Position numbers and translations under genes: made by a program | DNA from: a virus | Lineage: Duplodnaviria; Heunggongvirae; Uroviricota; Caudoviricetes | IMG/VR virus record: IMGVR_UViG_2698536672_000015 | Coordinates: 1 to 35,545 of that record | Direction: 5' to 3' (one strand) | DNA: 35,545 bases | The notes under the pieces: generated by a model | Seen by the model: only the letters and a program-made list of their open reading frames with translations | Database searches by the model: none | Told to the model about the DNA's origin: nothing | Shown here: one piece after another, positions 1-35,545 of the stretch | How positions within the stretch are numbered: position 1 is the stretch's first letter | Layout of the letters: the number at the start of each line of letters is the position of its first letter

Positions 1-1077
<1,077 letters not shown>

Positions 1078-1096
1078 TTACATATTGTTTTCTTAT

Positions 1097-1112
1097 TGTG
1101 ATCAAAAACAAC
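1097..1112. promoter_or_regulatory. Candidate CRP half-site (TGTGA-N6-ACAAC) in the csiD upstream region
   Basis: TGTGA at 1097-1101 lies about 120 nt upstream of the csiD ATG in an AT-rich intergenic region; csiD is known to be cAMP-CRP and sigma-S dependent. The right half-site is a poor match. Confidence 0.3.
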
Positions 1113-1504
1113 AAATTAATAACAAATAATGTGAGGGATAAGAATTGGGTTGAAAGGAAATGAATAATTAAAACAATATATTAAGTGTGCTTATACTCTT
1201 TTTCGAACTGGTGGCATTTGTTTAAATGCTATTTAAACTGCTTTTTCAGAGTTCAACTTACTGAGTTCCGTGTCGACTAATGTGAGTAAGATCAATCGCA
1301 TCCAACCTATGTTACTTGATGGAATCGATAACAATATTAATGAATATACAGATTCCGGGAAGGCTGGCTATGGGGGCAAATTATTCTCTTTCTGGCAACG
1401 GGTAAATAACAGTGACCATTTGTCGAGAAGCTGATACTGAGCTGAGGGATACTGTATATGTCTGGACTGTAATTGGATGAATTCTATTCAGGGCGGGTCA
1501 GGAC

Positions 1505-1533
1505 CAATAAAAAAGCCCGCATCAGCGGGCTTT
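1505..1533 (-). terminator. Rho-independent terminator, minus orientation
   Basis: Inverted repeat AGCCCGC/GCGGGCT with a 4-nt loop; on the minus strand it is followed by TTTTTTATTGG. Confidence 0.55.
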
Positions 1534-1741
1534 AATGTCATAGGGAGTCGCGACTCCGTTGCGTATCCTTTTTTGTCTCCTCACCGTCTGGTCGGTGTCC
1601 TGCTGAGACTTATAACTTCCTGTTTTTGTTGGTGTAGTCCTTACACCGTCCAATCATGATTGGCTGGCGGGAGTTGAACCCGAGTCCGTATTTTTATAAT
1701 TAACTGAATAATAAGTGAAAAATGTTTATTTTATCAATTGC

Positions 1742-1767
1742 GGCTCCTTTGCGGAGCCTTTATTGTC
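1742..1767 (+). terminator. Terminator-like hairpin
   Basis: GGCTCC-tttgc-GGAGCC stem-loop followed by TTTATTG on the plus strand; orientation is uncertain. Confidence 0.35.
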
Positions 1768-1829
1768 ACGCAATTGTCTCATTTGAGATATACACAGTTG
1801 ACTTTAAGAGGATATCACTCTTGCAATTA

Positions 1830-2738
1830 TCATCCTTCTGTTGAAGAAAGATTATGATCTGCTTTATCCAAAAGAGGCTTACCTTGAATCATTTTATCTA
1901 TAATATCATTAGATGGATAAGGTATCCCAAGCTCGACTGTATTAGGATTTGCACGATGTGTTTCAACAAACGAAGAGCCGTTCCATTTTTTTGAAAGATA
2001 AATAATTCCTTCAAATGCCGCAGGATCTTGTTTTTGAGACTCAAGGATCATGTGAAACCCTCTACGTTCAATCCCTTTTAGAAAGCTAGAAAAACACTCT
2101 TTAAGCAATTCGTCATCAAGGTCTTTAAATTTAATTCCTTGAGCCAAAAACTCAAAGTAGTTAAGAATATATAAAAGCCCGTTAATAGCATCCCTGTATT
2201 CGTCAGGGACATTCATGTTTTTATATTCTTCTTTATCTGGATTACAACGCCACTCTGATAGCTCTTGTGGAACGTACCGCATTCCGCGATAGAATTTTGT
2301 GCTGTTTCGTAGCTGCTTTTGATACTCTGGGCTTGTTCGTGTGTTGATTATCATATTCAGAGTATGTGTACGTCGAGCGTTTGCTGCTGATGTAATGCAT
2401 TGAATCCACCATCCCATACCTACAAGCATACCTGTGACCATAATAGAAAGAGATGTTTGATAGCTTGGGGTATATCGGAGAATTGCGTATCCGATCAGGA
2501 CAATTGAATAACAGACAGTGCTGAACATCGGAAGGAACTCGGCAGTGTCTGGATATCTTTTTTTAATAAAACAAAAAATAGTTGATATGGATGCTCCCGC
2601 CCCTGAAGCAACAAGCATCCAATCAAGTATGTCCATCTTAAACGGTAAAGTACCAGGGAAAATGTAAGTGTACATACCTCTTGCCAACATCATGACAGCA
2701 AAAAGAGTACAGCAAATTATAACGATGACTCGAGCCAC
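1830..2738 (-). CDS. Hypothetical membrane protein, 302 aa: four predicted N-terminal TM helices plus a soluble C-terminal domain; AT-rich cargo gene
   Basis: Long ORF with a GTG start; hydrophobic N-terminal segments; a 60-nt sample (2101-2160) has 19 G+C (32%) against about 50% in the phage backbone. No family recognised. Confidence 0.6.
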   Translation of the reverse strand: MARVIVIICCTLFAVMMLARGMYTYIFPGTLPFKMDILDWMLVASGAGASISTIFCFIKKRYPDTAEFLPMFSTVCYSIVLIGYAILRYTPSYQTSLSIMVTGMLVGMGWWIQCITSAANARRTHTLNMIINTRTSPEYQKQLRNSTKFYRGMRYVPQELSEWRCNPDKEEYKNMNVPDEYRDAINGLLYILNYFEFLAQGIKFKDLDDELLKECFSSFLKGIERRGFHMILESQKQDPAAFEGIIYLSKKWNGSSFVETHRANPNTVELGIPYPSNDIIDKMIQGKPLLDKADHNLSSTEG

Positions 2739-2760
2739 TTCTTCTACATCCTATAGCAAA

Positions 2761-2781
2761 AGACCTCCAACTAGGAGGTCT
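2761..2781 (-). terminator. Perfect 8-bp stem hairpin, possible terminator downstream of int
   Basis: AGACCTCC-aacta-GGAGGTCT; on the minus strand it is followed by TTTGCTATAGG. It ends only about 22 nt upstream of the 302-aa gene start. Confidence 0.4.
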
Positions 2782-3122
2782 ATGATTGTACTTAAAATTT
2801 GGGGGGTTAGCCTTCGCCGAAACCTACGCTGACAGCCATTTTCATAAACTCTCTCCGCTTTCTTAACTACTTGAAAATAATAGATTTTAGAATTCTTCTT
2901 TGCTTATGGCACAAAGCATATCAGTTTGTACCTGCTTGTATCAAGTCCTATCTACGTCAAATTACAGTCCTGTTATAAACAATTTGATTAAAAATCAATA
3001 CGTTACGATAAACCAAGGAGTGAATTTATATATCGCTAATTAATGTCGCGTAACTATATGATAATAAATGATAAATTCTCATTTGAATTGATTTCTCCTT
3101 CCTGGTTCTAGGATTAGAGACT

Positions 3123-4313
3123 TCAAGTAGTGAAACCTCTTAATTTAATATTAGATGTTTTTTTACCTGAAGAGTTCCCATCATAGTCTTTCAGATATCG
3201 ACCATAGTGCCTGAAAAGCATCTCCGGCCCTTTATGCCCCATTTGAGCTGCAAGCCAAAACAGGTTTGCTCCTCGGCTGATATGGCTGGTGGCGAATGTA
3301 TGCCTAGTTTGATATGGGTTTCTGTAGCGAATACCTGCTTTTCGCAATGTTGGCACCCATGCTTTTTTCCTGATTGCATCAGCACTTGCCCAGGGCTTAT
3401 TGGTCTTTGGATCTTCAAAGACAGTAGCATCCTTCATGAATGTAAATGGCTTCTGATTTATCAGCGCCAACATTGCCTCTTCTGTCAGTTCAACTTTACG
3501 AGTACCTGCTTTTGTCTTTGTCCCTTTGATAACACCAACAACACTTGCGCTCTGGACATGGGCAGTTTTCCCAACAAAGTCGATATCACGCCATCGAAGG
3601 GCACATAATTCAGAACTACGCAGGCCTGTATGTATGGCGAACTGGAACAGATTCTCCCATTGTTTGTTTCCAGCGGCCGCTAGTAATGCATCAACTTCTG
3701 CTGGTGATAGCGGATCAACCACGTAGCTGCTTTCTGCTTCTGACTTATCACTTTGGTAGCGTGAAGCAGTTACTAACGATACGGGGTTAATTTGAAGTAC
3801 CCCATCGGTTACGGCTTCATCAAGTGCTGACCGCAGGAAAGATAACTGGTTGCGAATTGTTTTTAAGGTCGTTTTCTGGCTTTGAATCCACGCTTTCAGG
3901 GTTGCTGGTGTCAATTCACTTGCAGGGCAAATGTGAAGTGAGGCTAACGCACTACGGCATTTTTTATAACCACCAATCGTGGATGGTGAAAGTTTCCTCG
4001 TTTCGCAAATTTCAATATATTCGTCCAGGTACATTTTTACCGTTTTGCCTGCGGCAGCATTACCAAAAATTTTCAAACGAGCAGAACGGGGAAAATATTC
4101 CGCATAAATGAATGTTCCCCTTTCGATCTTATTATGAATTTCGCCGAGTGTACGCTCGGCGTATTTAATGTTCTTTGGAGTTACTTCCAGATTGGAAAGT
4201 GGCTCACGACATTTAACTCCTTTGTAGGTGAAAGTTATATTGATCGTTTCGCCCTGGCGGTGTTTCCTGATTGTTACGCCGCGCGGTAGTTTGAGCAGTT
4301 TTGTCTGGCCCAT
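3123..4313 (-). CDS. int: Phage integrase, tyrosine recombinase with N-terminal arm-binding domain, 396 aa
   Basis: Catalytic-domain motifs HTGLRSSEL and RHTFATS...HYGRY (R, HxxR, Y) in the translation; typical position at the prophage end, overlapping xis. Confidence 0.9.
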   Translation of the reverse strand: MGQTKLLKLPRGVTIRKHRQGETINITFTYKGVKCREPLSNLEVTPKNIKYAERTLGEIHNKIERGTFIYAEYFPRSARLKIFGNAAAGKTVKMYLDEYIEICETRKLSPSTIGGYKKCRSALASLHICPASELTPATLKAWIQSQKTTLKTIRNQLSFLRSALDEAVTDGVLQINPVSLVTASRYQSDKSEAESSYVVDPLSPAEVDALLAAAGNKQWENLFQFAIHTGLRSSELCALRWRDIDFVGKTAHVQSASVVGVIKGTKTKAGTRKVELTEEAMLALINQKPFTFMKDATVFEDPKTNKPWASADAIRKKAWVPTLRKAGIRYRNPYQTRHTFATSHISRGANLFWLAAQMGHKGPEMLFRHYGRYLKDYDGNSSGKKTSNIKLRGFTT

Positions 4314-4480
4314 TTTGCAACCTCACTAAGATCAATCCACCTCTCCTTAACGCCTTCAACCTTTAAAACCTGAACGCCTTCACGCCAAACACCGCGCTGT
4401 ACACGTTTATTTATTGCTTCAGGAGTTTCGCCAGTTTCTTTGCAATAAGTTGAGATAGGAACACAATCGAGGTTCAGCAT
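4274..4480 (-). CDS. xis: Excisionase-like protein
   Basis: Small basic ORF immediately upstream of int and overlapping it by 40 bp; start placed at the ATG at 4480 (MLNLD...) which has a GGAG RBS 6 nt upstream, rather than the GTG at 4492. Confidence 0.6.
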   Translation of the reverse strand: MLNLDCVPISTYCKETGETPEAINKRVQRGVWREGVQVLKVEGVKERWIDLSEVAKWARQNCSNYRAA

Positions 4481-4539
4481 ATGTTTCTCCACTTAACCCG
4501 CTGCACACGGGCAGTAATATCAAATTCCAGTTCTGATAA

Positions 4540-4755
4540 TTAATTTTGTTCTCTGGTTGCTACCTGTTTTATTGGCATGATGCTGTCCAGGAGCAGACGG
4601 CGACGCATGTTTGGCGCACCCCAACGGTAACCAGTCTTTTTGTCGTAGGATTCACAACGTCCGGCAACCCAGGACGTTTCAGTGGAATGTAATTTCATCC
4701 GCTTTTCACCGTCTCGGGTGATAACAATTCCTGTATGAGTTTTTATCACGCTCAT
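4540..4755 (-). CDS. Hypothetical small phage protein, 71 aa
   Basis: ATGA start/stop overlap with the upstream gene (translational coupling). Confidence 0.5.
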   Translation of the reverse strand: MSVIKTHTGIVITRDGEKRMKLHSTETSWVAGRCESYDKKTGYRWGAPNMRRRLLLDSIMPIKQVATREQN

Positions 4756-5114
4756 TTCTTAGTCTCCGGTGCTTTCGGCATTACTGCCCAGTGAGTGATA
4801 TTGACGTTTTCAAGGTCCCCGACCTGAAATGTCCACTGCCATTCTCCGGTTTCTTTTTGCCCCCATGTGTACCAGAGAGAACGCCAGCCAATCAGCCAGC
4901 CTTCTCCATTAGCATCAAATAACAGAACACTTTCATTTGCTGGCGGCAGTTCAGCTGACACGGGTATTACTTTGTTTTCCAGTGCTGCACATTTAGCTTC
5001 AAGCGCATCAAATTTACGCACCAGGTATTCAGCATCTGTTTCATTCACTTTCAGATCTCGCGGTACACATCTCCCACGAAGAAACCCTTCCATTTCGAAA
5101 ACATTCATGCGCAT
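4752..5114 (-). CDS. DUF551-like phage protein (YfdS-like), 120 aa
   Basis: C-terminal motif NITHWAVMPKAPE resembles the DUF551 signature as I remember it; same length as E. coli CPS-53 YfdS. Confidence 0.55.
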   Translation of the reverse strand: MRMNVFEMEGFLRGRCVPRDLKVNETDAEYLVRKFDALEAKCAALENKVIPVSAELPPANESVLLFDANGEGWLIGWRSLWYTWGQKETGEWQWTFQVGDLENVNITHWAVMPKAPETKK

Positions 5115-5641
5115 TTGCGTAACTCCGATAACTCGTTAAAACGTTCCATAAACATCCCGTAGGCATGGCCCGGTGCCTGTGGAATCACTTTGAACATCTC
5201 TGTTGCCGGGATGCCTTCCAGTACAGGCCAGAAAGAGCCATCATCAAGTCCGAGATCGCGGCGTTCGGTTGCCAGCATAATGAGATCGGCATATTTCACT
5301 GGCGTGCTCATAACAGGAGGTAACCCGTATTTCTCACGGATTACGGCGTCTATTTTTTCTTCCATCCGTTTATAGTCAGGAAGAAGTCGTTTCAGTGGTG
5401 CGGGGATGTCCTGGCAATACGCTTCTGTTGCATCATGCATTAACGCTTCAAAAGCAAATTCCTGCGGCACCAGTTGGCTGCAAAGCACTGCATGCTGGGC
5501 GACACTGTAGAAGTGTGAAAGATGTCCTGCAAAGCGACAGATATTTGAAAGGGAAACCGCGATATCGTTAATCACGATGTCGTCTTTATTTATCTTGTCA
5601 TAATAAAAATGCTTCCCGGAAAAAGTTTTAATAAATGACAT
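5105..5641 (-). CDS. HD-domain phosphohydrolase (YfdR-like), 178 aa
   Basis: H...HD motif (HAVLCSQ...LMHDATEAY); start placed at the internal ATG at 5641, which has a GGAGA RBS, rather than the GTG at 5668. Confidence 0.7.
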   Translation of the reverse strand: MSFIKTFSGKHFYYDKINKDDIVINDIAVSLSNICRFAGHLSHFYSVAQHAVLCSQLVPQEFAFEALMHDATEAYCQDIPAPLKRLLPDYKRMEEKIDAVIREKYGLPPVMSTPVKYADLIMLATERRDLGLDDGSFWPVLEGIPATEMFKVIPQAPGHAYGMFMERFNELSELRKCA

Positions 5642-5768
5642 TTTGTTCTCCACGTATATGCGCTGCACCGCGCTGAATTTTGGTTAAAGAAAACCCTCGC
5701 CATCAGGCGATTATTGAGTCAATTATGTTTCCATAAATGCCCCCGCAGGGGCATTTGCAGTAAGGAAA

Positions 5769-6593
5769 TCAGGCGGTAAAAGTACCAATAAAGGTTTCTA
5801 CTTTGCTGTCTTTGAATTTCTCAACAAGCAGATCACGAAATTCGTTAGCCATTTCTTCCTGCACTGCTTCCAGCTGAATAATGCGCAGAACCAGTACAGG
5901 ACGATCGCCAGTGATAATGCTGAGGCGTAATTTAAACGGACGTTCTTGCAGGCCTTCAAACGGAACGCATTTAAATTCAAATGCCACTGGCATAATGTCT
6001 TTGGTCTTCGCTTCGACAGATTCCATCAGGGAGCGTTTGCCGCTGAAGTCATTATCTTCAAAATCAGCGGTCTGGTTTGCTTCAATCGTGATTTTACGGA
6101 CTGCCGCAGCCGCTTTTGTTGCCTGAATGGCGTCACCATTAGCATCAAAGCCCACAAGGTAGTCGGCCCAGTCTTCAATCCATTCTGCCAGTGACTTCTG
6201 GGAGTTACGCTCGCCGTTAACAGACAACAGGGCAGAGAACGGTGCTGTCTTTTTCAGTTTGAGAGTGGCGGTGTTATCTGCGTGACCTGGTTCATCAATA
6301 GTACCCAGGTTAAGCACACTGACGGCACGCATATTATCAGCATCGATAAAGCAGCGGGTGCCTTCATCTGCAAGATCTTTAGAATAACGGGTAAAATCAT
6401 CGATGCTGGCAGTGGAAAGCGCGCCACGGAAACGGAAGCGATTTAAATTAAATTTTTCCAGATCATGAATGCGGAAATTCTCAGGCAATGCCACAGCATC
6501 GGCACCAATCTTACTGATAATTTCATTAACACCCTGAGCAGAAATAAGGGCATGGATTTGATTAATTGCGGTTGCGTCTAAGTTCTGAGACAT
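5769..6593 (-). CDS. DUF2303 family protein (YfdQ-like), 274 aa
   Basis: Length and sequence are reminiscent of the CPS-53 prophage YfdQ; ATG with a GAGGA RBS. Confidence 0.6.
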
Positions 6594-6658
6594 AATAAGT
6601 CCTCACTATATAAAGATATTCAGTGATGAGATAAATAATCAGTTAATTAAGAACGATA

Positions 6659-7021
6659 TTAATGACCTGCTGCGCGTAGTTTTCCGTCAGGTTCACCGGC
6701 AAGAGTCAGTAATTGTCCCTGGTCTTCCTGCAGAATAGTCAGGCGACCACCGCGATTGACATACATCGGCGTTTCGGTGGTGTCTTCTTCGGAAATTTTC
6801 CCGCGGTTAGTCGGGCGAACATATGAGAGTTTGTGTTTGATTTTCACACGGTTCTCATCAAATGGTTCGATTTCCAGGTTGAGTGAGACCTTACCTTTGG
6901 TTTTCGTGTTCATCACACCGGAAGCGACTTCACTGAGAACTGCGCCGATTTTGGTTTCAAATACGCCGCCGTCCAGCTCCCCGATAAATGCCTGCACATC
7001 AGTACTGCGTTCGCTAGCCAT
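6659..7021 (-). CDS. YfdP-like phage protein, 120 aa
   Basis: Start placed at the internal ATG at 7021 (MASERS...) with a GAGGAG RBS; the longer 182-aa reading has an implausible Cys/Arg-rich N-terminus. Confidence 0.55.
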   Translation of the reverse strand: MASERSTDVQAFIGELDGGVFETKIGAVLSEVASGVMNTKTKGKVSLNLEIEPFDENRVKIKHKLSYVRPTNRGKISEEDTTETPMYVNRGGRLTILQEDQGQLLTLAGEPDGKLRAAGH

Positions 7022-7629
7022 TTTGCTGCTCCTCATCATATCGACCCTGCAAGGTCGGTTAGTTTCTCCACAAAACAGAGAAGAACACCTGCGGTGGCAG
7101 CCGCCCGGATGGATTGGGTTATGAGCCCGTCGTCCGGTGATGCTCTTCTCTGTTTTGTAAAAAGAGCGGTACCAGCCGGAAGTAAGTGTACAAACTGGTA
7201 CCGCCAAAGCAGTGGCTGTTGTGGTGACCGGTGCTGATCTCCGGCTTGCGGTTATTTCAGACTCTCACGGGCATTTAATTGCCCCGCCGAACAGCTCTTT
7301 TCCGCAATAGCTGCAATGTCTTTCGCGCATCAGCCTGCGCATTCACCACAACGCTGAGAGCACTTAGCCAGTTACGGCACCACACTTTGTCGCGGTTCCA
7401 TAAATGCCCTCATCGTTGCACCCTGGTCTCTTCCCAGGCGTCAAACCGGATCGCCACGCTGGTTAGGCGTCTTATCAGCATCATCATTGACTTGCACATT
7501 CCGGCTACCTGGTTTGTTTGCCCGAGCAAGGAGTGGATTGTCCCCTTTAACGTCCCCAGACCGCTAACGACGCATGTGCCATACGCCGTGTTACAACCAA
7601 ATTTTGTTAGTACCTTGTTTGTTGGTCTG

Positions 7630-7690
7630 GAAAGAAAGATAAAATGAAGTTGCGCACTATGCAAGTGTTTTTGTTGCGAGATATGCAATT
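7630..7690 (-). promoter_or_regulatory. Candidate leftward early promoter (pL-like) with two operator-like sites
   Basis: On the minus strand: -35 TTGCAT (7664-7659), 16-nt spacer, -10 TATCTT (7642-7637). Two 15-bp TTGC-N7-GCAA sites at 7650-7664 and 7672-7686 resemble sites in the cI/cro intergenic region. Confidence 0.4.
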
Positions 7691-7696
7691 TTATGG

Positions 7697-7723
7697 GAAA
7701 TGAAAAGCCACCTTCGGGTGGCT
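7697..7723 (-). terminator. Rho-independent terminator downstream of the cI gene
   Basis: AGCCACC-ttcg-GGTGGCT stem-loop, followed on the minus strand by TTTCATTTCC; 20 nt after the cI stop. Confidence 0.55.
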
Positions 7724-7743
7724 AATTGATGAGGAGGTAAGGG

Positions 7744-8436
7744 TTAATTGTGTCGCTTAAGGGTTTGTGACTGGCTGATTAAGACCTTTCCAAAGACCAT
7801 AAACCGGTGTTCATTTTCGCTGGTAATTCCCCATTCACGGTAAATCTGGTTATCAGAAATCACCAGTAGTTTGTCAGGTATCATTTGCAGTCGTTTAACA
7901 TAAATTTTATCATCAAAACCAAATACATAGATACCATCTCCATCAAACTGATTGATACTGACATCAACGAAGATGAGATCTCCTGGCTCAATGGTTGGAC
8001 ACATACTGTCCCCACGAACGTTGATAACTTTAATGTGATTGGCTGGTCGTCCGCCAAACATCGATACAGCATTATCAGTTCTGTATTCAATGGCATGAAT
8101 CACATCAATGACATCACCGCCCTGGATAAGGCCATTTCCCGCACTGGCACTGACATCCAGCATTTCAATACGGAATACATCCTTCACCTGCGCAACATCC
8201 TCACTAATACTGTTTTTACATACAGTATTACTTTTGAAGTCTGAGGTAAAGAGATCAGCAATATCAACACCTAAGCTCCTGGCAATATTACTCAGAGCTT
8301 GTTCAGTGAATTGTTTCTGCTTACCTGTTTCCAGGCGCGAAATATTCGCCGCATCCACTCCTATTGCTTCAGCGAGATCGGCGATTTTCATGTTCTTCGC
8401 CTGGCGAAGTTGTCTGACTCGATTTCCTATGTTCAT
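7744..8436 (-). CDS. cI: CI-like prophage repressor: N-terminal HTH plus C-terminal S24 LexA-like peptidase domain, 230 aa
   Basis: HTH segment IADLAEAIGVDAANISRLETG; Ala-Gly (SASAGNG) candidate cleavage site; catalytic Ser (GDSM) and Lys (VKRL); divergent from the cro-like gene. Confidence 0.85.
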   Translation of the reverse strand: MNIGNRVRQLRQAKNMKIADLAEAIGVDAANISRLETGKQKQFTEQALSNIARSLGVDIADLFTSDFKSNTVCKNSISEDVAQVKDVFRIEMLDVSASAGNGLIQGGDVIDVIHAIEYRTDNAVSMFGGRPANHIKVINVRGDSMCPTIEPGDLIFVDVSINQFDGDGIYVFGFDDKIYVKRLQMIPDKLLVISDNQIYREWGITSENEHRFMVFGKVLISQSQTLKRHN

Positions 8437-8533
8437 GCGTTTATTACATTTCTTTATTGCGCGTTAAGCAAATCAACTTGCGCAAAATATTTGCGTGAAA
8501 TAATATGCTCATCACGCAATATGTGGAGGTTAT
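8437..8533. promoter_or_regulatory. Immunity-region operator/promoter region between cI and cro
   Basis: Divergent intergenic region with repeated TTGCG(C/T)G half-sites at 8457, 8478 and 8492 and CACGCAA at 8514; TTGCGCGTTAAGCAA has TTGC-N7-GCAA symmetry; CGCAAA-ata-TTTGCG is a perfect inverted repeat. Confidence 0.55.
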
Positions 8534-8794
8534 ATGCAATCACCATTACGAAATGTGCGTAAGGCGCACGGGCTTACTTTGCAGCATGTTGCTGCGGGCG
8601 TTCAGGTTAATCCAGCAACGCTGAGTCGTATTGAGAGACTGGAACAAATTCCATCTATCGATCTTGCAGAGCGTCTGGCCAATTTTTTTAAGGGAGAAAT
8701 CAGCGAAATGCAGATTCTCTATCCTGCACGCTTTCAATCTAGTCAAAACCGGAATGAGTTAAAACCACAGGAACAGGAGGTAAGCCGTGGGTAA
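8534..8794 (+). CDS. cro: Cro-like HTH regulator (XRE family), 86 aa
   Basis: HTH segment LTLQHVAAGVQVNPATLSRIE; GGAGG RBS; divergent from cI. Confidence 0.6.
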   Translation: MQSPLRNVRKAHGLTLQHVAAGVQVNPATLSRIERLEQIPSIDLAERLANFFKGEISEMQILYPARFQSSQNRNELKPQEQEVSRG

Positions 8795-9338
8795 GCATCA
8801 CTGGAAAGTGGAAAAACAACCTGAGTGGTACGTGAAAGCTATCAGAAAAACTATCGCGGCATTGCCAGGTGGTTACGCTGAAGCTGCTGACTGGCTGGAT
8901 GTAACAGAGAACGCATTATTTAACCGCCTTCGTGCCGATGGCGATCAGTTTTTTCCGTTGGGATGGGCAATGGTTTTACAGCGTGCGGCTGGTACTCACC
9001 ACATTGCGGATGCTGTCGCACAGTCTGCTGGTGGGGTGTTTGTATCACTTCCAGAAATTGAGGAAGTAGAGAACGCTGATATCAACCAACGTCTACTGGA
9101 AGTTATTGAACAGATCGGGAGTTACTCAAAGCAGATTCGTTCGGCAATCGAAGACGGGGTAGTGGAGCCACATGAGCAGACAGCAATTAATGATGAGTTG
9201 TATCTGTCGATTTCGAAGCTCCAGGAACATGCGGCACTGGTCTACAAAATTTTCTGCGTTCCAGAAAAGAGTGACGCCCGCGAGTGTGCAGCTCCGGGCG
9301 TCGTGGCGTTTTGTGTCTGTGGAGAAACTAACGCATGA
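8787..9338 (+). CDS. Putative CII-analogue regulatory protein, possibly YdaT-like, 183 aa
   Basis: Position immediately after cro; family assignment is from memory of the cro-like/YdaT gene pairs in lambdoid prophages and is not verified. Confidence 0.35.
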   Translation: MGKHHWKVEKQPEWYVKAIRKTIAALPGGYAEAADWLDVTENALFNRLRADGDQFFPLGWAMVLQRAAGTHHIADAVAQSAGGVFVSLPEIEEVENADINQRLLEVIEQIGSYSKQIRSAIEDGVVEPHEQTAINDELYLSISKLQEHAALVYKIFCVPEKSDARECAAPGVVAFCVCGETNA

Positions 9339-9483
9339 ACAGTTTAACGGCAAATAACCGTTGGTCGCAACAGCTGGTGGTCCGCGTGGCTGAACACCTG
9401 TTGTTACGGCATGAATGCAGATTACCAAATCACCTGCCTGTAAGTAACCACAGAGAACTTTACCTGACTGTGGGGGGCGAGTT

Positions 9484-9663
9484 GTGCAGGAACTTAACCG
9501 CTGGTTTCGTGACGGAAGAGGACTTTATGTTCATGTTATTCGTTGGGAGCCAGAAACACAGCGCGTTATCTATCTTCGCAAAGACTACCCGCATGAGTGC
9601 TTTAGTCCTTTGTGGAAATTCAGGCGTGATTTTGTTGAGTGTGAAGGACCACCAGCACATTGA
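9484..9663 (+). CDS. Candidate small protein, 59 aa, GTG start (just below the 60-aa ORF-track cutoff)
   Basis: GTG at 9484 preceded by GGGGGG (spacer 6); translation VQELNRWFRDGRGLYVHVIRWEPETQRVIYLRKDYPHECFSPLWKFRRDFVECEGPPAH looks like a folded protein, unlike the overlapping frame of the long ORF. Confidence 0.35.
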   Translation: MQELNRWFRDGRGLYVHVIRWEPETQRVIYLRKDYPHECFSPLWKFRRDFVECEGPPAH

Positions 9664-9937
9664 TTCTGCCATTCCGGGACGTTACACTGTTCAGGCACCT
9701 TATAAAGCGGGTGCCGGGATTGGCGTCCTGGAATTGCATACGGCGACAATTGGCGCGTTAGCGTCTTTTTTGTTGCTACAACTCAGCTATACCCAAATTA
9801 TGGTGGGCTGGGTGGGGGCACCGAAAGGTGCGCCGGTTTCCGTATGCGCCGGTTACGCCAACCCTGCTCAGTTCACCACCAGCGAAATTGGCGTTTCCGG
9901 TGGTGGAAGTTATCCATTGCATACGGAGGCTGCCATC

Positions 9938-10483
9938 ATGGCTACGATCCCTGCCTTAGTACAACCTGAACTTTGCATTATTGCAGACAAAGTTGTTACT
10001 TCTTCTCTGGCTGTTGCTAGTTATTTCGGCAAACAACACAAAAATGTCATTCAAAAAATTGCGTCTCTTGAATGCTCTGCCGAATTTACTGAGCTGAATT
10101 TCCAGCTCAGTGAGTACATCGACGCATCAGGCCGCAAACTACCTTGCTATCAAATAACCCGCGACGGCTTTGCGTTTCTTGCTATGGGTTTCACGGGTAA
10201 ACGTGCTGCCCAGTTCAAAGAGGCATATATCAATGCCTTTAACCAGATGGAGAAACAGCTTTCAAAACCCTCTGTACCGAGCGACGTTGCACATAACGCC
10301 AGCATTCTCTATTCCTACATTTCATCAATTCATCAGGTCTGGCTGCAGCAGCTTTATCCTATGTTGGCAAAAGCCGAATCTCCGCTGGCTGTTAGCTTGT
10401 ATGACTATATTAATGATGCTTCGGCGCTGGCCTGCCTCATAAATTTGTCGCTGAACCCTTCAGAGGTAAGGGGGCGCAAATGA
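9938..10483 (+). CDS. Rha-family phage regulatory protein, 181 aa
   Basis: Rha-like domain begins directly at MATIPALVQPELCIIADKVVTSSLAVASYFGKQHKNV; a GGAGG RBS sits 8 nt upstream of the ATG at 9938. The ORF track extends this frame back to 9335, which I regard as non-genic. Confidence 0.65.
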   Translation: MATIPALVQPELCIIADKVVTSSLAVASYFGKQHKNVIQKIASLECSAEFTELNFQLSEYIDASGRKLPCYQITRDGFAFLAMGFTGKRAAQFKEAYINAFNQMEKQLSKPSVPSDVAHNASILYSYISSIHQVWLQQLYPMLAKAESPLAVSLYDYINDASALACLINLSLNPSEVRGRK

Positions 10484-10704
10484 TCCGGAATATTTTCAAA
10501 CGGTTTACCAATCAGACTTTCCGTTGTCCTCGTCCGGGTCAGTGGTACACCACACCTGCAGGGCATGTTCTACGTGTTAGCCTGGTTGACCGTGAATGTC
10601 AGAAGGTGATTTGTGAACCGCTGGGCCGTAATTACCGCGTCAGTATGCCGCTTATAGCCTTTCGCTCCGGAAAAAACATGAAGCATCTCGGAGGTGCAGC
10701 ATGA
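10480..10704 (+). CDS. Hypothetical small phage protein, 74 aa
   Basis: ATGA coupling with the Rha gene; operon context. Confidence 0.5.
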   Translation: MIRNIFKRFTNQTFRCPRPGQWYTTPAGHVLRVSLVDRECQKVICEPLGRNYRVSMPLIAFRSGKNMKHLGGAA

Positions 10705-11519
10705 GTATGGAGCTGATGGTTAAAGCGATGAAAATTCGAGTGGGTAATCCATTGCGAAAACTGGTTCTGATCAAGCTGGCTGATAATGCCAGTGATCAGG
10801 GTGAGTGCTGGCCCAGCTACCAGCATATTGCTGACCAGTGCGAGATTAGCAAACGTTCTGTGATGAATCATATTGCGGCCCTTTGTGAGTCCGGGCTGGT
10901 AAAAAAAGTCACCCGGAAAGGTGAAAAAGGTAACTCAAGTAATATCTATCTCCTTCATCTTGATGGTGCAGGAGATTCACTAGGGGGTAGTGCAAATGAT
11001 TCACTATCTGGTGCAGCAAATTCACCAGGTAGTGCAGGAGTTGCACTTGGGGGTAGTGCAGGAGATTCACCCAGAACCAGTCACTCTTTTGAACCAGTCA
11101 AAGAACCAGTCAATGAACCAATAGCTGTTGGTGAATCTGCTGATGAGTCTGTGCGAGTTCGTTCAAACCGACCGGAATACTCTCCGGAGTTTGAGCAGGC
11201 ATGGCTGGCATACCCCAAACGTGCTGGTGGCAATTCAAAATCTGCAGCCTTCAAAGCCTGGAAAGCCCGTTTGAATGAGGGGGTAAAACCCGAAACCATG
11301 CTGGAAGGTGTGAAACGCTACGCGGGCTGGGTATCTGCGATGGGTAACAGCGGCACACAATTTGTGAAACAGGCTGTCACGTTCTTTGGTCCGGATCGTC
11401 ATTTCGAAGAATCCTGGGAAGTTCCTGCGGTATCTGCAGCCAGACGCGAGGCCCCGTACTTCAAAGCCAGTTACGACAACGTGGACTACAGCCAGATCCC
11501 GGCAGGATTCAGGGGGTAA
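10701..11519 (+). CDS. Putative replication initiation protein: N-terminal winged-helix domain, internal iteron-encoded Gly/Ser/Ala repeats, 272 aa
   Basis: N-terminal HTH-like region (LVLIKLADNASDQGECWPSYQHIADQCEISKRSVMNHIAAL); tandem DNA repeats inside the gene as in lambda O/ori; position after the immunity region. Confidence 0.55.
   Translation: MSMELMVKAMKIRVGNPLRKLVLIKLADNASDQGECWPSYQHIADQCEISKRSVMNHIAALCESGLVKKVTRKGEKGNSSNIYLLHLDGAGDSLGGSANDSLSGAANSPGSAGVALGGSAGDSPRTSHSFEPVKEPVNEPIAVGESADESVRVRSNRPEYSPEFEQAWLAYPKRAGGNSKSAAFKAWKARLNEGVKPETMLEGVKRYAGWVSAMGNSGTQFVKQAVTFFGPDRHFEESWEVPAVSAARREAPYFKASYDNVDYSQIPAGFRG
10965..11070. repeat. Five tandem iteron-like repeats, candidate replication origin inside the initiator gene
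   Basis: Repeats starting at about 10965, 10988, 11010, 11030 and 11052 (GGTGCAGGAGATTCAC, GTAGTGCAAATGATTCAC, GGTGCAGCAAATTCACC, GTAGTGCAGGAGTTGCAC, GGTAGTGCAGGAGATTCAC), spaced 20-23 bp. Confidence 0.55.
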
Positions 11520-11521
11520 TC

Positions 11522-12010
11522 ATGAGTCTTTTGAATGAAGTTCAGAAATTCATTGAAGCCCATCCGGGGTGTACTTCCGGAGACATTGCGGATGCTTTTG
11601 CTGGTTACTCACGGCAGCGCGTTCTGCAGTCAGCAAGCAAGTTACGTCAGAGTGGGCGTGTGGCTCACCGTTGTGAAGGGGATACACGCAGACATTTCCC
11701 GCGCCTGACTGAGAGAGCACAGGAGCCGGAACCACAACCAGTTCGTGAAACCAGACCTGTGCGCAATTTCTATGTCGGCACTAACGATCCCCGTGTGATT
11801 TTGTGCCTGACCCGCCAGGCTGAAGAACTAGAGTCCAGGGGCTTATACCGTCGTGCTGCAACGGTGTGGATGGCGGCATTCCGTGAAAGCCACTCCCAGC
11901 CAGAACGAAACAATTTTCTGGCGCGTCGTGAGCAGTGTTTACGGAAAAGCAGCAAGCGCGCTGTATCGGGTGATGAGTGGTATCTGTCAGGGAATTACGT
12001 GGGGGGTTAA
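11522..12010 (+). CDS. Hypothetical protein with a PerC-like C-terminal region, 162 aa
   Basis: Segment AEELESRGLYRRAATVWMAAF resembles the PerC-family motif as I recall it; unverified. Confidence 0.35.
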   Translation: MSLLNEVQKFIEAHPGCTSGDIADAFAGYSRQRVLQSASKLRQSGRVAHRCEGDTRRHFPRLTERAQEPEPQPVRETRPVRNFYVGTNDPRVILCLTRQAEELESRGLYRRAATVWMAAFRESHSQPERNNFLARREQCLRKSSKRAVSGDEWYLSGNYVGG

Positions 12011-12336
12011 TGACGACGTTAACTCAATGCCAGCAGCAGGTGCTGGATATGCTGATTTCTTATCAGAAAGAACGTGGTTTCCCGCCAACCAATCAGGAGG
12101 TGGCAGCCATGCTGGGATACCGTTCGGTGAATGCAGCGGTGGAGCATCTTCGCGCACTGGAGAAAAAAGGCGTCATCACGATAAAGCGTGGCGTGGCCCG
12201 GGGTATCACGCTTCATACCACAGTGAAGGACGACGACAGCGAGGCAGCCGGGATTATCCGCGCACTGCTTGCCGGTGAGGAAAACGCCAGGCTGCGTGCA
12301 ACTCACTGGTTACATGAGAGGGGCCTGAAAGTATGA
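12010..12336 (+). CDS. LexA N-terminal DNA-binding-domain-like protein with no peptidase domain, 108 aa
   Basis: LTQCQQQVLDMLISYQKERGFPPTNQEVAAMLGYRSVNAAVEHLRALEKKGVITIKRGVARGITL parallels the LexA N-terminal winged helix; start at the ATG at 12010 with a G-rich RBS and TAATG overlap. Confidence 0.6.
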   Translation: MTTLTQCQQQVLDMLISYQKERGFPPTNQEVAAMLGYRSVNAAVEHLRALEKKGVITIKRGVARGITLHTTVKDDDSEAAGIIRALLAGEENARLRATHWLHERGLKV

Positions 12337-12722
12337 AGCTTATCCTGCCTTTCCCGCCCAGCGTGAACACTTACTGGCGACACCCTAACAAAGGGGCGTT
12401 TGCAGGTAAGAGCCTGATAAGCGCGGCGGGGCGAAAATTCCAGAGCGCGGCGTGCGCAGCAATAGTTGAGCAGTTACGTCGTCTGCCGAAACCAACGTCG
12501 GCACCTGCTTCAGTGGAGATCGTGTTGTTTCCTCCGGATAACAGGATCCGCGATCTGGATAACTATAACAAGGCGCTGTTTGACGCCCTGACCCACGCAG
12601 GTGTGTGGGAAGACGACAGCCAGGTGAAAAGAATGCTGGTGGAGTGGGGACCGGTTATCCCGGAAGGGAAGGTCGAGATCACTATCAGTAAGTACGAGAA
12701 AACGGCGGGTGCAGCCGCCTGA
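12333..12722 (+). CDS. rusA: RusA-family Holliday junction resolvase, 129 aa
   Basis: N-terminal LPFPPSVNTYWRH and RDLDNYNKALFDALTHAGVWEDDSQV match RusA motifs. Confidence 0.85.
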   Translation: MKLILPFPPSVNTYWRHPNKGAFAGKSLISAAGRKFQSAACAAIVEQLRRLPKPTSAPASVEIVLFPPDNRIRDLDNYNKALFDALTHAGVWEDDSQVKRMLVEWGPVIPEGKVEITISKYEKTAGAAA

Positions 12723-12741
12723 TTAAGAGGAGAAACGAAGT

Positions 12742-13551
12742 ATGAATAATCTGATGGTCATTGATGGTATTGAAGTTCGTCGTGATGCTTATGGACGTTA
12801 CAGCCTGAACGATCTGCATCGTGCCGCAGTAGCATCTGGTGCAAATGCCAGAACGAAGGAGCCGGGAAAGTTTCTTTCCAGCCAACAGACTGTTGAACTT
12901 GTTCAGGAATTGACCGATACCCAAAATTTGGGTGTCGGTCCGGTTAATACAGTTCGTGGTGGTCCTAAGCAGGGGAGTTATGTCTGCAAGGAACTGGTGT
13001 ATGCCTATGCAATGTGGATCAGCCCGTCATTCCATCTGAAGGTGATCCGTACTTTCGATATGGTAACCAGCGCACCGGAAAAATTATCCGGGCAGGCTGC
13101 TGACAAGATGCAGGCTGGAGTGATTCTGCTGGACTTTATGCGCAGGGAGTTAAACCTGTCTAACTCTTCAGTGCTTGGGGCCTGTCAGAAACTCCAGGAG
13201 GCTGTTGGCTTACCGAATCTGGCACCGCGCTATGCCATTGATGCTCCTGCTGACGCGCCTGATGGCTCAAGTCGCCCGACACTGTCGCTGAGTGCACTGC
13301 TGAAACAGTATGGTATCCGCCTTACGGCTAATCAGGCATATCACCAGATGTCGAAGCTGGGGATCGTCGAACAGCGCGAACGATACAGCCGTACAGCGAT
13401 TAACAACATCAAAAAATTCTGGTCGCTGACGGCGAAAGGCTGCATGTTCGGCAAGAACATCACCAGTCCTGCAAATCCGCGCGAGACGCAGCCGCACTTC
13501 TTCGAATCCCGATTCCCTGAGCTGTTAAAGCTGCTCGATACCGTTCATTGA
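12742..13551 (+). CDS. KilA-N domain protein (antirepressor/Bro-like), 269 aa
   Basis: N-terminal KilA-N-like region (MVIDGIEVRRDAYGRYSLNDLHRAA...ELVYAYAMWISPSFHLKVIRTFD); AAGAGGAG RBS. Confidence 0.55.
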   Translation: MNNLMVIDGIEVRRDAYGRYSLNDLHRAAVASGANARTKEPGKFLSSQQTVELVQELTDTQNLGVGPVNTVRGGPKQGSYVCKELVYAYAMWISPSFHLKVIRTFDMVTSAPEKLSGQAADKMQAGVILLDFMRRELNLSNSSVLGACQKLQEAVGLPNLAPRYAIDAPADAPDGSSRPTLSLSALLKQYGIRLTANQAYHQMSKLGIVEQRERYSRTAINNIKKFWSLTAKGCMFGKNITSPANPRETQPHFFESRFPELLKLLDTVH

Positions 13552-13552
13552 G

Positions 13553-14548
13553 GTGACCGTGAGAGCACTACTGACCCCTGAAATTGCCCCGCGTATGGGG
13601 ATCGTATTGTTCAGACCAGGTTCAGAGCTGATGCCCCTGTTTATGCAGGGGCGTGTCCTGCTGGAGTCTGAGCCGGAACGTTATTCATCTTTCGCCAGTG
13701 GTGCCGTTCCGGCAGCATCACAACCGCTGGCGGATGATCCTGCCGTTCGGGCCGTGTTCCGCAATGAGGCAGTGATCCGTCGTGCTGGTGGAGTGGAATG
13801 TCTTGAAAGCTGGTTACTTCGTGAAAAAGGCTGCCAGTGGCCTCATTCCGACTGGCACAGCGAGAACATGACCACAATGCGACACGCGCCGGGCGCAATC
13901 CGTCTGTGCTGGCACTGCGATAACCAGCTGCGCGATCAGTTCACGGAACGGCTGGAATCAATGGCAACGGATAACTGTGCCCGCTGGGTGTTGTCTGTTG
14001 TGCGTCGGGATCTCGGTTTTGATGACAGTCACGTTGTGACAATGCCGGAACTGTGCTGGTGGCTGATTCGTAATGATCTGGCGGATGCCTTACCGGAAAG
14101 TGCAGCCCGTAAGGCACTGAGATTACCGAAGCCTGTTGTGCCGTCTGTTACCCGGGAAAGTGACCTTGTGCCTTCGGTTCCTGCCACCAGCATCATCCAG
14201 GATAAGGCGAAAAAGGTGCTGGCGCTGAAAGTGGATCCGGAGTCGCCGGAGTCTTTTATGTTACGCCCAAAACGTCGCCGCTGGGTTAATGAAAAGTACA
14301 CGCGCTGGGTTAAGACACAGCCGTGTGCATGTTGTGGAAAGCCCGCTGATGATCCCCACCACCTGATAGGTCACGGTCAGGGTGGAATGGGAACAAAAGC
14401 GCATGACCTTTTTGTGTTGCCTTTGTGCAGAAAGCATCACGACGAGCTGCATGCGGATACCGTGGCATTTGAAGAGAAGTATGGCTCCCAGCTGGAGCTG
14501 ATATTTCGTTTTATCGATCGTGCGCTGGCAATTGGCGTGCTGGCCTGA
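13553..14548 (+). CDS. DUF968-like phage protein with C-terminal Cys/His zinc-finger-like motif, 331 aa
   Basis: C-terminal CACCGKPADDPHHL...CRKHHDELH; start codon uncertain (GTG at 13553 or 13559). Confidence 0.45.
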   Translation: MTVRALLTPEIAPRMGIVLFRPGSELMPLFMQGRVLLESEPERYSSFASGAVPAASQPLADDPAVRAVFRNEAVIRRAGGVECLESWLLREKGCQWPHSDWHSENMTTMRHAPGAIRLCWHCDNQLRDQFTERLESMATDNCARWVLSVVRRDLGFDDSHVVTMPELCWWLIRNDLADALPESAARKALRLPKPVVPSVTRESDLVPSVPATSIIQDKAKKVLALKVDPESPESFMLRPKRRRWVNEKYTRWVKTQPCACCGKPADDPHHLIGHGQGGMGTKAHDLFVLPLCRKHHDELHADTVAFEEKYGSQLELIFRFIDRALAIGVLA

Positions 14549-14565
14549 TTTTGTGGAGAAAGTTG

Positions 14566-14928
14566 ATGCGTGATATGTATGAAGTATTGGACCGCTGGGG
14601 AGCATGGGCTGCAGCAGAAAATAGTGGTGTGGACTGGCAGCCGATAGCGGCTGGTTTCAAGGGACTTTTACCACACGGTAAAAAGTCACGTCTCCAGTGT
14701 GCTGATGATGAAGGCATCATGATAGACGGTTGTGTGGCTCGGTTGCGAAAGTATAAACCAGAGGAATATGAGCTAATCATAGCTCACTTTGTTATTGGTA
14801 TCTCATTACGCACTATTGCCAAGAAGAGAAGATGTTCAGATGGCACAATTAGGAAGGAATTGCAGACTGCCATGGGGTTTATCAGCGGTGTAATAATAAC
14901 TATAAACCCCATTATGGTAGTTAATTAA
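14566..14928 (+). CDS. Q: Late-gene antiterminator Q (phage 82 / QuuD type), 120 aa
   Basis: MRDMYEVLDRWGAWAA...GFKGL...SRLQCADDEG...CSDGTIRKELQTA matches my memory of QuuD-type Q proteins; start at the ATG at 14566 (RBS GTGGAGAAAG), not the TTG at 14551. Confidence 0.8.
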   Translation: MRDMYEVLDRWGAWAAAENSGVDWQPIAAGFKGLLPHGKKSRLQCADDEGIMIDGCVARLRKYKPEEYELIIAHFVIGISLRTIAKKRRCSDGTIRKELQTAMGFISGVIITINPIMVVN

Positions 14929-15496
14929 TGTGAATCCTATCACCAAGATAGTATAGTCCAAAAAATGTTGAAACAAGCATTTGCCATGTAAGGAATAAAA
15001 AGATAATGATATAGCACCAGTTTGCTATATCATTATTCAGTATGTTTATTAGTGGTGTGATAAAAGCGTTGAAAATCACTATGCATATGCTGAGGGCAGT
15101 TAAAAATGAAAATAACATGCACAGAAATAATCTTCTGGTAAGTTTCTCTTGAGTGTCAACAATTCTACCATTTTCTTTTGTTCGTGTAATTTTAATAAAA
15201 GGAGTGCCATTAGTTCCTATCAGAGGGTAGTCAATTTGTTCTCTGTTGAAAGTGGCTATTGCTGCAAGAGCTGCTATATAAAAACCTGGCAGATTTGATA
15301 CAAATCCAGATATAGACTTAATAAAGCCGCCATCTTTTAGTAGGTCTGATGTAGGTATTTTAAATAAATAAAAGTAAAAAAAAGAAATCACAGCAAGCCC
15401 GGCAGGTGCATAAAAATCGTATGCGCACTTACCACTAATTCCCTTAATGAAAAGGTAACCAAACGGTCTAAATAAATGTGAAAATATACTAATCAT
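14921..15496 (-). CDS. Hypothetical membrane protein, 191 aa, about four TM helices; gene 2 of the AT-rich two-gene cassette
   Basis: Hydrophobic segments AGLAVISFFYFYLF, FYIAALAAIATF, LFLCMLFSFLTALSICIVIF and WCYIIIFLFLTWQMLVSTFFGLYYL; ATG 7 nt after the upstream stop with a GAGG RBS; its stop overlaps the Q stop in TTAATTAA. Confidence 0.65.
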   Translation of the reverse strand: MISIFSHLFRPFGYLFIKGISGKCAYDFYAPAGLAVISFFYFYLFKIPTSDLLKDGGFIKSISGFVSNLPGFYIAALAAIATFNREQIDYPLIGTNGTPFIKITRTKENGRIVDTQEKLTRRLFLCMLFSFLTALSICIVIFNAFITPLINILNNDIANWCYIIIFLFLTWQMLVSTFFGLYYLGDRIHIN

Positions 15497-15503
15497 ATTA
15501 GCC

Positions 15504-16532
15504 TCACATGACCTCGATAATCTTATTCACAAACTCCATGTTAATACTATCATAAGAATCCTTTAAGCGCGAAGAAAAACCATTTATTACACTCTTTTTG
15601 ATAAATGTTTTTTCCAGCCCATCCAGCCTTACATTTGAAGTTTGAAGGTCAACTTGTCTTGTGAATCCTGTCTCTGGCTCTTTGAATTTTATTTTTATTA
15701 AGTCATAACCTCCATTTTTATCTTCTTTAAAGAAGTTTGAGACAGATTTTATCCATCCAAGGACATTGTTGGGGCCATGGTTTGGTACTAAGCGTAAAGT
15801 ACTTTCTTTAGGAATAATAGCCGCGTTAACATCTGGCGCATTAATAGTTCTGTATTCATTCTTTACCAAAACGACATCAGAAAGTCCTTCTTTATTTATT
15901 TTATTGAACAAATCTTCATCTAACTTTCCAGATATATCAAAGACTGGCTTGTATAATACTTTTATTTTTTTCTTTGTTAAACTTGACACTTCATTTGTTA
16001 AAGTGTTACATGAAAAGATATCTTCATTATCTTTGGCTACGTTAAAGAGAACTTTATTCAGGAAACCATTTATTTTTGCTGTGGAAACTCCTGGTATTGG
16101 CATAAAACTCATGTCATACGTTCGCATATTTCCGTCTAGAGAAATAATCATATGAGAAGAAACTTCGTAACCTTCACCTTCCTCATGTTTTGGTGATATT
16201 TCGGTGCGAACATCTGTATTAATGTTTTTTAATACAGTAGTGCTTCCATTTTTATCTACAGCATTAATTAAAAGACCAAGATGGCTGGGTTTTTTATCGG
16301 CTCTGTTTGATAAGAATATTACATCTTGTAAAGTTAAAACTAAGTCTCCTTTTTCATAACTGTGCATCATTGCTTTACAACGTACTATTTTAGAAGCAAG
16401 TTCACGCATTGTTGGTACCGGGCAAACACAGTTCGATCTGATGCTATCATCAATTTTCTGTGTACGGTATTGTGTATCGATCGTAATAGTATGATGAGTT
16501 ATTACTCTACTGAATGCGTCCAGTGTAGCCAT
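15504..16532 (-). CDS. Hypothetical soluble protein, 342 aa, K/N/D-rich; gene 1 of the AT-rich two-gene cassette
   Basis: Long uninterrupted ORF in an AT-rich block (18 G+C in 15001-15060, 30%); no Walker, kinase or other motif I can recognise. Confidence 0.65.
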   Translation of the reverse strand: MATLDAFSRVITHHTITIDTQYRTQKIDDSIRSNCVCPVPTMRELASKIVRCKAMMHSYEKGDLVLTLQDVIFLSNRADKKPSHLGLLINAVDKNGSTTVLKNINTDVRTEISPKHEEGEGYEVSSHMIISLDGNMRTYDMSFMPIPGVSTAKINGFLNKVLFNVAKDNEDIFSCNTLTNEVSSLTKKKIKVLYKPVFDISGKLDEDLFNKINKEGLSDVVLVKNEYRTINAPDVNAAIIPKESTLRLVPNHGPNNVLGWIKSVSNFFKEDKNGGYDLIKIKFKEPETGFTRQVDLQTSNVRLDGLEKTFIKKSVINGFSSRLKDSYDSINMEFVNKIIEVM

Positions 16533-16645
16533 TTCAAAATATCCGCTTCTTTGCTGTTTTTATATGGAGAAAGTTTACATAACCACTAACGCGTACGCAA
16601 AAACTATTGTATCGTGTTAAGAGTGGTTACTTCGCCACACAGCTT
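16533..16645 (+). promoter_or_regulatory. Candidate Q-dependent late promoter region (pR'/qut-like); exact -35/-10 not resolved
   Basis: Lies between the cassette and a plus-strand terminator about 170 nt upstream of the holin, matching the lambdoid pR'-tR' layout; TTTACA at 16574-16579 is a possible -35. Confidence 0.3.
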
Positions 16646-16676
16646 AAACCCGCCGTCGAGCGGGTTTTGTCGTTTC
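16646..16676 (+). terminator. Rho-independent terminator (tR'-like) upstream of the lysis genes
   Basis: AAACCCGC-cgtcga-GCGGGTTT followed by TGTCGTTT. Confidence 0.6.
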
Positions 16677-16819
16677 TGGGGCTGGGGATTCGTTGGTCCT
16701 GGCCTATTCCGCAGTTATCCATTGGCTCGGCTTCTTTGACGTTTCCGCTTCTGATTTGCGGTACATGATGTTCCCTCAATTTGCACCTGCTGTATCAGCG
16801 AGGTGAGAGATAACTACAA

Positions 16820-17146
16820 ATGCCTCATAACCCAAATACCTGGCTGGAGTTGTTTCAGAGCTGGTGGCGTGGAGACACACCGCTGGGCGCAGTGATTATG
16901 TCGATCGTTATGGCTGGCTTGCGCATTGCCTATTTTGGCGGTGGTGGTGGCTGGAAGCGAAAAACGCTCGAGATTTTGCTCTGTGGTGCTCTGACGCTGA
17001 CTTTTGCATCCGCTCTTGAGTATGTCGGATGGCCTAAATCTCTTTCTGTTGCCATTGGTGGCGGCGTTGGGCTGATCGGTGTCGATGCTATTCGTGGGGC
17101 TGCAATGCGAGTAATCGGTAACAAATTTGGTAGCTCGAAGGAGTAA
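16820..17146 (+). CDS. Holin, 108 aa
   Basis: First gene of the lysis cassette; hydrophobic TM segments; charged C-terminus; GGTGAGAGA RBS. Confidence 0.7.
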   Translation: MPHNPNTWLELFQSWWRGDTPLGAVIMSIVMAGLRIAYFGGGGGWKRKTLEILLCGALTLTFASALEYVGWPKSLSVAIGGGVGLIGVDAIRGAAMRVIGNKFGSSKE

Positions 17147-17149
17147 TTT

Positions 17150-17626
17150 ATGCAGGTACTAAATCCTCAGCGTAAAGCTTTCCTTGATATGGTGGCCTGG
17201 TCAGAAGGAACGGATAACGGGCGACAACCGACACGTAACCACGGTTATGACGTTATTGTCGGTGGCGAACTCTTCACTGATTACTCCGATCACCCTCGAA
17301 AACTTGTCACGCTAAACCCGAAACTCAAATCAACAGCCGCAGGCCGTTATCAACTTCTTTCACGCTGGTGGGATGCTTACCGCAAGCAGTTAGGGCTGAC
17401 AGACTTCTCTCCTAAAAGCCAGGATGCTGTTGCATTGCAGCAGATTAAGGAGCGTGGCGCTTTACTAATGATTGATCGCGGTGACATCCGTCAGGCAATC
17501 GACCGTTGCAGCAATATCTGGGCCTCATTGCCTGGCGCTGGTTATGGTCAGTTCGAGCATAAGACTGACAGCCTGATTGCAAAATTCAAAGAAGCGGGCG
17601 GAACGGTCAGAGAGATTGAGGTATGA
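17150..17626 (+). CDS. R: Endolysin, lambda R-type lytic transglycosylase, 158 aa
   Basis: Translation is near-identical to my recollection of lambda R ([22 protein letters not shown]...). Confidence 0.93.
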
Positions 17627-18066
17627 GCAGAGTCACCGCGATTATCTCCGTTCTGGTTATCTGCATCATCGTCTGCCTGTCATGGGCGGTTAATCATTAC
17701 CGTGATAACGCCATCACCTACAAAAAGCAGCGCGATAAGGCCGCATCCATTATCGCTGACATGCAGAAACGTCAAAGTAATGTAGCTGAACTCGATGCCA
17801 GATATACAAAGGAGCTTGCTGATGCTAACGCGACTATCGAAAGTCTTCGTGCTGATGTTTCTGCTGGTCGTAAGTGGCTGCACGTCAAAGCAGTCTGTCC
17901 GGACATGCATAAAACCACCGCCGCCTCCGGCGTGGATGATGCTTCCAGCCCCAGACTTACTGACACCGCTCAACGGGATTATTTCGTTCTCAGAGAGCGC
18001 ATCGAAACCATAACTAACCAATTGAATGGCCTGCAAGAGTATGTGAGATCACAGTGTTCATATTAG
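17623..18066 (+). CDS. Rz: Spanin inner-membrane subunit Rz, 147 aa
   Basis: N-terminus [34 protein letters not shown] closely matches lambda Rz; overlaps the R stop. Confidence 0.9.
17822..18013 (+). CDS. Rz1: Spanin outer-membrane lipoprotein subunit Rz1, embedded in Rz in the +1 frame, 63 aa
   Basis: Lipobox LVVSGC then TSKQSV and a PPPPP run, as in lambda Rz1; AAGGAG RBS before the ATG at 17822. Confidence 0.8.
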
Positions 18067-18104
18067 AAAAGTCTTATCATGAGATTTTTGTATATGGATG
18101 CATT

Positions 18105-18479
18105 ATGTCTCAATACGCGCGCGCCGCTTTAATCGCTTATCATTTGGTTGCTGATAGCTCAATGCCTCCTCGTGATGCATGGGATGCAGCTGTCGCAGAG
18201 GTTACAGAAAGCGAATCGTCAAGAAAGAAGATATGCCCAAGGGCAACATTTCTCGCCCTGGCGGATAGCGGTTACCTCAAGAATGTAAAACCACTGCATG
18301 GGGAGAAAAAGGGCGGTAAGTTGTACCAAAGGGCAATTGAAGTTGCGAATCTGATTCTTGATTTACCCGGAATCAGTAAAGCTGAATTGGTTGATAAAAC
18401 TGGTTACAAAGACAGGCAAGGGTCTTATGACCTGATTCTCGCTCTGTATCATCATGAGCAACTCCAGCGACCGGAATAA
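18105..18479 (+). CDS. Hypothetical protein, 124 aa
   Basis: ORF after the lysis cassette; start at the ATG at 18105 chosen over the GTG at 18054; no family recognised. Confidence 0.45.
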   Translation: MSQYARAALIAYHLVADSSMPPRDAWDAAVAEVTESESSRKKICPRATFLALADSGYLKNVKPLHGEKKGGKLYQRAIEVANLILDLPGISKAELVDKTGYKDRQGSYDLILALYHHEQLQRPE

Positions 18480-18596
18480 TTATCCCGGCATCAGTGTCAA
18501 AAATAGGCAGTGATACGCTATTTTCCTGAAAATACTTTACTAACATTTTATGAGAATTATCCTAGTAAAGTGTTTATTTAAAAGGAGTTTGGGTTT

Positions 18597-18800
18597 ATGA
18601 AAATTCTCTGGGTCATCAGTCTTTTGTGTAGTGCTATTGGATTTATTGAAGGAATCCTCGGGGTTTTCGGTGCTCAGAGTGCTCCACAACAGGCTGCAGG
18701 TGCAGCAATGGGAGTAGCATGGGCAGTTATTCCATATTGTATTTGTCGTGCTATCCAACAATTGCGCCCTCGAGAAGTCATTATTAAAAAGGAAGAATGA
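18597..18800 (+). CDS. Small hydrophobic protein, 67 aa, about two TM segments
   Basis: AAGGAG RBS; hydrophobic stretches; followed by a terminator. Confidence 0.5.
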   Translation: MKILWVISLLCSAIGFIEGILGVFGAQSAPQQAAGAAMGVAWAVIPYCICRAIQQLRPREVIIKKEE

Positions 18801-18830
18801 CCAGATCTTATCCGGTGTTTTTTCTGTCTA

Positions 18831-18855
18831 AGCCTCGCGTCGCGGGGCTTTTTAT
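18831..18855 (+). terminator. Rho-independent terminator
   Basis: AGCCTCGCG/CGCGGGGCT stem (one G-U pair) followed by TTTTTATT. Confidence 0.5.
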
Positions 18856-18865
18856 TGGAGCCAGC

Positions 18866-19216
18866 ATGCCACCACGAACCCCAAAAGCCTGCCGCGTTCG
18901 CGGCTGCCGCCAAACCACCACTGACCCGTCAGGCTACTGCGAAAGCCACAAAAGCGAAGGCTGGAAACAATACAAGCTAGGACAATCCCGTCACCAGCGC
19001 GGCTACGGTTCGAAGTGGGATGTTATCCGCGCGCGCGTGCTGAAGCGTGACAAAGGCCTGTGTCAGTTGTGCCTGCGTGTCGGTGTGGTGCGTGAGGCGA
19101 AAACCGTTGACCACATCATCCCTAAAGCGCATGGCGGCACTGATGCAGACTGCAATCTGCAGAGCCTGTGCTGGCCGTGTCATAAGACGAAGACGGCCCG
19201 TGAACGACTGAAGTGA
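18866..19216 (+). CDS. HNH endonuclease, terminase-associated, 116 aa
   Basis: Cys-rich zinc-finger/HNH motifs (CRVRGC...C...H; VDHIIPKAHGGTD...N...CWPCH); start at the ATG at 18866 with a TGGAG RBS; immediately upstream of terminase. Confidence 0.8.
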   Translation: MPPRTPKACRVRGCRQTTTDPSGYCESHKSEGWKQYKLGQSRHQRGYGSKWDVIRARVLKRDKGLCQLCLRVGVVREAKTVDHIIPKAHGGTDADCNLQSLCWPCHKTKTARERLK

Positions 19217-19342
19217 TAATAACTCTCAACTATCTGCGGGGGAGGGGCGGGTCAAATCCCTGTGACCTGACGTCTTCCGGACTGCCCGCCCCATCGTTTT
19301 TTTATACCCGCGAAAAATGAAATTTAACCAGGAGTGCCGCAT
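19217..19342. other. Candidate cos packaging site region
   Basis: Intergenic segment between the HNH and terminase small-subunit genes (the HK97-type layout); GC-rich inverted repeat GGGGCGGG (19244-19251) / CCCGCCCC (19285-19292) followed by a T7 run. Confidence 0.35.
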
Positions 19343-19837
19343 ATGGCTGGAACGGCGGGGCGTTCCGGGCGTCGCCCCAAGCCAACGGCGCGCAAGGCGC
19401 TGGCCGGAAACCCCGGCAAGCGAGCCCTGAACAAAGATGAACCCGTTTTTACGCCCATCAAAGGTGTTGAGCCACCGGAGTGGTTCGCTGAAGAAGAGCT
19501 CCCTCTCGCCACGATCATGTGGCAACTGACAACCAAAGAACTCTGCGGTCAGGGCCTGCTGTGCGTGACTGACCTCGCAGTGCTTGAGCGGTGGTGCGTA
19601 GCCTATGAGTTCTGGCGACGTGCCGTGAAAAATATTGCCAGACAGGGCAACACCATCACCGGTGCAATGGGCGGCATGGTCAAAAATCCGGAGCTGACCG
19701 CCAAAAAAGAACAGGAGTCCGAGATGAGCAGTACGGGGGCAATGCTCGGACTCGACCCCAGCAGCCGCCAGCGCCTGATTGGCCTGGCGGGGCAGAAGAA
19801 AGCCACTAACCCGTTTCTGAAAATTATCGAATCATGA
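19343..19837 (+). CDS. Terminase small subunit, 164 aa
   Basis: Position directly upstream of the large terminase gene; basic N-terminus; AGGAG RBS; start at the ATG at 19343. Confidence 0.7.
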
Positions 19838-21567
19838 GCCGGAAATCTTACCCCAACGTAAATGCTGCAAATCAGTATGCCCGGGATGTCGTGCGCGGAA
19901 AGATTGTTGCCTGCCAGTTTGTGATTCAGGCCTGCCAGCGCCATCTTGATGACCTGATGGCGGAAAAAAGTAAGTCGTTTCGTTACCGCTTCGACAAGGA
20001 CCTGGCTGAACGGGCCGCCAAATTTATTCAGCTGTTGCCGCATACCAAGGGGGAATGGGCATTCAAGCGGATGCCCATCACGCTGGAGCCGTGGCAGCTA
20101 TTTGTGATCTGCTGTGCGTTTGGCTGGGTCAATAAAGGCACCCGGTTGCGCCGCTTCCGGGAGGTGTATACCGAAATTCCCCGTAAGAACGGCAAATCGG
20201 CAATCTCTGCCGGTGTTGCCCTGTATTGTTTTGCCTGTGATAACGAGTTTGGTGCGGAAGTGTATTCCGGTGCCACGACAGAGAAACAGGCGTGGGAAGT
20301 TTTTCGCCCGGCGCGACTGATGTGTAAACGCACACCAATGCTGACGGAAGCGTTCGGGATTGAGGTTAACGCCTCAAACATGAACCGTCCGGAGGATGGG
20401 GCGCGGTTTGAACCGCTGATCGGTAACCCCGGTGATGGTTCATCACCCCACTGTGCGGTGGTGGATGAATATCACGAGCACGCCACAGATGCGCTTTACA
20501 CCACGATGCTTACCGGGATGGGGGCGCGACGTCAGCCACTGATGTGGGCTATCACTACCGCCGGGTACAACATTGAGGGGCCGTGCTACGACAAACGGCG
20601 GGAAGTTATCGAGATGCTCAACGGTTCGGTACCCAACGATGAACTGTTCGGGATCATCTATACCGTTGACGAAGGTGACGACTGGACCGACCCACAGGTG
20701 CTGGAAAAAGCCAACCCGAATATCGGGGTGTCGGTTTACCGTGAGTTTTTGTTAAGTCAGCAACAACGTGCGAAAAATAACGCCCGTCTGGCAAACGTCT
20801 TTAAAACAAAACACCTCAATATCTGGGTGTCGGCGCGTTCGGCGTATTTCAACCTGGTGAGCTGGCAGAGCTGCGAGGATAAGTCACTGACTCTTGAGCA
20901 ATTCGAGGGGCAGCCGTGCATTCTGGCCTTTGACCTAGCGCGTAAACTGGATATGAACAGCATGGCGCGACTTTATACCCGTGAGATTGACGGTAAAGCG
21001 CATTACTACAGTGTGGCCCCGCGTTTCTGGGTACCGTATGATACGGTGTACAGCGTCGAGAAAAATGAAGATCGCCGGACAGCCGAACGCTTTCAGAAAT
21101 GGGTGGAAATGGGCGTCCTGACAGTTACCGATGGTGCAGAGGTGGATTATCGCTACATCCTCGAAGAGGCCAAAGCGGCGAACAAAATCAGCCCGGTCAG
21201 CGAGTCACCCATCGACCCCTTCGGGGCGACCGGGCTGTCACATGATCTTGCTGATGAAGACCTGAACCCCATCACCATTATTCAGAACTACACCAACATG
21301 TCCGATCCGATGAAAGAGCTGGAAGCGGCAATTGAATCGGGGCGCTTTCATCATGATGGCAATCCCATCATGACCTGGTGTATCGGCAACGTGGTCGGCA
21401 AAACTATTCCGGGTAACGATGATGTAGTGAAGCCCGTCAAAGAGCAGGCGGAAAACAAAATCGATGGTGCAGTTGCGCTGATTATGGCGGTTGGCAGAGC
21501 CATGCTGTACGAGAAAGAAGACACGCTGTCTGACCACATTGAGTCCTATGGGATCCGCTCGCTTTAA
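19834..21567 (+). CDS. Terminase large subunit, 577 aa
   Basis: Length, position and ATPase/nuclease-type architecture; ATGA overlap with the small subunit gene. Confidence 0.88.
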
Positions 21568-21578
21568 CTGAGGTAATT

Positions 21579-21761
21579 ATGATCATGCTGATTCTCGCGC
21601 CTCTGGTGGGCGTGCTGGGTGCGCTTTTGCTGGCGTATGGTGCCTGGCTGATTTATCCCCCGGCGGGGTTTGTTGTTGCCGGGGCGTTGTGTCTGTTCTG
21701 GTCGTGGCTGGTGGCGCGATATCTCGACCGTACACAGCTGTCTGATGGTGGAGGTAAATAG
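21579..21761 (+). CDS. Small hydrophobic protein, 60 aa
   Basis: GAGG RBS; two hydrophobic segments; stop overlaps the portal GTG start. Confidence 0.45.
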
Positions 21762-23002
21762 TGTTCTTTTCGGGATTATTTCAACGAAAAAGTGACGCAC
21801 CGGTGACCACGCCAGCAGAGCTGGCGGATGCTATCGGGTTGTCCTACGACACCTATACCGGAAAGCAGATCAGCAGTCAGCGGGCCATGCGACTGACGGC
21901 GGTTTTTTCCTGTGTTAGGGTGCTGGCGGAGTCGGTCGGGATGTTGCCCTGCAACCTGTATCACCTGAATGGCAGTCTGAAGCAGAGAGCCACTGGCGAA
22001 CGTCTGCATAAGCTGATCTCCTCGCATCCTAATGGCTATATGACGCCGCAGGAGTTCTGGGAGCTGGTGGTCACCTGTCTGTGCCTGCGGGGCAACTTTT
22101 ACGCCTACAAAGTGAAAGCATTTGGCGAAGTGGCTGAACTGCTGCCCGTCGATCCCGGCTGTGTGGTACCGAAGCTTAACAGTAGCTGGGAGCCGGTCTA
22201 TCAGGTCACATTCCCGGACGGCTCAACGGATGTGCTGACCCAGGAGGATATCTGGCATGTGCGCACGCTGACGCTGGACGGTCTGGTGGGACTGAATCCC
22301 ATCGCCTATGCCCGCGAGGCAATATCGCTGGCAGCAGCGACTGAAGAACACGGTGCCAGACTGTTCAGCAATGGCGCGGTGACGTCCGGTGTGTTGCGTA
22401 CAGAACAGACGCTGTCGGATCAGGCTTATGAGCGCCTGAAGAAAGATTTTGAGGAGCGTCACACCGGGCTTGGCAATGCTCACCGCCCGATGATCCTTGA
22501 GATGGGGCTGGACTGGAAGTCGATGGCATTGAACGCCGAGGACAGCCAGTTCCTGGAAACCCGCAAGTTTCAGCTTGAAGAAATCTGTCGTCTGTTCCGG
22601 GTGCCATTGCATATGGTGCAGAACACCGATCGCGCCACCTTCAACAATATCGAAGAGCTGGGGCTGGGATTTATCAACTATTCACTGGTGCCGTATCTGA
22701 CCCGCATTGAGCAGCGGATCAACACCGGACTGGTACGAAAAAGTAAGCAGGGCATTTATTACGCCAAATTTAACGCCGGGGCGTTACTGCGCGGGGATAT
22801 GAAGTCCCGTTTTGAAGCCTACGCCACCGGGATCAACTGGGGAATTTACTCTCCCAATGACTGCCGCGACCTGGAAGATATGAATCCGCGTCCCGGTGGT
22901 GATGTCTATCTCACACCGATGAACATGACCACGAAACCCTCCGATGGCAGTAAAGCCGGTAAGCAGAAGGATAACGCCAATGCAGACGAAACAACGTCTT
23001 GA
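21761..23002 (+). CDS. Portal protein, HK97 family, 413 aa
   Basis: Size and position after terminase; GTG start with a GGTGGAGG RBS. Confidence 0.85.
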   Translation: MFFSGLFQRKSDAPVTTPAELADAIGLSYDTYTGKQISSQRAMRLTAVFSCVRVLAESVGMLPCNLYHLNGSLKQRATGERLHKLISSHPNGYMTPQEFWELVVTCLCLRGNFYAYKVKAFGEVAELLPVDPGCVVPKLNSSWEPVYQVTFPDGSTDVLTQEDIWHVRTLTLDGLVGLNPIAYAREAISLAAATEEHGARLFSNGAVTSGVLRTEQTLSDQAYERLKKDFEERHTGLGNAHRPMILEMGLDWKSMALNAEDSQFLETRKFQLEEICRLFRVPLHMVQNTDRATFNNIEELGLGFINYSLVPYLTRIEQRINTGLVRKSKQGIYYAKFNAGALLRGDMKSRFEAYATGINWGIYSPNDCRDLEDMNPRPGGDVYLTPMNMTTKPSDGSKAGKQKDNANADETTS

Positions 23003-23630
23003 TGTACCGCTGAGTCTGAAATCTGTCAGTGACTCCGGTGAGTTTGAAGGGTATGGCTCCGTCTTTGGTGTAAAGGACAGCCACGATGATGTGGTGATGT
23101 CCGGGGCATTTGCTGCTTCCCTGCGGGCGTGGAGTGACAGAAAAGCGTTACCTGCGCTGCTCTGGCAGCACCGCATGGATGAACCCATCGGTGTTTATAC
23201 CGAAATGAAGGAAGACGATGTCGGGCTTTACGTCAGGGGACGGTTGCTCATTGATGATGATCCCCTCGCAAAACGCGCACATGCACACATGAAGGCCGGT
23301 TCGTTAACCGGCCTTTCTATTGGGTACGTCCTGAAAGACTGGGAATACGACCGGAGTAAAGAAGCCTTTCTGCTGAAAGAAATCGACCTCTGGGAAGTCA
23401 GTCTGGTGACGTTCCCGTCTAACGACGAGGCGCGGATCAGCGACGTCAAGAACGCGCTGGCCCGCGGTGAAATCCCCGAACAGAAAAAAATCGAAAGAGT
23501 CCTGCGTGATGTCGGACTCTCCCGTACCCAGGCCAAAGCATTCATGGCCGGGGGCTATGGCGCACTGTCCCTGCGCGACGCTGAGGATGTGGGCTCTGCA
23601 CTGAATGCACTGAAAAATCTGAACTTCTAA
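22980..23630 (+). CDS. Prohead maturation protease, HK97 family, 216 aa
   Basis: Position between portal and major capsid genes; start at the ATG at 22980 with an AAGGA RBS. Confidence 0.75.
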   Translation: MQTKQRLDVPLSLKSVSDSGEFEGYGSVFGVKDSHDDVVMSGAFAASLRAWSDRKALPALLWQHRMDEPIGVYTEMKEDDVGLYVRGRLLIDDDPLAKRAHAHMKAGSLTGLSIGYVLKDWEYDRSKEAFLLKEIDLWEVSLVTFPSNDEARISDVKNALARGEIPEQKKIERVLRDVGLSRTQAKAFMAGGYGALSLRDAEDVGSALNALKNLNF

Positions 23631-23644
23631 TCAGGAGAAATACG

Positions 23645-24850
23645 ATGGCGGTTGATATTAAAGATGTGGAACAGGTCGCGCAGGAGCTGCAGCAGAAGTT
23701 TGACGACTTCAAAGCAAAGAACGACAAGCGCGTGGATGCGATTGAGCAGGAAAAAGGCAAACTTGCCGGGCAGGTGGAAACCCTGAACGGGAAACTCAGC
23801 GAGCTGGAAAACCTCAAAAGCGATCTTGAAAAAGAGCTGCTTGAGCTGAAACGTCCGGCAGGTGGTGCGCAAAATAAACTGGCCACCGAGCATAAAGAAG
23901 CGTTTGTGGGCTTCCTGCGTAAAGGCCGTGAAGATGGTCTGCGCGATCTGGAGCGCAAGGCATTACAGGTGGGCACCGATGAAGACGGCGGCTATGCCGT
24001 GCCGGAAGCACTGGATCGCAACATTCTCACCCTGCTGAAAGATGAAGTGGTGATGCGCCAGGAAGCCACGGTGCTCACCGTTGGCGGTTCCGACTACAAA
24101 AAACTGGTGAATCTGGGCGGCACGGCTTCCGGATGGGTTGGCGAGACTGACGCGCGCTCCCAGACTGCCACCTCAAAACTGGGACTGATTGAACCTTTCA
24201 TGGGGGAAATCTACGGTAACCCGCAGGCCACTCAGAAAATGCTGGATGATGCCTTCTTCAACGTGGAGGCCTGGATCAACAGCGAGCTGGCGACCGAATT
24301 TGCCGAACAGGAAGAAATTGCCTTTACCACCGGTGATGGCACCAAGAAGCCAAAAGGGTTCCTGGCGTATGAATCCACCGATGAAACCGATAAGGTTCGT
24401 GCGTTCGGTAAACTTCAGCATATTGTATCCGGTGAAGCGACGACGGTGACCGCAGACGCCATTATCAAACTGATTTACACGCTGCGTAAGGCACACCGCA
24501 CTGGCGCGAAGTTCATGATGAACAACAACAGCCTGTTTGCCATCCGTCTGCTGAAAGACACCGAGGGTAACTATCTGTGGCGTCCGGGGCTGGATCTGGG
24601 GCAACCGTCCTCTCTGGTGGGTTACGGTATCGCTGAAAACGAACAGATGCCGGATATCGCCGCTGATGCGAAAGCTATTGCATTTGGTAACTTCAAACGG
24701 GGTTACACCATCGTTGACCGTATCGGTACCCGCATTCTGCGCGACCCGTACACCAATAAACCGTTTGTCGGTTTTTATACCACCAAGCGCACCGGCGGCA
24801 TGCTGGTCGATTCGCAGGCCATCAAACTGCTGAAGATTGCAGCGGCGTAA
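23645..24850 (+). CDS. Major capsid protein, HK97 fold, with N-terminal coiled-coil delta domain, 401 aa
   Basis: Coiled-coil N-terminus (EQ/K/L-rich), then a capsid domain; gene order portal-protease-capsid. Confidence 0.85.
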   Translation: MAVDIKDVEQVAQELQQKFDDFKAKNDKRVDAIEQEKGKLAGQVETLNGKLSELENLKSDLEKELLELKRPAGGAQNKLATEHKEAFVGFLRKGREDGLRDLERKALQVGTDEDGGYAVPEALDRNILTLLKDEVVMRQEATVLTVGGSDYKKLVNLGGTASGWVGETDARSQTATSKLGLIEPFMGEIYGNPQATQKMLDDAFFNVEAWINSELATEFAEQEEIAFTTGDGTKKPKGFLAYESTDETDKVRAFGKLQHIVSGEATTVTADAIIKLIYTLRKAHRTGAKFMMNNNSLFAIRLLKDTEGNYLWRPGLDLGQPSSLVGYGIAENEQMPDIAADAKAIAFGNFKRGYTIVDRIGTRILRDPYTNKPFVGFYTTKRTGGMLVDSQAIKLLKIAAA

Positions 24851-24856
24851 TCACTC

Positions 24857-24878
24857 AGGGGCGCTGAATTGCGCCCCT
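24857..24878 (+). other. Stable stem-loop after the capsid gene (possible partial terminator or mRNA stabiliser)
   Basis: AGGGGCGC-tgaatt-GCGCCCCT immediately after the capsid stop, then a second small hairpin CCTGT-tctg-ACAGG; no U-run. Confidence 0.4.
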
Positions 24879-24899
24879 GTTCTGACAGGTGAAAGAATC

Positions 24900-25088
24900 A
24901 TGATCCTGAAACAAGATCTGAAATGGTCACCGGACGGTATGCGCGTTGAGATCATTCGTGCTGGTGAGTATGAAGATAAAGAATTACCCGAACGGGTACG
25001 TGAAATTGCCACTGCAGCAGGGATTGTTTCTGATAAGAGAACACCTGTTGCACGGGTATCTGATAAGGCTAAAAAACAGCATTCATAG
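24900..25088 (+). CDS. Hypothetical small head-region protein, 62 aa
   Basis: Start at the ATG at 24900 with a GGTGAAAG RBS. Confidence 0.45.
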   Translation: MILKQDLKWSPDGMRVEIIRAGEYEDKELPERVREIATAAGIVSDKRTPVARVSDKAKKQHS

Positions 25089-25099
25089 AGGTAGCCCTA

Positions 25100-25405
25100 A
25101 TGATGCCTACTCTGGAAGAGCTTCGTGTTCAGTGCCGGATTGATGATGACAATGAACAGGAGAATGCACTTCTTATGATGTATCTGGCAGCAGCCAGAGA
25201 AGAGGCTGAAAAGTTTTTAAACCGGACACTTCACGATGAAACTGTTCCTGATCAGGATACGACCGGGCTTGTAATAACACCGCTGATAAAGCTGCGTCTT
25301 ATGCAACTGGTTGGCTACTGGTACGAGAACAGGGAAATGCAGGATGCTGTACCTGATTTTTTCTATACCGGACTCCGAATGTATCGGTTTCATCCCGGAA
25401 CATAG
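25100..25405 (+). CDS. Head-tail connector protein (gp6-like), 101 aa
   Basis: N-terminal LEELRVQCRIDDD pattern typical of gp6-like connectors; gene order. Confidence 0.6.
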   Translation: MMPTLEELRVQCRIDDDNEQENALLMMYLAAAREEAEKFLNRTLHDETVPDQDTTGLVITPLIKLRLMQLVGYWYENREMQDAVPDFFYTGLRMYRFHPGT

Positions 25406-25414
25406 GAGGATTTC

Positions 25415-25753
25415 ATGCAGGCAGGAAGATTACGTGATCGCGTGGTTATTCTGAATATTACGACCTCCCGTACCCCTTCCGGTCACCCGGAGGAAACCCT
25501 GAAAGAGGGGGCTACGGTATGGGCAGAGGTTAAGGGGATCAGTGGGCGGGAACGTATATCGGGCGGTGCGGAAACCGCGCAGACAACAGTAAGAGTCTGG
25601 ATGCGATTTCGGCGCGATGTGACGGCCGCCTCACGTCTGAAAGTGCTGACAGGGGCATTCAAGGGAGCCATTCTGAATATCGACGGGCCGCCGATCCCGG
25701 ACGCACGATCCTCCAGGCTTGAAATACTTTGCAGCCAGAGAGGTGGAATGTGA
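25415..25753 (+). CDS. Head closure / head-tail adaptor protein, 112 aa
   Basis: Size and position in the head-tail joining module. Confidence 0.5.
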   Translation: MQAGRLRDRVVILNITTSRTPSGHPEETLKEGATVWAEVKGISGRERISGGAETAQTTVRVWMRFRRDVTAASRLKVLTGAFKGAILNIDGPPIPDARSSRLEILCSQRGGM

Positions 25754-26199
25754 CGGATTTTAGTCTGGATTTTTCTGGCCTGGCGGATATTGCAAGAGAT
25801 CTGGAACTTCTCAGCAGAGCAGAGAGTAATAAGGTGCTTCGCGATGCCTCCCGTGCCGGTGCAGAGGTTATCCGGGAGGCGGTTATTGACCATGCGCCAG
25901 AGCGAACCGGAAAACTGAAGAAAAACGTGGTTATTCTGACTCAGCGTTCACGGCGTCGTGGTGAAATTATCTCTGGTGTCCACATTCGTGGGCGGAATCT
26001 GCGAACCGGAAACAGTGATAACAGCATGAAAGCCAGCGATCCGCGAAACGCGTTTTACTGGCGTTTCGTGGAACTGGGGACTATCAATATGCCTGCCCAT
26101 CCGTTCATTCGCCCGGCTTTTGATACGACAGAGGAGCTGGCAGCACAGGTTGCCATGAAGCATATGAATCAGGCTATTGATGGGGTGCTGAGTAAATGA
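25750..26199 (+). CDS. HK97 gp10-like tail component, about 150 aa
   Basis: GTGA start/stop overlap with the previous gene; AGAGGTGG RBS; position. Confidence 0.5.
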   Translation: MTDFSLDFSGLADIARDLELLSRAESNKVLRDASRAGAEVIREAVIDHAPERTGKLKKNVVILTQRSRRRGEIISGVHIRGRNLRTGNSDNSMKASDPRNAFYWRFVELGTINMPAHPFIRPAFDTTEELAAQVAMKHMNQAIDGVLSK

Positions 26200-26540
26200 G
26201 AGAAGCCACGCTATATGCTCTTCTGTCCCAACTGGCCGGAGGGCAGGTTTATCCTTATGTGGTCCCGCTGACGGAGGGAAAGCCTGCGGTATCTCCACCA
26301 TGGCTGGTGTTTTCAGTGGTGTCTGACATCGCGTCTGATGTGCTTGATGGTCAGGCTGAATCCAGAATCACAGTGCAGATTGATATCTGGGCAACGGCTC
26401 CTGATGACGCAGATGATATCCGTGAGCAGGCGCTTGATGCGGTAAGGGAACTGGCACCATCCGTTATTTCTAAAACTCAGGGTTATGATCCTGATTCCCG
26501 TCTGAGCAGAGCTACGCTTGAATTTCAGGTAATTGCCTGA
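26196..26540 (+). CDS. Tail completion protein (DUF3168-like), 114 aa
   Basis: ATGA coupling; position immediately before the major tail gene. Confidence 0.45.
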   Translation: MREATLYALLSQLAGGQVYPYVVPLTEGKPAVSPPWLVFSVVSDIASDVLDGQAESRITVQIDIWATAPDDADDIREQALDAVRELAPSVISKTQGYDPDSRLSRATLEFQVIA

Positions 26541-26560
26541 GGTCGTTAATGATTTTACCC

Positions 26561-26586
26561 ACCCGCCGCTGGCGGGTTTTTTATTT
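26561..26586 (+). terminator. Terminator-like hairpin upstream of the major tail gene
   Basis: CCCGCC-gct-GGCGGG followed by TTTTTTATTTT. Confidence 0.5.
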
Positions 26587-26599
26587 TCAGGAGACGAGT

Positions 26600-27304
26600 A
26601 TGTCCTCTAATTTTGAACGTTCTCAGCAGACCAAAGTCATGATCTCGTCTGCACCGGTAACGGCAGAAACGCTGAGTTCTGCCAGTTTTCTTGAACTGAG
26701 CTGTACGATTAAAGAGGTTCAGTTTACCGCCGGGCAGAAACAGGATATTGATGTCACTACGTTGTGTTCTACCGAGCAGGAGAATATCAACGGTCTTGGG
26801 GCTGCTTCAGAGATTTCCATGTCAGGAAACTTTTATCTCAACGCTGCCCAGAACGCGTTGCGTAGTGCTTATGACAACGACACCACATACGGTTTCAAAG
26901 TTATTTTCCCGTCAGGAAATGGATTTACCTTTATGGCAGAAGTTCGCCAGCATACCTGGTCTGTGGGAACCAACGGTGTTGTTGCTGCCACATTTTCCCT
27001 GCGCCTGAAAGGAAAGCCCTCTCTGACCACTGAACCTTTGAAACTCCTCTCTGATTTGAAAAGTACACTACAGGTTTCTGCCAGTGAAACGCTGAATATG
27101 TCTGTTGAGGCATCAGGTGGTGTGCCTCCTTATTCATATGTCTGGAAGAAAGGCAGCTCTCCAGTTTCCGGGCAGACATCGGCAACTTTCAACAAGGCCT
27201 CCGTGACATCCGGAGATGCCGGTGCGTATACCTGTGAGGTTTCTGATTCAGCAAGCCCGGTTAATAAGGTGACCTCCACTTCCTGCACCGTAACTGTCAG
27301 TTAA
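26600..27304 (+). CDS. Major tail protein with C-terminal Ig-like domain, 234 aa
   Basis: Start at the ATG at 26600 (AGGAG RBS); the upstream part of the track ORF only translates the terminator; Ser/Thr-rich C-terminal region. Confidence 0.75.
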   Translation: MSSNFERSQQTKVMISSAPVTAETLSSASFLELSCTIKEVQFTAGQKQDIDVTTLCSTEQENINGLGAASEISMSGNFYLNAAQNALRSAYDNDTTYGFKVIFPSGNGFTFMAEVRQHTWSVGTNGVVAATFSLRLKGKPSLTTEPLKLLSDLKSTLQVSASETLNMSVEASGGVPPYSYVWKKGSSPVSGQTSATFNKASVTSGDAGAYTCEVSDSASPVNKVTSTSCTVTVS

Positions 27305-27318
27305 GGAGGATGAAATCT

Positions 27319-27690
27319 ATGTCTAAAAATATCCGCAATCTGGCACTGGCGACGATGTCTGGTTTTCGCCACAAAACAGTTGATGTTCCTGAGTGGGAAG
27401 GTACAACGGTTGTATTACGGGAACCCTCTGCAGAAGCCTGGTTACGTTGGCAGGAGATCGTTAAAACCGGAGATGATGATACACCGTTATCAGTTGCGGA
27501 GCGTGCCCGCCGAAATCTGGAAGCGGATGTTGAACTGTTCATCGATGTTCTGTGTGATACCGGGATGCAACCCGTATTTTCAGCGGATGATCGGGAGCAG
27601 GTACTTGCAGTATATGGTCCGGTACATGCGCGACTGCTTCGTCAGTCACTGGAACTGATCACTGATGCTGAAGTTATTAAAAAAAAGTAG
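27319..27690 (+). CDS. Tail assembly chaperone (gpG-like), 123 aa
   Basis: Located between the major tail and tape measure genes; ends at a slippery A AAA AAG; start at the second ATG (27319), 9 nt after AAGGAGG. Confidence 0.65.
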   Translation: MSKNIRNLALATMSGFRHKTVDVPEWEGTTVVLREPSAEAWLRWQEIVKTGDDDTPLSVAERARRNLEADVELFIDVLCDTGMQPVFSADDREQVLAVYGPVHARLLRQSLELITDAEVIKKK

Positions 27691-27992
27691 CACTTCCGGG
27701 TATTCGTTTTCTGATGATGCTGGCGCTCAGGATGGGGCGCACATTGTCAGAGTTACGCCGGGAAATGTCTGCATCGGAAATCATGATGTGGGCAGAATTT
27801 GACAGGATCAGCCCGCTGGGTGACGAGCGGGCTGATATCCGGGCTGCCCAGATAGTTTCTGCAGTTTACGGGGCGCAGGGTGTCAAAGTTCCACTGAATG
27901 AAGCGATTCTTCAGTGGGAGGTCGTTCCTGCAAATAATATTAAAGATCCGTTTACAGCGTTTGAAAATGCATTATTTGCAGCGACACAATGA
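27319..27992 (+). CDS. Tail assembly chaperone -1 frameshift fusion product (gpGT-like)
   Basis: The -1 frame is open from the slippery site (27681-27687) through 27992 (the T-like ORF listed at 27714-27992); conserved G/GT arrangement of long-tailed phages. Confidence 0.55.
27681..27687 (+). other. Programmed -1 ribosomal frameshift slippery heptamer A AAA AAG
   Basis: Heptamer sits at the last codons of the chaperone gene, immediately before its TAG stop. Confidence 0.55.
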
Positions 27993-28050
27993 TCTTCTTA
28001 CTTTACTGGATTATGATTCCGATTTTTATTAAGTAAATAAGGAGATATTG

Positions 28051-28392
28051 ATGGAAGTTATTCTTATTGCGCTAGTCCTGGGGTTAATTCCGGCTATTAT
28101 CGCGCAAAGTAAAGGGCGTTCATTTTGGGGATGGTGGATATACGGAGCCTTACTCTTTATCGTTGCCCTGGTTCATTCACTTGTAATCCAAAAAGATGAA
28201 AAAACGCATGAGCAACAAATGGTGAGCAATGGCATGAAAAAATGCCCTTACTGTGCGGAGTTGATCAAAGAAGAAGCCATTAAGTGTAAGCATTGCGGTA
28301 GTGATTTAACACATAACCCTGATAGTACCGTTTCGCAAAAAACGGATGATGAATATCTTGAAGAAGCAAGGCGTAAGGCTGGGCTTCTTTAA
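28051..28392 (+). CDS. Membrane-anchored zinc-ribbon protein, 113 aa: two N-terminal TM helices plus CPYC...CKHC; moron
   Basis: AAGGAG RBS; TM segments VILIALVLGLIPAIIAQ and WGWWIYGALLFIVALVHSLVI; Cys-x2-Cys pairs; own terminator; inserted between tail chaperone and tape measure. Confidence 0.6.
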   Translation: MEVILIALVLGLIPAIIAQSKGRSFWGWWIYGALLFIVALVHSLVIQKDEKTHEQQMVSNGMKKCPYCAELIKEEAIKCKHCGSDLTHNPDSTVSQKTDDEYLEEARRKAGLL

Positions 28393-28396
28393 AAGC

Positions 28397-28423
28397 AAAA
28401 ACCGCTTCGGCGGTTTTTTTTTG
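28397..28423 (+). terminator. Rho-independent terminator after the moron gene
   Basis: AAAACCGC-ttcg-GCGGTTTT followed by a T9 run. Confidence 0.7.
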
Positions 28424-28437
28424 ACTGGAGAACGAGA

Positions 28438-31400
28438 ATGGCGTCACTACGCGAACTGATTATAAGAATCTCGGCAAATTCGCAGTCATTCCAGTCAGAA
28501 ATTGCGCGAGCTTCACGTATGGGACAGGAGTACTACCGTACCATGCAGAACGGAGGTCGACAGTCTGCAGCTGCATCCCGTGATATGCGGCGAGCACTGG
28601 CAGAAGTGACCGAGCAGATAAATACGGCGAAGTCTTCGGCAATGAATATGGCTGGCGCATTTGCCGGTGCTTTTGCCACTGGACATCTTATATCTCTTGC
28701 GGATGAATGGAGCTCAGTAAATGCCCGTCTGAAGCAGGCCACGCAGTCCAGCGATGATTTCCAGGCATCACAGCGTGAATTAATGGCGATCAGCCAGAGA
28801 ACGGGTACTGCTTTTGCTGATAACGCCAGTCTTTTTGCTCGTTCGGCTTCTTCCATGCGGGAATATGGTTACAGGTCTGAGGAAGTACTGAAAGTTACCG
28901 AGGCCATTTCTACAGGATTGAAATTGTCCGGAGCCAGTTCTGCGGAAGCCAGCTCGGTGATCACTCAGTTCAGCCAGGCACTGGCGCAAGGGGTTCTGCG
29001 CGGTGAAGAGTTTAATTCAGTAAATGAAAGCGGTGATCGTGTTATTCGTGCTCTGGCTGCAGGAATGGGGGTTGCCCGTAAAGATCTGAAGGCAATGGCG
29101 GATGATGGAAAGCTGACCGCCGATAAGGTTGTTCCTGCACTGATTAGCCAGCTTGGTACGCTGCGGGATGAATATGCAGCCATGCCTGATACCGTATCAT
29201 CCTCTGCAACCAAAGTTGAAAACGCCTTTATGGCCTGGGTTGGTGATGCGAATGATGCCAGCGGTGCAACGAAAACGCTTACCGGAATAATGAATGGTGT
29301 TGCGAATAATATTGATACGGTTGCCACGGCGGCGGGAGCTCTGGTTGCAATTGGTGTAGCCCGATATTTTGGCAATATGGCGTCTTCTGCGGGCTCTGCA
29401 ACTGCCGGGTTAATCACTGCTGCCAGAAACGAAGTGGCTCTTGCTGAGGCACAGCTCAGAGGGACACAGATAGCAACAGCCAGAGCGCGGGCGGCATTGT
29501 ATCGTGCGCAGCAGGCGGTTGTGGCTGCCCGTGGTACAGAAAAACAGGCTGCAGCAGAAGCGAAACTGGCAACCGCACAGGCTTCACTTACCCGTAATAT
29601 TGCTGCCAGAACAGCGGCACAGGCAACGCTGAATAACGTTACGTCAGTTAGTAGTCGGTTGTTAAGCGGTGCTCTGGGGCTGGTTGGTGGTGTGCCTGGA
29701 CTTGTCATGCTGGGGGCGGCGGCCTGGTACACAATGTATCAGAACCAGGAGCAGGCCAGAGAATCAGCGCGTCAGTATGCCGCAACAATCGACGAAATTC
29801 GCCAGAAAACGTCTGCAATGTCACTTCCTGAAGCGGCAGATAATGAAGAAAAGACGCGGCAGGCTCTGGAGGAGCAGAATAGGTTAATTGACGAGCAGAA
29901 AAGTAAGATTAAATCCTTACAGGAAAAAATTGCTGGCTATCAGTATGTCCTGGCAAACCCGGGCTGGACAACCGATAACGGTTTTATGATTAACCACATG
30001 ACGTCGGTGAAAACTGTCACAGAAGGGCTTGCAGAAGCAACAAGTCAGCTGGCTGTTGAGCAGTCCCGACTTTCCGGAATGCAGGAAAAAGCCCAGTCAA
30101 TCCAGGATGTGCTTGCCGGGCTGGAAGAACGACGAGTGGTGCTGATCCGCCAACAGGCAGCGGAACAAAACAAAGCATATCAGTCATTACTGATCATGAA
30201 TGGCCAACATACCGAGTTTAATCGTCTTCTTGGGCTTGGTAATGAATTACTTCAGCAGCGACAGGGGCTGGTGAATGTACCGTTACGGCTGCCACAGGCT
30301 GCTCTGGATGATAAACAGCAGAACGCGCTGAATAACACTGAGCGAGAGCTGACCTTATCCCGTATGAAGGGGGAAGCGCGTGAGCGTACTCGTCTGGGCT
30401 ATGTAGCGGATGATCTCGGTTTTGTGGGGGATGCCTATCAGACGGCAAGGCAAACTTATATCAACAACGCGCTGGAAGCATGGCGTAACAACCAGGCGAA
30501 TAAGCTAAAGGTACGTGGTGGAAAATCGGAAGCAGAAAAAACGGAAGATGCTTATAACAGACTGATTAAACAACAAAAAGAACAAATAGCACTGGCAGGA
30601 CAGAATACTGAACTGGCTAAGATGAAATACCAGGTCAGCCAGGGCGAATTATCAACCTTATCAGAAGCGCAGAAACAAACCCTTTTACAGAATGCAGCAC
30701 TCATCGACCAGAAAAAAATTCGTGAGCAAATTGCTGCTTATGAAAGCAGCCTGGCGGACAGTAACGCCAGTGTCAGGGCATCAAATGAGGCTCAGTTGTT
30801 AGGGTATGGAGACGGAACACGAATACGTGAGCGGCTTCAGGAAATGTGGAACATCCGACAGGAGTTTGAGCAGAAAAATAATGAGTTGCTGAGACAGTAC
30901 CAGACCGGAGAAATCGAAGAAGCCCTGTGGAAACAGGAAAAAACGCTGAATGAAAAATATCTGGAGGAGCGTCTCAACGATCAGCAGGATTATTATGCAA
31001 AGGCCGATGCTTTACGCAGTAACTGGAATGCCGGGCTCAAAGAGGGGCTGACGAACTGGGCAGACAGTGCCACTGATTATTCTTCACAGGCGGCAGACGC
31101 GGTCGTTTCCACTATGGATGGTCTGGTTTCAAATATTTCCGAGGCACTGGCCGGAAACGTTGTGGACTGGAGAAACTGGGGGAGTTCGATCCTTCAGGAA
31201 GTTTCAAAAATCCTGATGAACGCGGCCATTGTTAACGGGCTGAAATCACTCTCCGGGACAATGTCGGGAGCGGGGGGATGGATTGGTAGTGTTGGCGACT
31301 GGCTTTCCGGTGCAGTAGCGAACGCAAAAGGCGGTGTTTACACATCGGCAAATCTGAGTGCTTACAGTAACACCATTGTGGATACGCCGACGTACTTTGC

Positions 31401-31680
31401 TTTTGCGAAAGGTGCCGGGCTGATGGGGGAAGCCGGACCTGAAGCTATCATGCCGCTTACGCGGGCGGCGGACGGTTCTCTTGGGGTCAGGGCTATTGGC
31501 AATGTGAATGGTGGTGGCGGATTTGTCTATTCTCCCGTGTATCACATCAGTATTCAGAATAAAGGGAGCAATGGCGAGATAGATACGCAGTCAGCCAGGG
31601 GGCTGGTGGATCTGATCGACAGCAGGGTTGTGTCAATTATGCAGTCATCACGTCGGGACGGAGGATTATGCAGTGCCTGA
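28438..31680 (+). CDS. Tail tape measure protein, 1080 aa
   Basis: Very long Ala/Gln-rich coiled-coil protein after the chaperone genes. Confidence 0.9.
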   Translation: MASLRELIIRISANSQSFQSEIARASRMGQEYYRTMQNGGRQSAAASRDMRRALAEVTEQINTAKSSAMNMAGAFAGAFATGHLISLADEWSSVNARLKQATQSSDDFQASQRELMAISQRTGTAFADNASLFARSASSMREYGYRSEEVLKVTEAISTGLKLSGASSAEASSVITQFSQALAQGVLRGEEFNSVNESGDRVIRALAAGMGVARKDLKAMADDGKLTADKVVPALISQLGTLRDEYAAMPDTVSSSATKVENAFMAWVGDANDASGATKTLTGIMNGVANNIDTVATAAGALVAIGVARYFGNMASSAGSATAGLITAARNEVALAEAQLRGTQIATARARAALYRAQQAVVAARGTEKQAAAEAKLATAQASLTRNIAARTAAQATLNNVTSVSSRLLSGALGLVGGVPGLVMLGAAAWYTMYQNQEQARESARQYAATIDEIRQKTSAMSLPEAADNEEKTRQALEEQNRLIDEQKSKIKSLQEKIAGYQYVLANPGWTTDNGFMINHMTSVKTVTEGLAEATSQLAVEQSRLSGMQEKAQSIQDVLAGLEERRVVLIRQQAAEQNKAYQSLLIMNGQHTEFNRLLGLGNELLQQRQGLVNVPLRLPQAALDDKQQNALNNTERELTLSRMKGEARERTRLGYVADDLGFVGDAYQTARQTYINNALEAWRNNQANKLKVRGGKSEAEKTEDAYNRLIKQQKEQIALAGQNTELAKMKYQVSQGELSTLSEAQKQTLLQNAALIDQKKIREQIAAYESSLADSNASVRASNEAQLLGYGDGTRIRERLQEMWNIRQEFEQKNNELLRQYQTGEIEEALWKQEKTLNEKYLEERLNDQQDYYAKADALRSNWNAGLKEGLTNWADSATDYSSQAADAVVSTMDGLVSNISEALAGNVVDWRNWGSSILQEVSKILMNAAIVNGLKSLSGTMSGAGGWIGSVGDWLSGAVANAKGGVYTSANLSAYSNTIVDTPTYFAFAKGAGLMGEAGPEAIMPLTRAADGSLGVRAIGNVNGGGGFVYSPVYHISIQNKGSNGEIDTQSARGLVDLIDSRVVSIMQSSRRDGGLCSA

Positions 31681-32014
31681 ACCTGAAGTTTTTAACTGGA
31701 TCCCCCGCGAGGGGATGGAGACGACACGAAAGCCATCTGTTATTACGGTAAAGTTCGGTGACGGATATGAACAGCGACGGGCTGGTGGTCTGAATGCGGA
31801 TCTGAAAACGTTTAAACCGGTATTTCGTGTCACAGATGAATATTCCCGCGCCGCGCTGGACAGTTTTTTATCCCGTCATGCCGGGATGCGTGCTTTTTTG
31901 TGGCGTCCGCCAAAACACAACAGGACTGTCAGGGTTGTCTGCAGGGAGTGGAGTACTTCGGATAATGCCATGTATACCGATTTTAACTGTACCTTTGAAG
32001 AGGTCACTCACTGA
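31673..32014 (+). CDS. M: Minor tail protein M, 113 aa
   Basis: Translation (FNWIPREGME...VKFGDGYEQR...AFLWRPP) matches my recollection of lambda gpM; GTG start at 31673 with a GGAGGA RBS. Confidence 0.8.
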   Translation: MPEPEVFNWIPREGMETTRKPSVITVKFGDGYEQRRAGGLNADLKTFKPVFRVTDEYSRAALDSFLSRHAGMRAFLWRPPKHNRTVRVVCREWSTSDNAMYTDFNCTFEEVTH

Positions 32015-32712
32015 TGCAGGATATACAACAGGAAACACTGAATGAGTGTACAAAAGCGGAGCAATCCGCACTGGTCGTGCTCTGGGAAGTCGATCTGACA
32101 GAAGTCGGTGGCGAGCGTTATTTTTTCTGTAATGAGCAGAACGAAAAAGGTGAGTCAGTCACCTGGCAGGGGCGGCAGTATCAGGCGTATCCCATTCAGG
32201 GGAGCGGATTTGAGATGAACGGCAAAGGAGCCAGTGCCAGACCAACACTGAAGGTATCCAATCTGCACGGTATGGTCACCGGTATGGCGGAGGATCTGCA
32301 GAGTCTGGTCGGCGGAACGGTGGTCCGGCGTAAGGTTTACGCCCGTTTTCTGGATGCGGTGAACTTCGTCAACGGAAACAGCGAAGCCGATCCGGAGCAG
32401 GAGGTGATCAGCCGCTGGCGCATCGAGCAGTGCAGCGAACTGAGTGCGGTCAGTGCCTCCTTTGTGTTGTCCACACCGACGGAAACGGATGGTGCCGTTT
32501 TTCCGGGGCGCATCATGCTGGCTAATACCTGCACCTGGACCTATCGCGGTGATGAGTGCGGTTATAACGGTCCGGCGGTCGCGGATGAATATGACCAGCC
32601 GACGTCCGATATCACGAAGGATAAATGCAGCAAATGCCTGAGTGGCTGTAAGTTTCGCAATAACGTCGGCAACTTTGGCGGCTTCCTTTCCATTAACAAA
32701 CTTTCGCAGTAA
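32014..32712 (+). CDS. L: Minor tail protein L, 232 aa
   Basis: Close match to remembered lambda gpL; ATGA overlap with M. Confidence 0.88.
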   Translation: MQDIQQETLNECTKAEQSALVVLWEVDLTEVGGERYFFCNEQNEKGESVTWQGRQYQAYPIQGSGFEMNGKGASARPTLKVSNLHGMVTGMAEDLQSLVGGTVVRRKVYARFLDAVNFVNGNSEADPEQEVISRWRIEQCSELSAVSASFVLSTPTETDGAVFPGRIMLANTCTWTYRGDECGYNGPAVADEYDQPTSDITKDKCSKCLSGCKFRNNVGNFGGFLSINKLSQ

Positions 32713-32717
32713 ATCCC

Positions 32718-33461
32718 ATGACAGAGACAGAATCAGCGATTCTGGCGCACGCCCGAGGATGTGCGCCAGCGGAGTCGTGCGGCTTCGTGGTGAGAACGCC
32801 GGAGGGGGAAAGATATTTTCCCTGCGTGAATATCTCCGGTGAGCCGGAGGATTATTTCCGGATGTCGCCGGAGGACTGGCTGCGGGCAGAAATGCAGGGT
32901 GAGATAGTCGCGCTGGTGCACAGCCATCCCGGTGGTCTGCCCTGGCTGAGTGAGGCCGACCGGCGACTGCAGGTGCAGAGTGATTTGCCGTGGTGGCTGG
33001 TCTGCCGGGGGGCGATTCATAAGTTCCGCTGCGTGCCGCATCTCACCGGGCGGCTCTTTGAGCACGGGGTGACGGACTGTTACACGCTGTTCCGGGATGC
33101 TTACCATCTGGCGGGGATTGAGATGCCGGATTTTCATCGTGAGGATGACTGGTGGCGTAACGGTCAGAATCTCTATCTGGATAATCTGGAGGCCACAGGG
33201 CTGTATCAGGTGCCGTTGTCAGCGGCGCAGCCGGGCGATGTGCTGCTGTGCTGTTTTGGTTCATCGGTGCCGAATCATGCCGCCATTTACTGTGGTGACG
33301 GCGAGCTGCTGCACCATATTCCTGAACAACTGAGCAAACGAGAGAGGTATACCGACAAATGGCTGCGACACACACACTCCCTCTGGCGTCACCGGGCATG
33401 GCACGCATCTGCCTTTACGGGGATTTACAACGATTTGGCCGCCGCATCGACCTTCGTGTGA
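32718..33461 (+). CDS. K: Tail assembly protein K (JAB/MPN plus NlpC/P60-like), 247 aa
   Basis: Motifs HSHPGG and ...C...H as in lambda gpK; 3' end overlaps gene I. Confidence 0.85.
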   Translation: MTETESAILAHARGCAPAESCGFVVRTPEGERYFPCVNISGEPEDYFRMSPEDWLRAEMQGEIVALVHSHPGGLPWLSEADRRLQVQSDLPWWLVCRGAIHKFRCVPHLTGRLFEHGVTDCYTLFRDAYHLAGIEMPDFHREDDWWRNGQNLYLDNLEATGLYQVPLSAAQPGDVLLCCFGSSVPNHAAIYCGDGELLHHIPEQLSKRERYTDKWLRHTHSLWRHRAWHASAFTGIYNDLAAASTFV

Positions 33462-34006
33462 AAACGGGGGGCGAAGCCATCCGGGCGCTGGCCACGCAGC
33501 TTCCGTCGTTTCGCCAGAAACTGAATGAGGGCTGGTATCAGGTGCGCATTGCCGGGCGTGATGCAGGCGAAAATGAATTATCTGCCCGTCTTAATGAGCT
33601 GCTGGCAAATGGTGCCGTGATCCACATTGTGCCGCGTCTGGCGGGAGCTAAAAGTGGCGGTGTTTTTCAGGCAGTGCTGGGTGCGGCGCTGATTGCGGTG
33701 GCATGGTGGAACCCTGTGGGCTGGCTGGGTGCCGCGGCTGTATCGGGCATGTATGCGGCAGGGGCCAGTATGATCCTGGGCGGTGTGGCTCAGATGCTGG
33801 CACCGAAAGCCAGAACTCCCCGCACACAGACAACGGATAACGGTAAGCAGAACACCTATTTCTCCTCACTGGATAACATGGTTGCCCAGGGGAATGTTCT
33901 GCCCGTTCTGTACGGTGAAATGCGCGTGGGGTCACGCGTGGTATCTCAGGAGATCTGCACGGCAGACGAAGGGGACGGTGGTCAGGTTGTGGTGATTGGT
34001 CGCTGA
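33359..34006 (+). CDS. I: Tail assembly protein I, 215 aa
   Basis: N-terminus MAATHTLPLASPGMARICLYGDLQRFGRRIDLRVKTG and C-terminus match my recollection of lambda gpI. Confidence 0.88.
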   Translation: MAATHTLPLASPGMARICLYGDLQRFGRRIDLRVKTGGEAIRALATQLPSFRQKLNEGWYQVRIAGRDAGENELSARLNELLANGAVIHIVPRLAGAKSGGVFQAVLGAALIAVAWWNPVGWLGAAAVSGMYAAGASMILGGVAQMLAPKARTPRTQTTDNGKQNTYFSSLDNMVAQGNVLPVLYGEMRVGSRVVSQEICTADEGDGGQVVVIGR

Positions 34007-34024
34007 TGCAAAATGTTTTATGTG

Positions 34025-34050
34025 AAACCGCCTCCGGGCGGTTTTGTCGT
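34025..34050 (+). terminator. Terminator-like hairpin between I and J
   Basis: AAACCGCC-tccg-GGCGGTTT followed by TGTCGTTT; shares the GGTTTTGTCGTTT tail with the hairpin at 16646-16676. Confidence 0.4.
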
Positions 34051-34066
34051 TTATGGAGCATGACGA

Positions 34067-35545
34067 ATGGGTAAAGGAAGCAGTAAAGGGCATACCCCGC
34101 GCGAAGCGAAGGACAACCTGAAATCCACGCAGCTGCTGAGTGTGATCGATGCCATCAGCGAAGGGCCGATTGAAGGTCCGGTGGATGGATTAAAAAGCGT
34201 GCTGCTGAACAGTACGCCGGTGCTGGACAGTGAGGGGAATACCAATATCTCCGGTGTCACAGTGGTGTTCCGGGCAGGTGAGCAGGAGCAGACACCGCCG
34301 GAGGGTTTTGAATCCTCCGGATCCGAGACGGTGCTGGGTACGGAAGTGAAATATGACACGCCGATCACCCGGACCATCACGTCGGCAAACATCGACCGTC
34401 TGCGCTTTACCTTCGGTGTGCAGGCACTGGTGGAAACCACCTCAAAGGGTGACCGGAATCCGTCGGAAGTCCGCCTGCTGGTTCAGATACAACGTAACGG
34501 TGGCTGGGTGACGGAAAAAGACATCACCATTAAGGGAAAAACCACCTCACAGTATCTGGCCTCGGTGGTGGTGGGTAACCTGCCGCCGCGCCCGTTCAGT
34601 ATCCGGATGCGCAGGATGACGCCGGACAGCACTACAGACCAGCTGCAGAACAAAACGCTCTGGTCGTCATACACCGAAATCATCGATGTGAAACAGTGCT
34701 ACCCGAACACGGCACTGGTCGGCGTACAGGTGGACTCGGAGCAGTTCGGCAGCCAGCAGGTGAGTCGTAATTATCATCTTCGCGGGCGCATTCTGCAGGT
34801 GCCGTCGAACTATAACCCGCAGACGCGACAATACAGCGGTATCTGGGACGGAACGTTAAAACCAGCATACAGCAACAACATGGCCTGGTGTCTGTGGGAT
34901 ATGCTGACCCATCCGCGCTACGGCATGGGGAAACGTCTTGGTGCGGCGGATGTGGATAAATGGGCGCTGTATGTCATCGGCCAGTACTGCGACCAGTCGG
35001 TGCCGGACGGCTTTGGCGGCACGGAGCCGCGCATTACCTGTAATGCGTACCTGACCACACAGCGCAAGGCGTGGGATGTGCTCAGTGATTTCTGCTCGGC
35101 GATGCGCTGTATGCCGGTATGGAATGGGCAGACGCTGACGTTCGTGCAGGACCGACCGTCGGATAAGGTGTGGACCTATAACCGCAGTAATGTGGTGATG
35201 CCGGATGATGGCGCGCCGTTCCGCTACAGCTTCAGCGCCCTGAAGGACCGCCATAATGCCGTTGAAGTGAACTGGATTGACCCGGATAACGGCTGGGAAA
35301 CGGCAACAGAGCTTGTGGAGGACACGCAGGCCATTGCCCGTTACGGTCGTAACGTCACGAAGATGGATGCCTTTGGCTGTACCAGCCGGGGGCAGGCGCA
35401 CCGCGCCGGGCTGTGGCTGATTAAAACGGAACTGCTGGAAACGCAGACCGTGGACTTCAGCGTGGGCGCAGAAGGGCTTCGCCATGTACCGGGCGATGTC
35501 ATTGAAATCTGTGATGATGACTATGCCGGTATCAGCATCGGTGGT
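34067..35545 (+). CDS. J: Host specificity / central tail fibre protein J, N-terminal 493 codons, truncated at the window end
   Basis: Near-identity to my recollection of the lambda J N-terminus (MGKGSSKGHTPREAKDNLKSTQLLSVIDAISEGPIEGPVDGLKSVLLNSTPVLD...); not in the ORF track because no stop is reached. Confidence 0.93.
   Translation, partial: MGKGSSKGHTPREAKDNLKSTQLLSVIDAISEGPIEGPVDGLKSVLLNSTPVLDSEGNTNISGVTVVFRAGEQEQTPPEGFESSGSETVLGTEVKYDTPITRTITSANIDRLRFTFGVQALVETTSKGDRNPSEVRLLVQIQRNGGWVTEKDITIKGKTTSQYLASVVVGNLPPRPFSIRMRRMTPDSTTDQLQNKTLWSSYTEIIDVKQCYPNTALVGVQVDSEQFGSQQVSRNYHLRGRILQVPSNYNPQTRQYSGIWDGTLKPAYSNNMAWCLWDMLTHPRYGMGKRLGAADVDKWALYVIGQYCDQSVPDGFGGTEPRITCNAYLTTQRKAWDVLSDFCSAMRCMPVWNGQTLTFVQDRPSDKVWTYNRSNVVMPDDGAPFRYSFSALKDRHNAVEVNWIDPDNGWETATELVEDTQAIARYGRNVTKMDAFGCTSRGQAHRAGLWLIKTELLETQTVDFSVGAEGLRHVPGDVIEICDDDYAGISIGG

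What the first reader, a model, noticed from the sequence alone, without database searches (positions are those of the whole stretch)
1830..2738. AT-rich 302-aa membrane protein between the integrase and host csiD: candidate single-gene exclusion or conversion factor
Seen in sequence: GTG-initiated ORF, 32% G+C in a sampled 60-mer, about four N-terminal TM helices followed by a soluble domain of roughly 180 aa; same orientation as int. Established knowledge: the int-proximal end of a prophage is a common site for lysogenic-conversion and superinfection-exclusion genes. I do not recognise the family. It is unclear whether the gene lies inside the prophage (between int and attL) or in a flanking island remnant.
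Basis: partly seen in the sequence, partly recalled or inferred. Interest (0 to 1): 0.6.

Follow-up and report, generated by a model that had tools for sequence, protein, structure and literature searches.

The report
Prophage membrane gene with leader peptide
The ORF is a real prophage cargo gene of unknown function (a four-helix membrane protein of family DUF4760) sitting in a slot where related prophages carry proven anti-phage systems, and it is preceded by a tiny, previously unannotated leader peptide and a terminator conserved across the family.

Summary
ORF 1830-2738 (-) encodes 302 aa with 4 N-terminal TM helices and a roughly 185-aa helical cytoplasmic domain, at 38.5% GC against 49.5% for the window.

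It lies inside the prophage, between the attL copy of the ssrA 3' end (1549-1688) and int (3123-4313). Prophage-free E. coli have glaH, 682 bp, then ssrA, with no such gene.

The att-int slot (about 1689-3174) is a swappable cargo cassette. Sister prophages carry DarT plus a NADAR antitoxin, AbiL, a PD-Lambda-5-like pair or unknown genes there. Homologues in other genera also sit at prophage ends.

New here: a conserved sigma-70 promoter (2944-2915), then a 12-codon uORF (2845-2807, MKMAVSVGFGEG*), then an intrinsic terminator (2781-2761), lie just upstream of the start codon. In 44 of 45 distinct homologous loci the uORF ends in G-x-G-[E/D/A]-[G/S]-stop. It shows a coding signature, and the terminator stems show compensatory changes.

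Most likely this is a tightly gated, prophage-borne membrane effector for phage exclusion or abortive infection. The function is inferred, not shown.

The parts
1..978 (-). Host flank: glaH (csiD), glutarate dioxygenase. Not part of the element.
   Evidence: Pfam CsiD, E=4.8e-152. Annotated glaH in all E. coli matches.
1512..1533 (-). Intrinsic terminator native to the region downstream of ssrA. It is the first good - strand terminator downstream of the DUF4760 ORF.
   Evidence: Terminator scan. The region is shared with prophage-free strains next to ssrA.
1549..1688 (.). attL: a copy of the 3' end of ssrA (tmRNA) plus about 112 bp of its downstream sequence. The prophage begins at 1689 at the latest.
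   Evidence: The tmRNA T-arm is matched at 1668-1682 (-). A 146-bp direct repeat joins the glaH side and the intact-ssrA side of the homologous prophage in strain G12. The empty site in WP3-W18-CRE-03 reads glaH, 682 bp, ssrA, smpB.
1689..3174 (.). Variable cargo cassette between attL and the conserved body of int. It includes the last ~17 codons of int.
   Evidence: Homology to sister prophages stops at 1686, 1706 or 1767 and resumes at 3175 or 3180. Alternative cargoes are shown.
1742..1758 (+). GC-rich hairpin between attL and the ORF stop. It is terminator-like on the + strand and partly resembles the start of the att repeat.
1830..2738 (-). DUF4760 ORF, 302 aa: 4 TM helices followed by a cytoplasmic all-helical domain.
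2757..2781 (-). Intrinsic terminator in the 5' leader (AGACCTCC-TAGTT-GGAGGTCT followed by TTTTG), ending 22 nt before the GTG start.
   Evidence: Terminator scan. RNAfold stem of -13.7 kcal/mol. An equivalent hairpin is present in 33 distinct sequence versions with compensatory pairs.
2807..2845 (-). Upstream ORF (leader peptide) MKMAVSVGFGEG*, unannotated, with a GGAG Shine-Dalgarno sequence at 2856-2853.
   Evidence: Coding signature (entropy 0.28, 0.30 and 1.04 bits at codon positions 1, 2 and 3). In IMG/VR, 24 of 36 matches to the motif lie 69-88 nt upstream of a DUF4760 gene.
2915..2944 (-). Sigma-70-type promoter of the cassette: TTGATA, 18 nt, TG-extended TATGCT. The predicted transcription start is near 2908.
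   Evidence: Promoter scan. The -35 TTGAT and the -10 TGnTAnnCT are conserved in 14 diverged enterobacterial loci.
3123..4313 (-). Prophage tyrosine integrase (Arm-DNA-bind_2 + Phage_integrase).
   Evidence: Pfam. Annotated as site-specific integrase in homologous prophages.

Best explanation
This is a self-contained accessory cassette ('moron') carried at the attL-int end of an ssrA-integrated lambdoid prophage.

Shown: the cassette has four parts in order. (1) Its own conserved sigma-70 promoter. (2) A translated 12-codon leader ORF ending in VGFGEG-stop. (3) A strong intrinsic terminator 22 nt before the main start. (4) A 302-aa inner-membrane protein of family DUF4760, with 4 TM helices and a conserved cytoplasmic helical domain.

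Shown: the slot it occupies is a recombination-swappable defence hotspot.

Inferred: the protein is a phage-exclusion or abortive-infection effector made by the lysogen. The membrane domain probably acts on the inner membrane, for example by blocking DNA entry or collapsing the membrane potential. The cytoplasmic domain probably acts as the sensor or regulator.

Inferred: the leader ORF and terminator keep the gene almost silent. They permit read-through only when translation of the leader is perturbed, which is leader-peptide (ribosome-mediated) attenuation. The signal is unknown.
For: Location inside the prophage.

Cassette boundaries and alternative cargoes in the same slot, directly after the same integrase family:
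- DarT (PADLOC 2e-13) plus a NADAR antitoxin.
- AbiLi (4e-101) and AbiLii (5e-29).
- An ATPase plus PD-Lambda-5_B (6e-124).
- Several unknown cargoes.

The same end-of-prophage position is seen in unrelated hosts and phages:
- O26 E. coli and phi467, after an integrase.
- Cronobacter, int-DUF4760-host at two different sites.
- Dryocola, an intact gene beside a truncated integrase and a CBASS operon.
- P. aeruginosa and phage Riah, and P. tohonis, at the lysis end.
- A Serratia-type genomic island end.
- In 14 of 21 IMG/VR contigs of >=20 kb the gene lies within 2.5 kb of a contig end, against 13.5% expected.

Other support:
- Low GC.
- Conserved promoter.
- The uORF and terminator are present in 44 of 45 distinct loci. 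They show 3-periodic conservation and compensatory stems.
- The architecture is kept even in distant members whose peptides differ.
- The family is mostly a 2-4 TM region plus the DUF4760 domain.
- There are 61 invariant residues, many of them charged, in TM4 and the soluble domain.
Against: - There is no experimental or homology-based link between DUF4760 and any function. PADLOC (2023) and NCBIfam give nothing, and PHROGs gives only 'unknown'.
- No paper in the searched library discusses the family's function.
- The structure search gives only moderate all-alpha similarities.
- Occupying a defence hotspot is guilt by association. Prophage ends also carry conversion, virulence and addiction genes.
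- For the attenuator reading, no antiterminator structure was found. The duplex between the uORF 3' end and the terminator 5' arm is no better than shuffles. The terminator is predicted to form with probability about 1 with or without a ribosome footprint at the stop codon.
- The distance from the stop codon to the stem varies from 5 to 41 nt, with one outlier of 92 nt. This argues against one simple steric mechanism.
Confidence: 0.45

Rival explanations
1. Two-component peptide-protein module. The 7-17-aa peptide is a functional product, an inhibitor or antidote or ligand of the DUF4760 protein. The terminator only sets a high peptide-to-protein ratio. Loss of the labile peptide, for example when an infecting phage shuts off host expression or when the prophage is lost, frees a toxic membrane protein. 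This would be an addiction- or abortive-infection-type toxin-antitoxin logic.
For: The peptide is conserved at the amino-acid level across genera, with free wobble positions. The terminator is always between the two ORFs. No RNA switch was detectable. The peptide and the gene co-occur.
Against: The N-terminal part is variable in length and sequence. Only the last 5-6 residues next to the stop codon are conserved. This is the pattern typical of cis-acting nascent peptides. Distant family members keep the architecture but have unrelated peptides. Unprocessed cytoplasmic peptides of 7-12 aa are usually short-lived (own knowledge).
Confidence: 0.15
2. Lysogenic-conversion or receptor-masking factor. 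The membrane protein alters an envelope component or blocks a phage receptor or entry route constitutively, without killing the cell. This would be superinfection exclusion in the narrow sense, or serotype conversion.
For: It sits at the int-att position, where P22 and Shigella phages carry gtr and oac genes (own knowledge). It is an inner-membrane protein. Conserved polar residues lie at the membrane interface.
Against: Pfam gives no hit at E<=1 to GtrA, an acyltransferase, a glycosyltransferase, SieB or Imm families. The conserved domain is predicted to be cytoplasmic. A strong terminator directly before the gene argues against steady constitutive expression. The fold is all-helical with no enzyme-like match.
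Confidence: 0.15
3. A gene serving the phage's own life cycle, for example control of lysis timing, membrane remodelling or release, rather than host protection.
For: In Pseudomonas prophages it lies next to the endolysin, Rz and holin region. In Acinetobacter phage TRS1 a short-form relative lies among the tail genes.
Against: It is absent from most sister prophages of the same type, which carry defence systems in its place. It has its own promoter and terminator and is often in the opposite orientation to the neighbouring late genes. It is retained intact beside a truncated integrase in Dryocola.
Confidence: 0.08
4. A host core or housekeeping membrane protein, or a remnant of a flanking island, unrelated to the prophage.
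For: None found.
Against: The empty site lacks it. Only 119 of 5426 complete E. coli genomes have any homologue, and only 1 has it at this locus. It lies on the phage side of the ssrA att fragment.
Confidence: 0.01

Closest known systems
Pfam PF15956 / DUF4760 (uncharacterised membrane-anchored helical domain of bacteria and phages)
   Same: Residues 106-252 match the model at 60.6 bits, against a gathering score of 25. Homologues are annotated 'DUF4760 domain-containing protein'.
   Different: The window protein is a long form, with three extra N-terminal TM helices and a C-terminal extension. This subfamily has only 24 representatives at E<=1e-30 out of 516. The nearest sequence in 5.8 billion clusters is 90% identical.
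Prophage and satellite defence hotspots (P2 and P4 hotspots; int-proximal morons such as P22 gtrABC). Recalled from own knowledge.
   Same: A fixed slot beside int and att is bounded by conserved sequence, with mutually exclusive cargoes. These include DarT + NADAR antitoxin, AbiL and a PD-Lambda-5-like pair.
   Different: This hotspot is in an ssrA-integrated lambdoid prophage. The recombination boundary runs into the last ~17 codons of int. The DUF4760 cargo itself is not a recognised defence system.
Leader-peptide (ribosome-mediated) transcription attenuators, such as trpL, pheL, erm/cat/ABC-F leaders, tnaC and toiL-topAI. Recalled from own knowledge.
   Same: A Shine-Dalgarno sequence plus a short translated ORF, then an intrinsic terminator, then the regulated gene. 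The conserved residues cluster at the peptide C-terminus next to the stop codon.
   Different: No antiterminator or anti-antiterminator pairing was detectable. There is no run of one regulatory codon beyond three Gly codons. No Rfam family matches. The G-x-G-E-G-stop motif was not found in the searched literature.
Membrane-effector defence proteins: RexB (4 TM), Pycsar and CBASS TM effectors, AbiZ, SieA/SieB. Recalled from own knowledge.
   Same: A small multi-TM inner-membrane protein encoded by a prophage and expressed independently of the lytic genes.
   Different: There is no sequence similarity: nothing in Pfam or PADLOC. No partner sensor gene is present. Its cytoplasmic domain is unlike SAVED, CARF or cNMP-binding domains.
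EP domain of plant EDS1/PAD4/SAG101
   Different: Sequence identity is 5-8%, and scores at this level are common between all-alpha bundles. There is no Pfam EP-domain hit and no lipase-like partner domain. This is a lead only.

Membership tests
Pfam DUF4760 (PF15956) | HMM score above the gathering threshold | tested here: met
   60.6 bits against a cut-off of 25, E=2.5e-16, residues 106-252 covering profile positions 8-141 of 141.
Pfam DUF4760 (PF15956) | A TM anchor directly preceding the helical domain | tested here: met
   TM4 (97-117) runs into one continuous helix, 91-135. Most representatives have 2-4 TM segments.
Prophage moron / accessory cargo | Lies inside the att boundaries and is absent from the empty site | tested here: met
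   The ssrA fragment is at 1549-1688. The empty site is glaH-ssrA.
Prophage moron / accessory cargo | Own promoter and terminator, deviant composition, and presence or absence among otherwise collinear phages | tested here: met
   Conserved promoter. GC of 38.5% against 49.5%. Sister prophages carry other cargo between the same flanks.
Known anti-phage defence systems (PADLOC-DB v2, 2023) | Significant match to a defence-protein HMM | tested here: not met
   Only DrmMII at E=0.004 and 14 bits, which is not credible.
Known superinfection-exclusion or conversion proteins (SieB, Imm, GtrA/B, O-acetyltransferases) | Pfam domain of those families | tested here: not met
   A Pfam scan at E<=1 returns only DUF4760 and a spurious SAMP hit.
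Leader-peptide transcription attenuator | A short ORF with a ribosome-binding site in the 5' leader, conserved as coding sequence | tested here: met
   Present in 44 of 45 distinct loci. GGAG lies 6-9 nt upstream. Third-position entropy is 1.04 bits, against 0.28 and 0.30 at positions 1 and 2.
Leader-peptide transcription attenuator | An intrinsic terminator between the leader ORF and the regulated gene | tested here: met
   Stems of -11 to -20 kcal/mol followed by a U-tract. There are 33 distinct versions with compensatory pairs.
Leader-peptide transcription attenuator | A mutually exclusive antiterminator structure controlled by ribosome position | tested here: not met
   The duplex between the uORF end and the terminator arm has z about 0. 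Kinetic or protein-mediated mechanisms were not testable.
Leader-peptide transcription attenuator | Regulated read-through in vivo | not testable with these tools
   This needs Term-seq or reporter fusions.
EDS1/PAD4 EP domain | Fold match with conserved ligand-binding residues | tested here: inconclusive

The most novel reading that the evidence does not exclude
DUF4760 and its G-x-G-E-G-stop leader peptide form a new kind of single-effector anti-phage system whose sensor is the ribosome itself. In this reading the nascent leader peptide makes termination at its Gly-stop context conditional. When infection perturbs translation (release-factor activity, the tRNA-Gly pool, or transcription-translation coupling), the terminator is bypassed. 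A membrane effector is then made that aborts the infection. A weaker variant is that the micro-peptide is a trans-acting antidote of the membrane protein.
Probability: 0.15. Interest if true: 0.8.

Novelty: new variant of a known kind. Interest (0 to 1): 0.55.

Why it matters
If DUF4760 proteins are defence or exclusion effectors, they would add a widespread family to the prophage-borne immune repertoire. The family has 516 clusters at 50% identity, in Enterobacteria, Pseudomonas, Shewanella, Halomonas, Acinetobacter and their phages. It is unrecognised by the PADLOC 2023 models.

The conserved micro-ORF and terminator give a concrete, testable handle on how such a potentially toxic membrane protein is kept silent and then switched on. 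It would be an example of leader-peptide control outside amino-acid biosynthesis and antibiotic resistance.

The att-int slot of ssrA prophages is also a well-delimited place to mine for further unknown systems.

Tried and rejected
- **Known-family searches.** PADLOC, NCBIfam and PHROGs gave no functional name. A profile search of PDB sequences gave only chance-level hits, the best being A20 OTU at E=0.099.
- **Other structure libraries.** BFVD gave nothing at E<=0.001. The afdb50 library was unavailable.
- **trp-type or direct antiterminator model.** Rejected.
- **Steric model (a ribosome at the stop codon melting the terminator).** It fits Pseudomonas spacings of 13-16 nt but not enterobacterial spacings of 20-41 nt.
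- **The terminator's GGAGG arm as the main Shine-Dalgarno sequence.** It lies about 25 nt from the start codon in the window, which is too far. It is plausible only in one distant member, L103.
- **The ATG-TAG mini-ORF at 2749-2744.** It is not conserved.
- **tRNA or tmRNA gene in the window.** ARAGORN found none. Only a T-arm fragment remains.
- **Literature searches.** DUF4760, PF15956 and the peptide motif gave one incidental table entry and nothing on function.
- **Resemblance of T-V-G-F-G-E to the K+ channel signature T-V-G-Y/F-G-D.** I treat this as probable coincidence.

Full report
**1.

The ORF at 1830..2738 on the - strand is 302 aa and starts with GTG. Homologues align from the same N-terminal column, which supports that start. 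A hydropathy scan finds four TM segments at about 1-22, 40-58, 68-87 and 97-117. Lys and Arg are concentrated in the 58-66 loop and immediately after TM4. This predicts N-in/C-in topology and a cytoplasmic C-terminal domain of about 185 aa.

AlphaFold2 with 41 homologues gives an all-helical model with pLDDT 83.6, in which TM4 continues as one long helix (91-135) into the soluble domain. The soluble domain modelled alone reaches pLDDT 93.5. The gene has 38.5% GC, against 49.5% for the window, 44% for int and 55% for glaH (profile).

**2. Where it sits.**

- glaH (csiD) occupies 1..978 (-), and a tyrosine integrase occupies 3123..4313 (-).
- K-12 shares only window 900-1176 with this locus.
- Many E. 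coli genomes share window 1180-1688 directly next to an intact ssrA.
- One of them (WP3-W18-CRE-03) shows the empty site: glaH, 682 bp, ssrA, smpB, with no integrase and no DUF4760 gene.
- In the window only a fragment of ssrA remains. The T-arm is at 1668-1682 (-), and ARAGORN finds no full gene.
- In strain G12, which carries the closest homologous prophage, a 146-bp direct repeat links the glaH side to the intact ssrA at the far end of the prophage. The repeat consists of the ssrA 3' end plus its downstream sequence. The window equivalent is 1549-1688.

Everything to the right of 1688 is therefore phage DNA.

**3. The slot is a swappable cargo cassette and a defence hotspot.**

Sister prophages are 95-99% identical to the window up to 1686, 1706 or 1767, and again from 3175 or 3180 onwards. 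They differ completely in between. The right-hand boundary lies inside the last ~17 codons of int. What other strains carry there is listed below.

| Strain | Cargo in the att-int slot | Evidence |
|---|---|---|
| FDAARGOS_1373 | DarT plus a NADAR antitoxin; PADLOC DarT 2e-13 | |
| UTAK-14 | AbiLi (4e-101) and AbiLii (5e-29) | |
| AR76.3 | AAA ATPase plus a methylase matching PD-Lambda-5_B at 6e-124 | |
| CFT073-like strains, R12, UTI89 | Two-, one- and three-gene cargoes of unknown function | |

Only one of 5426 complete E. coli genomes (G12) has a DUF4760 gene at this locus, at 84.7% nucleotide identity. In all, 119 genomes have a homologue somewhere.

**4. The family and its habits.**

The protein matches Pfam DUF4760 (60.6 bits) and PHROGs of unknown function. 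Nothing matches in PADLOC or NCBIfam. The closest protein in 5.8 billion clusters is 90% identical. Full-length relatives of 45-90% identity occur in Enterobacteria, Pseudomonas, Shewanella and Halomonas. A profile search of 1.84 billion representatives finds 516 at E<=1e-3 and only 24 at E<=1e-30. Most have 2-4 TM segments before the domain.

Conservation is highest in TM4 (GMGWWIQ), at the membrane interface (AANARRxHTLN) and through the soluble domain (YFEFLAQGI, DLDDxLLxECF, ERRGFH, ExQK). There are 61 invariant positions.

Homologues recur at the ends of mobile elements:

- directly after an integrase in O26 E. coli and phi467;
- in Cronobacter at two different chromosomal sites;
- in Dryocola, where the integrase is truncated but the gene is intact and a CBASS operon lies nearby;
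- at the lysis end of Pseudomonas prophages and phage Riah;
- at the end of a Serratia-type genomic island;
- as a terminator-flanked insert among the tail genes of Acinetobacter phage TRS1.

In IMG/VR contigs of at least 20 kb, 14 of 21 copies lie within 2.5 kb of a contig end, where 13.5% would be expected.

**5. An unannotated leader ORF and terminator.**

I aligned the 385-bp AT-rich spacer between int and the ORF with G12, O26 and Dryocola. This exposed a conserved 12-codon ORF at 2845-2807 (-), MKMAVSVGFGEG*. It has a GGAG Shine-Dalgarno sequence 6-9 nt upstream. It is followed by a terminator-like hairpin at 2781-2761 plus a U-tract, which ends 22 nt before the GTG start.

Across 91 homologous loci (49 distinct upstream regions, of which 45 went into the uORF tally), 44 carry such an ORF. 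It is 7-17 codons long and ends in G-x-G-[E/D/A]-[G/S]-stop. Examples are VGFGEG, IGYGEG, IGVGEG, GVGAG and VGFGES. The one exception has a 1-nt frameshift in a poor assembly.

Four further observations support a real functional unit:

- **Coding signature.** Over the last five sense codons in 33 distinct sequences, entropy is 0.28, 0.30 and 1.04 bits at codon positions 1, 2 and 3.
- **Conserved terminator structure.** The terminator exists in 33 sequence versions with perfect stems built from different Watson-Crick pairs, for example GACCTCC/GGAGGTC, GGCTTCC/GGAAGCC, ACTCCTC/GAGGAGT and GGCCC/GGGCC. These are compensatory changes.
- **Architecture kept in distant members.** More distant DUF4760 genes keep the Shine-Dalgarno, uORF, terminator and start arrangement with unrelated peptides.
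- **Association with the gene.** A degenerate search for V-G-F-G-E-G-stop in IMG/VR gives 36 hits. Of these, 24 lie 69-88 nt upstream of a DUF4760 gene.

A sigma-70 promoter at 2944-2915 (TTGATA, 18 nt, TG-extended TATGCT) is conserved in 14 diverged enterobacterial loci. No Rfam family matches. The peptide motif is absent from the searched literature. RefSeq does not annotate the small ORF.

**6. How the leader might work.**

The layout is that of leader-peptide attenuators, but I could not find the RNA switch. The G-rich uORF 3' end is not more complementary to the terminator's 5' arm than shuffled sequences are. The terminator is predicted to form with probability about 1 whether or not a ribosome footprint is imposed at the stop codon. 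The distance from stop codon to stem varies from 5 to 41 nt, with one outlier of 92 nt.

The conserved residues are the last five or six next to the stop codon, and the N-terminus is free. I therefore favour a cis-acting nascent peptide that modulates termination or ribosome release, with kinetic coupling to the terminator. Slow release after a C-terminal Gly is reported in the literature, as far as I recall.

The alternative is that the peptide is a trans-acting partner and the terminator only sets stoichiometry. Either way, the gene can be transcribed only by reading through a strong terminator. This implies tight repression, as expected for a toxic membrane protein.

**7. What the protein might do.**

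Three things point to a prophage-encoded exclusion or abortive-infection effector, with the cytoplasmic domain as sensor or regulator:

- the architecture, a multi-TM anchor rigidly joined to a conserved cytoplasmic helical domain;
- the gated expression;
- the company the gene keeps in the slot.

This is an inference, and I give it 0.45. The rivals are a peptide-protein toxin/antidote module (0.15), a receptor or envelope conversion factor (0.15), a phage life-cycle function (0.08) and a host gene (refuted).

**8. Verdict.**

The feature is real, phage-borne and uncharacterised. The conserved leader peptide and terminator are the most interesting and most directly testable result.

Noticed in passing
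window 14921-16532 (-): Two - strand ORFs (191 aa and 342 aa) sit among + strand phage genes. They match the PADLOC candidate defence pair PDC-M53B (1.7e-54) and PDC-M53A (1.3e-31) and have no Pfam hit. This is a second probable defence moron in the same prophage.
   Followed up: partly
window 3123-3179: The last ~17 codons of int differ between prophages together with the cargo. Homology to sister prophages resumes only at 3175 or 3180, and int here is 396 aa against 389-398 aa elsewhere. Cargo exchange therefore recombines inside the int 3' end.
   Followed up: partly
window 2807-2845 (-), and loci L001-L100: The leader-peptide consensus (T/S)-(V/I)-G-(F/Y)-G-(E/D) is the same string as the K+ channel selectivity-filter signature TVGYGD. 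This is probably coincidence in a 7-17-aa peptide, but it is striking.
   Followed up: no
window 1740-1767 versus 1549-1576: A 28-bp stretch just inside the prophage (GCGGCTCCTTTGCGGAGCCTTTATTGTC, a hairpin) resembles the outer end of the att repeat. It could be a remnant of an earlier or tandem integration, or part of attP.
   Followed up: no
window 1549-1688: The attL copy of the ssrA 3' end carries a 5-bp deletion (GTGGA) relative to the intact ssrA end in strain G12, so this copy is a decayed duplicate.
   Followed up: no
L129 (IMGVR_UViG_2974644047_000001) about 1770-1860; L127 about 690-860: Free-standing mini-ORFs MVGFGEG* and MILGIGYGEGISNDEFDGFVGFGEG* have a Shine-Dalgarno sequence and a following terminator, but no close DUF4760 gene within 1.3 kb downstream. 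The leader motif may also serve other genes.
   Followed up: partly
L006 / L055-type loci (O26 E. coli), leader spacer: O26-type leaders have a second ACCTCC copy about 24 nt upstream of the terminator's 5' arm. It could pair with the same GGAGGT 3' arm, giving a possible alternative hairpin.
   Followed up: no
L035 (Enterobacter sp. EA-1, CP025776.1): This genome holds a close homologue of the gene (94% in the best segment). Its uORF has a 1-nt deletion in an A-run, and the ORF hit is fragmented (66% over the N-terminal segment). This could be assembly error or pseudogenisation.
   Followed up: no
L013 (Dryocola sp. BD613) 1-4883: A CBASS operon (SAVED effector, SMODS cyclase, Cap2-like E1/E2, JAB) lies about 3 kb from the truncated integrase and DUF4760 gene. 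The locus looks like a defence island built on a decayed prophage.
   Followed up: no

Follow-up and report, generated by a model that had tools for sequence, protein, structure and literature searches.

In phage lambda, the leader transcribed from the early leftward promoter pL carries nutL and an RNase III hairpin, followed by N. Short promoter-proximal transcripts are also used as small RNAs (sRNAs), as are lambda 6S RNA from pR′ and StxS of Stx phages. HK022 and HK639, lambdoid phages without N, carry noncoding put RNAs just 3′ of their early promoters.

sRNA-17 of Escherichia coli K1 RS218 is a 193-nt RNA encoded in an mEp460-like prophage (Sun et al. 2020, Front Microbiol 11:574833; PMC7719688). 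It was detected in the lysogen, and the evidence for it consists of Northern blot, 5′/3′ RACE, growth-phase dependence, and an ArcA gel shift that needed 20–80 µM ArcA; RACE as used there does not separate primary from processed 5′ ends (PMC7719688). The authors treated it as a trans-acting sRNA that is restricted to a lineage and controlled by ArcA; they gave an Mfold structure and reported "no Rfam homolog" (PMC7719688). A conserved fold, a wide family, a link to tRNA genes, and the pL-leader context are not part of that description (PMC7719688); what is new here beyond the published sRNA-17 is the RNA family, its fold and covariation, its link to tRNA genes, and the anatomy of the adjacent terminator and 25-bp hairpin.

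Here we analysed a 35,545-nt stretch of DNA from a Caudoviricetes virus (the window; IMG/VR record IMGVR_UViG_2698536672_000015). A first-pass annotation had pointed to an apparently noncoding leader of about 600 nt (7022–7696) behind a pL-like promoter and had suggested an RNA-based antitermination element or an sRNA. The yfdP/yfdQ/yfdR region found here has a partial match in 3026 of 5426 complete E. coli genomes. Leader features are on the minus strand unless stated otherwise.

Organization of the early-left leader

The pL-like promoter (7636–7664) consists of a −35 element TTGCAT (7664–7659), a 17-nt spacer, and a −10 element TATCTT (7641–7636). It is weak, matching the consensus at 7 of 12 positions, and was not called by a promoter scan. 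At the same position, relatives of another immunity type have a promoter close to the consensus (TTGACA...CATAAT), and their homology with the window is back ca. 35–40 nt 3′ of it. This counterpart supports a promoter at this place, from which leftward transcription would start near 7629. An exact-site search for TTGC-N7-GCAA found two operator-like sites here, TTGCGCACTATGCAA (7650–7664), which overlaps the −35 element, and the distal TTGCGAGATATGCAA (7674–7688), so that the earlier reading of a leftward promoter overlapped by operator-like sites stands. The 35.5-kb window contains only one further exact site (8457–8471), and all three flank the cI-like gene (7744–8436); three sites per window were reached in 18% of shuffles, and thus their number is ordinary while their clustering is unusual. 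The cI-like gene ends in a terminator-like hairpin (7706–7723; 7-bp stem with five G-C pairs, then a T run) just 5′ of the leftward promoter.

PGAP, Pfam, PHROGs, and a comparison of reading frames all agreed with the view that ca. 600 nt before yfdP lack a credible gene. For a 100% identical E. coli chromosome, PGAP annotated nothing between yfdP and the repressor gene, and the leader ORFs gave no Pfam match above the cut-off. Their sole PHROG match was that of a plus-strand 47-aa fragment to a family of unknown function, which comprises ORFs annotated antisense to yfdP. Reading frames were not kept across the leader copies of the window, P1, and phiV10-like phages. A PHROGs search of the left operon (yfdP, yfdQ, yfdR, two small ORFs, xis, and int) found no N-like protein, as the first-pass annotation had stated.

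An intrinsic terminator lies at 7158–7205 (13-bp stem 7205–7165 followed by UCUUUUU 7164–7158; −21.2 kcal/mol, z −4.4); the terminator scan overlooked it because its loop exceeds 8 nt. Between it and the yfdP ribosome-binding site, folding revealed a large hairpin with an uninterrupted 25-bp stem (7065–7163; −51.2 kcal/mol, z −8.1), and none of 200 shuffles folded as well. This hairpin is kept upstream of yfdP in Klebsiella and Salmonella phages. Its stem is double-stranded RNA of the length that RNase III cuts (ca. 20 bp or more uninterrupted), and the hairpin is a possible RNase III site comparable to that of the lambda N leader. It is followed by the yfdP Shine-Dalgarno sequence GAGGAG (7034–7029) and start codon (ATG, 7021–7019; together 7019–7034), and yfdP (6659–7021; PGAP; phrog_204, E 1e-49) is the first early-left gene. 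The lambda pL leader likewise has a long untranslated stretch before the first early-left gene, with a long perfect hairpin close ahead of the ribosome-binding site. In contrast to lambda, the window has no N gene, no boxB hairpin with a GNRA-like pentaloop was found in 7022–7640, and the strong intrinsic terminator precedes the first gene instead of following it.

The sRNA suggested for this interval turned out to have been published already. Mapping the primers and Northern probe of PMC7719688 (Table S2) onto the window placed sRNA-17 at 7160–7353, with the 5′ end at 7353 and the 3′ end at 7160, on the strand of the leftward transcript; the full-length primers match 7160–7191 (one mismatch) and 7321–7353 (no mismatch), and the probe matches 7242–7291. 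It is the same RNA at the same locus. Its 3′ RACE end lies inside the U tract of the terminator, and its 5′ RACE end lies 1 nt upstream of helix P1 of the structured RNA described below. In the published RNA-seq of the wild-type lysogen, sRNA-17 was expressed and yfdP immediately downstream had ca. 0.5 reads (PMC7719688), indicating that the RNA does not read through the adjacent terminator efficiently. In the sRNA-17 deletion mutant, yfdP rose 95-fold (PMC7719688). The resistance cassette of this mutant maps to 7210–7327, and therefore the rise is what is expected of an effect on the neighbouring gene.

Fold and covariation of the sRNA-17 core

The core of sRNA-17 is a cloverleaf-like structured RNA of 135 nt, module B (7218–7352), which our own family covariance model (R2) recognised with 80.3 bits (E 2e-20). 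R2 found a single copy in the window, on the minus strand, and no second copy on the pR side. All motifs of the family are present in order: the 9-bp helix P1 (7352–7344 with 7226–7218), an AAU linker, helix P2 (7340–7336 with 7329–7325) closing loop L2 (GGCUGA, 7335–7330), a variable arm (7324–7246), helix P4 (7245–7241 with 7231–7227) closing loop L4 (AGAUCAGCA, 7240–7232), and the 3′ strand of P1. GCUGA of L2 pairs with UCAGC of L4, so that the two loops kiss. The minimum-energy fold reproduces P1, P2, and P4. The hairpin GCGCA-tcagcc-TGCGC singled out in the first-pass annotation is real; it lies at 7325–7340 and is helix P2.

All helices and the loop-loop pairing of module B are supported by covariation. 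Across the 24 pairs, 96.8% of the cells were paired compared with 87.3% after shuffling, and none of 500 shuffles reached as high a value; the picking of instances required pairing, which inflates the 96.8%, but it cannot create the variety of compensated helices. Half of the pairs (12 of 24) showed changes on both sides, and sliding the partner by 1–3 columns lowered pairing to 23–52%. P1 alone occurs in 46 different sequences among the 137 distinct members. Between the loops, lineages with GGCCGA in L2 carried the compensating A-to-G change in L4 in five cases (UCGGC in four, ACGGC in L565) and were uncompensated in one, and one GGUUGA variant of L2 carried UCAAC in L4. UCGGC was found in L4 of none of the 127 members with the canonical L2. 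Module B is a structured RNA shared with other phages, its helices being kept by compensatory change.

The first-pass annotation had proposed a covariance-model search. R2 detected module B as above; the Rfam 15 models, including that of tRNA, gave no credible match in 6900–7800 at E≤10, and the element from 13 diverse loci matched no Rfam model at the gathering threshold.

Distribution and genetic context of the RNA family

The family was found in many phages of Proteobacteria (Alpha-, Beta-, and Gammaproteobacteria). A 21-mer conserved in the family was present in at least 120 species of bacteria; exact 21-mers were needed for this search, as a degenerate pattern scan of the genome collection (GGTGAATGNNNNNGGCTGAT) returned chance matches only. 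From Escherichia to Pseudomonas, Massilia, and Rhizobium, the loops hardly vary, and the variable arm ranges from 6 to 230 nt; L304, the minimal member, has 62 nt. Three settings recur: the leader 3′ of a CI-like repressor gene, the leader between Q and the lysis genes, and a place beside tRNA genes. At 76 loci the element is preceded, on its own strand, by a CI-like repressor gene; yfdP lies downstream at 33 loci and an N-like gene ca. 124 nt downstream at 14–19; a Q-like gene lies upstream at 17 loci and an endolysin gene downstream at 22. A terminator within 51 nt of the element was found in only 9 of 137 members. In HK620, the element lies between qut and tQ. Lambda 6S RNA and StxS are likewise structured RNAs between a strong phage promoter and the first terminator, but they differ in sequence and fold, and the element here is a mobile module common to unrelated phages.

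Several identifications were rejected. In the N-encoding relative L187 (N = phrog_271, E 2e-30), a boxB-like hairpin precedes the element and N follows it; since this hairpin is a separate one, the element is not itself the nut site. Two opposed copies in L105 do not form a nutL/nutR pair, because an IS3-type transposase and lysis genes, and no immunity region, lie between them. Phage phi80 makes an RNA of ca. 60 nt, M3, that is cleaved by RNase P and was a candidate for the element; the phi80 record annotates M3 as the oop homologue between cII and O, and the candidate was rejected on the strength of this annotation. The RNAs of a preprint on Pas sRNA are other prophage sRNAs. A literature search for the conserved motifs as strings and for phage RNAs resembling tRNA, whose coverage excluded most subscription journals, turned up no account of the family.

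Relationship to tRNA genes

A tRNA gene was present within 500 nt of 37 of 256 instances (14%), compared with 11.4 ± 2.6 for random positions, and in all 37 the element was on the strand of the tRNA. In the window, the link extends to the upstream part of the leader. Sequence comparison delimited a conserved noncoding leader, module A (7354–7602), in which near-invariant blocks alternate with variable hairpins. These ca. 250 nt flank true tRNAs elsewhere: in P1, module A immediately follows tRNA-Ile, and in phiV10-like phages it immediately precedes tRNA-Arg. The leader CTAAGTGCTCTCAGCGTT is identical before module B here and before tRNA-Arg in phiV10-like phages, and module B thus sits where these phages have tRNA-Arg. 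Within module A, the hairpin GCCUGG-GAAGAGA-CCAGGG (7421–7439) showed covariation, three of five pairs (columns 172/188, 174/186, and 175/185) still pairing after two-sided changes among the window, phiV10, and P1 types. Most predicted pairs of module A are invariant, the long-range pairing predicted by RNAalifold rests on invariant columns, and the folding z-scores of the module were not significant. Module A is not a diverged copy of module B, as R2 found nothing in 7353–7640.

Module B resembles tRNA and tRNA-like RNAs (the tRNA-like domain of tmRNA, YrlA, and mascRNA) in its four-way-junction topology. Its closing helix abuts the 3′ hairpin without a spacer, as do the acceptor and T stems of tRNA, and a 3-nt linker leads to the 5′ hairpin; its two hairpin loops interact as an "elbow"; its 5′ end lies at the foot of the closing helix; and it takes tRNA slots in phage tRNA arrays. 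It differs from tRNA in that the loops of the elbow kiss through 5 bp of Watson-Crick pairing instead of making a T-loop/D-loop contact, and in that the closing helix has 9 bp, not 7, with no conserved CCA at a fixed position. CCA follows P1 within four offsets in 45 of 137 members (ca. 11 expected), its position not being fixed. The element lacks the T-loop and D-loop sequences of tRNA; ARAGORN found no tRNA gene, and the Rfam models of tRNA, tmRNA, and YrlA did not detect the element. We infer that the 5′ end of sRNA-17 may be trimmed by tRNA enzymes. Circumstantial points for a maturation like that by RNase P are the RACE end 1 nt before P1 and the same leader before tRNA-Arg.

Alternative explanations

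A put-type cis-acting antiterminator, whose nascent RNA binds RNA polymerase and allows N-free read-through of terminators unless rpoC mutations in the zinc-binding domain block it, had been proposed in the first-pass annotation. The left operon has no N-like gene, the conserved leader begins ca. 35 nt past the promoter, much like putL, and 7590–7566 shares the 5-bp helix CGGCG/CGUCG and CAUG with putL stem I; a paper on phage LLS (Genome Research 2025) also speculates on put in N-less yfdP-type phages. However, model R1, built from eight put RNAs, recovered HK022 putL (96.2 bits) and putR (49.2 bits), while its best score in the leader was 4.9 bits (E 8.1). Neither the two-stem put pattern GAACGGCGCG...GUCGG...GGCGGGUUCAGGAUGAACGGCAAUG nor the stem II signature UCAGGAUGA...CAAUG is present in the leader, the suggested comparison with HK022 putL by blastn gave matches only in other phage groups, none of them an mEp460, cdtI, or SfV-type phage, and the transcripts here stop at the next terminator. 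A put element is thus very unlikely. We also consider it unlikely that module B, or module A with a boxA-like leader, modifies the elongation complex in a new, non-homologous way (with Nus factors as in rrn, or directly) and protects untranslated RNA from Rho and intrinsic terminators. The occurrence of the family in both classical lambdoid antitermination leaders and untranslated tRNA arrays would suit such a role, and its extreme loop conservation across proteobacterial classes suggests a conserved host partner. A boxA-like motif, (U/C)GCUCU(U/C), occurs within 16 nt upstream of 33 of 137 members, and in the window UGCUCUCA (7355–7362), in the short leader directly 5′ of the element, resembles boxA. 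Yet the motif is missing from 76% of the members and is off the boxA consensus in the window (CGCUCUUA or UGCUCUUUAACA in boxA; UGCUCUUUCC or CGCUCUUUUU in relatives). The 3′ end of sRNA-17 falls at the neighbouring terminator, and yfdP is all but silent when the sRNA is there; moreover, in the N-encoding relative the element is preceded by a boxB-like hairpin of that phage's own, and HK620 and its relatives already have Q for antitermination.

An unannotated gene for a small protein, N-like or other, could be sought in a 92-aa minus-strand ORF (7410–7688), in a 25-aa ORF with a CxxC pair (7265–7342), or in the plus-strand ORFs annotated in mEp460 and cdtI. Besides the empty Pfam, uninformative PHROG, and empty PGAP results, the start of the 92-aa ORF would fall inside the promoter, the 25-aa ORF sits in the variable arm and is missing from other family members, the frame of the conserved blocks shifts between P1 and the window, and the length differences of the variable segments are not multiples of three; such a gene is extremely unlikely. 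A DNA-level element, that is, a miniature transposon or recombination cassette with the arms as terminal inverted repeats around variable cargo, would account for arms that are partly inverted repeats of each other, a middle that differs greatly in length and content, and the very many contexts. It is highly improbable, because the outermost 7 bp vary freely yet stay complementary (46 versions, seven of nine pairs compensated), which is the opposite of transposon ends; compensation occurs between loops rather than arm ends, orientation matches that of neighbouring tRNAs (37/37), and the RNA has been detected (PMC7719688). sRNA-17 might instead come from a separate gene for a trans-acting sRNA that is repressed by ArcA and has a promoter of its own, and its place in the leader would then be incidental; we consider this rather unlikely. 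It draws on the Northern, RACE, growth-phase, and ArcA data, and on expression in the lysogen (PMC7719688), where the leftward promoter should be repressed. Against it, the gel shift took 20–80 µM ArcA, and the separate ArcA-controlled promoter that the authors propose lies inside module A (PMC7719688): this fragment, 7353–7602, has the character of an RNA module and is found behind a tRNA in P1 and ahead of one in phiV10-like phages, and the promoter scan called no sigma-70-like site in it. The 95-fold rise of yfdP is expected from the inserted cassette, and the same element occurs in promoter-proximal leaders of many unrelated phages. This reading partly overlaps the one we prefer.

Proposed course of events and implications

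Our best explanation, which we consider probable as a whole, is that this stretch serves an mEp460/cdtI/SfV-type lambdoid prophage as the untranslated leader of its early-left operon. The leader would be organised like part of a phage tRNA operon, and it would both make a structured sRNA and attenuate the left operon. When the repressor leaves both operators, leftward transcription would start near 7629. Polymerase would cross module A (7602–7354), a noncoding spacer that abuts real tRNA genes in other phages, and then the short leader and the 135-nt cloverleaf-like RNA (7352–7218). The terminator (7205–7158) would halt most polymerases, and trimming of the terminated RNA at the base of P1 would leave the stable sRNA-17 of 193 nt. 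Transcripts from the few polymerases that read through would carry the 25-bp hairpin, a putative RNase III substrate, just 5′ of the yfdP ribosome-binding site and would express yfdP, yfdQ, yfdR, xis, and int. A point against this course is that sRNA-17 was seen in the lysogen, where pL should be repressed, so that pL may not be its main source. Other points against it are that tRNA detectors do not recognise the element, that few members have a tRNA or a terminator close by, and that module A shows no significant folding.

As to function, our guess is that the invariant "elbow" of kissing loops acts on conserved host machinery for tRNA handling or transcription and that the variable arm carries specificity. 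In its fullest form, to which we give limited credence, the sRNA-17 core would represent an undescribed, very widespread class of phage RNA with a scaffold shaped like tRNA, in which a near-invariant Watson-Crick kissing complex, conserved across Alpha-, Beta-, and Gammaproteobacteria, forms the elbow. Phages would use it in their earliest (pL) leaders, in the constitutive (pR′) ones, and in tRNA arrays. Its target would be a host machine that is conserved universally, be it RNase P or another tRNA enzyme, the ribosome, a tRNA-targeting defence nuclease, or RNA polymerase, with the hypervariable arm giving specificity or cargo.

N-less lambdoid phages of the yfdP/yfdQ/yfdR type are common, and their early-left control is an acknowledged gap, for which the LLS paper offers only speculation on put, and the put hypothesis is now removed for this group. 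The "empty leader" is replaced by a promoter, a tRNA-operon-like spacer, a structured sRNA, a terminator, a long hairpin, and the first gene. In view of the family, some ORFs annotated in phages, such as plp/upl of P1 and orf40 of cdtI, may overlap RNA genes or be confused with them. A published "strain-specific virulence sRNA" is recast as one member of a large, covariation-supported RNA family, whose loops are near-invariant across genera; such conservation usually marks contact with core cellular machinery.

Leader of the early-left operon

The prophage is of the lambdoid mEp460/cdtI/SfV type, with a cI-like repressor gene (7744-8436, minus strand), a cro-like gene (8534-8794), a cII-like gene (8787-9338), and minus-strand early-left genes comprising yfdP (6659-7021), yfdQ, yfdR, two small ORFs, xis, and int. 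The leader between the cI-like gene and yfdP is preceded by a minus-strand promoter with TTGCAT (-35, 7664-7659) and TATCTT (-10, 7641-7636) spaced by 17 nt; a generic promoter scan did not call it, the consensus match being weak. Exact TTGC-N7-GCAA sites occur only three times in 35.5 kb (7650-7664, 7674-7688, and 8457-8471), flanking cI on both sides. In relatives whose immunity region differs, a near-consensus promoter occupies this position, and homology to the window restarts ca. 35-40 nt downstream of it. These sites and the relatives' promoter bear out the promoter and operator-like sites proposed in the first-pass annotation.

The PGAP annotation of an identical chromosome has no feature in the cI-yfdP gap, the leader ORFs gave zero matches to Pfam, and their sole PHROG match was a family of unknown function made of ORFs annotated antisense to yfdP. 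Additionally, the reading frame of the conserved blocks shifts from phage to phage, and no N-like protein was detected with PHROGs in the left operon. Thus, the view of a noncoding leader lacking an N-like gene stands. Plus-strand ORFs antisense to yfdP that pass through a large hairpin constitute phrog_3651 (also 2434-2889 of L003, cdtI orf40). Since only a 47-aa remnant (7094-7237, plus strand) is open in the window, this family of unknown function is suggested to be an annotation artefact.

Elsewhere in the window, isrK (9695-9771, plus strand, 61 bits) and C4 antisense RNA (9796-9883, plus strand, 81 bits) exceeded their Rfam gathering scores. Together (9695-9883) they make up an antirepressor control module of the P1/P7 immI or Gifsy type in a lambdoid prophage. 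Both RNAs lie within ORF 9335-10483, a Rha-family regulator according to PGAP, so this CDS start may be over-extended.

The leader encodes sRNA-17 and is not a put RNA

Sun et al. (2020; PMC7719688) used 5'/3' RACE and Northern blotting to define sRNA-17, a 193-nt sRNA encoded by an mEp460-like prophage of E. coli K1. Its published primers fall at 7160-7191 and 7321-7353 of the window; the Northern probe is the plus-strand sequence of 7242-7291, indicating that sRNA-17 has the sequence of the minus strand (7353 to 7160). The fragment described as its promoter maps to 7353-7602. In the deletion mutant, in which yfdP was up 95-fold (PMC7719688), a resistance cassette replaces the sequence corresponding to 7210-7327; therefore, the rise is probably a cis effect.

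To evaluate the proposed likeness to HK022 put RNA, a covariance model was built from HK022 putL and putR and the put-like sequences of UPF_BP1, phiEt88, CobraSix, S9-5, HK639, and PdC23. It scored 96 bits for HK022 putL and 49 bits for putR, and its best match in the leader reached 4.9 bits (E ~8). A short likeness to putL stem I (CGGCG/CGUCG, CAUG) is present at 7590-7566, but the stem II signature is absent. Membership of the leader in the put family was therefore rejected. The first-pass observation holds, as does its sRNA alternative, which had already been published; its put interpretation fails on the covariance model.

Structure of the sRNA-17 core

Aligning module B (7352-7218), the core of sRNA-17, with RCS47, IME207, phiEt88, HK620, SopranoGao, swi2, and Magnus revealed a variable middle segment bordered by two conserved arms. 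When IMG/VR was scanned for exact words from the arms, each arm matched at least 120 loci, and 137 distinct complete members were extracted among the matches listed. The fold consists of helix P1 (9 bp, the outer 7 bp free to vary), an AAU linker, helix P2 (5 bp, closing the loop GGCUGA), a variable arm spanning 6 to ~230 nt, and helix P4 (5 bp, loop AGAUCAGCA) adjoining the 3' strand of P1; the smallest member listed is 62 nt in all. In a 34-sequence alignment, 96.8% of cells were paired, a percentage inflated by the pairing demanded of members, compared with 87.3% in shuffles (0/500 as high). Two-sided changes occurred at 12 pairs (P1, 7/9; P2, 2/5; P4, 3/5), and shifting the partner by 1-3 columns lowered pairing to 23-52%. 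The pairing requirement could not have produced the 46 different self-complementary P1 sequences found at one fixed position among the listed members. The covariance model of the family (R2) located the element once in the window, at 80.3 bits (E 2e-20).

The P2 loop L2 (GCUGA) is complementary to the P4 loop L4 (UCAGC). Scanning IMG/VR for loop variants showed that they are rare (9 and 11 loci vs >120 for the canonical loop). Among lineages with GGCCGA in L2, L4 had a compensating A-to-G change in five (four with UCGGC, and L565 with ACGGC) and was unchanged in one; UCGGC occurred in 0/127 listed members with canonical L2. GGUUGA was accompanied by UCAAC in one lineage and a retained G.U pair in two, and all three GGAUGA variants were uncompensated. 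The compensated variants support a kissing interaction between L2 and L4. In topology, the fold is a cloverleaf-like four-way junction: the acceptor-like helix stacks on the T-like arm, which meets the D-like arm at an "elbow". No tRNA detector recognised the element as a tRNA, and the covariance-model search suggested earlier, run against Rfam 15, matched it to none of the families.

The 10 nt past the P1 helix (7218 and downstream in the window) are C/A-rich and G-poor family-wide. CCA occurs within four offsets in 45/137 members listed (ca. 11 expected), and a subset has (A/G)CCAAA, resembling an encoded tRNA 3' end. In L134, L179, L192, and L209 (3951-4050), sequences resembling tRNA D and T arms lie within the variable arm; in L209, Rfam tRNA model positions 5-66 match at 3978-4026, nested in the element.

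Distribution and genomic contexts

The conserved 21-mer of the family occurred in at least 120 species-representative genomes, which comprise Enterobacterales, Pseudomonas, Halomonas, Xanthomonadales, many Betaproteobacteria, some Alphaproteobacteria, and a small number of MAGs classified in other phyla. Among the matches listed, a tRNA gene lay within 500 nt of 37/256 instances (random positions, 11.4 ± 2.6), on the same strand in 37/37. Clustering of neighbouring ORFs showed that, among the matches listed, 76 loci have a CI-like repressor upstream on the same strand and 17 have a Q-like antiterminator upstream; yfdP lies downstream in 33, an endolysin downstream in 22, and an N-like antiterminator ca. 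124 nt downstream in 14-19 (phrog_271, E 2e-30). These neighbours and the tRNA proximity place the family mainly in lambdoid pL leaders, pR' leaders, and tRNA arrays. In HK620 (L011), the element (1016-1109, plus strand) is flanked within the late leader by the annotated qut site and terminator tQ, so the short pR' transcript should contain it.

Phage P1 (L005, AF234172) has three tandem copies (75-132, 308-409, and 569-692, plus strand; 16, 70, and 29 bits with model R2), downstream of the tRNA-Asn/tRNA-Thr genes and on the other strand from the annotated genes plp ("putative lipoprotein") and upl; RCS47 shows the same arrangement. plp and upl may be spurious or overlap RNA genes. In the N-encoding relative L187, a boxB-like hairpin (AGGCU-GAAA-AGCCU; ~1130-1150, plus strand) lies between pL and the element, 25 nt upstream of the latter, and the N-like gene starts ca. 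25 nt past the element. The Erwinia phage phiEt88 (L010, L431) carries both RNAs: a genuine putL, 94% identical to that of HK022, lies in the early-left leader, and the cloverleaf-like element is located between Q and tRNA-Phe. The two are therefore not mutually exclusive.

tRNA-operon-like architecture of the leader

Mobile noncoding modules give the leader a mosaic structure. Module A, the spacer at 7602-7354, shares ca. 80% identity with two regions from other phages: a segment of phage P1 starting directly after tRNA-Ile, ahead of ban, and a segment of phiV10-like phages ending at tRNA-Arg. The leader CTAAGTGCTCTCAGCGTT directly precedes tRNA-Arg in phiV10-like phages and the sRNA core in the window. 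Module A comprises near-invariant blocks with variable hairpins in between; the hairpin at 7439-7421 retained pairing after two-sided changes at 3/5 pairs, and thermodynamic z-scores for module A folding were not significant. Downstream of module B, a minus-strand intrinsic terminator (7205-7158; 13-bp hairpin and UCUUUUU; -21.2 kcal/mol, z -4.4) falls where the 3' end of sRNA-17 was mapped in the published work. A long minus-strand hairpin follows (7163-7065; 25-bp perfect stem; -51.2 kcal/mol, z -8.1), its stem being of the length required by RNase III, and the yfdP Shine-Dalgarno sequence comes next. A long stem before yfdP recalls the lambda N leader.

The leader anatomy, the fold and family of module B, and the absence of put come from our analysis, and the existence and ends of sRNA-17 from the literature (PMC7719688). 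We propose that tRNA-processing enzymes would cut sRNA-17 out of the pL transcript, that the terminator would attenuate the left operon, and that RNase III would cut the long hairpin. Since sRNA-17 was seen in a lysogen, its transcription from a separate internal promoter, as published (PMC7719688), is possible. The genomic placement of the family would suit a new kind of antitermination element, but yfdP is nearly silent beside expressed sRNA-17, making this reading improbable.

The main new result is a widespread RNA family whose structure is demonstrated by covariation, together with the tRNA-operon-like architecture of the leader. Judged from sequence conservation, the elbow, which hardly varies across bacterial classes, suggests that module B RNA has a conserved host partner.

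What the first reader, a model, noticed from the sequence alone, without database searches (positions are those of the whole stretch)
8208..8227. Perfect LexA-box-like palindrome TACTGT-N8-ACAGTA inside the cI repressor coding sequence
Seen in sequence: plus strand 8208-8227 reads TACTGTTTTTACATACAGTA, matching the SOS-box core CTGT-N8-ACAG with the TA flanks. It lies within the cI ORF, in the linker between the HTH and peptidase domains. I found no other CTGT-N8-ACAG match in the intergenic regions I checked by eye. Inference: it could bind host LexA or the phage LexA-like protein (12010-12336) and couple cI expression or an internal promoter to the SOS state. It may also be a codon coincidence.
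Basis: partly seen in the sequence, partly recalled or inferred. Interest (0 to 1): 0.45.

Follow-up and report, generated by a model that had tools for sequence, protein, structure and literature searches.

The report
Conserved LexA operator inside prophage repressor gene
The gene for this prophage's master repressor carries, in its own coding sequence, a binding site for the host's DNA-damage repressor LexA. The site has been kept by selection across many gut-bacterial prophages and probably switches on a shortened, DNA-binding-less copy of the repressor when the cell's DNA is damaged.

Summary
Window 8208-8227 is TACTGTTTTTACATACAGTA, inside the linker codons (N70-I77) of a lambda-type cI gene (7744-8436, minus strand; HTH + S24 peptidase). 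It is not a codon coincidence.

- It scores 24.9 bits on a LexA matrix, among the strongest E. coli operators. No other site in the window comes close.
- 119 of 123 distinct homologous cI genes carry a LexA box at the same codon position. They come from E. coli, Shigella, Salmonella ST64B, Citrobacter, Klebsiella, Pantoea, Proteus and Serratia, and reach down to about 54% identity.
- The surrounding linker is hypervariable. Two box codons encode 7-8 different amino acids yet keep the base LexA needs. Thr, Val and Ser use ACT, GTA and AGT in 41-45 of 45 representatives.

The likeliest function, inferred and not shown, is a LexA-repressed internal promoter (TTTACC-17-TACTGT) followed by a ribosome-binding site and an in-frame GTG 20 nt after the box. 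This would express a 147-aa peptidase-domain-only cI. The layout matches the E. coli umuD control region, and the SfII version of the box is identical to the umuD operator. The phage's own LexA-like protein is not required. I found no published description. Binding, transcript and protein remain untested.

The parts
8208..8227 (.). LexA operator (SOS box), a palindrome. The coding strand reads TACTGTATGTAAAAACAGTA.
   Evidence: 24.9 bits. Conserved at the same codon position in 119 of 123 distinct homologues. DNA-level constraint shown.
7744..8436 (-). cI repressor gene, 230 aa. HTH at residues 3-64, linker about 65-86, S24 peptidase domain with Ala99-Gly100 cleavage site, Ser144 and Lys181.
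   Evidence: Annotated as cI in PhiR63_1, SfII and Stx2a phages.
8245..8250 (-). Putative -35 hexamer TTTACC (codons F63-T64) of the internal sense-strand promoter.
   Evidence: It lies 17 nt upstream of TACTGT. The distance from the F63 codon to the box is constant (23 nt in 111 of 119 genes). Predicted only.
8222..8227 (-). Putative -10 hexamer TACTGT, which is the first half-site of the LexA box.
   Evidence: 8.1 bits, similar to this phage's PR and PL candidates. Same geometry as the best-scoring E. coli umuDC promoter candidate. Predicted only.
8198..8202 (-). Shine-Dalgarno-like GAGGA upstream of the internal start codon.
   Evidence: duplex -6.8 kcal/mol. Synonymous-resampling p = 0.07 for the window. 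39 of 45 representatives have p<0.2.
7744..8187 (-). Putative nested in-frame ORF starting at GTG codon 84 (8187..8185). It would encode a 147-aa product made of the S24 domain alone, with the cleavage site and no HTH.
   Evidence: BLASTP against E. coli UmuD gives E 6e-8. Predicted only.
7706..7723 (-). Intrinsic-terminator-like hairpin just after the cI stop codon.
   Evidence: The equivalent terminator is annotated in SfII.
8437..8533 (.). cI-cro intergenic control region (OR, with PRM and PR candidates). It contains no LexA box.
8534..8794 (+). cro-like HTH gene, divergent from cI.
12010..12336 (+). Phage protein with only a LexA DNA-binding domain. It could also recognise the box, but the box does not depend on it.
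   Evidence: PF01726, E 4e-19. 51% identical to E. coli LexA residues 1-68. Distribution across phages.

Best explanation
The 20-bp palindrome is a high-affinity operator for the host LexA repressor, and selection keeps it inside the linker-coding part of the cI gene. It overlaps the -10 and start region of an internal promoter that reads in the same direction as cI (TTTACC, 17 nt, TACTGT). In an undamaged lysogen, LexA would keep this promoter off. After DNA damage, RecA* triggers LexA self-cleavage and the promoter would fire. The resulting short-leader mRNA carries a ribosome-binding site (GAGGA) and an in-frame GTG at codon 84, 20 nt after the box. It would direct synthesis of a 147-aa cI that lacks the DNA-binding domain, a UmuD-like S24 domain with the cleavage site.

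Such a protein would most probably form mixed dimers with full-length cI and weaken operator binding. It would then act as a self-encoded, LexA-gated antirepressor that adds to RecA*-stimulated cI cleavage. Less probably, it competes for RecA* and delays cleavage.

Shown here: the site, its strength and its DNA-level conservation. Inferred from sequence: the promoter, the RBS and the start codon. Pure inference: the protein's effect.
For: (1) Operator quality. The site scores 24.9 bits and is the only strong site in 35.5 kb. The box in SfII, S. flexneri, C. braakii and K. spallanzanii cI is identical to the E. coli K-12 umuD operator read from the genome.

(2) Selection on DNA.
- The box sits at gene nt 207-212 in 119 of 123 distinct cI genes. 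There are 40 sequence variants, with CTG and CAG invariant.
- Among 45 representatives, codon 70 encodes 8 different amino acids but ends in T in 42.
- Codon 75 encodes 7 different amino acids but ends in C in all 45.
- ACT is used in 45 of 45, AGT in 45 of 45 and GTA in 41 of 45. Elsewhere in these genes those codons make up 34%, 16% and 18%.
- The box is the top-ranked of 218 seven-codon windows for third-position identity (0.857 against a gene mean of 0.556), inside the least conserved part of the protein.

(3) Promoter.
- TTTACN-17-TACTGT is the best box-overlapping promoter on the sense strand in 35 of the 45 box-bearing representatives.
- Most lineages that lack it have CTGGCA, CTGGAA, CTGGCC or TCGACT, 17-18 nt, then TATAAT inside the box (9.8-11.6 bits).
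- The antisense strand shows no consistent arrangement.
- The score of 8.1 bits is close to this phage's PR and PL candidates (8.8 and 8.6). Scores that high occur about 1.0-1.4 times per kb per strand.

(4) Translation start.
- An in-frame GTG or ATG with an SD (duplex <= -5 kcal/mol) lies 20-38 nt after the box in 24 of 25 box-bearing homologues of the first set. It is absent from the 3 box-less ones.
- Synonymous-codon resampling gives p<0.2 in 39 of 45 representatives, median 0.078.
- Val87 is GTG in 17 of 21 genes, against 22% GTG usage elsewhere.

(5) Same geometry as a bona fide LexA-regulated S24 gene.
- umuD: TTGATC-17-box-19 nt-ATG.
- cI internal region: TTTACC-17-box-20 nt-GTG.
- The truncated cI matches UmuD at E 6e-8, and UmuD/UmuD' are the closest solved sequences to the C-terminal domain.
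Against: - No binding, transcript or protein data exist for this site.
- The promoter is only moderate, and its -35 comes from conserved Leu-Phe-Thr codons, so it may be a by-product of the protein sequence.
- The half-site TACTGT resembles a -10 hexamer for any LexA box.
- SD-like strings can arise from the Glu/Gly/Asp-rich end of the linker.
- In the window, codon 87 is GTA, so the start has to be GTG84 with a rather long 10-nt spacing after the GAGGA core. Six Klebsiella-type representatives have no start within 45 nt, only one at +56.
- The representatives are phylogenetically related, so the counts overstate independence.
- This cI keeps an intact autocleavage apparatus, so a second SOS input is not obviously needed.
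- The direction of the truncated protein's effect is unknown.
Confidence: 0.5

Rival explanations
1. Transcriptional roadblock or attenuation. LexA bound about 285 bp downstream of the PRM start candidate hinders RNA polymerase as it transcribes cI, which lowers full-length cI mRNA in the unstressed lysogen. LexA cleavage relieves the block. cI synthesis then rises early in the SOS response and buffers the prophage against induction by mild damage. No internal promoter is needed.
For: The site is of the highest-affinity class, which a roadblock would need. The linker is the only part of the gene that can hold a 20-bp palindrome without cost to the protein, which explains the fixed position. 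The cI-cro intergenic region is crowded with operator-like repeats. In published ST64B data, gene-level cI reads are about 1.6-fold higher after peroxide shock than in the parent medium (251 to 394 TPM in the supplement read, assuming the column order I inferred). That is compatible with this model and with the best explanation alike.
Against: It does not explain the conserved -35-like element at a fixed 17-nt spacing, the strand asymmetry of promoter-like signals, or the enrichment of an in-frame SD plus start codon just downstream. It also does not explain the exact match to the umuD promoter/operator/start geometry. More repressor during SOS runs counter to how other LexA-linked prophage modules work. 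This reading can coexist with the best explanation.
Confidence: 0.2
2. The site is a functional operator whose relevant ligand is the phage-encoded LexA-DNA-binding-domain protein (12010-12336), or both proteins in sequence. After induction, this uncleavable LexA mimic would re-occupy the box and shut off cI-gene transcription to commit the phage to lytic growth.
For: The phage protein is 51% identical to E. coli LexA over residues 1-68, including RS-NAA-EHL in the recognition helix. Every E. coli or Shigella phage record with >=90% identical cI DNA also carries it.
Against: The box is equally conserved in ST64B, the Klebsiella phages, phiNP and Eeyore, whose records lack that gene at E<=1e-5. 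The gene also occurs with unrelated cI genes in SfV, SfIV, cdtI and Stx2c phages. It cannot therefore be what maintains the box family-wide.
Confidence: 0.1
3. Evolutionary relic or recombination patch. The box, promoter and start are leftovers of a fusion between an HTH gene and a LexA-regulated umuD-like gene, or a conserved junction sequence that promotes exchange of N- and C-terminal modules. It has no present regulatory role.
For: The architecture and the C-terminal domain resemble umuD. The box sits exactly at the domain junction. A Klebsiella phage (RCIP0114) combines a related C-terminal domain (52% identity) with a different N-terminal domain.
Against: Synonymous sites elsewhere in the gene are near saturation (third-position identity 0.34-0.47 between the window's gene and all but its closest relatives). 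An unselected relic would have decayed. The invariant positions are exactly those LexA contacts (CTG and CAG), while positions 9, 12-14 and 20 drift. That is the signature of selection for LexA binding rather than for sequence identity as such. RCIP0114, the module-swapped relative, has no box.
Confidence: 0.07
4. RNA-level element. The palindrome forms a hairpin in cI mRNA, for example a processing or stability signal.
For: The 6-bp arms could pair, and the element lies in a transcribed region.
Against: There is no compensatory variation. Positions 1 and 20 occur as T..A, T..G, C..A and G..A, and positions 6 and 15 as T..A or T..C. The 'loop' stays A/T-rich in the LexA consensus pattern. The box matches bona fide LexA operators base for base.
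Confidence: 0.02

Closest known systems
E. coli umuDC control region (LexA-repressed promoter in front of the S24-fold protein UmuD)
   Same: In several homologues the operator is identical (TACTGTATATAAAAACAGTA); the window's differs by one base. The geometry is the same: a -35 hexamer, 17 nt, TACTGT, the rest of the box, then 19-20 nt to the start codon. The product would be of similar size (147 against 139 aa), with an S24 fold and a short N-terminal arm carrying the cleavage site.
   Different: Here the cassette lies in frame inside a larger gene, and its 'upstream region' also encodes the HTH domain and linker of a repressor. There is no umuC partner. Function is untested.
LexA-controlled prophage antirepressors (Tum of coliphage 186; GfoA and GftA of Gifsy prophages, PMC3121763; AntC of N15)
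   Same: A host LexA operator inside a prophage links induction to LexA cleavage. The predicted product would inactivate the maintenance repressor without cleaving it.
   Different: Those are separate small genes far from the repressor gene, and they act on repressors that RecA* cannot cleave (for Gifsy). Here the operator lies within the repressor gene itself. The putative antagonist is the repressor's own C-terminal domain, and the repressor keeps its Ala-Gly, Ser and Lys autocleavage motifs.
Nested N-terminally truncated inhibitors (Tn5 Inh made from within the transposase gene; the in-frame isoforms of the phiC31 repressor gene c). Recalled from my own knowledge, not checked here.
   Same: An internal promoter and in-frame start would yield a protein that lacks the DNA-binding N-terminus and can poison the full-length protein through mixed oligomers.
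   Different: In those systems the short form is made constitutively or under other controls. None is gated by a consensus LexA operator in a linker.
Phage 434 Hex (PMC3564112)
   Same: A second polypeptide encoded in or overlapping the cI region modulates the response of the repressor to RecA*.
   Different: Hex is read from a different, overlapping frame on the PRM mRNA and is not LexA-regulated. It inhibits autocleavage.
Lambda-type self-cleaving cI repressors (lambda, 434, P22 C2)
   Same: HTH plus S24 architecture, a divergent cro, and autocleavage motifs.
   Different: None of the related cI families examined here at about 40% identity (Turner, SPLA1b, Mulock, Fraca, Mannheimia 587AP1, Stx2_EH2201) has a LexA box in the gene.

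Membership tests
Enterobacterial LexA operator (SOS box) | 16-bp core CTGT-N8-ACAG, ideally TACTG(TA)5CAGTA | tested here: met
   The site is TACTGTATGTAAAAACAGTA on the coding strand. It differs by one base from the umuD operator read from K-12.
Enterobacterial LexA operator (SOS box) | Matrix or heterology score within the range of proven operators | tested here: met
   24.9 bits and an HI-like value of 3.48, against training ranges of 12.8-26.6 bits and 2.3-11.9. The training sites were recalled from memory, so absolute values are approximate.
Enterobacterial LexA operator (SOS box) | Conservation of the contact bases in orthologous positions beyond what coding requires | tested here: met
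   119 of 123 genes carry it, with CTG and CAG invariant.
Enterobacterial LexA operator (SOS box) | Overlap with a promoter so that LexA can repress it | tested here: inconclusive
   A promoter-like TTTACC-17-TACTGT is predicted (8.1 bits). No transcription start data were available.
Enterobacterial LexA operator (SOS box) | LexA binding in vitro or in vivo | not testable with these tools
   Needs EMSA, footprinting or ChIP.
LexA-controlled prophage antirepressor modules (Tum, GfoA, AntC type) | A separate antirepressor gene behind a LexA-repressed promoter | tested here: not met
   No separate gene exists. The only strong LexA site in 35.5 kb lies inside cI. The putative product is a nested part of cI.
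LexA-controlled prophage antirepressor modules (Tum, GfoA, AntC type) | Maintenance repressor not cleavable by RecA* | tested here: not met
   cI retains Ala99-Gly100, Ser144 and Lys181, all invariant in the family.
Lambda-type self-cleaving cI repressor | N-terminal HTH, C-terminal S24 domain with a Ser-Lys dyad and Ala-Gly site, and a divergent cro | tested here: met
   Pfam hits, invariant columns and gene order.
Nested in-frame truncated-inhibitor genes (Tn5 Inh type) | Internal in-frame start codon with a ribosome-binding site | tested here: met
   GAGGA, 10 nt, then GTG84 in the window. An equivalent signal is present in 24 of 25 box-bearing homologues and is enriched over synonymous resampling. 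This is a sequence signal only.
Nested in-frame truncated-inhibitor genes (Tn5 Inh type) | Short protein detected and shown to antagonise the long form | not testable with these tools
   Needs a Western blot and genetic tests.

The most novel reading that the evidence does not exclude
The cI gene of this widespread immunity family is a two-in-one gene. A complete umuD-like SOS cassette (promoter, LexA operator, RBS, start codon, S24 domain) is embedded in frame behind an HTH domain. The same DNA therefore encodes the lysogeny repressor and, once LexA is cleaved, a DNA-binding-less copy that acts on the repressor or on RecA*. This would be a self-contained, LexA-gated antirepressor, and a living intermediate of how HTH-S24 repressors arose by fusion with a LexA-regulated S24 gene.
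Probability: 0.4. Interest if true: 0.8.

Novelty: new variant of a known kind. Interest (0 to 1): 0.68.

Why it matters
This cI type is in 1,040 of 5,426 complete E. coli genomes. It is also in Stx2a-converting phages of O157:H7, the Shigella serotype-converting phage SfII, Salmonella ST64B, a prophage of the O104:H4 outbreak strain, and prophages of Klebsiella, Citrobacter, Pantoea, Proteus and Serratia.

Textbook SOS induction of lambda-type prophages uses a single input, RecA*-stimulated repressor cleavage. LexA-dependent induction is thought to belong to phages with non-cleavable repressors and separate antirepressors. A selected LexA operator inside a cleavable repressor gene would mean that these prophages read both SOS signals. 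That could set their induction threshold and timing, which bears on toxin release and gene transfer under antibiotics.

It is also a clean natural example of a transcription-factor site maintained inside coding sequence by choice of both codons and amino acids. It can be tested with a few simple experiments.

Tried and rejected
- **e14 cohE/ymfK as a known K-12 analogue.** It is a different repressor family with no LexA box in the gene.
- **Literature.** Searches on LexA with cohE/ymfK/e14, with ST64B, with intragenic SOS box and cI, with prophage repressor and coding region, and with internal promoter and truncated repressor found no description of this site. The library is incomplete, so absence is not proof.
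- **ST64B ncRNA STnc1310.** It is induced by peroxide, but it lies about 330 bp beyond cI, not at the box.
- **Transcription start tables for Salmonella D23580.** They are not held in the accessible supplements.
- **Antisense promoter reading towards cro.** No consistent -35/-10 arrangement appears across homologues.
- **RNA hairpin.** There is no covariation.
- **Dependence on the phage LexA-DBD protein.** Its distribution does not match that of the box.
- **More distant cI families (about 40% identity) and a module-swapped relative.** None has a box, so the feature is clade-specific.
- **Second core match at 9438.** It is weak at 5.8 bits.
- **Structure prediction.** The single-sequence run was uninformative (pLDDT 39).
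- **Operator-like repeats inside cI (8335-8349, 8186-8198).** The 8335-8349 repeat is not conserved at synonymous sites in SfII, and the 8186-8198 repeat is lost in ST64B, so they are probably chance.
Full report
**1. Observation**

Window 8208-8227 reads TACTGTTTTTACATACAGTA. It lies in a 230-aa ORF on the minus strand (7744..8436). That ORF has an N-terminal Cro/C1-type HTH (residues 3-64) and a C-terminal Peptidase_S24 domain (104-218). A cro-like gene runs divergently at 8534-8794, followed by a CII-like gene (CP76 family). The protein keeps the autocleavage hallmarks Ala99-Gly100, Ser144 and Lys181. On the coding strand the box is TACTGTATGTAAAAACAGTA and covers codons N70-I77 of the inter-domain linker.

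CTGT-N8-ACAG occurs twice in the window against 0.37 expected. The second match (9438) has poor flanks and centre and scores only 5.8 bits. I built a symmetrised matrix from 25 E. coli LexA operators recalled from memory, so absolute values are approximate. On it the site scores 24.9 bits, better than 22 of the 25 training sites. The next best site in the window scores 16.4 bits, and none of 200 Markov-shuffled sequences of the same length exceeded 16.4 bits.

**2. It is not a codon coincidence**

The cI DNA has close relatives in 1,040 of 5,426 complete E. coli genomes. It also occurs in phages PhiR63_1, mEp460, 1720a-02, Stx2a_1447/WGPS2 and SfII at 92-99% identity, and in ST64B, Klebsiella phages, Citrobacter phiNP and Eeyore at 69-76%.

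A first alignment of seven genes showed TACTGT...CAGT invariant in the least conserved stretch of the gene. Scans of one-genome-per-species contigs and of IMG/VR with divergent members gave 123 distinct genes of this clade.
- 119 of the 123 carry a box of at least 15 bits at gene nt 207-212. There are 40 different box sequences, and CTG and CAG are invariant.
- Hosts include Shigella, Citrobacter, Kluyvera, Klebsiella, Buttiauxella, Trabulsiella, Pantoea, Mixta, Rosenbergiella, Proteus and Serratia, down to about 54% protein identity.

The constraint is on DNA, not on protein. Among 45 box-bearing representatives at under 90% identity:
- codon 70 encodes eight different amino acids, yet its third base (box position 1) is T in 42;
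- codon 75 encodes seven different amino acids, yet all 45 end in C (box position 16);
- Thr71 is ACT in 45 of 45, Ser76 is AGT in 45 of 45, and Val72 is GTA in 41 of 45.

Elsewhere in these genes, ACT, AGT and GTA make up 34%, 16% and 18% of their codon families. Third-position identity across the gene averages 0.556 and falls to 0.34-0.47 between the window's gene and all but its closest relatives, which is near saturation. The seven box codons score 0.857, ranking first of 218 windows.

Among 80 near-identical genes from IMG/VR, 3 of the 50 polymorphic sites fall in the box, all at non-contact positions 7, 10 and 20.

The arms do not covary. Positions 1 and 20 occur as C..A and G..A, and positions 6 and 15 as T..C. 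The 'loop' keeps the A/T pattern of the LexA consensus, so an RNA hairpin is unlikely.

The data show the opposite.

**3. Limits of the feature**

The box is missing or degenerate in only four genes:
- two Dryocola genes (TGCGGTGCAAAAGCCAGGGG and CGCTGTGCAAAAGCACAGCG);
- one Phaseolibacter gene at 39% identity, which has also lost the cleavage and active-site motifs and instead has an 18.5-bit site 235 bp upstream of the gene;
- one IMG/VR gene with a weak box of 14.8 bits.

cI families at about 40% identity have no box (Turner, SPLA1b, Mulock, Fraca, Mannheimia 587AP1, Stx2_EH2201). Neither does Klebsiella phage RCIP0114, which joins a related C-terminal domain to a different N-terminal domain. 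The e14 repressor YmfK is unrelated and box-less.

**4. Which protein binds**

The window encodes a 108-aa protein (12010-12336) consisting of a LexA DNA-binding domain. It matches PF01726 at E 4e-19 and is 51% identical to E. coli LexA residues 1-68, including the recognition helix.

All E. coli and Shigella phages with this cI carry it. So do SfV, SfIV, cdtI and Stx2c phages, which have other cI genes. ST64B, the Klebsiella phages, phiNP and Eeyore lack it yet keep the box. Host LexA is therefore the ligand that explains family-wide conservation. The phage protein may use the site as well.

**5. What the site is likely to do**

On the cI sense strand the first half-site, TACTGT, satisfies the critical TAnnnT of a -10 hexamer. 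A -35-like TTTACC (codons F63-T64) lies exactly 17 nt upstream.
- This arrangement is the best box-overlapping promoter in 35 of the 45 box-bearing representatives.
- Most lineages that lack it have CTGGCA, CTGGAA, CTGGCC or TCGACT, then 17-18 nt, then a perfect TATAAT inside the box (9.8-11.6 bits).
- The antisense strand shows nothing consistent.
- The 8.1-bit score is close to the best PR (8.8) and PL (8.6) candidates of this phage. Scores that high occur about 1.0-1.4 times per kb per strand.
- The distance from the F63 codon to the box is constant (23 nt in 111 of 119 genes), whereas the linker after the box varies in length.

Downstream of the box, 24 of 25 box-bearing homologues of the first set have an in-frame GTG or ATG preceded by a Shine-Dalgarno sequence, 20-38 nt after the box. 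The three box-less homologues have none. The SD sequences differ between lineages (GAGGA, GGAGAGG, GAGGG, AGGAG, GGAGGGAGGG, AAGGGGGGG).

I resampled synonymous codons while keeping each protein sequence. The observed start signal fell in the top 20% in 39 of 45 representatives, with a median p of 0.078. Val87 is GTG in 17 of 21 genes, against 22% GTG usage elsewhere.

In the window the start would be GTG84 (8187..8185), with GAGGA at 8202..8198. The product would be a 147-aa protein made of the whole S24 domain and the cleavage site, without the HTH.

**6. The umuD parallel**

I read the E. coli K-12 umuDC control region from the genome and compared it with the window:
- umuD: TTGATC - 17 nt - TACTGTATATAAAAACAGTA - 19 nt - ATG
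- window: TTTACC - 17 nt - TACTGTATGTAAAAACAGTA - 20 nt - GTG

The umuD operator is identical to the box of the SfII, S. flexneri, C. braakii and K. spallanzanii cI genes. The same promoter matrix gives 9.7 bits for umuD and 8.1 bits for the cI internal site.

UmuD is itself a LexA-regulated protein with an S24 fold and no DNA-binding domain. The putative truncated cI matches it at E 6e-8 (36% identity over 83 residues). UmuD and UmuD' are the closest solved sequences to the cI C-terminal domain. The linker region thus looks like a complete umuD-type expression cassette placed in frame behind an HTH domain.

**7. Best explanation and rivals**

I consider it most likely (about 0.5) that host LexA represses an internal promoter, and that LexA cleavage allows synthesis of an HTH-less cI.

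From established knowledge of lambda cI and LexA, both of which dimerise through the C-terminal domain, such a protein should form mixed dimers with full-length cI and weaken operator binding. That would be a LexA-gated, self-encoded antirepressor acting alongside RecA*-stimulated cleavage. A RecA* decoy that delays cleavage is the alternative sign. Phage 434 Hex is a precedent for a second product of the cI region that modulates autocleavage.

The rivals are:
- a LexA roadblock on cI transcription (0.2; it can coexist with the best explanation);
- a site used mainly by the phage LexA-like protein (0.1);
- a relic or recombination patch (0.07);
- an RNA hairpin (0.02).

Chance is excluded for practical purposes.

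**8. What is not shown**

There are no data for LexA binding, transcription start or protein. The -35 element may be a by-product of the Leu-Phe-Thr codons. SD-like strings can come from acidic, Gly-rich linker ends. Counts across homologues are not phylogenetically independent. My LexA matrix rests on recalled sites, of which only the umuD operator was verified.

Literature searches found no description of this site, but the library is incomplete.

**9. Comparison with the known, and novelty**

LexA-linked prophage control is known from Tum of phage 186, the Gifsy antirepressors (PMC3121763), N15 AntC, CTXphi and GIL01. In those systems the operator lies in front of a separate gene or at the main early promoter, and the repressor is usually not RecA*-cleavable.

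Here the operator lies inside the coding sequence of a cleavable cI, and the presumptive product is part of cI itself. I class it as a new variant of a known kind. It fails two defining features of the antirepressor modules: a separate gene and a non-cleavable repressor. So it may work like one, but it is not a member of that family.

**10. Verdict**

The LexA-operator reading is well supported by comparative evidence. The mechanism is plausible and directly testable, but it is inferred. Interest 0.68.

Noticed in passing
window 12010-12336 (+): A 108-aa protein made only of a LexA DNA-binding domain, 51% identical to E. coli LexA residues 1-68 with the recognition helix conserved. It has a ~40-aa C-terminal tail and no S24 domain. 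It sits between a Dam-type methylase or PerC-like gene and rusA, and occurs in 61 phage records including SfV, SfIV, cdtI and Stx2c phages. It could be an uncleavable LexA mimic made during lytic growth.
   Followed up: partly
window 16220-16239: The second-best LexA-like site in the window, TAATGTTTTTTAATACAGTA (16.4 bits), has one half-site spoiled (ATG instead of CTG). It lies inside an A/T-rich 342-aa ORF on the minus strand (15504..16532) that looks like a moron. It is probably a chance match in A/T-rich DNA.
   Followed up: no
window 9436-9455: The only other CTGT-N8-ACAG match, GCCTGTAAGTAACCACAGAG, lies in the 5' part of the 382-aa Ash+Rha-domain ORF (9335..10483). It scores 5.8 bits and is unlikely to be a LexA site.
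   Followed up: partly
window 8335-8349 and 8186-8198: There are operator-like sequences inside cI. GCGCGAAATATTCGC matches the central palindrome of the cI-cro region (GCGCAAAATATTTGC, 8480-8494) at 13 of 15 bases. ACCTGCGCAACAT, next to the putative internal start, resembles ACTTGCGCAAAAT at 8476-8488. The first is not kept at synonymous sites in SfII and the second is lost in ST64B, so both are probably chance.
   Followed up: partly
window 8455-8521: The cI-cro intergenic region is one large imperfect inverted repeat (32-nt arms, 72% complementary) centred on 8488. TTGCGC/GCGCAA-type half-sites also occur left of cI at 7642-7656, presumably OR and OL of this immunity type.
   Followed up: no
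L028 2266-2285 (Phaseolibacter flectens): The most distant relative (39% identity) has lost the linker box, the Ala-Gly site and the catalytic Ser (GDSM > EDNM). It has an 18.5-bit LexA-like site, TACTGGTTAAATTTTCAGTT, 235 bp upstream of the gene. This may be a different way of wiring LexA to a now non-cleavable repressor.
   Followed up: partly
L029 (Actinomadura rugatobispora JCM 3366, 1.4-kb contig): An enterobacterial-type cI fragment with a perfect box (TACTGTATGTATAAACAGTG) sits on a tiny contig of an actinomycete assembly. It is most likely contamination of that assembly.
   Followed up: no
L003 (Salmonella phage 118970_sal3) 1501-2197: The cI gene of this ST64B-like phage carries single-base indels relative to ST64B and is annotated only as a 133-aa fragment, yet it keeps the LexA box intact.
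   Followed up: no
ST64B in S. Typhimurium D23580 (PMC7067206 supplement): The ncRNA STnc1310 (2,099,207-2,099,280) and the genes downstream of cI rise about 2-fold on peroxide or nitric oxide shock. Gene-level cI reads also rise on peroxide (about 251 to 394 TPM, assuming the column order I inferred).
   Followed up: partly
L265 (E. coli O104:H4 HUSEC2011, 2,279,750-2,308,610): The 2011 outbreak strain carries this cI type (97% identical DNA), together with the LexA-DBD gene, in a non-Stx lambdoid prophage integrated next to torZ and cmoAB.
   Followed up: partly

Follow-up and report, generated by a model that had tools for sequence, protein, structure and literature searches.

The early-right operon of the tailed phage analysed here carries, in the window (the whole stretch of DNA that was analysed, 35,545 nucleotides), a gene for a LexA-like protein of 108 amino acids, in which a LexA-type DNA-binding domain is followed by a conserved two-helix tail and not by a peptidase domain. 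This protein is tentatively regarded as a small sequence-specific DNA-binding regulator and, more precisely, as a mimic of LexA at SOS boxes that is proof against RecA, a reading which is plausible, if somewhat short of probable. Its fold and domain content, its conservation, its place in the operon and the co-occurrence of its gene with SOS boxes were observed; from these we infer its dimerisation, its DNA specificity, the sign of its regulation and its physiological role.

The LexA-like gene and its operon setting

The gene and its junctions with the flanking genes are as follows.
12001-12012, plus strand: G-rich Shine-Dalgarno sequence (GGGGGG) and TAATG stop/start overlap with the PerC-like ORF at 11522-12010, read from the sequence
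12010-12336, plus strand: LexA-like gene, 108 codons plus stop, of the SfV orf42/mEp460 gp46 family (PHROG 362)
12333-12722, plus strand: rusA, assigned with Pfam RusA and by synteny in most related loci, the usual downstream neighbour

The ORF at 12010-12336 of the plus strand begins with ATG, includes its stop codon and yields a product of 108 amino acids; at its end, the sequence ATGA combines the stop codon with the start codon of rusA. The operon is lambdoid in its order, with cI (7744-8436, minus strand, S24 domain), cro, a CII-like gene and a gene for a Rha/Ash protein, followed by the genes for a HTH_36/DnaD_N replication protein, the PerC-like protein (a neighbour for which the label yfdN, PerC-family, is seen in genome annotations), the LexA-like protein, RusA, KilA-N, DUF968/HNH and the antiterminator Q. 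In most relatives dam lies between the PerC-like ORF and the LexA-like gene, whereas it is absent here. Since a promoter scan directly upstream of the LexA-like gene found no consensus promoter, and since its start and stop codons overlap those of its neighbours, expression from the early (pR) operon is indicated. The simplest view is that of an early lytic gene in translational coupling with the genes on either side.

A LexA-type winged helix without a peptidase domain

The N-terminal two thirds of the protein form the following domain.
12010-12216, plus strand: LexA-type winged helix-turn-helix, codons 1-69, supported by PF01726, the AlphaFold2 (AF2) model, Foldseek and a pN/pS of 0.024

In a first reading made from the sequence alone, the protein had been aligned by eye to the N-terminal winged helix of LexA, and this assignment is confirmed by profile and by structure comparison with the LexA DNA-binding domain. 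Pfam LexA_DNA_bind (PF01726) is matched over its entire length (profile positions 1-65 of 65) with an E-value of 3.4e-19 and a score of 68.8 bits, the cut-off being 23.7. With phmmer against the PDB, residues 2-69 align to the N-terminal domain of E. coli LexA (1lea) with an E-value of 7.9e-16, and the identity to E. coli LexA over these residues is 51%. In the AF2 model (pLDDT 77), helices span residues 6-22, 28-35 and 40-52 and the strands of the wing residues 56-59 and 65-68; superposed with Foldseek on the LexA structures 3jso, 1jhh and 1lea, the model gives an rmsd of 1.3-1.5 Å over 67-69 residues at about 50% identity. The phage protein and the N-terminal domain of E. coli LexA have in common the winged-helix fold, 51% identity, an rmsd of 1.4 Å and the net charge (+4). 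PHROG 362, a phage "transcriptional repressor" family, is matched over the full length of the protein (residues 1-108 against profile positions 1-106 of 106, E-value 2.6e-58). Weak similarities are also seen to the winged helices of DnaD_N and of O-like initiators, and PADLOC returned no meaningful match for the LexA-like protein, only a weak one to a CARF region (E-value 4e-4).

Regarding the remainder of LexA, the S24 peptidase domain with its Ser119/Lys156 dyad is missing: no match to PF00717 is found in the 108-residue protein, while the cI protein of the same window does match PF00717 and serves as a positive control. The TIGR00498 lexA equivalog model is matched at profile positions 1-91 of 203 only and scores 67.6 bits, below its cut-off of 110.95. 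The earlier description of a LexA head without a peptidase domain, ending at residue 108, is thus accurate. Since the S24 autoproteolysis domain is missing, RecA-stimulated self-cleavage is impossible, and the resistance to RecA-mediated cleavage that had been proposed holds as far as domain content can tell.

Compared with LexA, the phage protein is devoid of the catalytic and dimerisation domain, has a two-helix tail in place of the beta-rich region around the cleavage site, and is encoded in an early operon, without autoregulation from an SOS promoter. It resembles the LexA 1-84 fragment left after self-cleavage in that the S24 domain is absent from both. The free N-terminal fragment of LexA reportedly retains a residual repressor activity in vivo unless it is degraded by ClpXP. 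A functional analogy can also be drawn with lexA(Ind-) mutants, in which full-length dimeric LexA with a mutated cleavage site stays on SOS boxes irrespective of RecA activation; unlike these, the phage protein lacks the entire cleavage machinery, and its occupancy of SOS boxes is putative.

Recognition helix and predicted specificity

The part of the domain that would read the DNA lies within the peptide NQEVAAMLGYRSVNAAVEHLRALEKKGVI, which corresponds to residues 28-56 of the LexA-like protein.
12124-12165, plus strand: recognition helix region SVNAAVEHLRALEK, codons 39-52, placed by alignment to LexA with the contact residues from PMC3091678

In E. coli LexA, the residues contacting DNA are Ser39, Asn41, Ala42, Glu44 and Glu45 (PMC3091678). 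Four of these five are kept under the same numbering (S39, N41, A42 and E45) and Glu44 is replaced by Val, giving the helix SVNAAVEH. At 51% identity, the chance of retaining four of the five contacts is about 0.2 by a simple binomial, so that this retention is not statistically compelling. The homologue gp43 of mEp390, which is 46% identical, has SPNAAAEH, and more diverged helices are SVNTITGH in Citrobacter L088, SPNAAADH in Kluyvera and SSNAVLLH in the Klebsiella subfamily linked to dinI. In the family alignment, the recognition helix is variable at positions 42-45, with E, D, A, G, L, I or T at position 45; because of this variation, the specificity of the family is not tied to the SOS box. 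Judging from these helices, proteins of the E. coli subfamily may recognise SOS boxes, but taken together the family gives the impression of regulators with drifting specificity.

The C-terminal tail

Beyond the winged helix, three features can be placed.
12217-12231, plus strand: acidic linker TTVKD, codons 70-74, modelled with low confidence (pLDDT below 50 at residues 71-74) and of varying length in the family
12232-12315, plus strand: two amphipathic helices (75-87 and 93-102), codons 75-102, a presumed dimerisation hairpin with an AF2 pLDDT of about 85 and conserved hydrophobic residues
12271-12276, plus strand: Ala-Gly, codons 88-89, paired by HMMER with A84-G85, where LexA is cleaved

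The sequence-only reading had mentioned just a short tail. The protein does end soon after the winged helix, at 108 amino acids, but what follows the domain is not a leftover and constitutes a conserved two-helix module, modelled with a confidence that exceeds that of the remainder of the AF2 model. Among 12 diverged members that are 38-50% identical, positions 82, 83, 86, 87, 97, 100 and 101 are hydrophobic in 11 or all 12, positions 79, 80 and 93 in 9 or 10, and Gly105 is nearly invariant. Because the hydrophobic stripes persist at such a distance, the tail is read as a dimerisation hairpin, the amphipathic helices of which, according to the model, would probably pack against those of a second copy.

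The same reading had denied the protein an Ala-Gly dipeptide. One does exist, A88-G89, and HMMER pairs the segment LLAGE (86-90) with the cleavage region VAAGE of LexA; nevertheless, it is not credible as a cleavage site. Close relatives have LLANE or LLVGE instead, and distant ones ERE, TRK, SGG, DDQ and others. Cleavage at A88-G89, including cleavage in trans, was rejected, given the lack of conservation of the dipeptide and its position at a helix end in the AF2 model.

In Kluyvera and in a Klebsiella sp., the tail is missing and the winged helix is fused in frame to a complete RusA via a variable linker of 13 residues. This fusion is represented by 24 clusters with 73-97% identity, none of which has a stop codon in the linker. 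RusA is a homodimer, and the exchange of the tail for RusA fits a winged helix that needs a dimerising partner.

Distribution, conservation and annotation

The LexA-like gene is found in 2233 of 5426 complete E. coli genomes (41%), with up to four copies in each, and in 65 of 50,697 phage records. Identities of 94-99% are shared with SfV orf42, mEp460 gp46, SfII_44 and the genes of the SfIV, cdtI, 2H10, Stx2c and Stx2a_1447/WGPS2 phages; SfV Orf42, mEp460 gp46, SfII_44 and the cdtI and Stx2c homologues are of the same family and have a matching gene context. A profile search of genome contigs with six query sequences found full-length relatives in prophages of Enterobacteriaceae only, whereas stand-alone LexA domains of other types are widespread among phages, as also seen in a structure search of BFVD.

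The gene is under strong purifying selection. Over 49 alleles, the whole gene has a pN/pS of 0.10, with values of 0.024 for the winged helix and 0.22 for the tail; of 86 related loci, 84 retain the full ORF of 108 codons. Between subfamilies, the LexA-like proteins are 41-65% identical, compared with 64-97% for the flanking RusA and 49-99% for DUF968, these two being mostly at 64-91% where the same loci are compared; on sequence grounds, this faster divergence would suit a regulator whose specificity diversifies.

Novelty had been implied at the outset, which does not hold: many records of phages and of E. coli have carried a LexA-like label for years. PGAP and NCBI use "LexA family transcriptional regulator", and some records are misnamed "LexA repressor and protease" or "RecA-mediated autopeptidase". 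The protein is therefore already known as an object, with thousands of annotated records, and the stand-alone LexA domain of a phage has a characterised precedent. A full-text literature search found no functional study of the SfV orf42/PHROG 362 family and returned only the paper on gp6 of GIL01. In E. coli K-12, the CPS-53 element, which we take to be the remnant of such a prophage, appears to be without the LexA-like gene, and this may explain the neglect.

SOS boxes in the window and in related phages

SOS boxes were scored with a matrix built from a set of 25 SOS boxes of E. coli, for which 0.8% of shuffled windows reach at least 18 bits. Two sites in the window are retained, neither assigned to a strand.
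8208-8227: canonical SOS box TACTGTTTTTACATACAGTA, in the codons of the interdomain linker of cI, 25.3 bits
16220-16239: weaker SOS-like site TAATGTTTTTTAATACAGTA, in the PDC-M53A ORF, 18.6 bits, with a variant in two related loci

A boxed site inside cI had been pointed out earlier, and it proves to be a top-scoring and phylogenetically conserved SOS box, its 25.3 bits being at the level of the best genuine boxes of E. coli. Nineteen of its 20 positions are invariant in the SfII, Citrobacter and Kluyvera alleles, the flanking DNA of Kluyvera being heavily diverged, and the one change, in SfII, turns Cys into Tyr and improves the box. A promoter scan at this internal box found no consensus promoter. 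Judged by its sequence, the box may serve host LexA as a binding site, and possibly the LexA-like protein too. However, no phage protein is needed to explain it, because it is unchanged in Citrobacter and Kluyvera, where the recognition helix has diverged; judged by this pattern, host LexA alone would account for it. The site at 16220-16239 is possibly a chance match in AT-rich DNA. An exact match to CTGT-N8-ACAG at 9438-9453 was dropped, its score on the SOS matrix being less than 9 bits. A search for palindromic operators in the intergenic regions of the window found only TTGCGC repeats of the cI/Cro type and a terminator-like hairpin.

Three strong boxes recur among 83 loci carrying the gene, 31 of which have the one within cI, 25 the one at the 5' end of a methylase gene and 10 the one in the interval between rusA and the KilA-N gene. 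The methylase box, TACTGTAAAAATAAACAGTG, marks the 5' end of the late-region DNA methylase gene after Q and has variants in Kluyvera, Kosakonia and Enterobacter, and the KilA-N box, TACTGTATTTATGAACAGTG, lies upstream of the KilA-N gene. At least one box of at least 22 bits is present in each of four genomes with the LexA-like gene, whereas none of five lambdoid genomes without it (lambda, two Stx2a and two Stx1 phages) has a box of at least 18 bits, a comparison of related, non-independent phages with a small control (four versus five genomes). In the Klebsiella subfamily, 70 of 80 loci have an SOS box and a homologue of dinI about 600 nt upstream of the LexA-like gene, DinI being a modulator of the SOS response. 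From these patterns of co-occurrence, the gene appears tied to phages that are wired into the SOS response.

Comparison with GIL01 gp6

The closest characterised analogue is gp6 of GIL01, a tectivirus of Bacillus thuringiensis, which is a truncated LexA homologue of 66 amino acids that binds a palindrome of its own and activates the late promoter P3 (PMC6182141). Its specificity has changed, the site being GaCACA..TGTGtC, and its Lys38 is essential (PMC6182141). Both gp6 and the LexA-like protein are phage-encoded, stand-alone LexA DNA-binding domains; gp6 is expressed from an early operon after SOS induction, and the LexA-like gene is likewise placed in an early operon. With hhalign, the family profile aligns to gp6 with a probability of 96.6% and 32% identity over 63 columns, and BLASTP of the LexA-like protein against gp6 gave no alignment. 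The two differ in that the helix of gp6 is SHKTAHRY instead of SVNAAVEH, the helical tail is absent from gp6, and the essential Lys38 has no equivalent in the LexA-like protein. Furthermore, gp6 activates a late promoter in GIL01, whereas the phage studied here has the antiterminator Q for its late genes.

Proposed mode of action and alternatives

As a RecA-proof mimic of LexA, the protein would act as follows. It would most likely form a dimer made up of the winged helix and the C-terminal two-helix hairpin. Made with the pR operon, it would appear upon prophage induction or phage infection and, the S24 domain being absent, activated RecA would be unable to inactivate it. For the E. coli subfamily, the most likely targets would be SOS-type boxes (CTGT-N8-ACAG) on the carrier phages and possibly SOS promoters of the host, where the protein would re-impose a LexA-like occupancy once host LexA has been destroyed. 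In favor of this proposal are the four of five LexA contacts, the low pN/pS (0.024) of the winged helix, the strong SOS boxes of the carriers, the linkage with dinI in Klebsiella and the lack of another palindromic operator candidate in the intergenic regions of the window. Against it stand the replacement of Glu44 by Val, the variability of helix positions 42-45 and the helix SSNAVLLH of the very subfamily that is linked to dinI. The gp6 analogue is, moreover, an activator with changed specificity, the cI box is constant despite the divergence of the helix, four of five contacts have a chance of about 0.2, and the association with SOS boxes comes from related phages.

Several of these points would be accommodated by a regulator that, like gp6, descends from LexA and has diverged in specificity, with an operator of its own on the phage or on competing elements and without a role at host SOS boxes. 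Such a protein would repress or activate particular phage promoters. This is the most serious of the alternatives, and it is possible, if on the unlikely side. It has a precedent in gp6, which is likewise truncated relative to LexA, reads a new site and acts as an activator, and to which the family profile aligns with 96.6% probability; it also agrees with the differences at helix positions 42-45 among subfamilies, with an evolution faster than that of the neighbours and with the loss of Glu44 to Val; the modelled tail would also make the geometry of a dimer unlike that of LexA. It is at odds with the retention of S39, N41, A42 and E45 in this subfamily, where gp6 has SHKTAHRY, and with the absence of an alternative palindromic operator from the few intergenic regions of the window, canonical SOS boxes being the only strong binding-like palindromes that recur with the gene; with late genes served by Q, a late activator like gp6 would also be unneeded. 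A quite different activity, at the same boxes, would be that of a LexA antagonist, which by competing or by sharing half-sites derepresses or activates the phage methylase and KilA-N genes in an undamaged cell. LexA-boxed phage genes would otherwise stay silent upon infection of a cell with intact LexA, gp6 is a precedent for activation by a LexA-type domain, and contacts between N-terminal domains do occur in the LexA-DNA complex (PMC3159453). Yet a protein consisting of the DNA-binding domain only would normally still block RNA polymerase when on the operator, an activating surface finds no support in the sequence data at hand, and the late-region genes are read through anyway by the Q-modified polymerase, all of which makes an antagonist improbable.

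Equally slim is the chance that the protein is not a transcription factor but a DNA-binding aid to recombination or replication, as a partner of RusA or of the replication initiator, its tail serving, for instance, to tether or direct the resolvase. In most loci, including those where identity falls to 41-46%, the gene does directly precede rusA and overlaps it by ATGA, and the natural fusion of the winged helix to RusA persists in its 24 clusters (73-97% identity, no stop in the linker); the weak similarity to the winged helices of DnaD_N and O-like initiators points the same way. However, in loci of Kosakonia, Enterobacter and Klebsiella, DUF968 or a small ORF comes next and the tail is kept, gene order in the nin region is positionally conserved in lambdoid phages generally, and the loss of the tail in the fusion fits a dimeriser better than a RusA-binding element. 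The similarity to LexA, in addition, far exceeds that to any replication protein. Finally, truncation relative to LexA, and an aligned Ala-Gly that could be a remnant, might suggest a decaying, functionless fragment of a captured lexA, which is hardly credible considering an ORF intact in 84 of 86 loci, a pN/pS of 0.10, a tail conserved at 38-50% identity and a presence in 41% of E. coli genomes; a pseudogene or relic was rejected on pN/pS and ORF integrity.

Biological significance

The SOS response governs prophage induction, Shiga-toxin release, mutagenesis and antibiotic tolerance, and a RecA-proof protein of the LexA type in 2233 of 5426 E. coli genomes could alter this response whenever the prophage is active. 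In the most far-reaching version, which is doubtful as a whole, a LexA mimic that is immune to cleavage, encoded in about 40% of E. coli genomes, Stx2c and Stx2a prophages included, would be turned on by induction of its prophage and would re-close LexA boxes of phage and host while RecA is active, and would thereby shape the SOS output, the yield of Shiga-toxin phages and the induction of co-resident elements, with negative feedback exerted together with DinI in Klebsiella. If this is true, co-resident elements would be affected via LexA-controlled antirepressors, colicins or defence genes, and the Klebsiella subfamily and DinI would form an SOS-induced negative-feedback module. If the protein instead has a specificity of its own, it would be a further case, comparable to GIL01 gp6, of phages recycling the LexA domain.

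SOS box within the repressor gene

The cI gene of the window contains an SOS box in its coding sequence:

8208-8227, canonical SOS box in cI (7744-8436, minus strand), located in the codons of the interdomain linker

Across diverged cI alleles, 19 of the 20 positions of this box are invariant and the flanking DNA diverges; in the SfII allele, a nonsynonymous change even makes the box better. The LexA-like gene is also present in all of the phage records having the cI allele of the window (13/13). LexA could possibly act at this site as a roadblock, or the box could belong to an internal or an antisense promoter; a promoter scan detected no consensus promoter at the box on either strand.

SOS boxes and the Q-lysis interval

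In relatives, a late-region DNA methyltransferase gene carries an SOS box that is conserved in prophages ranging from those of E. coli to those of Kluyvera, Kosakonia and Enterobacter. This SOS-boxed module is missing from the window, where a pair of AT-rich ORFs matching PDC-M53, a candidate defence system in PADLOC, is found in that position. The same PDC-M53-like ORF pair is found in SfII (SfII_49/50).

mEp460 (L001) 11857-11876, SfV (L002) 34170-34189, also related loci L089-L094: strong SOS box TACTGTAAAAATAAACAGTG and variants, 5' end of the methyltransferase gene
14921-15496 (-) and 15504-16532 (-), between Q and the lysis genes: PDC-M53 matches B (PADLOC E 1.7e-54) and A (E 1.3e-31), both to this ORF pair
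16220-16239, within the PDC-M53 A gene: SOS-like site, 18.6 bits on a matrix from 25 E. coli SOS boxes

Neighborhood of the LexA-like gene

In most relatives, a dam-type methylase gene separates the PerC-like ORF from the LexA-like gene (from a comparison of 11522-12336 in the window with L001, L002 and the related locus L003). It is absent there in the window and in a minority of phages, namely 2H10, Ayreon and two Stx2c phages, and in the window the PerC-like stop codon therefore overlaps the LexA-like start codon.

Klebsiella prophages (L005 6293-7300; L170-L249) display a conserved order of SOS box, dinI homologue, 96-aa ORF and LexA-like gene, the SOS box and dinI being found together in 70 of 80 loci, and their LexA-like protein has an altered recognition helix, SSNAVLLH. 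Paired boxes can also be found upstream of a DinI-like ORF:

L164 (Stx2c_2409 prophage, near attR) 49306-49627: two SOS boxes in tandem (18.3 and 23.1 bits on the same matrix), 8 nt between them, upstream of a diverged DinI-like ORF, minus strand

In the Kluyvera loci L089 and L091 and in proteins P0253-P0276, the LexA-like winged helix is naturally fused in frame to a complete RusA resolvase. The fusion forms 24 clusters (73-97% identity), in which the two-helix tail is gone and the linker is variable.

In the window, rusA is followed after 20 nt by the KilA-N gene, with no SOS box. Some relatives have a KilA-N gene with an intergenic region of its own after rusA:

L022 6765-6784 and nine other loci: SOS box TACTGTATTTATGAACAGTG in this intergenic region

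Since the SOS box lies in the gene's own intergenic region, this suggests that in these relatives the KilA-N gene is LexA-controlled and antirepressor-like.

Follow-up and report, generated by a model that had tools for sequence, protein, structure and literature searches.

Results

Layout of the cassette

The window, i.e. the whole stretch of 35,545 nucleotides from a Caudoviricetes record that was analysed here, carries two co-directional genes on the minus strand that are separated by 7 bp (15497-15503). Gene A (15504..16532), which corresponds to PDC-M53A, encodes a soluble protein of 342 aa (38.5 kDa, pI 8.5), while gene B (14921..15496), which corresponds to PDC-M53B, encodes a four-helix inner-membrane protein of 191 aa. 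These coordinates reproduce the two ORFs and the gap described in an earlier note made from the sequence alone. We also located the ribosome-binding site that this note had placed inside the end of the first gene. On the minus strand, the A/B junction reads ...ATCGAGGTCATGTGAGGCTAATATG (junction excerpt, GTCATGTGAGGCTAATATG); the GAGG (15502..15505, minus strand) sits 5 nt 5' of the gene B ATG, and another GAGG is present deeper within gene A. The GAGG of gene B shares bases with the TGA stop of gene A, which makes translational coupling of the two genes probable.

As had been noticed, the cassette is AT-rich relative to its flanks. Its G+C content is 0.335 (0.300 in 15001-15060) compared to 0.55, 0.52 and 0.50 in the neighbouring DUF968, holin and lysozyme genes, respectively, and GC3 is 0.27 in each cassette gene compared to 0.42-0.50 in the neighbours. 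The low-GC block spans from ~14750 to ~16575, and its left edge therefore falls within the 3' end of Q. The Q antiterminator gene (14551..14928, plus strand; RefSeq 'antiterminator Q family protein') converges on gene B, and TTAATTAA at 14921-14928 contains both stops, i.e. the TAA of Q at 14926-14928 and the TAA of gene B at 14923-14921 on the minus strand, in agreement with the earlier description. On the right, the slot is bounded by the holin gene (16820..17146, plus strand; RefSeq 'phage holin, lambda family'), which is 97% identical to the S gene of SfII. The cassette is antisense to both flanking genes, and no frameshifts or IS insertions were seen in it.

A perfect inverted repeat with a 14-bp stem and a 6-nt loop lies in the coding region of gene B (15003..15036). 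In 300 shuffles of gene B, the longest perfect stem was 12 and typically 6-7. At this position, a stem (11-bp) recurs only in the closest Klebsiella homolog.

The start of gene A and the holin gene are separated by a non-coding interval (16533..16819), in which the cassette's own minus-strand promoter must lie; a search 5' of gene A gave no consensus sigma-70 promoter, and no Rfam element matched in 14000-18500. On the plus strand, the interval contains a conserved element of ~95 nt (about 16573-16669) that ends in an intrinsic-terminator-like hairpin at 16646-16667 (AAACCCGCCGTCGAGCGGGTTT) followed by a T-run. This element is 90-95% identical to unannotated DNA 5' of the lysis/stx regions in Stx2 and lambda-like phages, and we infer that it is a late-promoter/tR' module.

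Membership in PDC-M53 and spread of the family

Protein A matches the PADLOC model PDLC04696 (PDC-M53A; E=1.3e-31, residues 8-340, profile positions 5-316/320) as well as three more PDC-M53A models, and protein B matches PDLC04699 (PDC-M53B; E=1.7e-54, residues 4-190, profile positions 2-186/188) and phrog_8257 (E=1e-99). An A model, a B model and adjacent co-directional genes, as called for by the PDC-M53 definition, are thus all present, and by profile match the cassette is a member of this candidate system in PADLOC-DB v2 (2023). The PDC-M53 models also match every divergent partner tested. The PADLOC authors list the PDC systems as candidates that are unpublished and untested (PMC11811056). 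The homology uncovered here is to a defence family and not to a known family with another function, which would have spoken against the proposal of a defence module in the earlier note.

In an exhaustive search, the B family comprises 745 clusters at 50% identity that are spread over Gamma- and Betaproteobacteria and include a Salmonella cluster on 95 contigs, several Vibrio members and Nitrosomonas. Extension of the A family by profile in a word-indexed search gave no new members. Gene A is upstream of gene B in all loci examined, the A-B spacing ranges from -4 to +26 nt in 17 other loci, and in one case (P0195) A and B are naturally fused. The carriers of the pair are tailed, PM2-like and filamentous prophages. 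Across five genera of Enterobacterales, it invariably lies between Q and the holin gene in antisense orientation, and PF06530 (Phage_antitermQ) adjoins it in Klebsiella, Erwinia and Serratia prophages. Outside the Enterobacterales, it adjoins an integrase in PM2-like elements, lies at the terminus of a filamentous prophage or stands alone in a chromosome. The pair is thus a conserved unit in every locus examined, and its suggested nature as a moron that moves horizontally and occupies the Q-to-lysis interval is supported. Among 5,426 complete E. coli genomes, 24 contain the cassette; in 15 genomes, which come from mouse, goat, calf, chicken and human sources, neither ORF is disrupted and identity is 99.4-99.9%.

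Relation to the RexABpp system

RexABpp (PP_5643/PP_5644) of the P. putida prophage P1 is an experimentally validated RexAB-type phage defence system in which defence is lost when either gene is deleted (Rosendahl et al., Sci Rep 2026, PMC12894663). RexApp binds DNA, and its overexpression causes growth arrest and membrane damage in a RexBpp-dependent manner (PMC12894663). We compared the cassette to RexABpp via primer-derived termini (RexApp, MHRTATFV...; RexBpp, MLIGQLANP...LYYLGYKLQE) and a close relative, the L022 pair of Pseudomonas sp. 286, rather than via the full PP_5643/PP_5644 sequences. L022 matches the RexApp N-terminus in 8/8 residues and the RexBpp C-terminus in 10/10 residues, has the same gene spacing as rexABpp (2 nt) and carries five of the seven residues hit by suppressor mutations in RexABpp; the tagged mass is 37.6 kDa for L022 compared to a reported 37.5 kDa. 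A sister pair, L014, matches PDC-M53A with E=8e-153 and PDC-M53B with E=6e-73. Protein B of the window and L022 B are 40% identical (E=6e-30), and the A family profile aligns with L022 A over 281 columns (99% probability, E=3.8e-18); in pairwise comparison, protein A is only ~20% identical to the validated RexApp type. Judged from these sequence comparisons, RexABpp belongs to PDC-M53. An exact scan of species-representative genomes with the primer sequences gave no match, and a B-subfamily search recovered 17 loci in other Pseudomonas and in Burkholderiales, with P. putida itself not among them.

The earlier note had called the cassette undescribed. Because PDC-M53, which both proteins match over their full length, was already catalogued, and a family member, RexABpp, was validated in 2026 (PMC12894663), this part of the proposal does not stand, while the kind of system was guessed correctly.

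Structure models and comparison with lambda RexA and RexB

A hydropathy scan identified no hydrophobic segment in protein A. The best PDB neighbours of its structure model are RdgC and lambda RexA, and protein A is accordingly modelled with the two-domain RexA/RdgC fold. The RexA/RexB comparison that had been offered as an analogy only is thus, at the level of the models, structurally real. Four A-like structural matches were significant, one of them from 'Siphoviridae sp. ctylc9' (E about 6e-9). Protein A diverges past pairwise detection across the family, whereas protein B stays conserved; the invariant motifs of the B family are LPGF.IAALAA..F, RR..L..F..L and G.L.Y.G. Within the conserved motifs of protein B, Y183 is the counterpart of RexBpp Y181.

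In protein B, the hydropathy scan shows two strongly hydrophobic segments, both C-terminal. The AlphaFold model (pLDDT 87.6, pTM 0.83) has long helices at 23-44, 58-82, 121-153 and 156-187 and a beta-hairpin at 100-118 within the K/R-rich TM2-TM3 loop; three K/R residues are at the N-terminus and seven in the 96-125 loop. Protein B is thus predicted to span the inner membrane with four TM helices, so that both termini and the basic central loop face the cytoplasm. Together with the hydropathy scan of protein A, this bears out the suggested combination of a four-helix membrane protein and a soluble partner. In a Foldseek search of the viral proteins in BFVD, the protein B model had no match at E<0.5, and lambda RexB was absent from the list; a structural match to RexB was therefore dropped. 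Among the non-significant matches, the top TM-scores (0.48/0.52) were to a 'Siphoviridae sp. ctylc9' protein, and the 165-aa Sbash protein ranked fifth. That 'Siphoviridae sp. ctylc9' supplies both an A-like match and the top match of the protein B model is suggestive only.

At the sequence level, no relationship to the lambda proteins was detected, as had been stated in the earlier note. With the RexA models (Pfam PF15969 and PADLOC RexA), the window protein gave no match at E<=1 and 25 family members none at E<=10, and lambda RexA as a control matched at 1e-97 and 9e-110. Similarly, the RexB models (Pfam PF15968 and PADLOC RexB) matched neither the window protein nor 51 family members, and lambda RexB matched at 8.5e-92. 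With hhalign profiles built from 27, 16 and 25 sequences of the A family and 51 sequences of the B family, no match was significant, with E=0.088 in a comparison to lambda RexA and E=0.079 in one to lambda RexB. Profile searches of PDB sequences gave nothing significant linking the proteins to RexA/RexB; an HHpred link has been published. Because the Pfam, PADLOC, hhalign and PDB-sequence searches were all non-significant, sequence-level kinship with lambda RexA/RexB was dropped.

A second pair in the same slot

Exactly the same slot is occupied by a second pair (Stx2a_1447 genes 24/23 and SfIV_49/48) in Stx2a-converting phages of E. coli O157:H7 and in Shigella phage SfIV. This pair consists of a soluble protein of 343-356 aa and a protein of about 179 aa with roughly four hydrophobic segments, and neither PADLOC nor Pfam detects it. 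A relationship of this second family to the A family or RexA was considered and rejected; the best match (E=4e-4, 34% probability) was obtained with SfIV_49 alone and vanished with a two-sequence profile. Because the alternative slot cargo of SfIV and mEp460 has no PADLOC or Pfam family match, it neither helps nor weakens a hotspot argument for defence. It is possible, if doubtful, that the junction of Q and the late-promoter element in lambdoid phages is a dedicated slot for interchangeable, antisense, AT-rich pairs of a soluble sensor and a small multi-pass membrane effector from more than one sequence family.

Discussion

A model for the cassette

Based on the comparisons reported here, we consider it likely that the cassette is a prophage-borne two-gene abortive-infection defence system of the RexAB type that belongs to the PDC-M53/RexABpp family. 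In this model, the A/B pair would have a promoter of its own, with transcription running antisense to the early and late operons of the phage, and, as a consequence, could be expressed from a repressed prophage; A and B would be translationally coupled. By analogy to RexApp and lambda RexA, protein A probably dimerises and binds DNA non-specifically, and we propose that it is a DNA-binding sensor of infection. Upon sensing infection, protein A would trigger protein B, the proposed membrane effector, to oligomerise or open and compromise the membrane. As a result, the infected cell would stop growing or die before the attacking phage finishes its cycle. If protein A meets phage-specific triggers, very fast divergence between hosts is to be expected. 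The architecture of a soluble sensor and a small multi-pass membrane effector that was proposed from the sequence is supported. For the E. coli version, the defence action, the phage targets and the expression in the lysogen are inferred.

Alternatively, the pair could mainly serve the biology of its own prophage, with other phages not being its targets. In lambda, RexA biases the lysis-lysogeny switch, and RexB protects labile proteins from ClpXP. Adams et al. describe RexA as acting on the bistable switch independently of RexB, and DNA binding as not strictly needed for exclusion by RexA. In Enterobacterales, moreover, the cassette is locked to one slot by Q and the conserved late-region element, and the low-GC block reaches into the 3' end of Q. 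However, outside the Enterobacterales the pair resides in unrelated places, including near cI in P. putida, and its function is therefore independent of Q. The loss of P. putida defence upon deletion of either gene (PMC12894663) also argues against this explanation, and the fast divergence of protein A suits an arms race better than housekeeping regulation. Overall, we regard a role restricted to the prophage itself as unlikely.

Slightly less probable still is toxin-antitoxin-like addiction or superinfection exclusion with neither infection sensing nor an abortive outcome. Here, prophage stabilisation or a block to DNA entry would be the task of the membrane protein, acting as a toxin or an injection blocker. 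Sie-type exclusion typically involves prophage proteins of the inner membrane, and A and B are tightly coupled; Sie proteins, however, are usually single genes, and the modelled RexA/RdgC fold of protein A points to a nucleic-acid-facing sensor. Leaky co-expression of rexABpp is toxic in E. coli, with toxicity set by the ratio of both proteins (PMC12894663), which speaks for this reading. But toxicity in P. putida needs excess A and is relieved by mutations in B (PMC12894663), so that A acts as an activator rather than as an antitoxin.

Finally, that the cassette is silent hitch-hiking DNA without a current function in E. coli is very improbable: a 33% G+C insert may be silenced by H-NS in E. 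coli or otherwise be unexpressed, it has no consensus sigma-70 promoter 5' of gene A and it is rare, but its ORFs are intact and nearly identical across genomes from varied sources, the protein families are conserved with intact pairs over many genera and, unlike SfIV_48, whose end adjoins IS1, the cassette has no frameshift or IS insertion.

The Rex-type family described here is large, with 745 B clusters compared to the five RexAB-like systems counted in the RexABpp paper (PMC12894663). If the second pair were also Rex-like, it would constitute an undescribed defence family on Shiga-toxin phages, and Rex-type immunity would be far larger than those five systems of 2026, structurally unified and diverse in sequence. 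The hypervariable A, the conserved B and the one A-B fusion provide a handle on phage recognition by Rex-type systems. This question has been standing since Benzer's rII work. Because its host is genetically tractable and has a deep phage collection, the E. coli/Shigella version could surpass the Pseudomonas or mycobacterial systems as a model. In addition, labels can now be given to the 'hypothetical proteins' that such prophages encode between Q and the holin gene.

Relation to known systems

E. coli RdgC, a DNA-binding ring associated with recombination, is only 5% identical to protein A and has no sequence match to it; RdgC is a chromosomal housekeeping protein without a membrane partner, while gene A is paired with one. 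Kiwa is a two-gene defence operon with a small 4-TM KwaA and a soluble KwaB (DUF4868) of ~300 aa. However, in Kiwa the membrane gene is first, while in the window the gene for the soluble protein is first, and consistent with the earlier note, neither the PADLOC Kiwa models nor Pfam DUF4868 matched the window proteins at E<=1.

With lambda RexA/RexB, the cassette shares the organisation of a two-gene unit, presumably expressed from the prophage, in which the soluble protein is first and the 4-TM protein second, the predicted RexA/RdgC fold of protein A, and the predicted N-in/C-in topology and central cytoplasmic loop of protein B. The proteins differ in size (342 aa for protein A and 279 aa for RexA; 191 aa for protein B and 144 aa for RexB), and, unlike RexB, protein B is modelled with a beta-hairpin in the central loop. 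Also, in contrast to lambda rex, the cassette is outside the immunity region and is not co-transcribed with cI.

The Rex-like systems of Actinobacteriophages (Sbash gp30/gp31, CarolAnn gp44/gp43 and Toast gp42) likewise consist of a soluble protein of ~340-370 aa and a 4-TM partner that are expressed from a prophage. For these systems, loss of membrane potential has been proposed, and their RexA homologs dimerise and bind DNA non-specifically. RexB and Sbash gp31 have been described with the same 4-TM topology as modelled here for protein B, and the central loop of gp31 is required for defence (PMC6426596). Dimerisation and non-specific DNA binding of the A-type protein, and membrane depolarisation that aborts infection upon activation, have been shown for the proteins of lambda, Sbash, CarolAnn, Toast and P. 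putida (PMC12894663, PMC6426596). However, the hosts are Actinobacteria, and the proteins share a DUF4747 or RexA-type signal with lambda RexA (PMC6426596), while the window protein does not.

Sucellos (SclA/SclB) from the Vibrio cholerae superintegron resembles PDC-M53, a likeness that we draw from its published description only: it is structurally RexAB-like but missed by the Rex Pfam domains, it needs both of its genes, a membrane pore is predicted for SclB, infected cells die early, and homologs are mostly in prophages, 'often in Salmonella' (bioRxiv 10.1101/2024.07.02.601686). None of the three Vibrio PDC-M53 loci examined is an integron array.

The closest relative with a validated function is RexABpp. 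Its genes are downstream of a cI-like repressor, while the E. coli pair lies between Q and the holin gene and is antisense to both; the hosts differ, and the phages sensed presumably differ as well. Neither a fold nor a mechanism nor a link to Rex is given in the PADLOC entry of PDC-M53, and the RexABpp paper makes no connection to PDC-M53. Our analysis joins three separate records, i.e. the PDC-M53 candidate, the RexABpp defence system and the classical lambda Rex fold, and places the E. coli cassette in a catalogued family that has a validated Pseudomonas member, with a predicted defence role of its own.

Results

The cassette consists of two co-directional minus-strand genes, A (15504..16532, 342 aa) and B (14921..15496, 191 aa), which are separated by 7 bp. 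The junction between them reads ATCGAGGTCATGTGAGGCTAATATG on the minus strand, so that a GAGG sharing bases with the TGA of A lies 5 bases ahead of the ATG of B, and TTAATTAA at 14921-14928 contains the stops of both B and the convergent Q ORF (14551..14928, plus strand, 125 aa). The G+C content of the cassette is 33.5% (30.0% in 15001-15060) compared with 50-55% in the flanking phage genes, and GC3 is 0.27 compared with 0.42-0.50. A has no hydrophobic segment, while B has four long helices in its model. Thus, the gene arrangement with its putative ribosome binding site, the AT-rich composition, the convergent stops and the pairing of a soluble with a four-helix membrane protein, all described in an earlier note, were borne out. 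In near-identical E. coli prophages, RefSeq annotates the neighbors as “antiterminator Q family protein” and “phage holin, lambda family” and labels both cassette genes hypothetical.

The low-GC block extends from ~14750 to ~16575 and therefore takes in the final ~60 codons of Q (14750-14928). Among E. coli genomes, the Q allele of the window is confined to those that carry the cassette, and the insert may have brought the 3' end of Q with it. The coding region of B also contains a perfect 14-bp inverted repeat with a 6-nt loop (15003-15036), which a scan scored as terminator-like on both strands. Stems reached at most 12 bp in 300 shuffles, and a matching stem, of 11 bp, recurs only in the closest Klebsiella homolog. 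The repeat reflects the coding sequence itself, in which the codons for N-D-I are the reverse complement of those for Y-I-I.

Neither protein has a match in Pfam or NCBIfam, and their PHROGs matches are to two families of unknown function. In PADLOC-DB v2, A matches PDC-M53A (E=1.3e-31) and B matches PDC-M53B (E=1.7e-54), both over the full length, and three more A models also match A. “PDC” systems are unpublished candidate defense systems of the PADLOC authors (PMC11811056), and a literature search for PDC-M53 found no mention of it. Thus, the pair is catalogued, but as a prediction only. Together with the validated relative described below, these matches mean that the pair is not “undescribed”, as the earlier note had proposed.

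The AlphaFold model of A, built with 27 homologs (pLDDT 78, pTM 0.68), has the RexA/RdgC fold, with RdgC and lambda RexA as its best PDB neighbors. Further structural neighbors are Atp11, CENP-N, CHL4 and, lower down, IML3, and a Foldseek search of viral predicted structures returned four uncharacterized phage proteins of 277-322 aa (E ~4e-9). The model of B, built with 51 homologs (pLDDT 87.6, pTM 0.83), has helices at residues 23-44, 58-82, 121-153 and 156-187 and a beta-hairpin (100-118) within the K/R-rich TM2-TM3 loop; no significant structural match was found among viral proteins. By the positive-inside rule, the N-terminus, the C-terminus and the central loop of B are predicted to be cytoplasmic.

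The validated relative is RexABpp, i.e. PP_5643/PP_5644 of the P. putida prophage P1 (Rosendahl et al., Sci Rep 2026; PMC12894663). In P. putida, where the pair lies near cI, defense against three phage species needs both proteins, and excess RexApp causes growth arrest and membrane permeabilization in a RexBpp-dependent manner; RexBpp has four TM segments and no detectable homolog of known function (PMC12894663). PADLOC goes unmentioned in that paper (PMC12894663). We derived the termini of RexApp (MHRTATFV...VYNKQSRLMV*) and RexBpp (MLIGQLANP...LYYLGYKLQE*) and the 2-nt spacing of the two genes from its primer table (PMC12894663). The pair in Pseudomonas sp. 286 (L022) has the same N-terminus of A (8/8 residues), the same C-terminus of B (10/10) and the same 2-nt spacing, the RexABpp primers align with it at the expected gene ends, and its predicted His-tagged mass is 37.6 kDa versus the 37.5 kDa reported. 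Five of the seven residues at the suppressor-mutation positions of RexBpp (W25, F35, L55, G153 and Y181) are present in its B protein. A sister pair (L014) matches PDC-M53A (E=8e-153) and PDC-M53B (E=6e-73). B of the window is 40% identical to B of L022 over the full length (E=6e-30), and its invariant Y183 is the counterpart of RexBpp Y181. For A, the pairwise comparison gives 20% identity (E=0.016), and the A family profile finds A of L022 with 99% probability (E=3.8e-18, 281 columns). Thus, judged from the primer-derived termini and the close relative L022, RexABpp is a PDC-M53 system and, by the same sequence comparisons, the cassette is the E. coli/Shigella-prophage branch of the RexABpp family.

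Indexed searches recovered 34-38 clusters for A, all from Enterobacterales and with identities down to 45%, and 609 for B. An exhaustive profile search for B gave 745 clusters at 50% identity (640 with E<=1e-10), nearly all of 185-210 aa. At every locus examined, the gene directly ahead of B encodes a PDC-M53A match of 317-361 aa, including loci at which A of the window no longer gives a pairwise hit. The Shewanella A protein is 34% identical to A of the window, and the Vibrio A proteins are similar to it at the motif level only. The pair is also present in Salmonella phage F1055 and Moraxella phage Mcat23, and at 17 loci in Pseudomonas, Burkholderiales, Marinobacter and Acinetobacter the A-B gaps range from -4 to +26 nt. 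One library protein (P0195, 513 aa) combines PDC-M53A (residues 1-319) and PDC-M53B (327-511) in a single polypeptide, and could be a natural fusion or else a sequencing artefact. B has the invariant motifs LPGF.IAALAA..F (TM2), RR..L..F..L (start of TM3) and G.L.Y.G (end of TM4). Thus, fast divergence of A is combined with strong conservation of B, which is the pattern expected of a sensor paired with an effector. In Vibrio coralliilyticus (L039 1197-3457), genes for 330-aa and 197-aa proteins without Pfam match lie ~4 kb upstream of the pair and may be a second, diverged copy.

Among 5,426 complete E. coli genomes, 15, from mouse, goat, calf, chicken and human sources, carry the cassette at 99.4-99.9% identity, and 9 further genomes carry a ~67%-identity variant, which is also present in Shigella phage SfII as SfII_50/49 (58% and 64% identity). 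In prophages of E. coli, Shigella, Klebsiella oxytoca, Citrobacter koseri, Erwinia billingiae and Serratia, the pair invariably occupies the interval from Q to the holin gene(s), in antisense orientation, and the holin families differ among these prophages; in phage F1055, it is in sense orientation immediately before the holin genes. Among the Vibrio carrier loci (L037 in V. campbellii, L005/L010 in V. cyclitrophicus and L038 in Vibrio sp. V12), the pair adjoins the integrase of 13-15-kb PM2-like (Vinavirales) elements in L005/L010, lies at the end of a Zot-encoding filamentous prophage, and is found alone in the chromosome between metabolic genes. Carriers of tailed, PM2-like and filamentous type are an unusually wide range of temperate viruses for one defense pair.

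An Acb2/Tad1-hairpin anti-defense protein is encoded beside the lysis genes of the pair-carrying Erwinia billingiae prophage (L034 4644-4925), and a putAbiC protein beside Q of the Serratia prophage (L035 9128-9946). In the window, the Rz-like gene is followed by a second low-GC patch (18300-18750, 39-40% G+C) with small ORFs on both strands (e.g. 18054-18479 and 18597-18800), at the position of bor, ybcV and ybcW in related prophages.

The interval from the start of A to the holin gene contains a ~95-nt non-coding element (about 16573-16669), for which Stx2a phages and several lambda-like phages have unannotated DNA of 90-95% identity. At its end is a G+C-rich terminator-like hairpin (16646-16667, plus strand) with a T-run after it. 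Rfam gave no match for the element, and its folding energy showed no signal (z = -0.3). The element is probably a late-promoter/tR' module; if so, the late transcript would start downstream of the cassette and the early one would run antisense to it, and the cassette would need a promoter of its own. A promoter scan upstream of A did not find one.

The identical interval between Q and this element holds a second antisense, AT-rich (34-38% G+C) two-gene cassette in the O157:H7 Stx2-converting phage Stx2a_1447 (L036 200-1763 = AP012536.1 13770-15333) and Shigella phage SfIV (L011 923-2345). This cassette is present in 14 of the 5,426 E. coli genomes. It encodes a soluble protein of 343-356 aa and a membrane protein of ~179 aa, the latter with roughly four hydrophobic segments and, in SfIV, truncated to 108 aa next to an IS1. 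At 33% identity (E=6e-72), the versions of the two phages are homologs. No significant relation was seen between the soluble protein and the A family or RexA, or between the membrane protein and the B family, and PADLOC and Pfam gave no match for the SfIV proteins. This cassette may represent another, undescribed Rex-like family. In Escherichia virus mEp460_4F5, a lone antisense 308-aa ORF (L013 516-1442, 30% G+C), also without PADLOC or Pfam match, occupies the interval. A DNA methyltransferase gene lies downstream of the element in mEp460_4F5, E. coli 14EC007 (L012) and Stx2a_1447. Thus, the Q-to-holin interval has two separate cargo positions.

Discussion

We suggest that the cassette is likely a RexAB-type abortive-infection system. 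In this model, A would be a DNA-binding sensor with a RexA/RdgC fold that recognizes a phage-induced state or product. Once triggered, A would activate the conserved four-TM effector B, probably via its cytoplasmic loop, and activated B would damage the membrane with the result that the infected cell is arrested or killed. Family, fold, topology, pairing and homology to a validated pair were established here for the cassette; DNA binding, toxicity, membrane damage and defense are borrowed by analogy from P. putida, lambda and actinophages, and we infer expression of the cassette in the lysogen and its target phages. A regulatory role intrinsic to the prophage is improbable, an addiction or exclusion module is slightly less probable still, and silent cargo is very unlikely.

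The predicted topology of B is that described for RexB and for Sbash gp31, in which the central loop is needed for defense (PMC6426596). By analogy, the cassette may resemble lambda RexAB in its mode of action. However, profile alignments and the RexA and RexB family models, which lambda RexA and RexB match strongly, gave no link of A or B to either protein, and the cassette lies outside the immunity region. Therefore, we file it as “RexAB-type, PDC-M53/RexABpp family” and not as “RexAB”. For Sucellos (SclAB) of the V. cholerae superintegron, a RexAB-like structure that escapes the Rex Pfam models, a requirement for both genes and a prophage-borne occurrence, “often in Salmonella”, have been described (bioRxiv 10.1101/2024.07.02.601686); by this published description, it would fit the PDC-M53 family. 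The kind of system and the catalogue entry PDC-M53 were already known. What is added here is that PDC-M53 is connected with the RexABpp type and with the RexA fold, along with the size of the family and its fixed position in Enterobacterales prophages.

Follow-up and report, generated by a model that had tools for sequence, protein, structure and literature searches.

An accessory gene for a 113-residue protein with a predicted membrane hairpin and a Cys4 zinc ribbon is found between the tail assembly chaperone genes and the tape-measure gene of an Escherichia coli prophage, and comparison with related phages and prophages identifies this ORF as a true moron. Exclusion of superinfecting phages is the best-supported hypothesis for its function: the protein may be a prophage-expressed inner-membrane superinfection-exclusion protein, a reading to which our analysis assigns a probability of about 0.45, and a role directed at the host is a serious rival. 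Tail-operon morons that encode small inner-membrane proteins are a known kind of gene, of which the moron with a zinc ribbon is a new variant. The window referred to below is the whole stretch of viral DNA that was analysed, 35,545 nucleotides of IMG/VR record IMGVR_UViG_2698536672_000015.

The prophage and the locus

The window represents a prophage of the E. coli chromosome, the head and tail module of which is of the HK97 type. Its late region has 98% identity to the prophage of E. coli strain FDAARGOS_497, in which the counterpart of the moron carries the NCBI name 'zinc ribbon domain-containing protein' (WP_021543566.1). For the left 14.5 kb, the best-matching E. coli sequences have 97% identity and carry a site-specific integrase together with the host gene glaH; the early, left part of the window (1-16850) is mosaic relative to the FDAARGOS_497 prophage, with scattered matching blocks only. 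The features of the locus, from the chaperone genes to the tape-measure gene, are the following:

27319-27690, plus strand: tail assembly chaperone gene G, the upstream backbone gene
27681-27687, plus strand: slippery site A AAA AAG at the end of G, for a programmed -1 frameshift
Frame of 27714-27992, plus strand (G/T span 27319-27992): T, the -1 frameshift extension of G; HK97 homologues are annotated 'translated due to a -1 frameshift'
27920-27992, plus strand: mosaic 3' end of T and left junction of the insert; 27919/27920 is where similarity to phage Evi and to approximately 860 E. coli prophages ends
27989-27994, plus strand: weak -35-like hexamer ATGATC (3 of 6 positions), overlapping the TGA stop of T; GTGACA, GTGACT or TTGATA in relatives
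28012-28017, plus strand: putative -10 hexamer TATGAT (5 of 6 positions), 17 nt from the -35; TAGGAT in most relatives
28039-28044, plus strand: ribosome binding site AAGGAG, 6 nt 5' of the ATG
ATG 28051 to TAA 28390-28392, plus strand: coding sequence of the moron, 113 aa, a member of PHROG 8436
28051-28191, plus strand: predicted transmembrane helical hairpin, residues 1-47
28234-28308, plus strand: Cys4 zinc ribbon, residues 62-86, with C65, C68, C79 and C82 all invariant
28345-28380, plus strand: predicted C-terminal helix with the DEEYLEEARRKA motif, residues 99-110, specific to the subfamily in the slot between T and the tape-measure gene
28397-28422, plus strand: hairpin and T9 run, resembling an intrinsic terminator, a backbone feature of the junction between T and the tape-measure gene that is common to moron-less relatives
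28438-31680, plus strand: tape-measure protein gene, 1080 aa, the downstream backbone gene, with 55% identity to the HK97 tape-measure protein

The location that the original prediction had given for the moron, between chaperone and tape-measure genes, is thus the correct one, with G and its frameshifted form upstream and the 1080-residue tape-measure protein downstream, and the AAGGAG ribosome binding site that it had described is found as well. The frame of T continues from 27687, so that its product is a G-T fusion like in HK97 and lambda, and the slippery A-run is identical in Evi. An antisense ORF of 55 aa at 28280-28447 was considered and is without support. Elsewhere, the prophage has a complete lysis cassette of the lambda type, for which reason a holin role of the moron protein was rejected.

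An optional gene in the tail operon

That the gene has been inserted as a moron, as claimed from the sequence of the window at the outset, is borne out by close relatives in which the same two backbone genes are adjacent. Nine phage records, including Evi and phi467, have approximately 88% identity to the window in both flanks and lack the moron, and their flank-to-flank span is approximately 1,201 bp as compared to 1,601 bp in the window. In Evi, the tape-measure gene lies directly 3' of T; in its alignment with the window, similarity decays from 27920 and a gap extends from 27993 to about 28399. The prophages of E. coli A20 and JJ1886 have T, 46 nt and the tape-measure gene, again with no moron between them. 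The T gene was matched in 903 of 5,426 complete E. coli genomes, only 44 of these 903 carry the cassette, and partial matches in the sampled E. coli genomes end at the same position as the similarity to Evi, 27919/27920. The base composition of the insert deviates from that of its surroundings: the AT-richness noticed originally (43% G+C in 28051-28110) was measured as a G+C content of 0.433, with 0.418 for the ORF and 0.39 for the whole insert (27920-28398), as compared to 0.506 for G/T and 0.511 for the tape-measure gene; 8.8% of the 342-nt windows from position 8000 to the end of the window have a G+C content equal to or below that of the ORF. Of the features by which Juhala and Hendrix defined morons, flanking genes that are adjacent in relatives, a deviating base composition and a terminator downstream are found at this locus; for a promoter of its own there is a candidate (see below), and expression from the repressed prophage is a prediction.

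An essential, conserved component of the tail or its assembly might be expected inside the tail cluster and at a constant position, and the order of T, the gene in question and the tape-measure gene is indeed kept in 80 of the 80 closest viral loci. However, the gene is absent from Evi, phi467, HK97 and approximately 95% of related E. coli prophages, and being optional among relatives it cannot be an essential tail component, the very role that the original prediction had named as incompatible with its own view of the gene. A spurious ORF is contradicted by thousands of homologues and by pairwise dN/dS values of 0.03-0.10, from which the gene can be regarded as functional and under purifying selection. 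Comparative data thus refute both of these explanations, and their probability is next to nil.

A terminator of the backbone

Downstream of the moron, a hairpin (AAAAACCGC-TTCG-GCGGTTTTT) spans 28397-28418 and overlaps with a T9 run at 28414-28422. Its minimum free energy is -11.7 kcal/mol, with a z of -2.05 in comparison to shuffled sequences, and G-C pairs make up only 4 of the 9 pairs of the stem; an Rfam search of 27600-28700 gave sub-threshold matches alone, on this hairpin. The moron had been described as carrying its own terminator, and of this claim the presence of hairpin and T9 run holds but the ownership does not: the identical hairpin AACCGCTTCGGCGGTTTTTTTT lies 8 nt past the T stop codon in the moron-less Evi, A20 and JJ1886, and every moron-bearing relative has a hairpin with a T-run before the tape-measure start. 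As moron-less relatives possess the hairpin, the cassette has entered upstream of a terminator of the backbone, which now serves the cassette. In HK97, putative terminators are annotated at equivalent junctions of the late operon. A second, G+C-rich hairpin with a T-run (ACCCGCCGCTGGCGGGT TTTTT, 26561-26577) lies just 5' of the major tail protein gene and also corresponds to 'putative terminators' at the equivalent HK97 junctions. Such hairpins punctuate the whole late operon of the HK97 type.

The protein and its family

The two transmembrane helices and the C-terminal CxxC...CxxC ribbon of the original prediction are well reflected in the protein, which has two hydrophobic segments (residues 2-20 and 25-47) and, with C65-x2-C68...C79-x2-C82, a match to Pfam PF13248 Zn_ribbon_3 of 34.6 bits at a cut-off of 27. 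An AlphaFold2 model with a mean pLDDT of 81.5 has helices at residues 2-10, 12-20 and 25-59, a zinc knuckle at 62-86, a disordered stretch at 87-98 and a last helix at 99-110. Over residues 1-111, the protein matches positions 1-108 of the 110-position profile of PHROG 8436, a family of unknown function (E 3.2e-51). Searches of Pfam, NCBIfam and PADLOC returned nothing meaningful outside the zinc ribbon, a Foldseek search of the model against the PDB returned 25-residue zinc knuckles alone (all E>0.3), and a sequence profile search of the PDB gave ribbons of the bL32 type alone (E>0.1). The homology and structure searches that had been proposed along with the original prediction have thus supplied the assignments to Zn_ribbon_3 and PHROG 8436, and neither a solved structure nor an annotated family that reaches past the ribbon.

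The family is large. A word-indexed search found 1,761 homologues, and an exhaustive profile search gave 3,751 clusters at 50% identity with E<=1e-10, 304 of them with E<=1e-30. Residues 1-90 form the conserved core, in which G11, P14, A15, A18, K21, G22, R23, F25, W28, W29, Y31, G32 and the four cysteines are conserved throughout the family, and the C-terminus is variable, being absent, a short DEEYLEEARRKA helix as in the window, or a domain of approximately 90 aa. In phages, the family is a recurrent insert of the tail operon and mostly lies beside the tape-measure gene. Three sequence subfamilies occupy the slot between chaperone and tape-measure genes in enterobacterial or Pseudomonas phages. 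In the 80 closest viral loci, the moron mostly has 65-71% identity, with values down to 47% for T and 37% for the tape-measure protein, and by the criterion of ORF length 79 of these loci have the gene directly 5' of an ORF of at least 500 aa. A subfamily of approximately 36% identity (PHROG 8032, from Klebsiella) lies directly 5' of an ORF of 800-1,190 aa in 72 of 78 loci, a form of 132 aa directly precedes the tape-measure gene in a genome of Raoultella terrigena, and in Pseudomonas phage vB_Pae_U7 the slot between chaperone and tape-measure genes contains a homologue of 103 aa that is not annotated (L092:3468-3779). The vB_Pae_U7 record instead has annotations of short ORFs, including one on the other strand, and is therefore probably mis-annotated. 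Long forms of 178 aa with an extra C-terminal helical domain (L232-L237) are found at other tail junctions, namely between L and K in Edwardsiella and between K-like and I-like genes in Serratia prophages. No experimental work on any member of this hairpin and zinc-ribbon family was found in the literature, which also does not mention the accessions and PHROG identifiers.

A promoter-like element upstream of the moron

The original description of the locus had overlooked a promoter-like element that is added here. In an anchored comparison of 47 distinct, diverged intergenic sequences between T and the ORF, from viral contigs and genomes, a motif is conserved that consists of (G/T)TGAC(A/T), 17 nt, and TAGGAT (within tATTAgGATT). 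Conservation in these sequences is limited to the two hexamers and the distance between them, with free divergence of spacer and 5' UTR; in many cases the -35 extends over the T stop codon, and 27-34 nt separate the end of the -10 from the ATG. On this comparative evidence, the element is a candidate for an autonomous sigma-70 promoter of the moron, with a predicted transcription start near 28024 in the window. A consensus scan misses the window's version, ATGATC-17-TATGAT, as its -35 is too weak for the scan threshold. The promoters that the scan did report, TTGAAA-18-CACAAT (27961-90) and a site on the minus strand (28037-28010), were dismissed, since two hits are at chance level (3.4 expected).

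Just past the T stop, TCTTCTTA (27993-28000) can pair with the sequence of the ribosome binding site, TAAGGAGA (28038-28045). In the window, the predicted probability that this site is unpaired is 0.17 in the late read-through RNA vs. 0.44 in the short RNA; over 55 distinct loci the values are 0.39 vs. 0.46, with the effect seen in 38 of the 55. Masking of the ribosome binding site in the late transcript was therefore dropped as a mechanism, being weak and inconsistent across these loci. The 5' UTR TTAAGTAAA..AGGAG (28028-28044 in the window) and the last T codons GCAGCGACACAATGA resemble the flanks of HK97 gene 15 (L004:1680-1700), a likeness which hints at cargo ORFs that are swapped within a shared regulatory scaffold.

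Proposed mechanism and known exclusion proteins

We infer expression in the lysogen, membrane topology and exclusion function as follows. A cassette of putative promoter, ribosome binding site and the 113-aa ORF has been inserted between T and the pre-existing hairpin terminator, in the slot of HK97 gene 15. In the lysogen, the sigma-70 promoter, with its -35 over the T stop and its -10 at 28012-17, would give rise to a monocistronic RNA of approximately 400 nt that would be stopped by the backbone hairpin at 28397-28422, leaving the tape-measure gene silent, and in lytic growth the antiterminated late transcript would read through this hairpin. The protein would insert into the inner membrane as a two-helix hairpin, with the invariant SKGRSFxxWW turn at one membrane face and with the zinc ribbon and the acidic C-terminal helix in the cytoplasm, and the genome entry of a superinfecting siphophage would then be blocked at the tape-measure-dependent step at the inner membrane, similar to what HK97 gp15 and T4 Imm do.

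HK97 gene 15 is the first moron that was described (Juhala 2000, Cumby 2012, reviewed in PMC3594210). The prophage expresses its product, which resides in the inner membrane and blocks the DNA entry of HK97 and HK75, and as the block is relieved by a swap of the tail region between HK97 and HK022, exclusion depends on the tail region of the phage (PMC3594210). The moron of the window shares its slot, between the genes for GT chaperone and tape-measure protein in a tail operon of the HK97 type; both genes are followed by a hairpin terminator and absent from close relatives, and both products are small inner-membrane proteins, as predicted in the case of the window. Both also appear to originate from small cellular membrane proteins, from YebO in the case of gp15 and from a cross-phylum hairpin and ribbon family in the case of the moron. 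Unlike the window protein, gp15 has only 62 aa and no zinc ribbon, exclusion of HK97 and HK75 has been shown for gp15 only, and a BLASTP comparison of the two proteins gave no similarity (E 5 over 4 residues).

The likeness to T4 Imm lies in the hairpin. Imm and the Imm_superinfect family share with the window protein a helical hairpin of the type P-x-I-I-A-x-x-(K/R)-G and a Trp-rich second helix, but the loop of the window protein is 10 residues shorter, the profile similarity is weak, and T4 Imm lacks a ribbon and is the product of an early gene in a virulent phage. Binding of T4 Imm to the tape-measure protein gp29 has been reported, as well as impaired activity upon the exchanges R33A and W50A (2026 preprint, bioRxiv 10.64898/2026.03.06.709160); these two residues align with the invariant K21 and W28 in both the hhalign and the BLASTP alignments. 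With hhalign, the family hairpin aligned with Imm hairpins including that of T4 Imm at P 1.4e-4, with only 52% probability, over 42 columns with a 10-residue gap (reversed controls P>0.2), and an HMM of Imm hairpins detected 80 of 210 family hairpins at E<0.01 vs. 0 of 210 reversed ones. In Pseudomonas phage YMC11/02/R656, the same slot between chaperone and tape-measure genes encodes gp065, a protein of 195 aa in which an Imm_superinfect domain is followed by Zn_ribbon_3. The order of hairpin and Cys4 ribbon is that of the window protein, gp065 also matches PHROG 8436 (E 1.7e-18), and BLASTP aligns it with the window protein at E 3e-14 over hairpin and ribbon, a score that is partly driven by the ribbon and includes a 10-residue gap in the hairpin loop. 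Pfam PF14373 Imm_superinfect recognises T4 Imm (E 7e-16) and gp065 (E 1.6e-18), and does not match the window protein even at E<=1. As the Pfam Imm model itself does not match, the likeness to Imm is suggestive and not conclusive. Among generic Imm_superinfect genes, 1 of 56 lies beside a tape-measure gene.

Tab and Tai are likewise encoded by late-operon morons and act against the tails of incoming phages, the target of Tab of JBD26 being their tape-measure protein (PMC10884400), and Tai homologues are mostly found at phage moron loci (PMC11364771). Tab, however, blocks tail assembly and not DNA entry, requires an anti-Tab, and is encoded between the terminase genes, and Tai genes mostly lie 5' of the packaging module. 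No sequence relation of the window protein to Tab or Tai was found.

Cellular relatives and alternative functions

The module of hairpin and ribbon is also spread over many phyla, where MAGs and genomes contain it with 33-59% identity, and only 5 of the 47 full-length loci of this cross-phylum set have a large ORF downstream. A copy in a Bacillota MAG (58% identity over hairpin and ribbon) has genes of a threonyl-tRNA synthetase, a chemoreceptor and a PAS protein as neighbours, Fic and ThiC are encoded near a copy in Sphingomonas, and in five MAGs the gene is found directly 3' of an SPFH/Band_7 gene (Pfam E 3e-33). These SPFH-adjacent loci (L279:5100-6258, L285, L286, L290 and L293) come from Nitrospirota (Nitrospiraceae, Thermodesulfovibrionales), Ignavibacteriales and Desulfobacterales and encode homologues of 86-109 aa and an SPFH protein of approximately 285 aa. 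Small membrane partners of the NfeD type are known to be encoded beside SPFH/Band_7 genes, but the window protein has no NfeD domain. Judged by this gene order, SPFH and the hairpin and ribbon gene look like a conserved cellular pair, and with the module spread over many phyla the phage genes look co-opted from a cellular membrane protein.

These relatives carry the most serious alternative, namely that the moron serves lysogenic conversion or host physiology by docking on a conserved membrane machine of the host, for example an SPFH scaffold with a protease, and that any effect on phages is indirect or absent. The wide distribution of the module, the non-phage neighbourhoods of the cellular copies that were checked, and the SPFH genes directly upstream in the five MAGs agree with such a role, as does the observation that the hairpin turn is the most conserved part of the protein and not a variable specificity region: its strong conservation suggests a conserved cellular partner and not fast-evolving tape-measure proteins. 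The cellular conservation is, however, also compatible with exclusion via a host entry factor in place of direct tape-measure binding. Phage copies have no SPFH neighbour, a purely host-directed role would not explain the placement in the tail operon, mostly by the tape-measure gene, and HK97 gp15 derives from the cellular YebO family, too, yet is an exclusion protein (PMC3594210). A host-directed role is on these grounds to be taken seriously, but is rather unlikely.

Another alternative is a late lytic accessory protein, made mainly from the antiterminated late transcript and acting on the membrane in late exclusion, in the protection of progeny from injecting lysing cells, or in the tuning of lysis. 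As the moron lies in the late operon and on the same strand, it will be transcribed late, and the weak -35 of the window and read-through of the backbone terminator by the late transcript are well in line with this. The promoter motif, on the other hand, is conserved at fixed spacing over diverged loci, the ribosome binding site is predicted to be paired in the window's read-through RNA, and lysis is already provided for by the prophage's own cassette, all of which makes a mainly late function clearly improbable. Even less can be said for abortive infection by a toxic membrane effector, in which the ribbon would sense a component of the incoming phage and the hairpin would oligomerise and depolarise the membrane. 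A small prophage-borne protein with two transmembrane helices and a predicted cytoplasmic, sensor-like domain could be imagined to work in this way, and PADLOC gave weak matches to HEase (E 5e-5) and LmuB (E 3e-3) over the zinc-ribbon region. These matches, however, are to unrelated large proteins in the ribbon region, no partner gene is present, and the cellular relatives resemble housekeeping genes, so that this function is very unlikely.

Implications

With exclusion as the preferred reading, it may be speculated, albeit with considerable doubt, that proteins of hairpin and zinc ribbon form a large, uncharacterised, Imm-like class of exclusion proteins directed against the tape-measure protein or the DNA-entry step, that they have been captured repeatedly from an SPFH-associated cellular module by temperate siphophages of Enterobacterales and Pseudomonas, under a minimal promoter and a backbone terminator, and that the junction between chaperone and tape-measure genes is a general docking site for exclusion cargo beside the gene of its likely target. 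The cassette in any case illustrates how a moron makes use of a terminator of the backbone and how a phage can co-opt a cellular membrane module. If the exclusion function is true, thousands of unannotated 'zinc ribbon domain-containing' prophage proteins would receive a function, and the idea derived from gp15 and Imm, that small inner-membrane proteins interfere with the tape-measure-mediated DNA entry, would gain a new fold variant. This would also aid the prediction of phage host range and of prophage-mediated resistance in E. coli, Salmonella, Klebsiella and Pseudomonas, which is of relevance for phage therapy.
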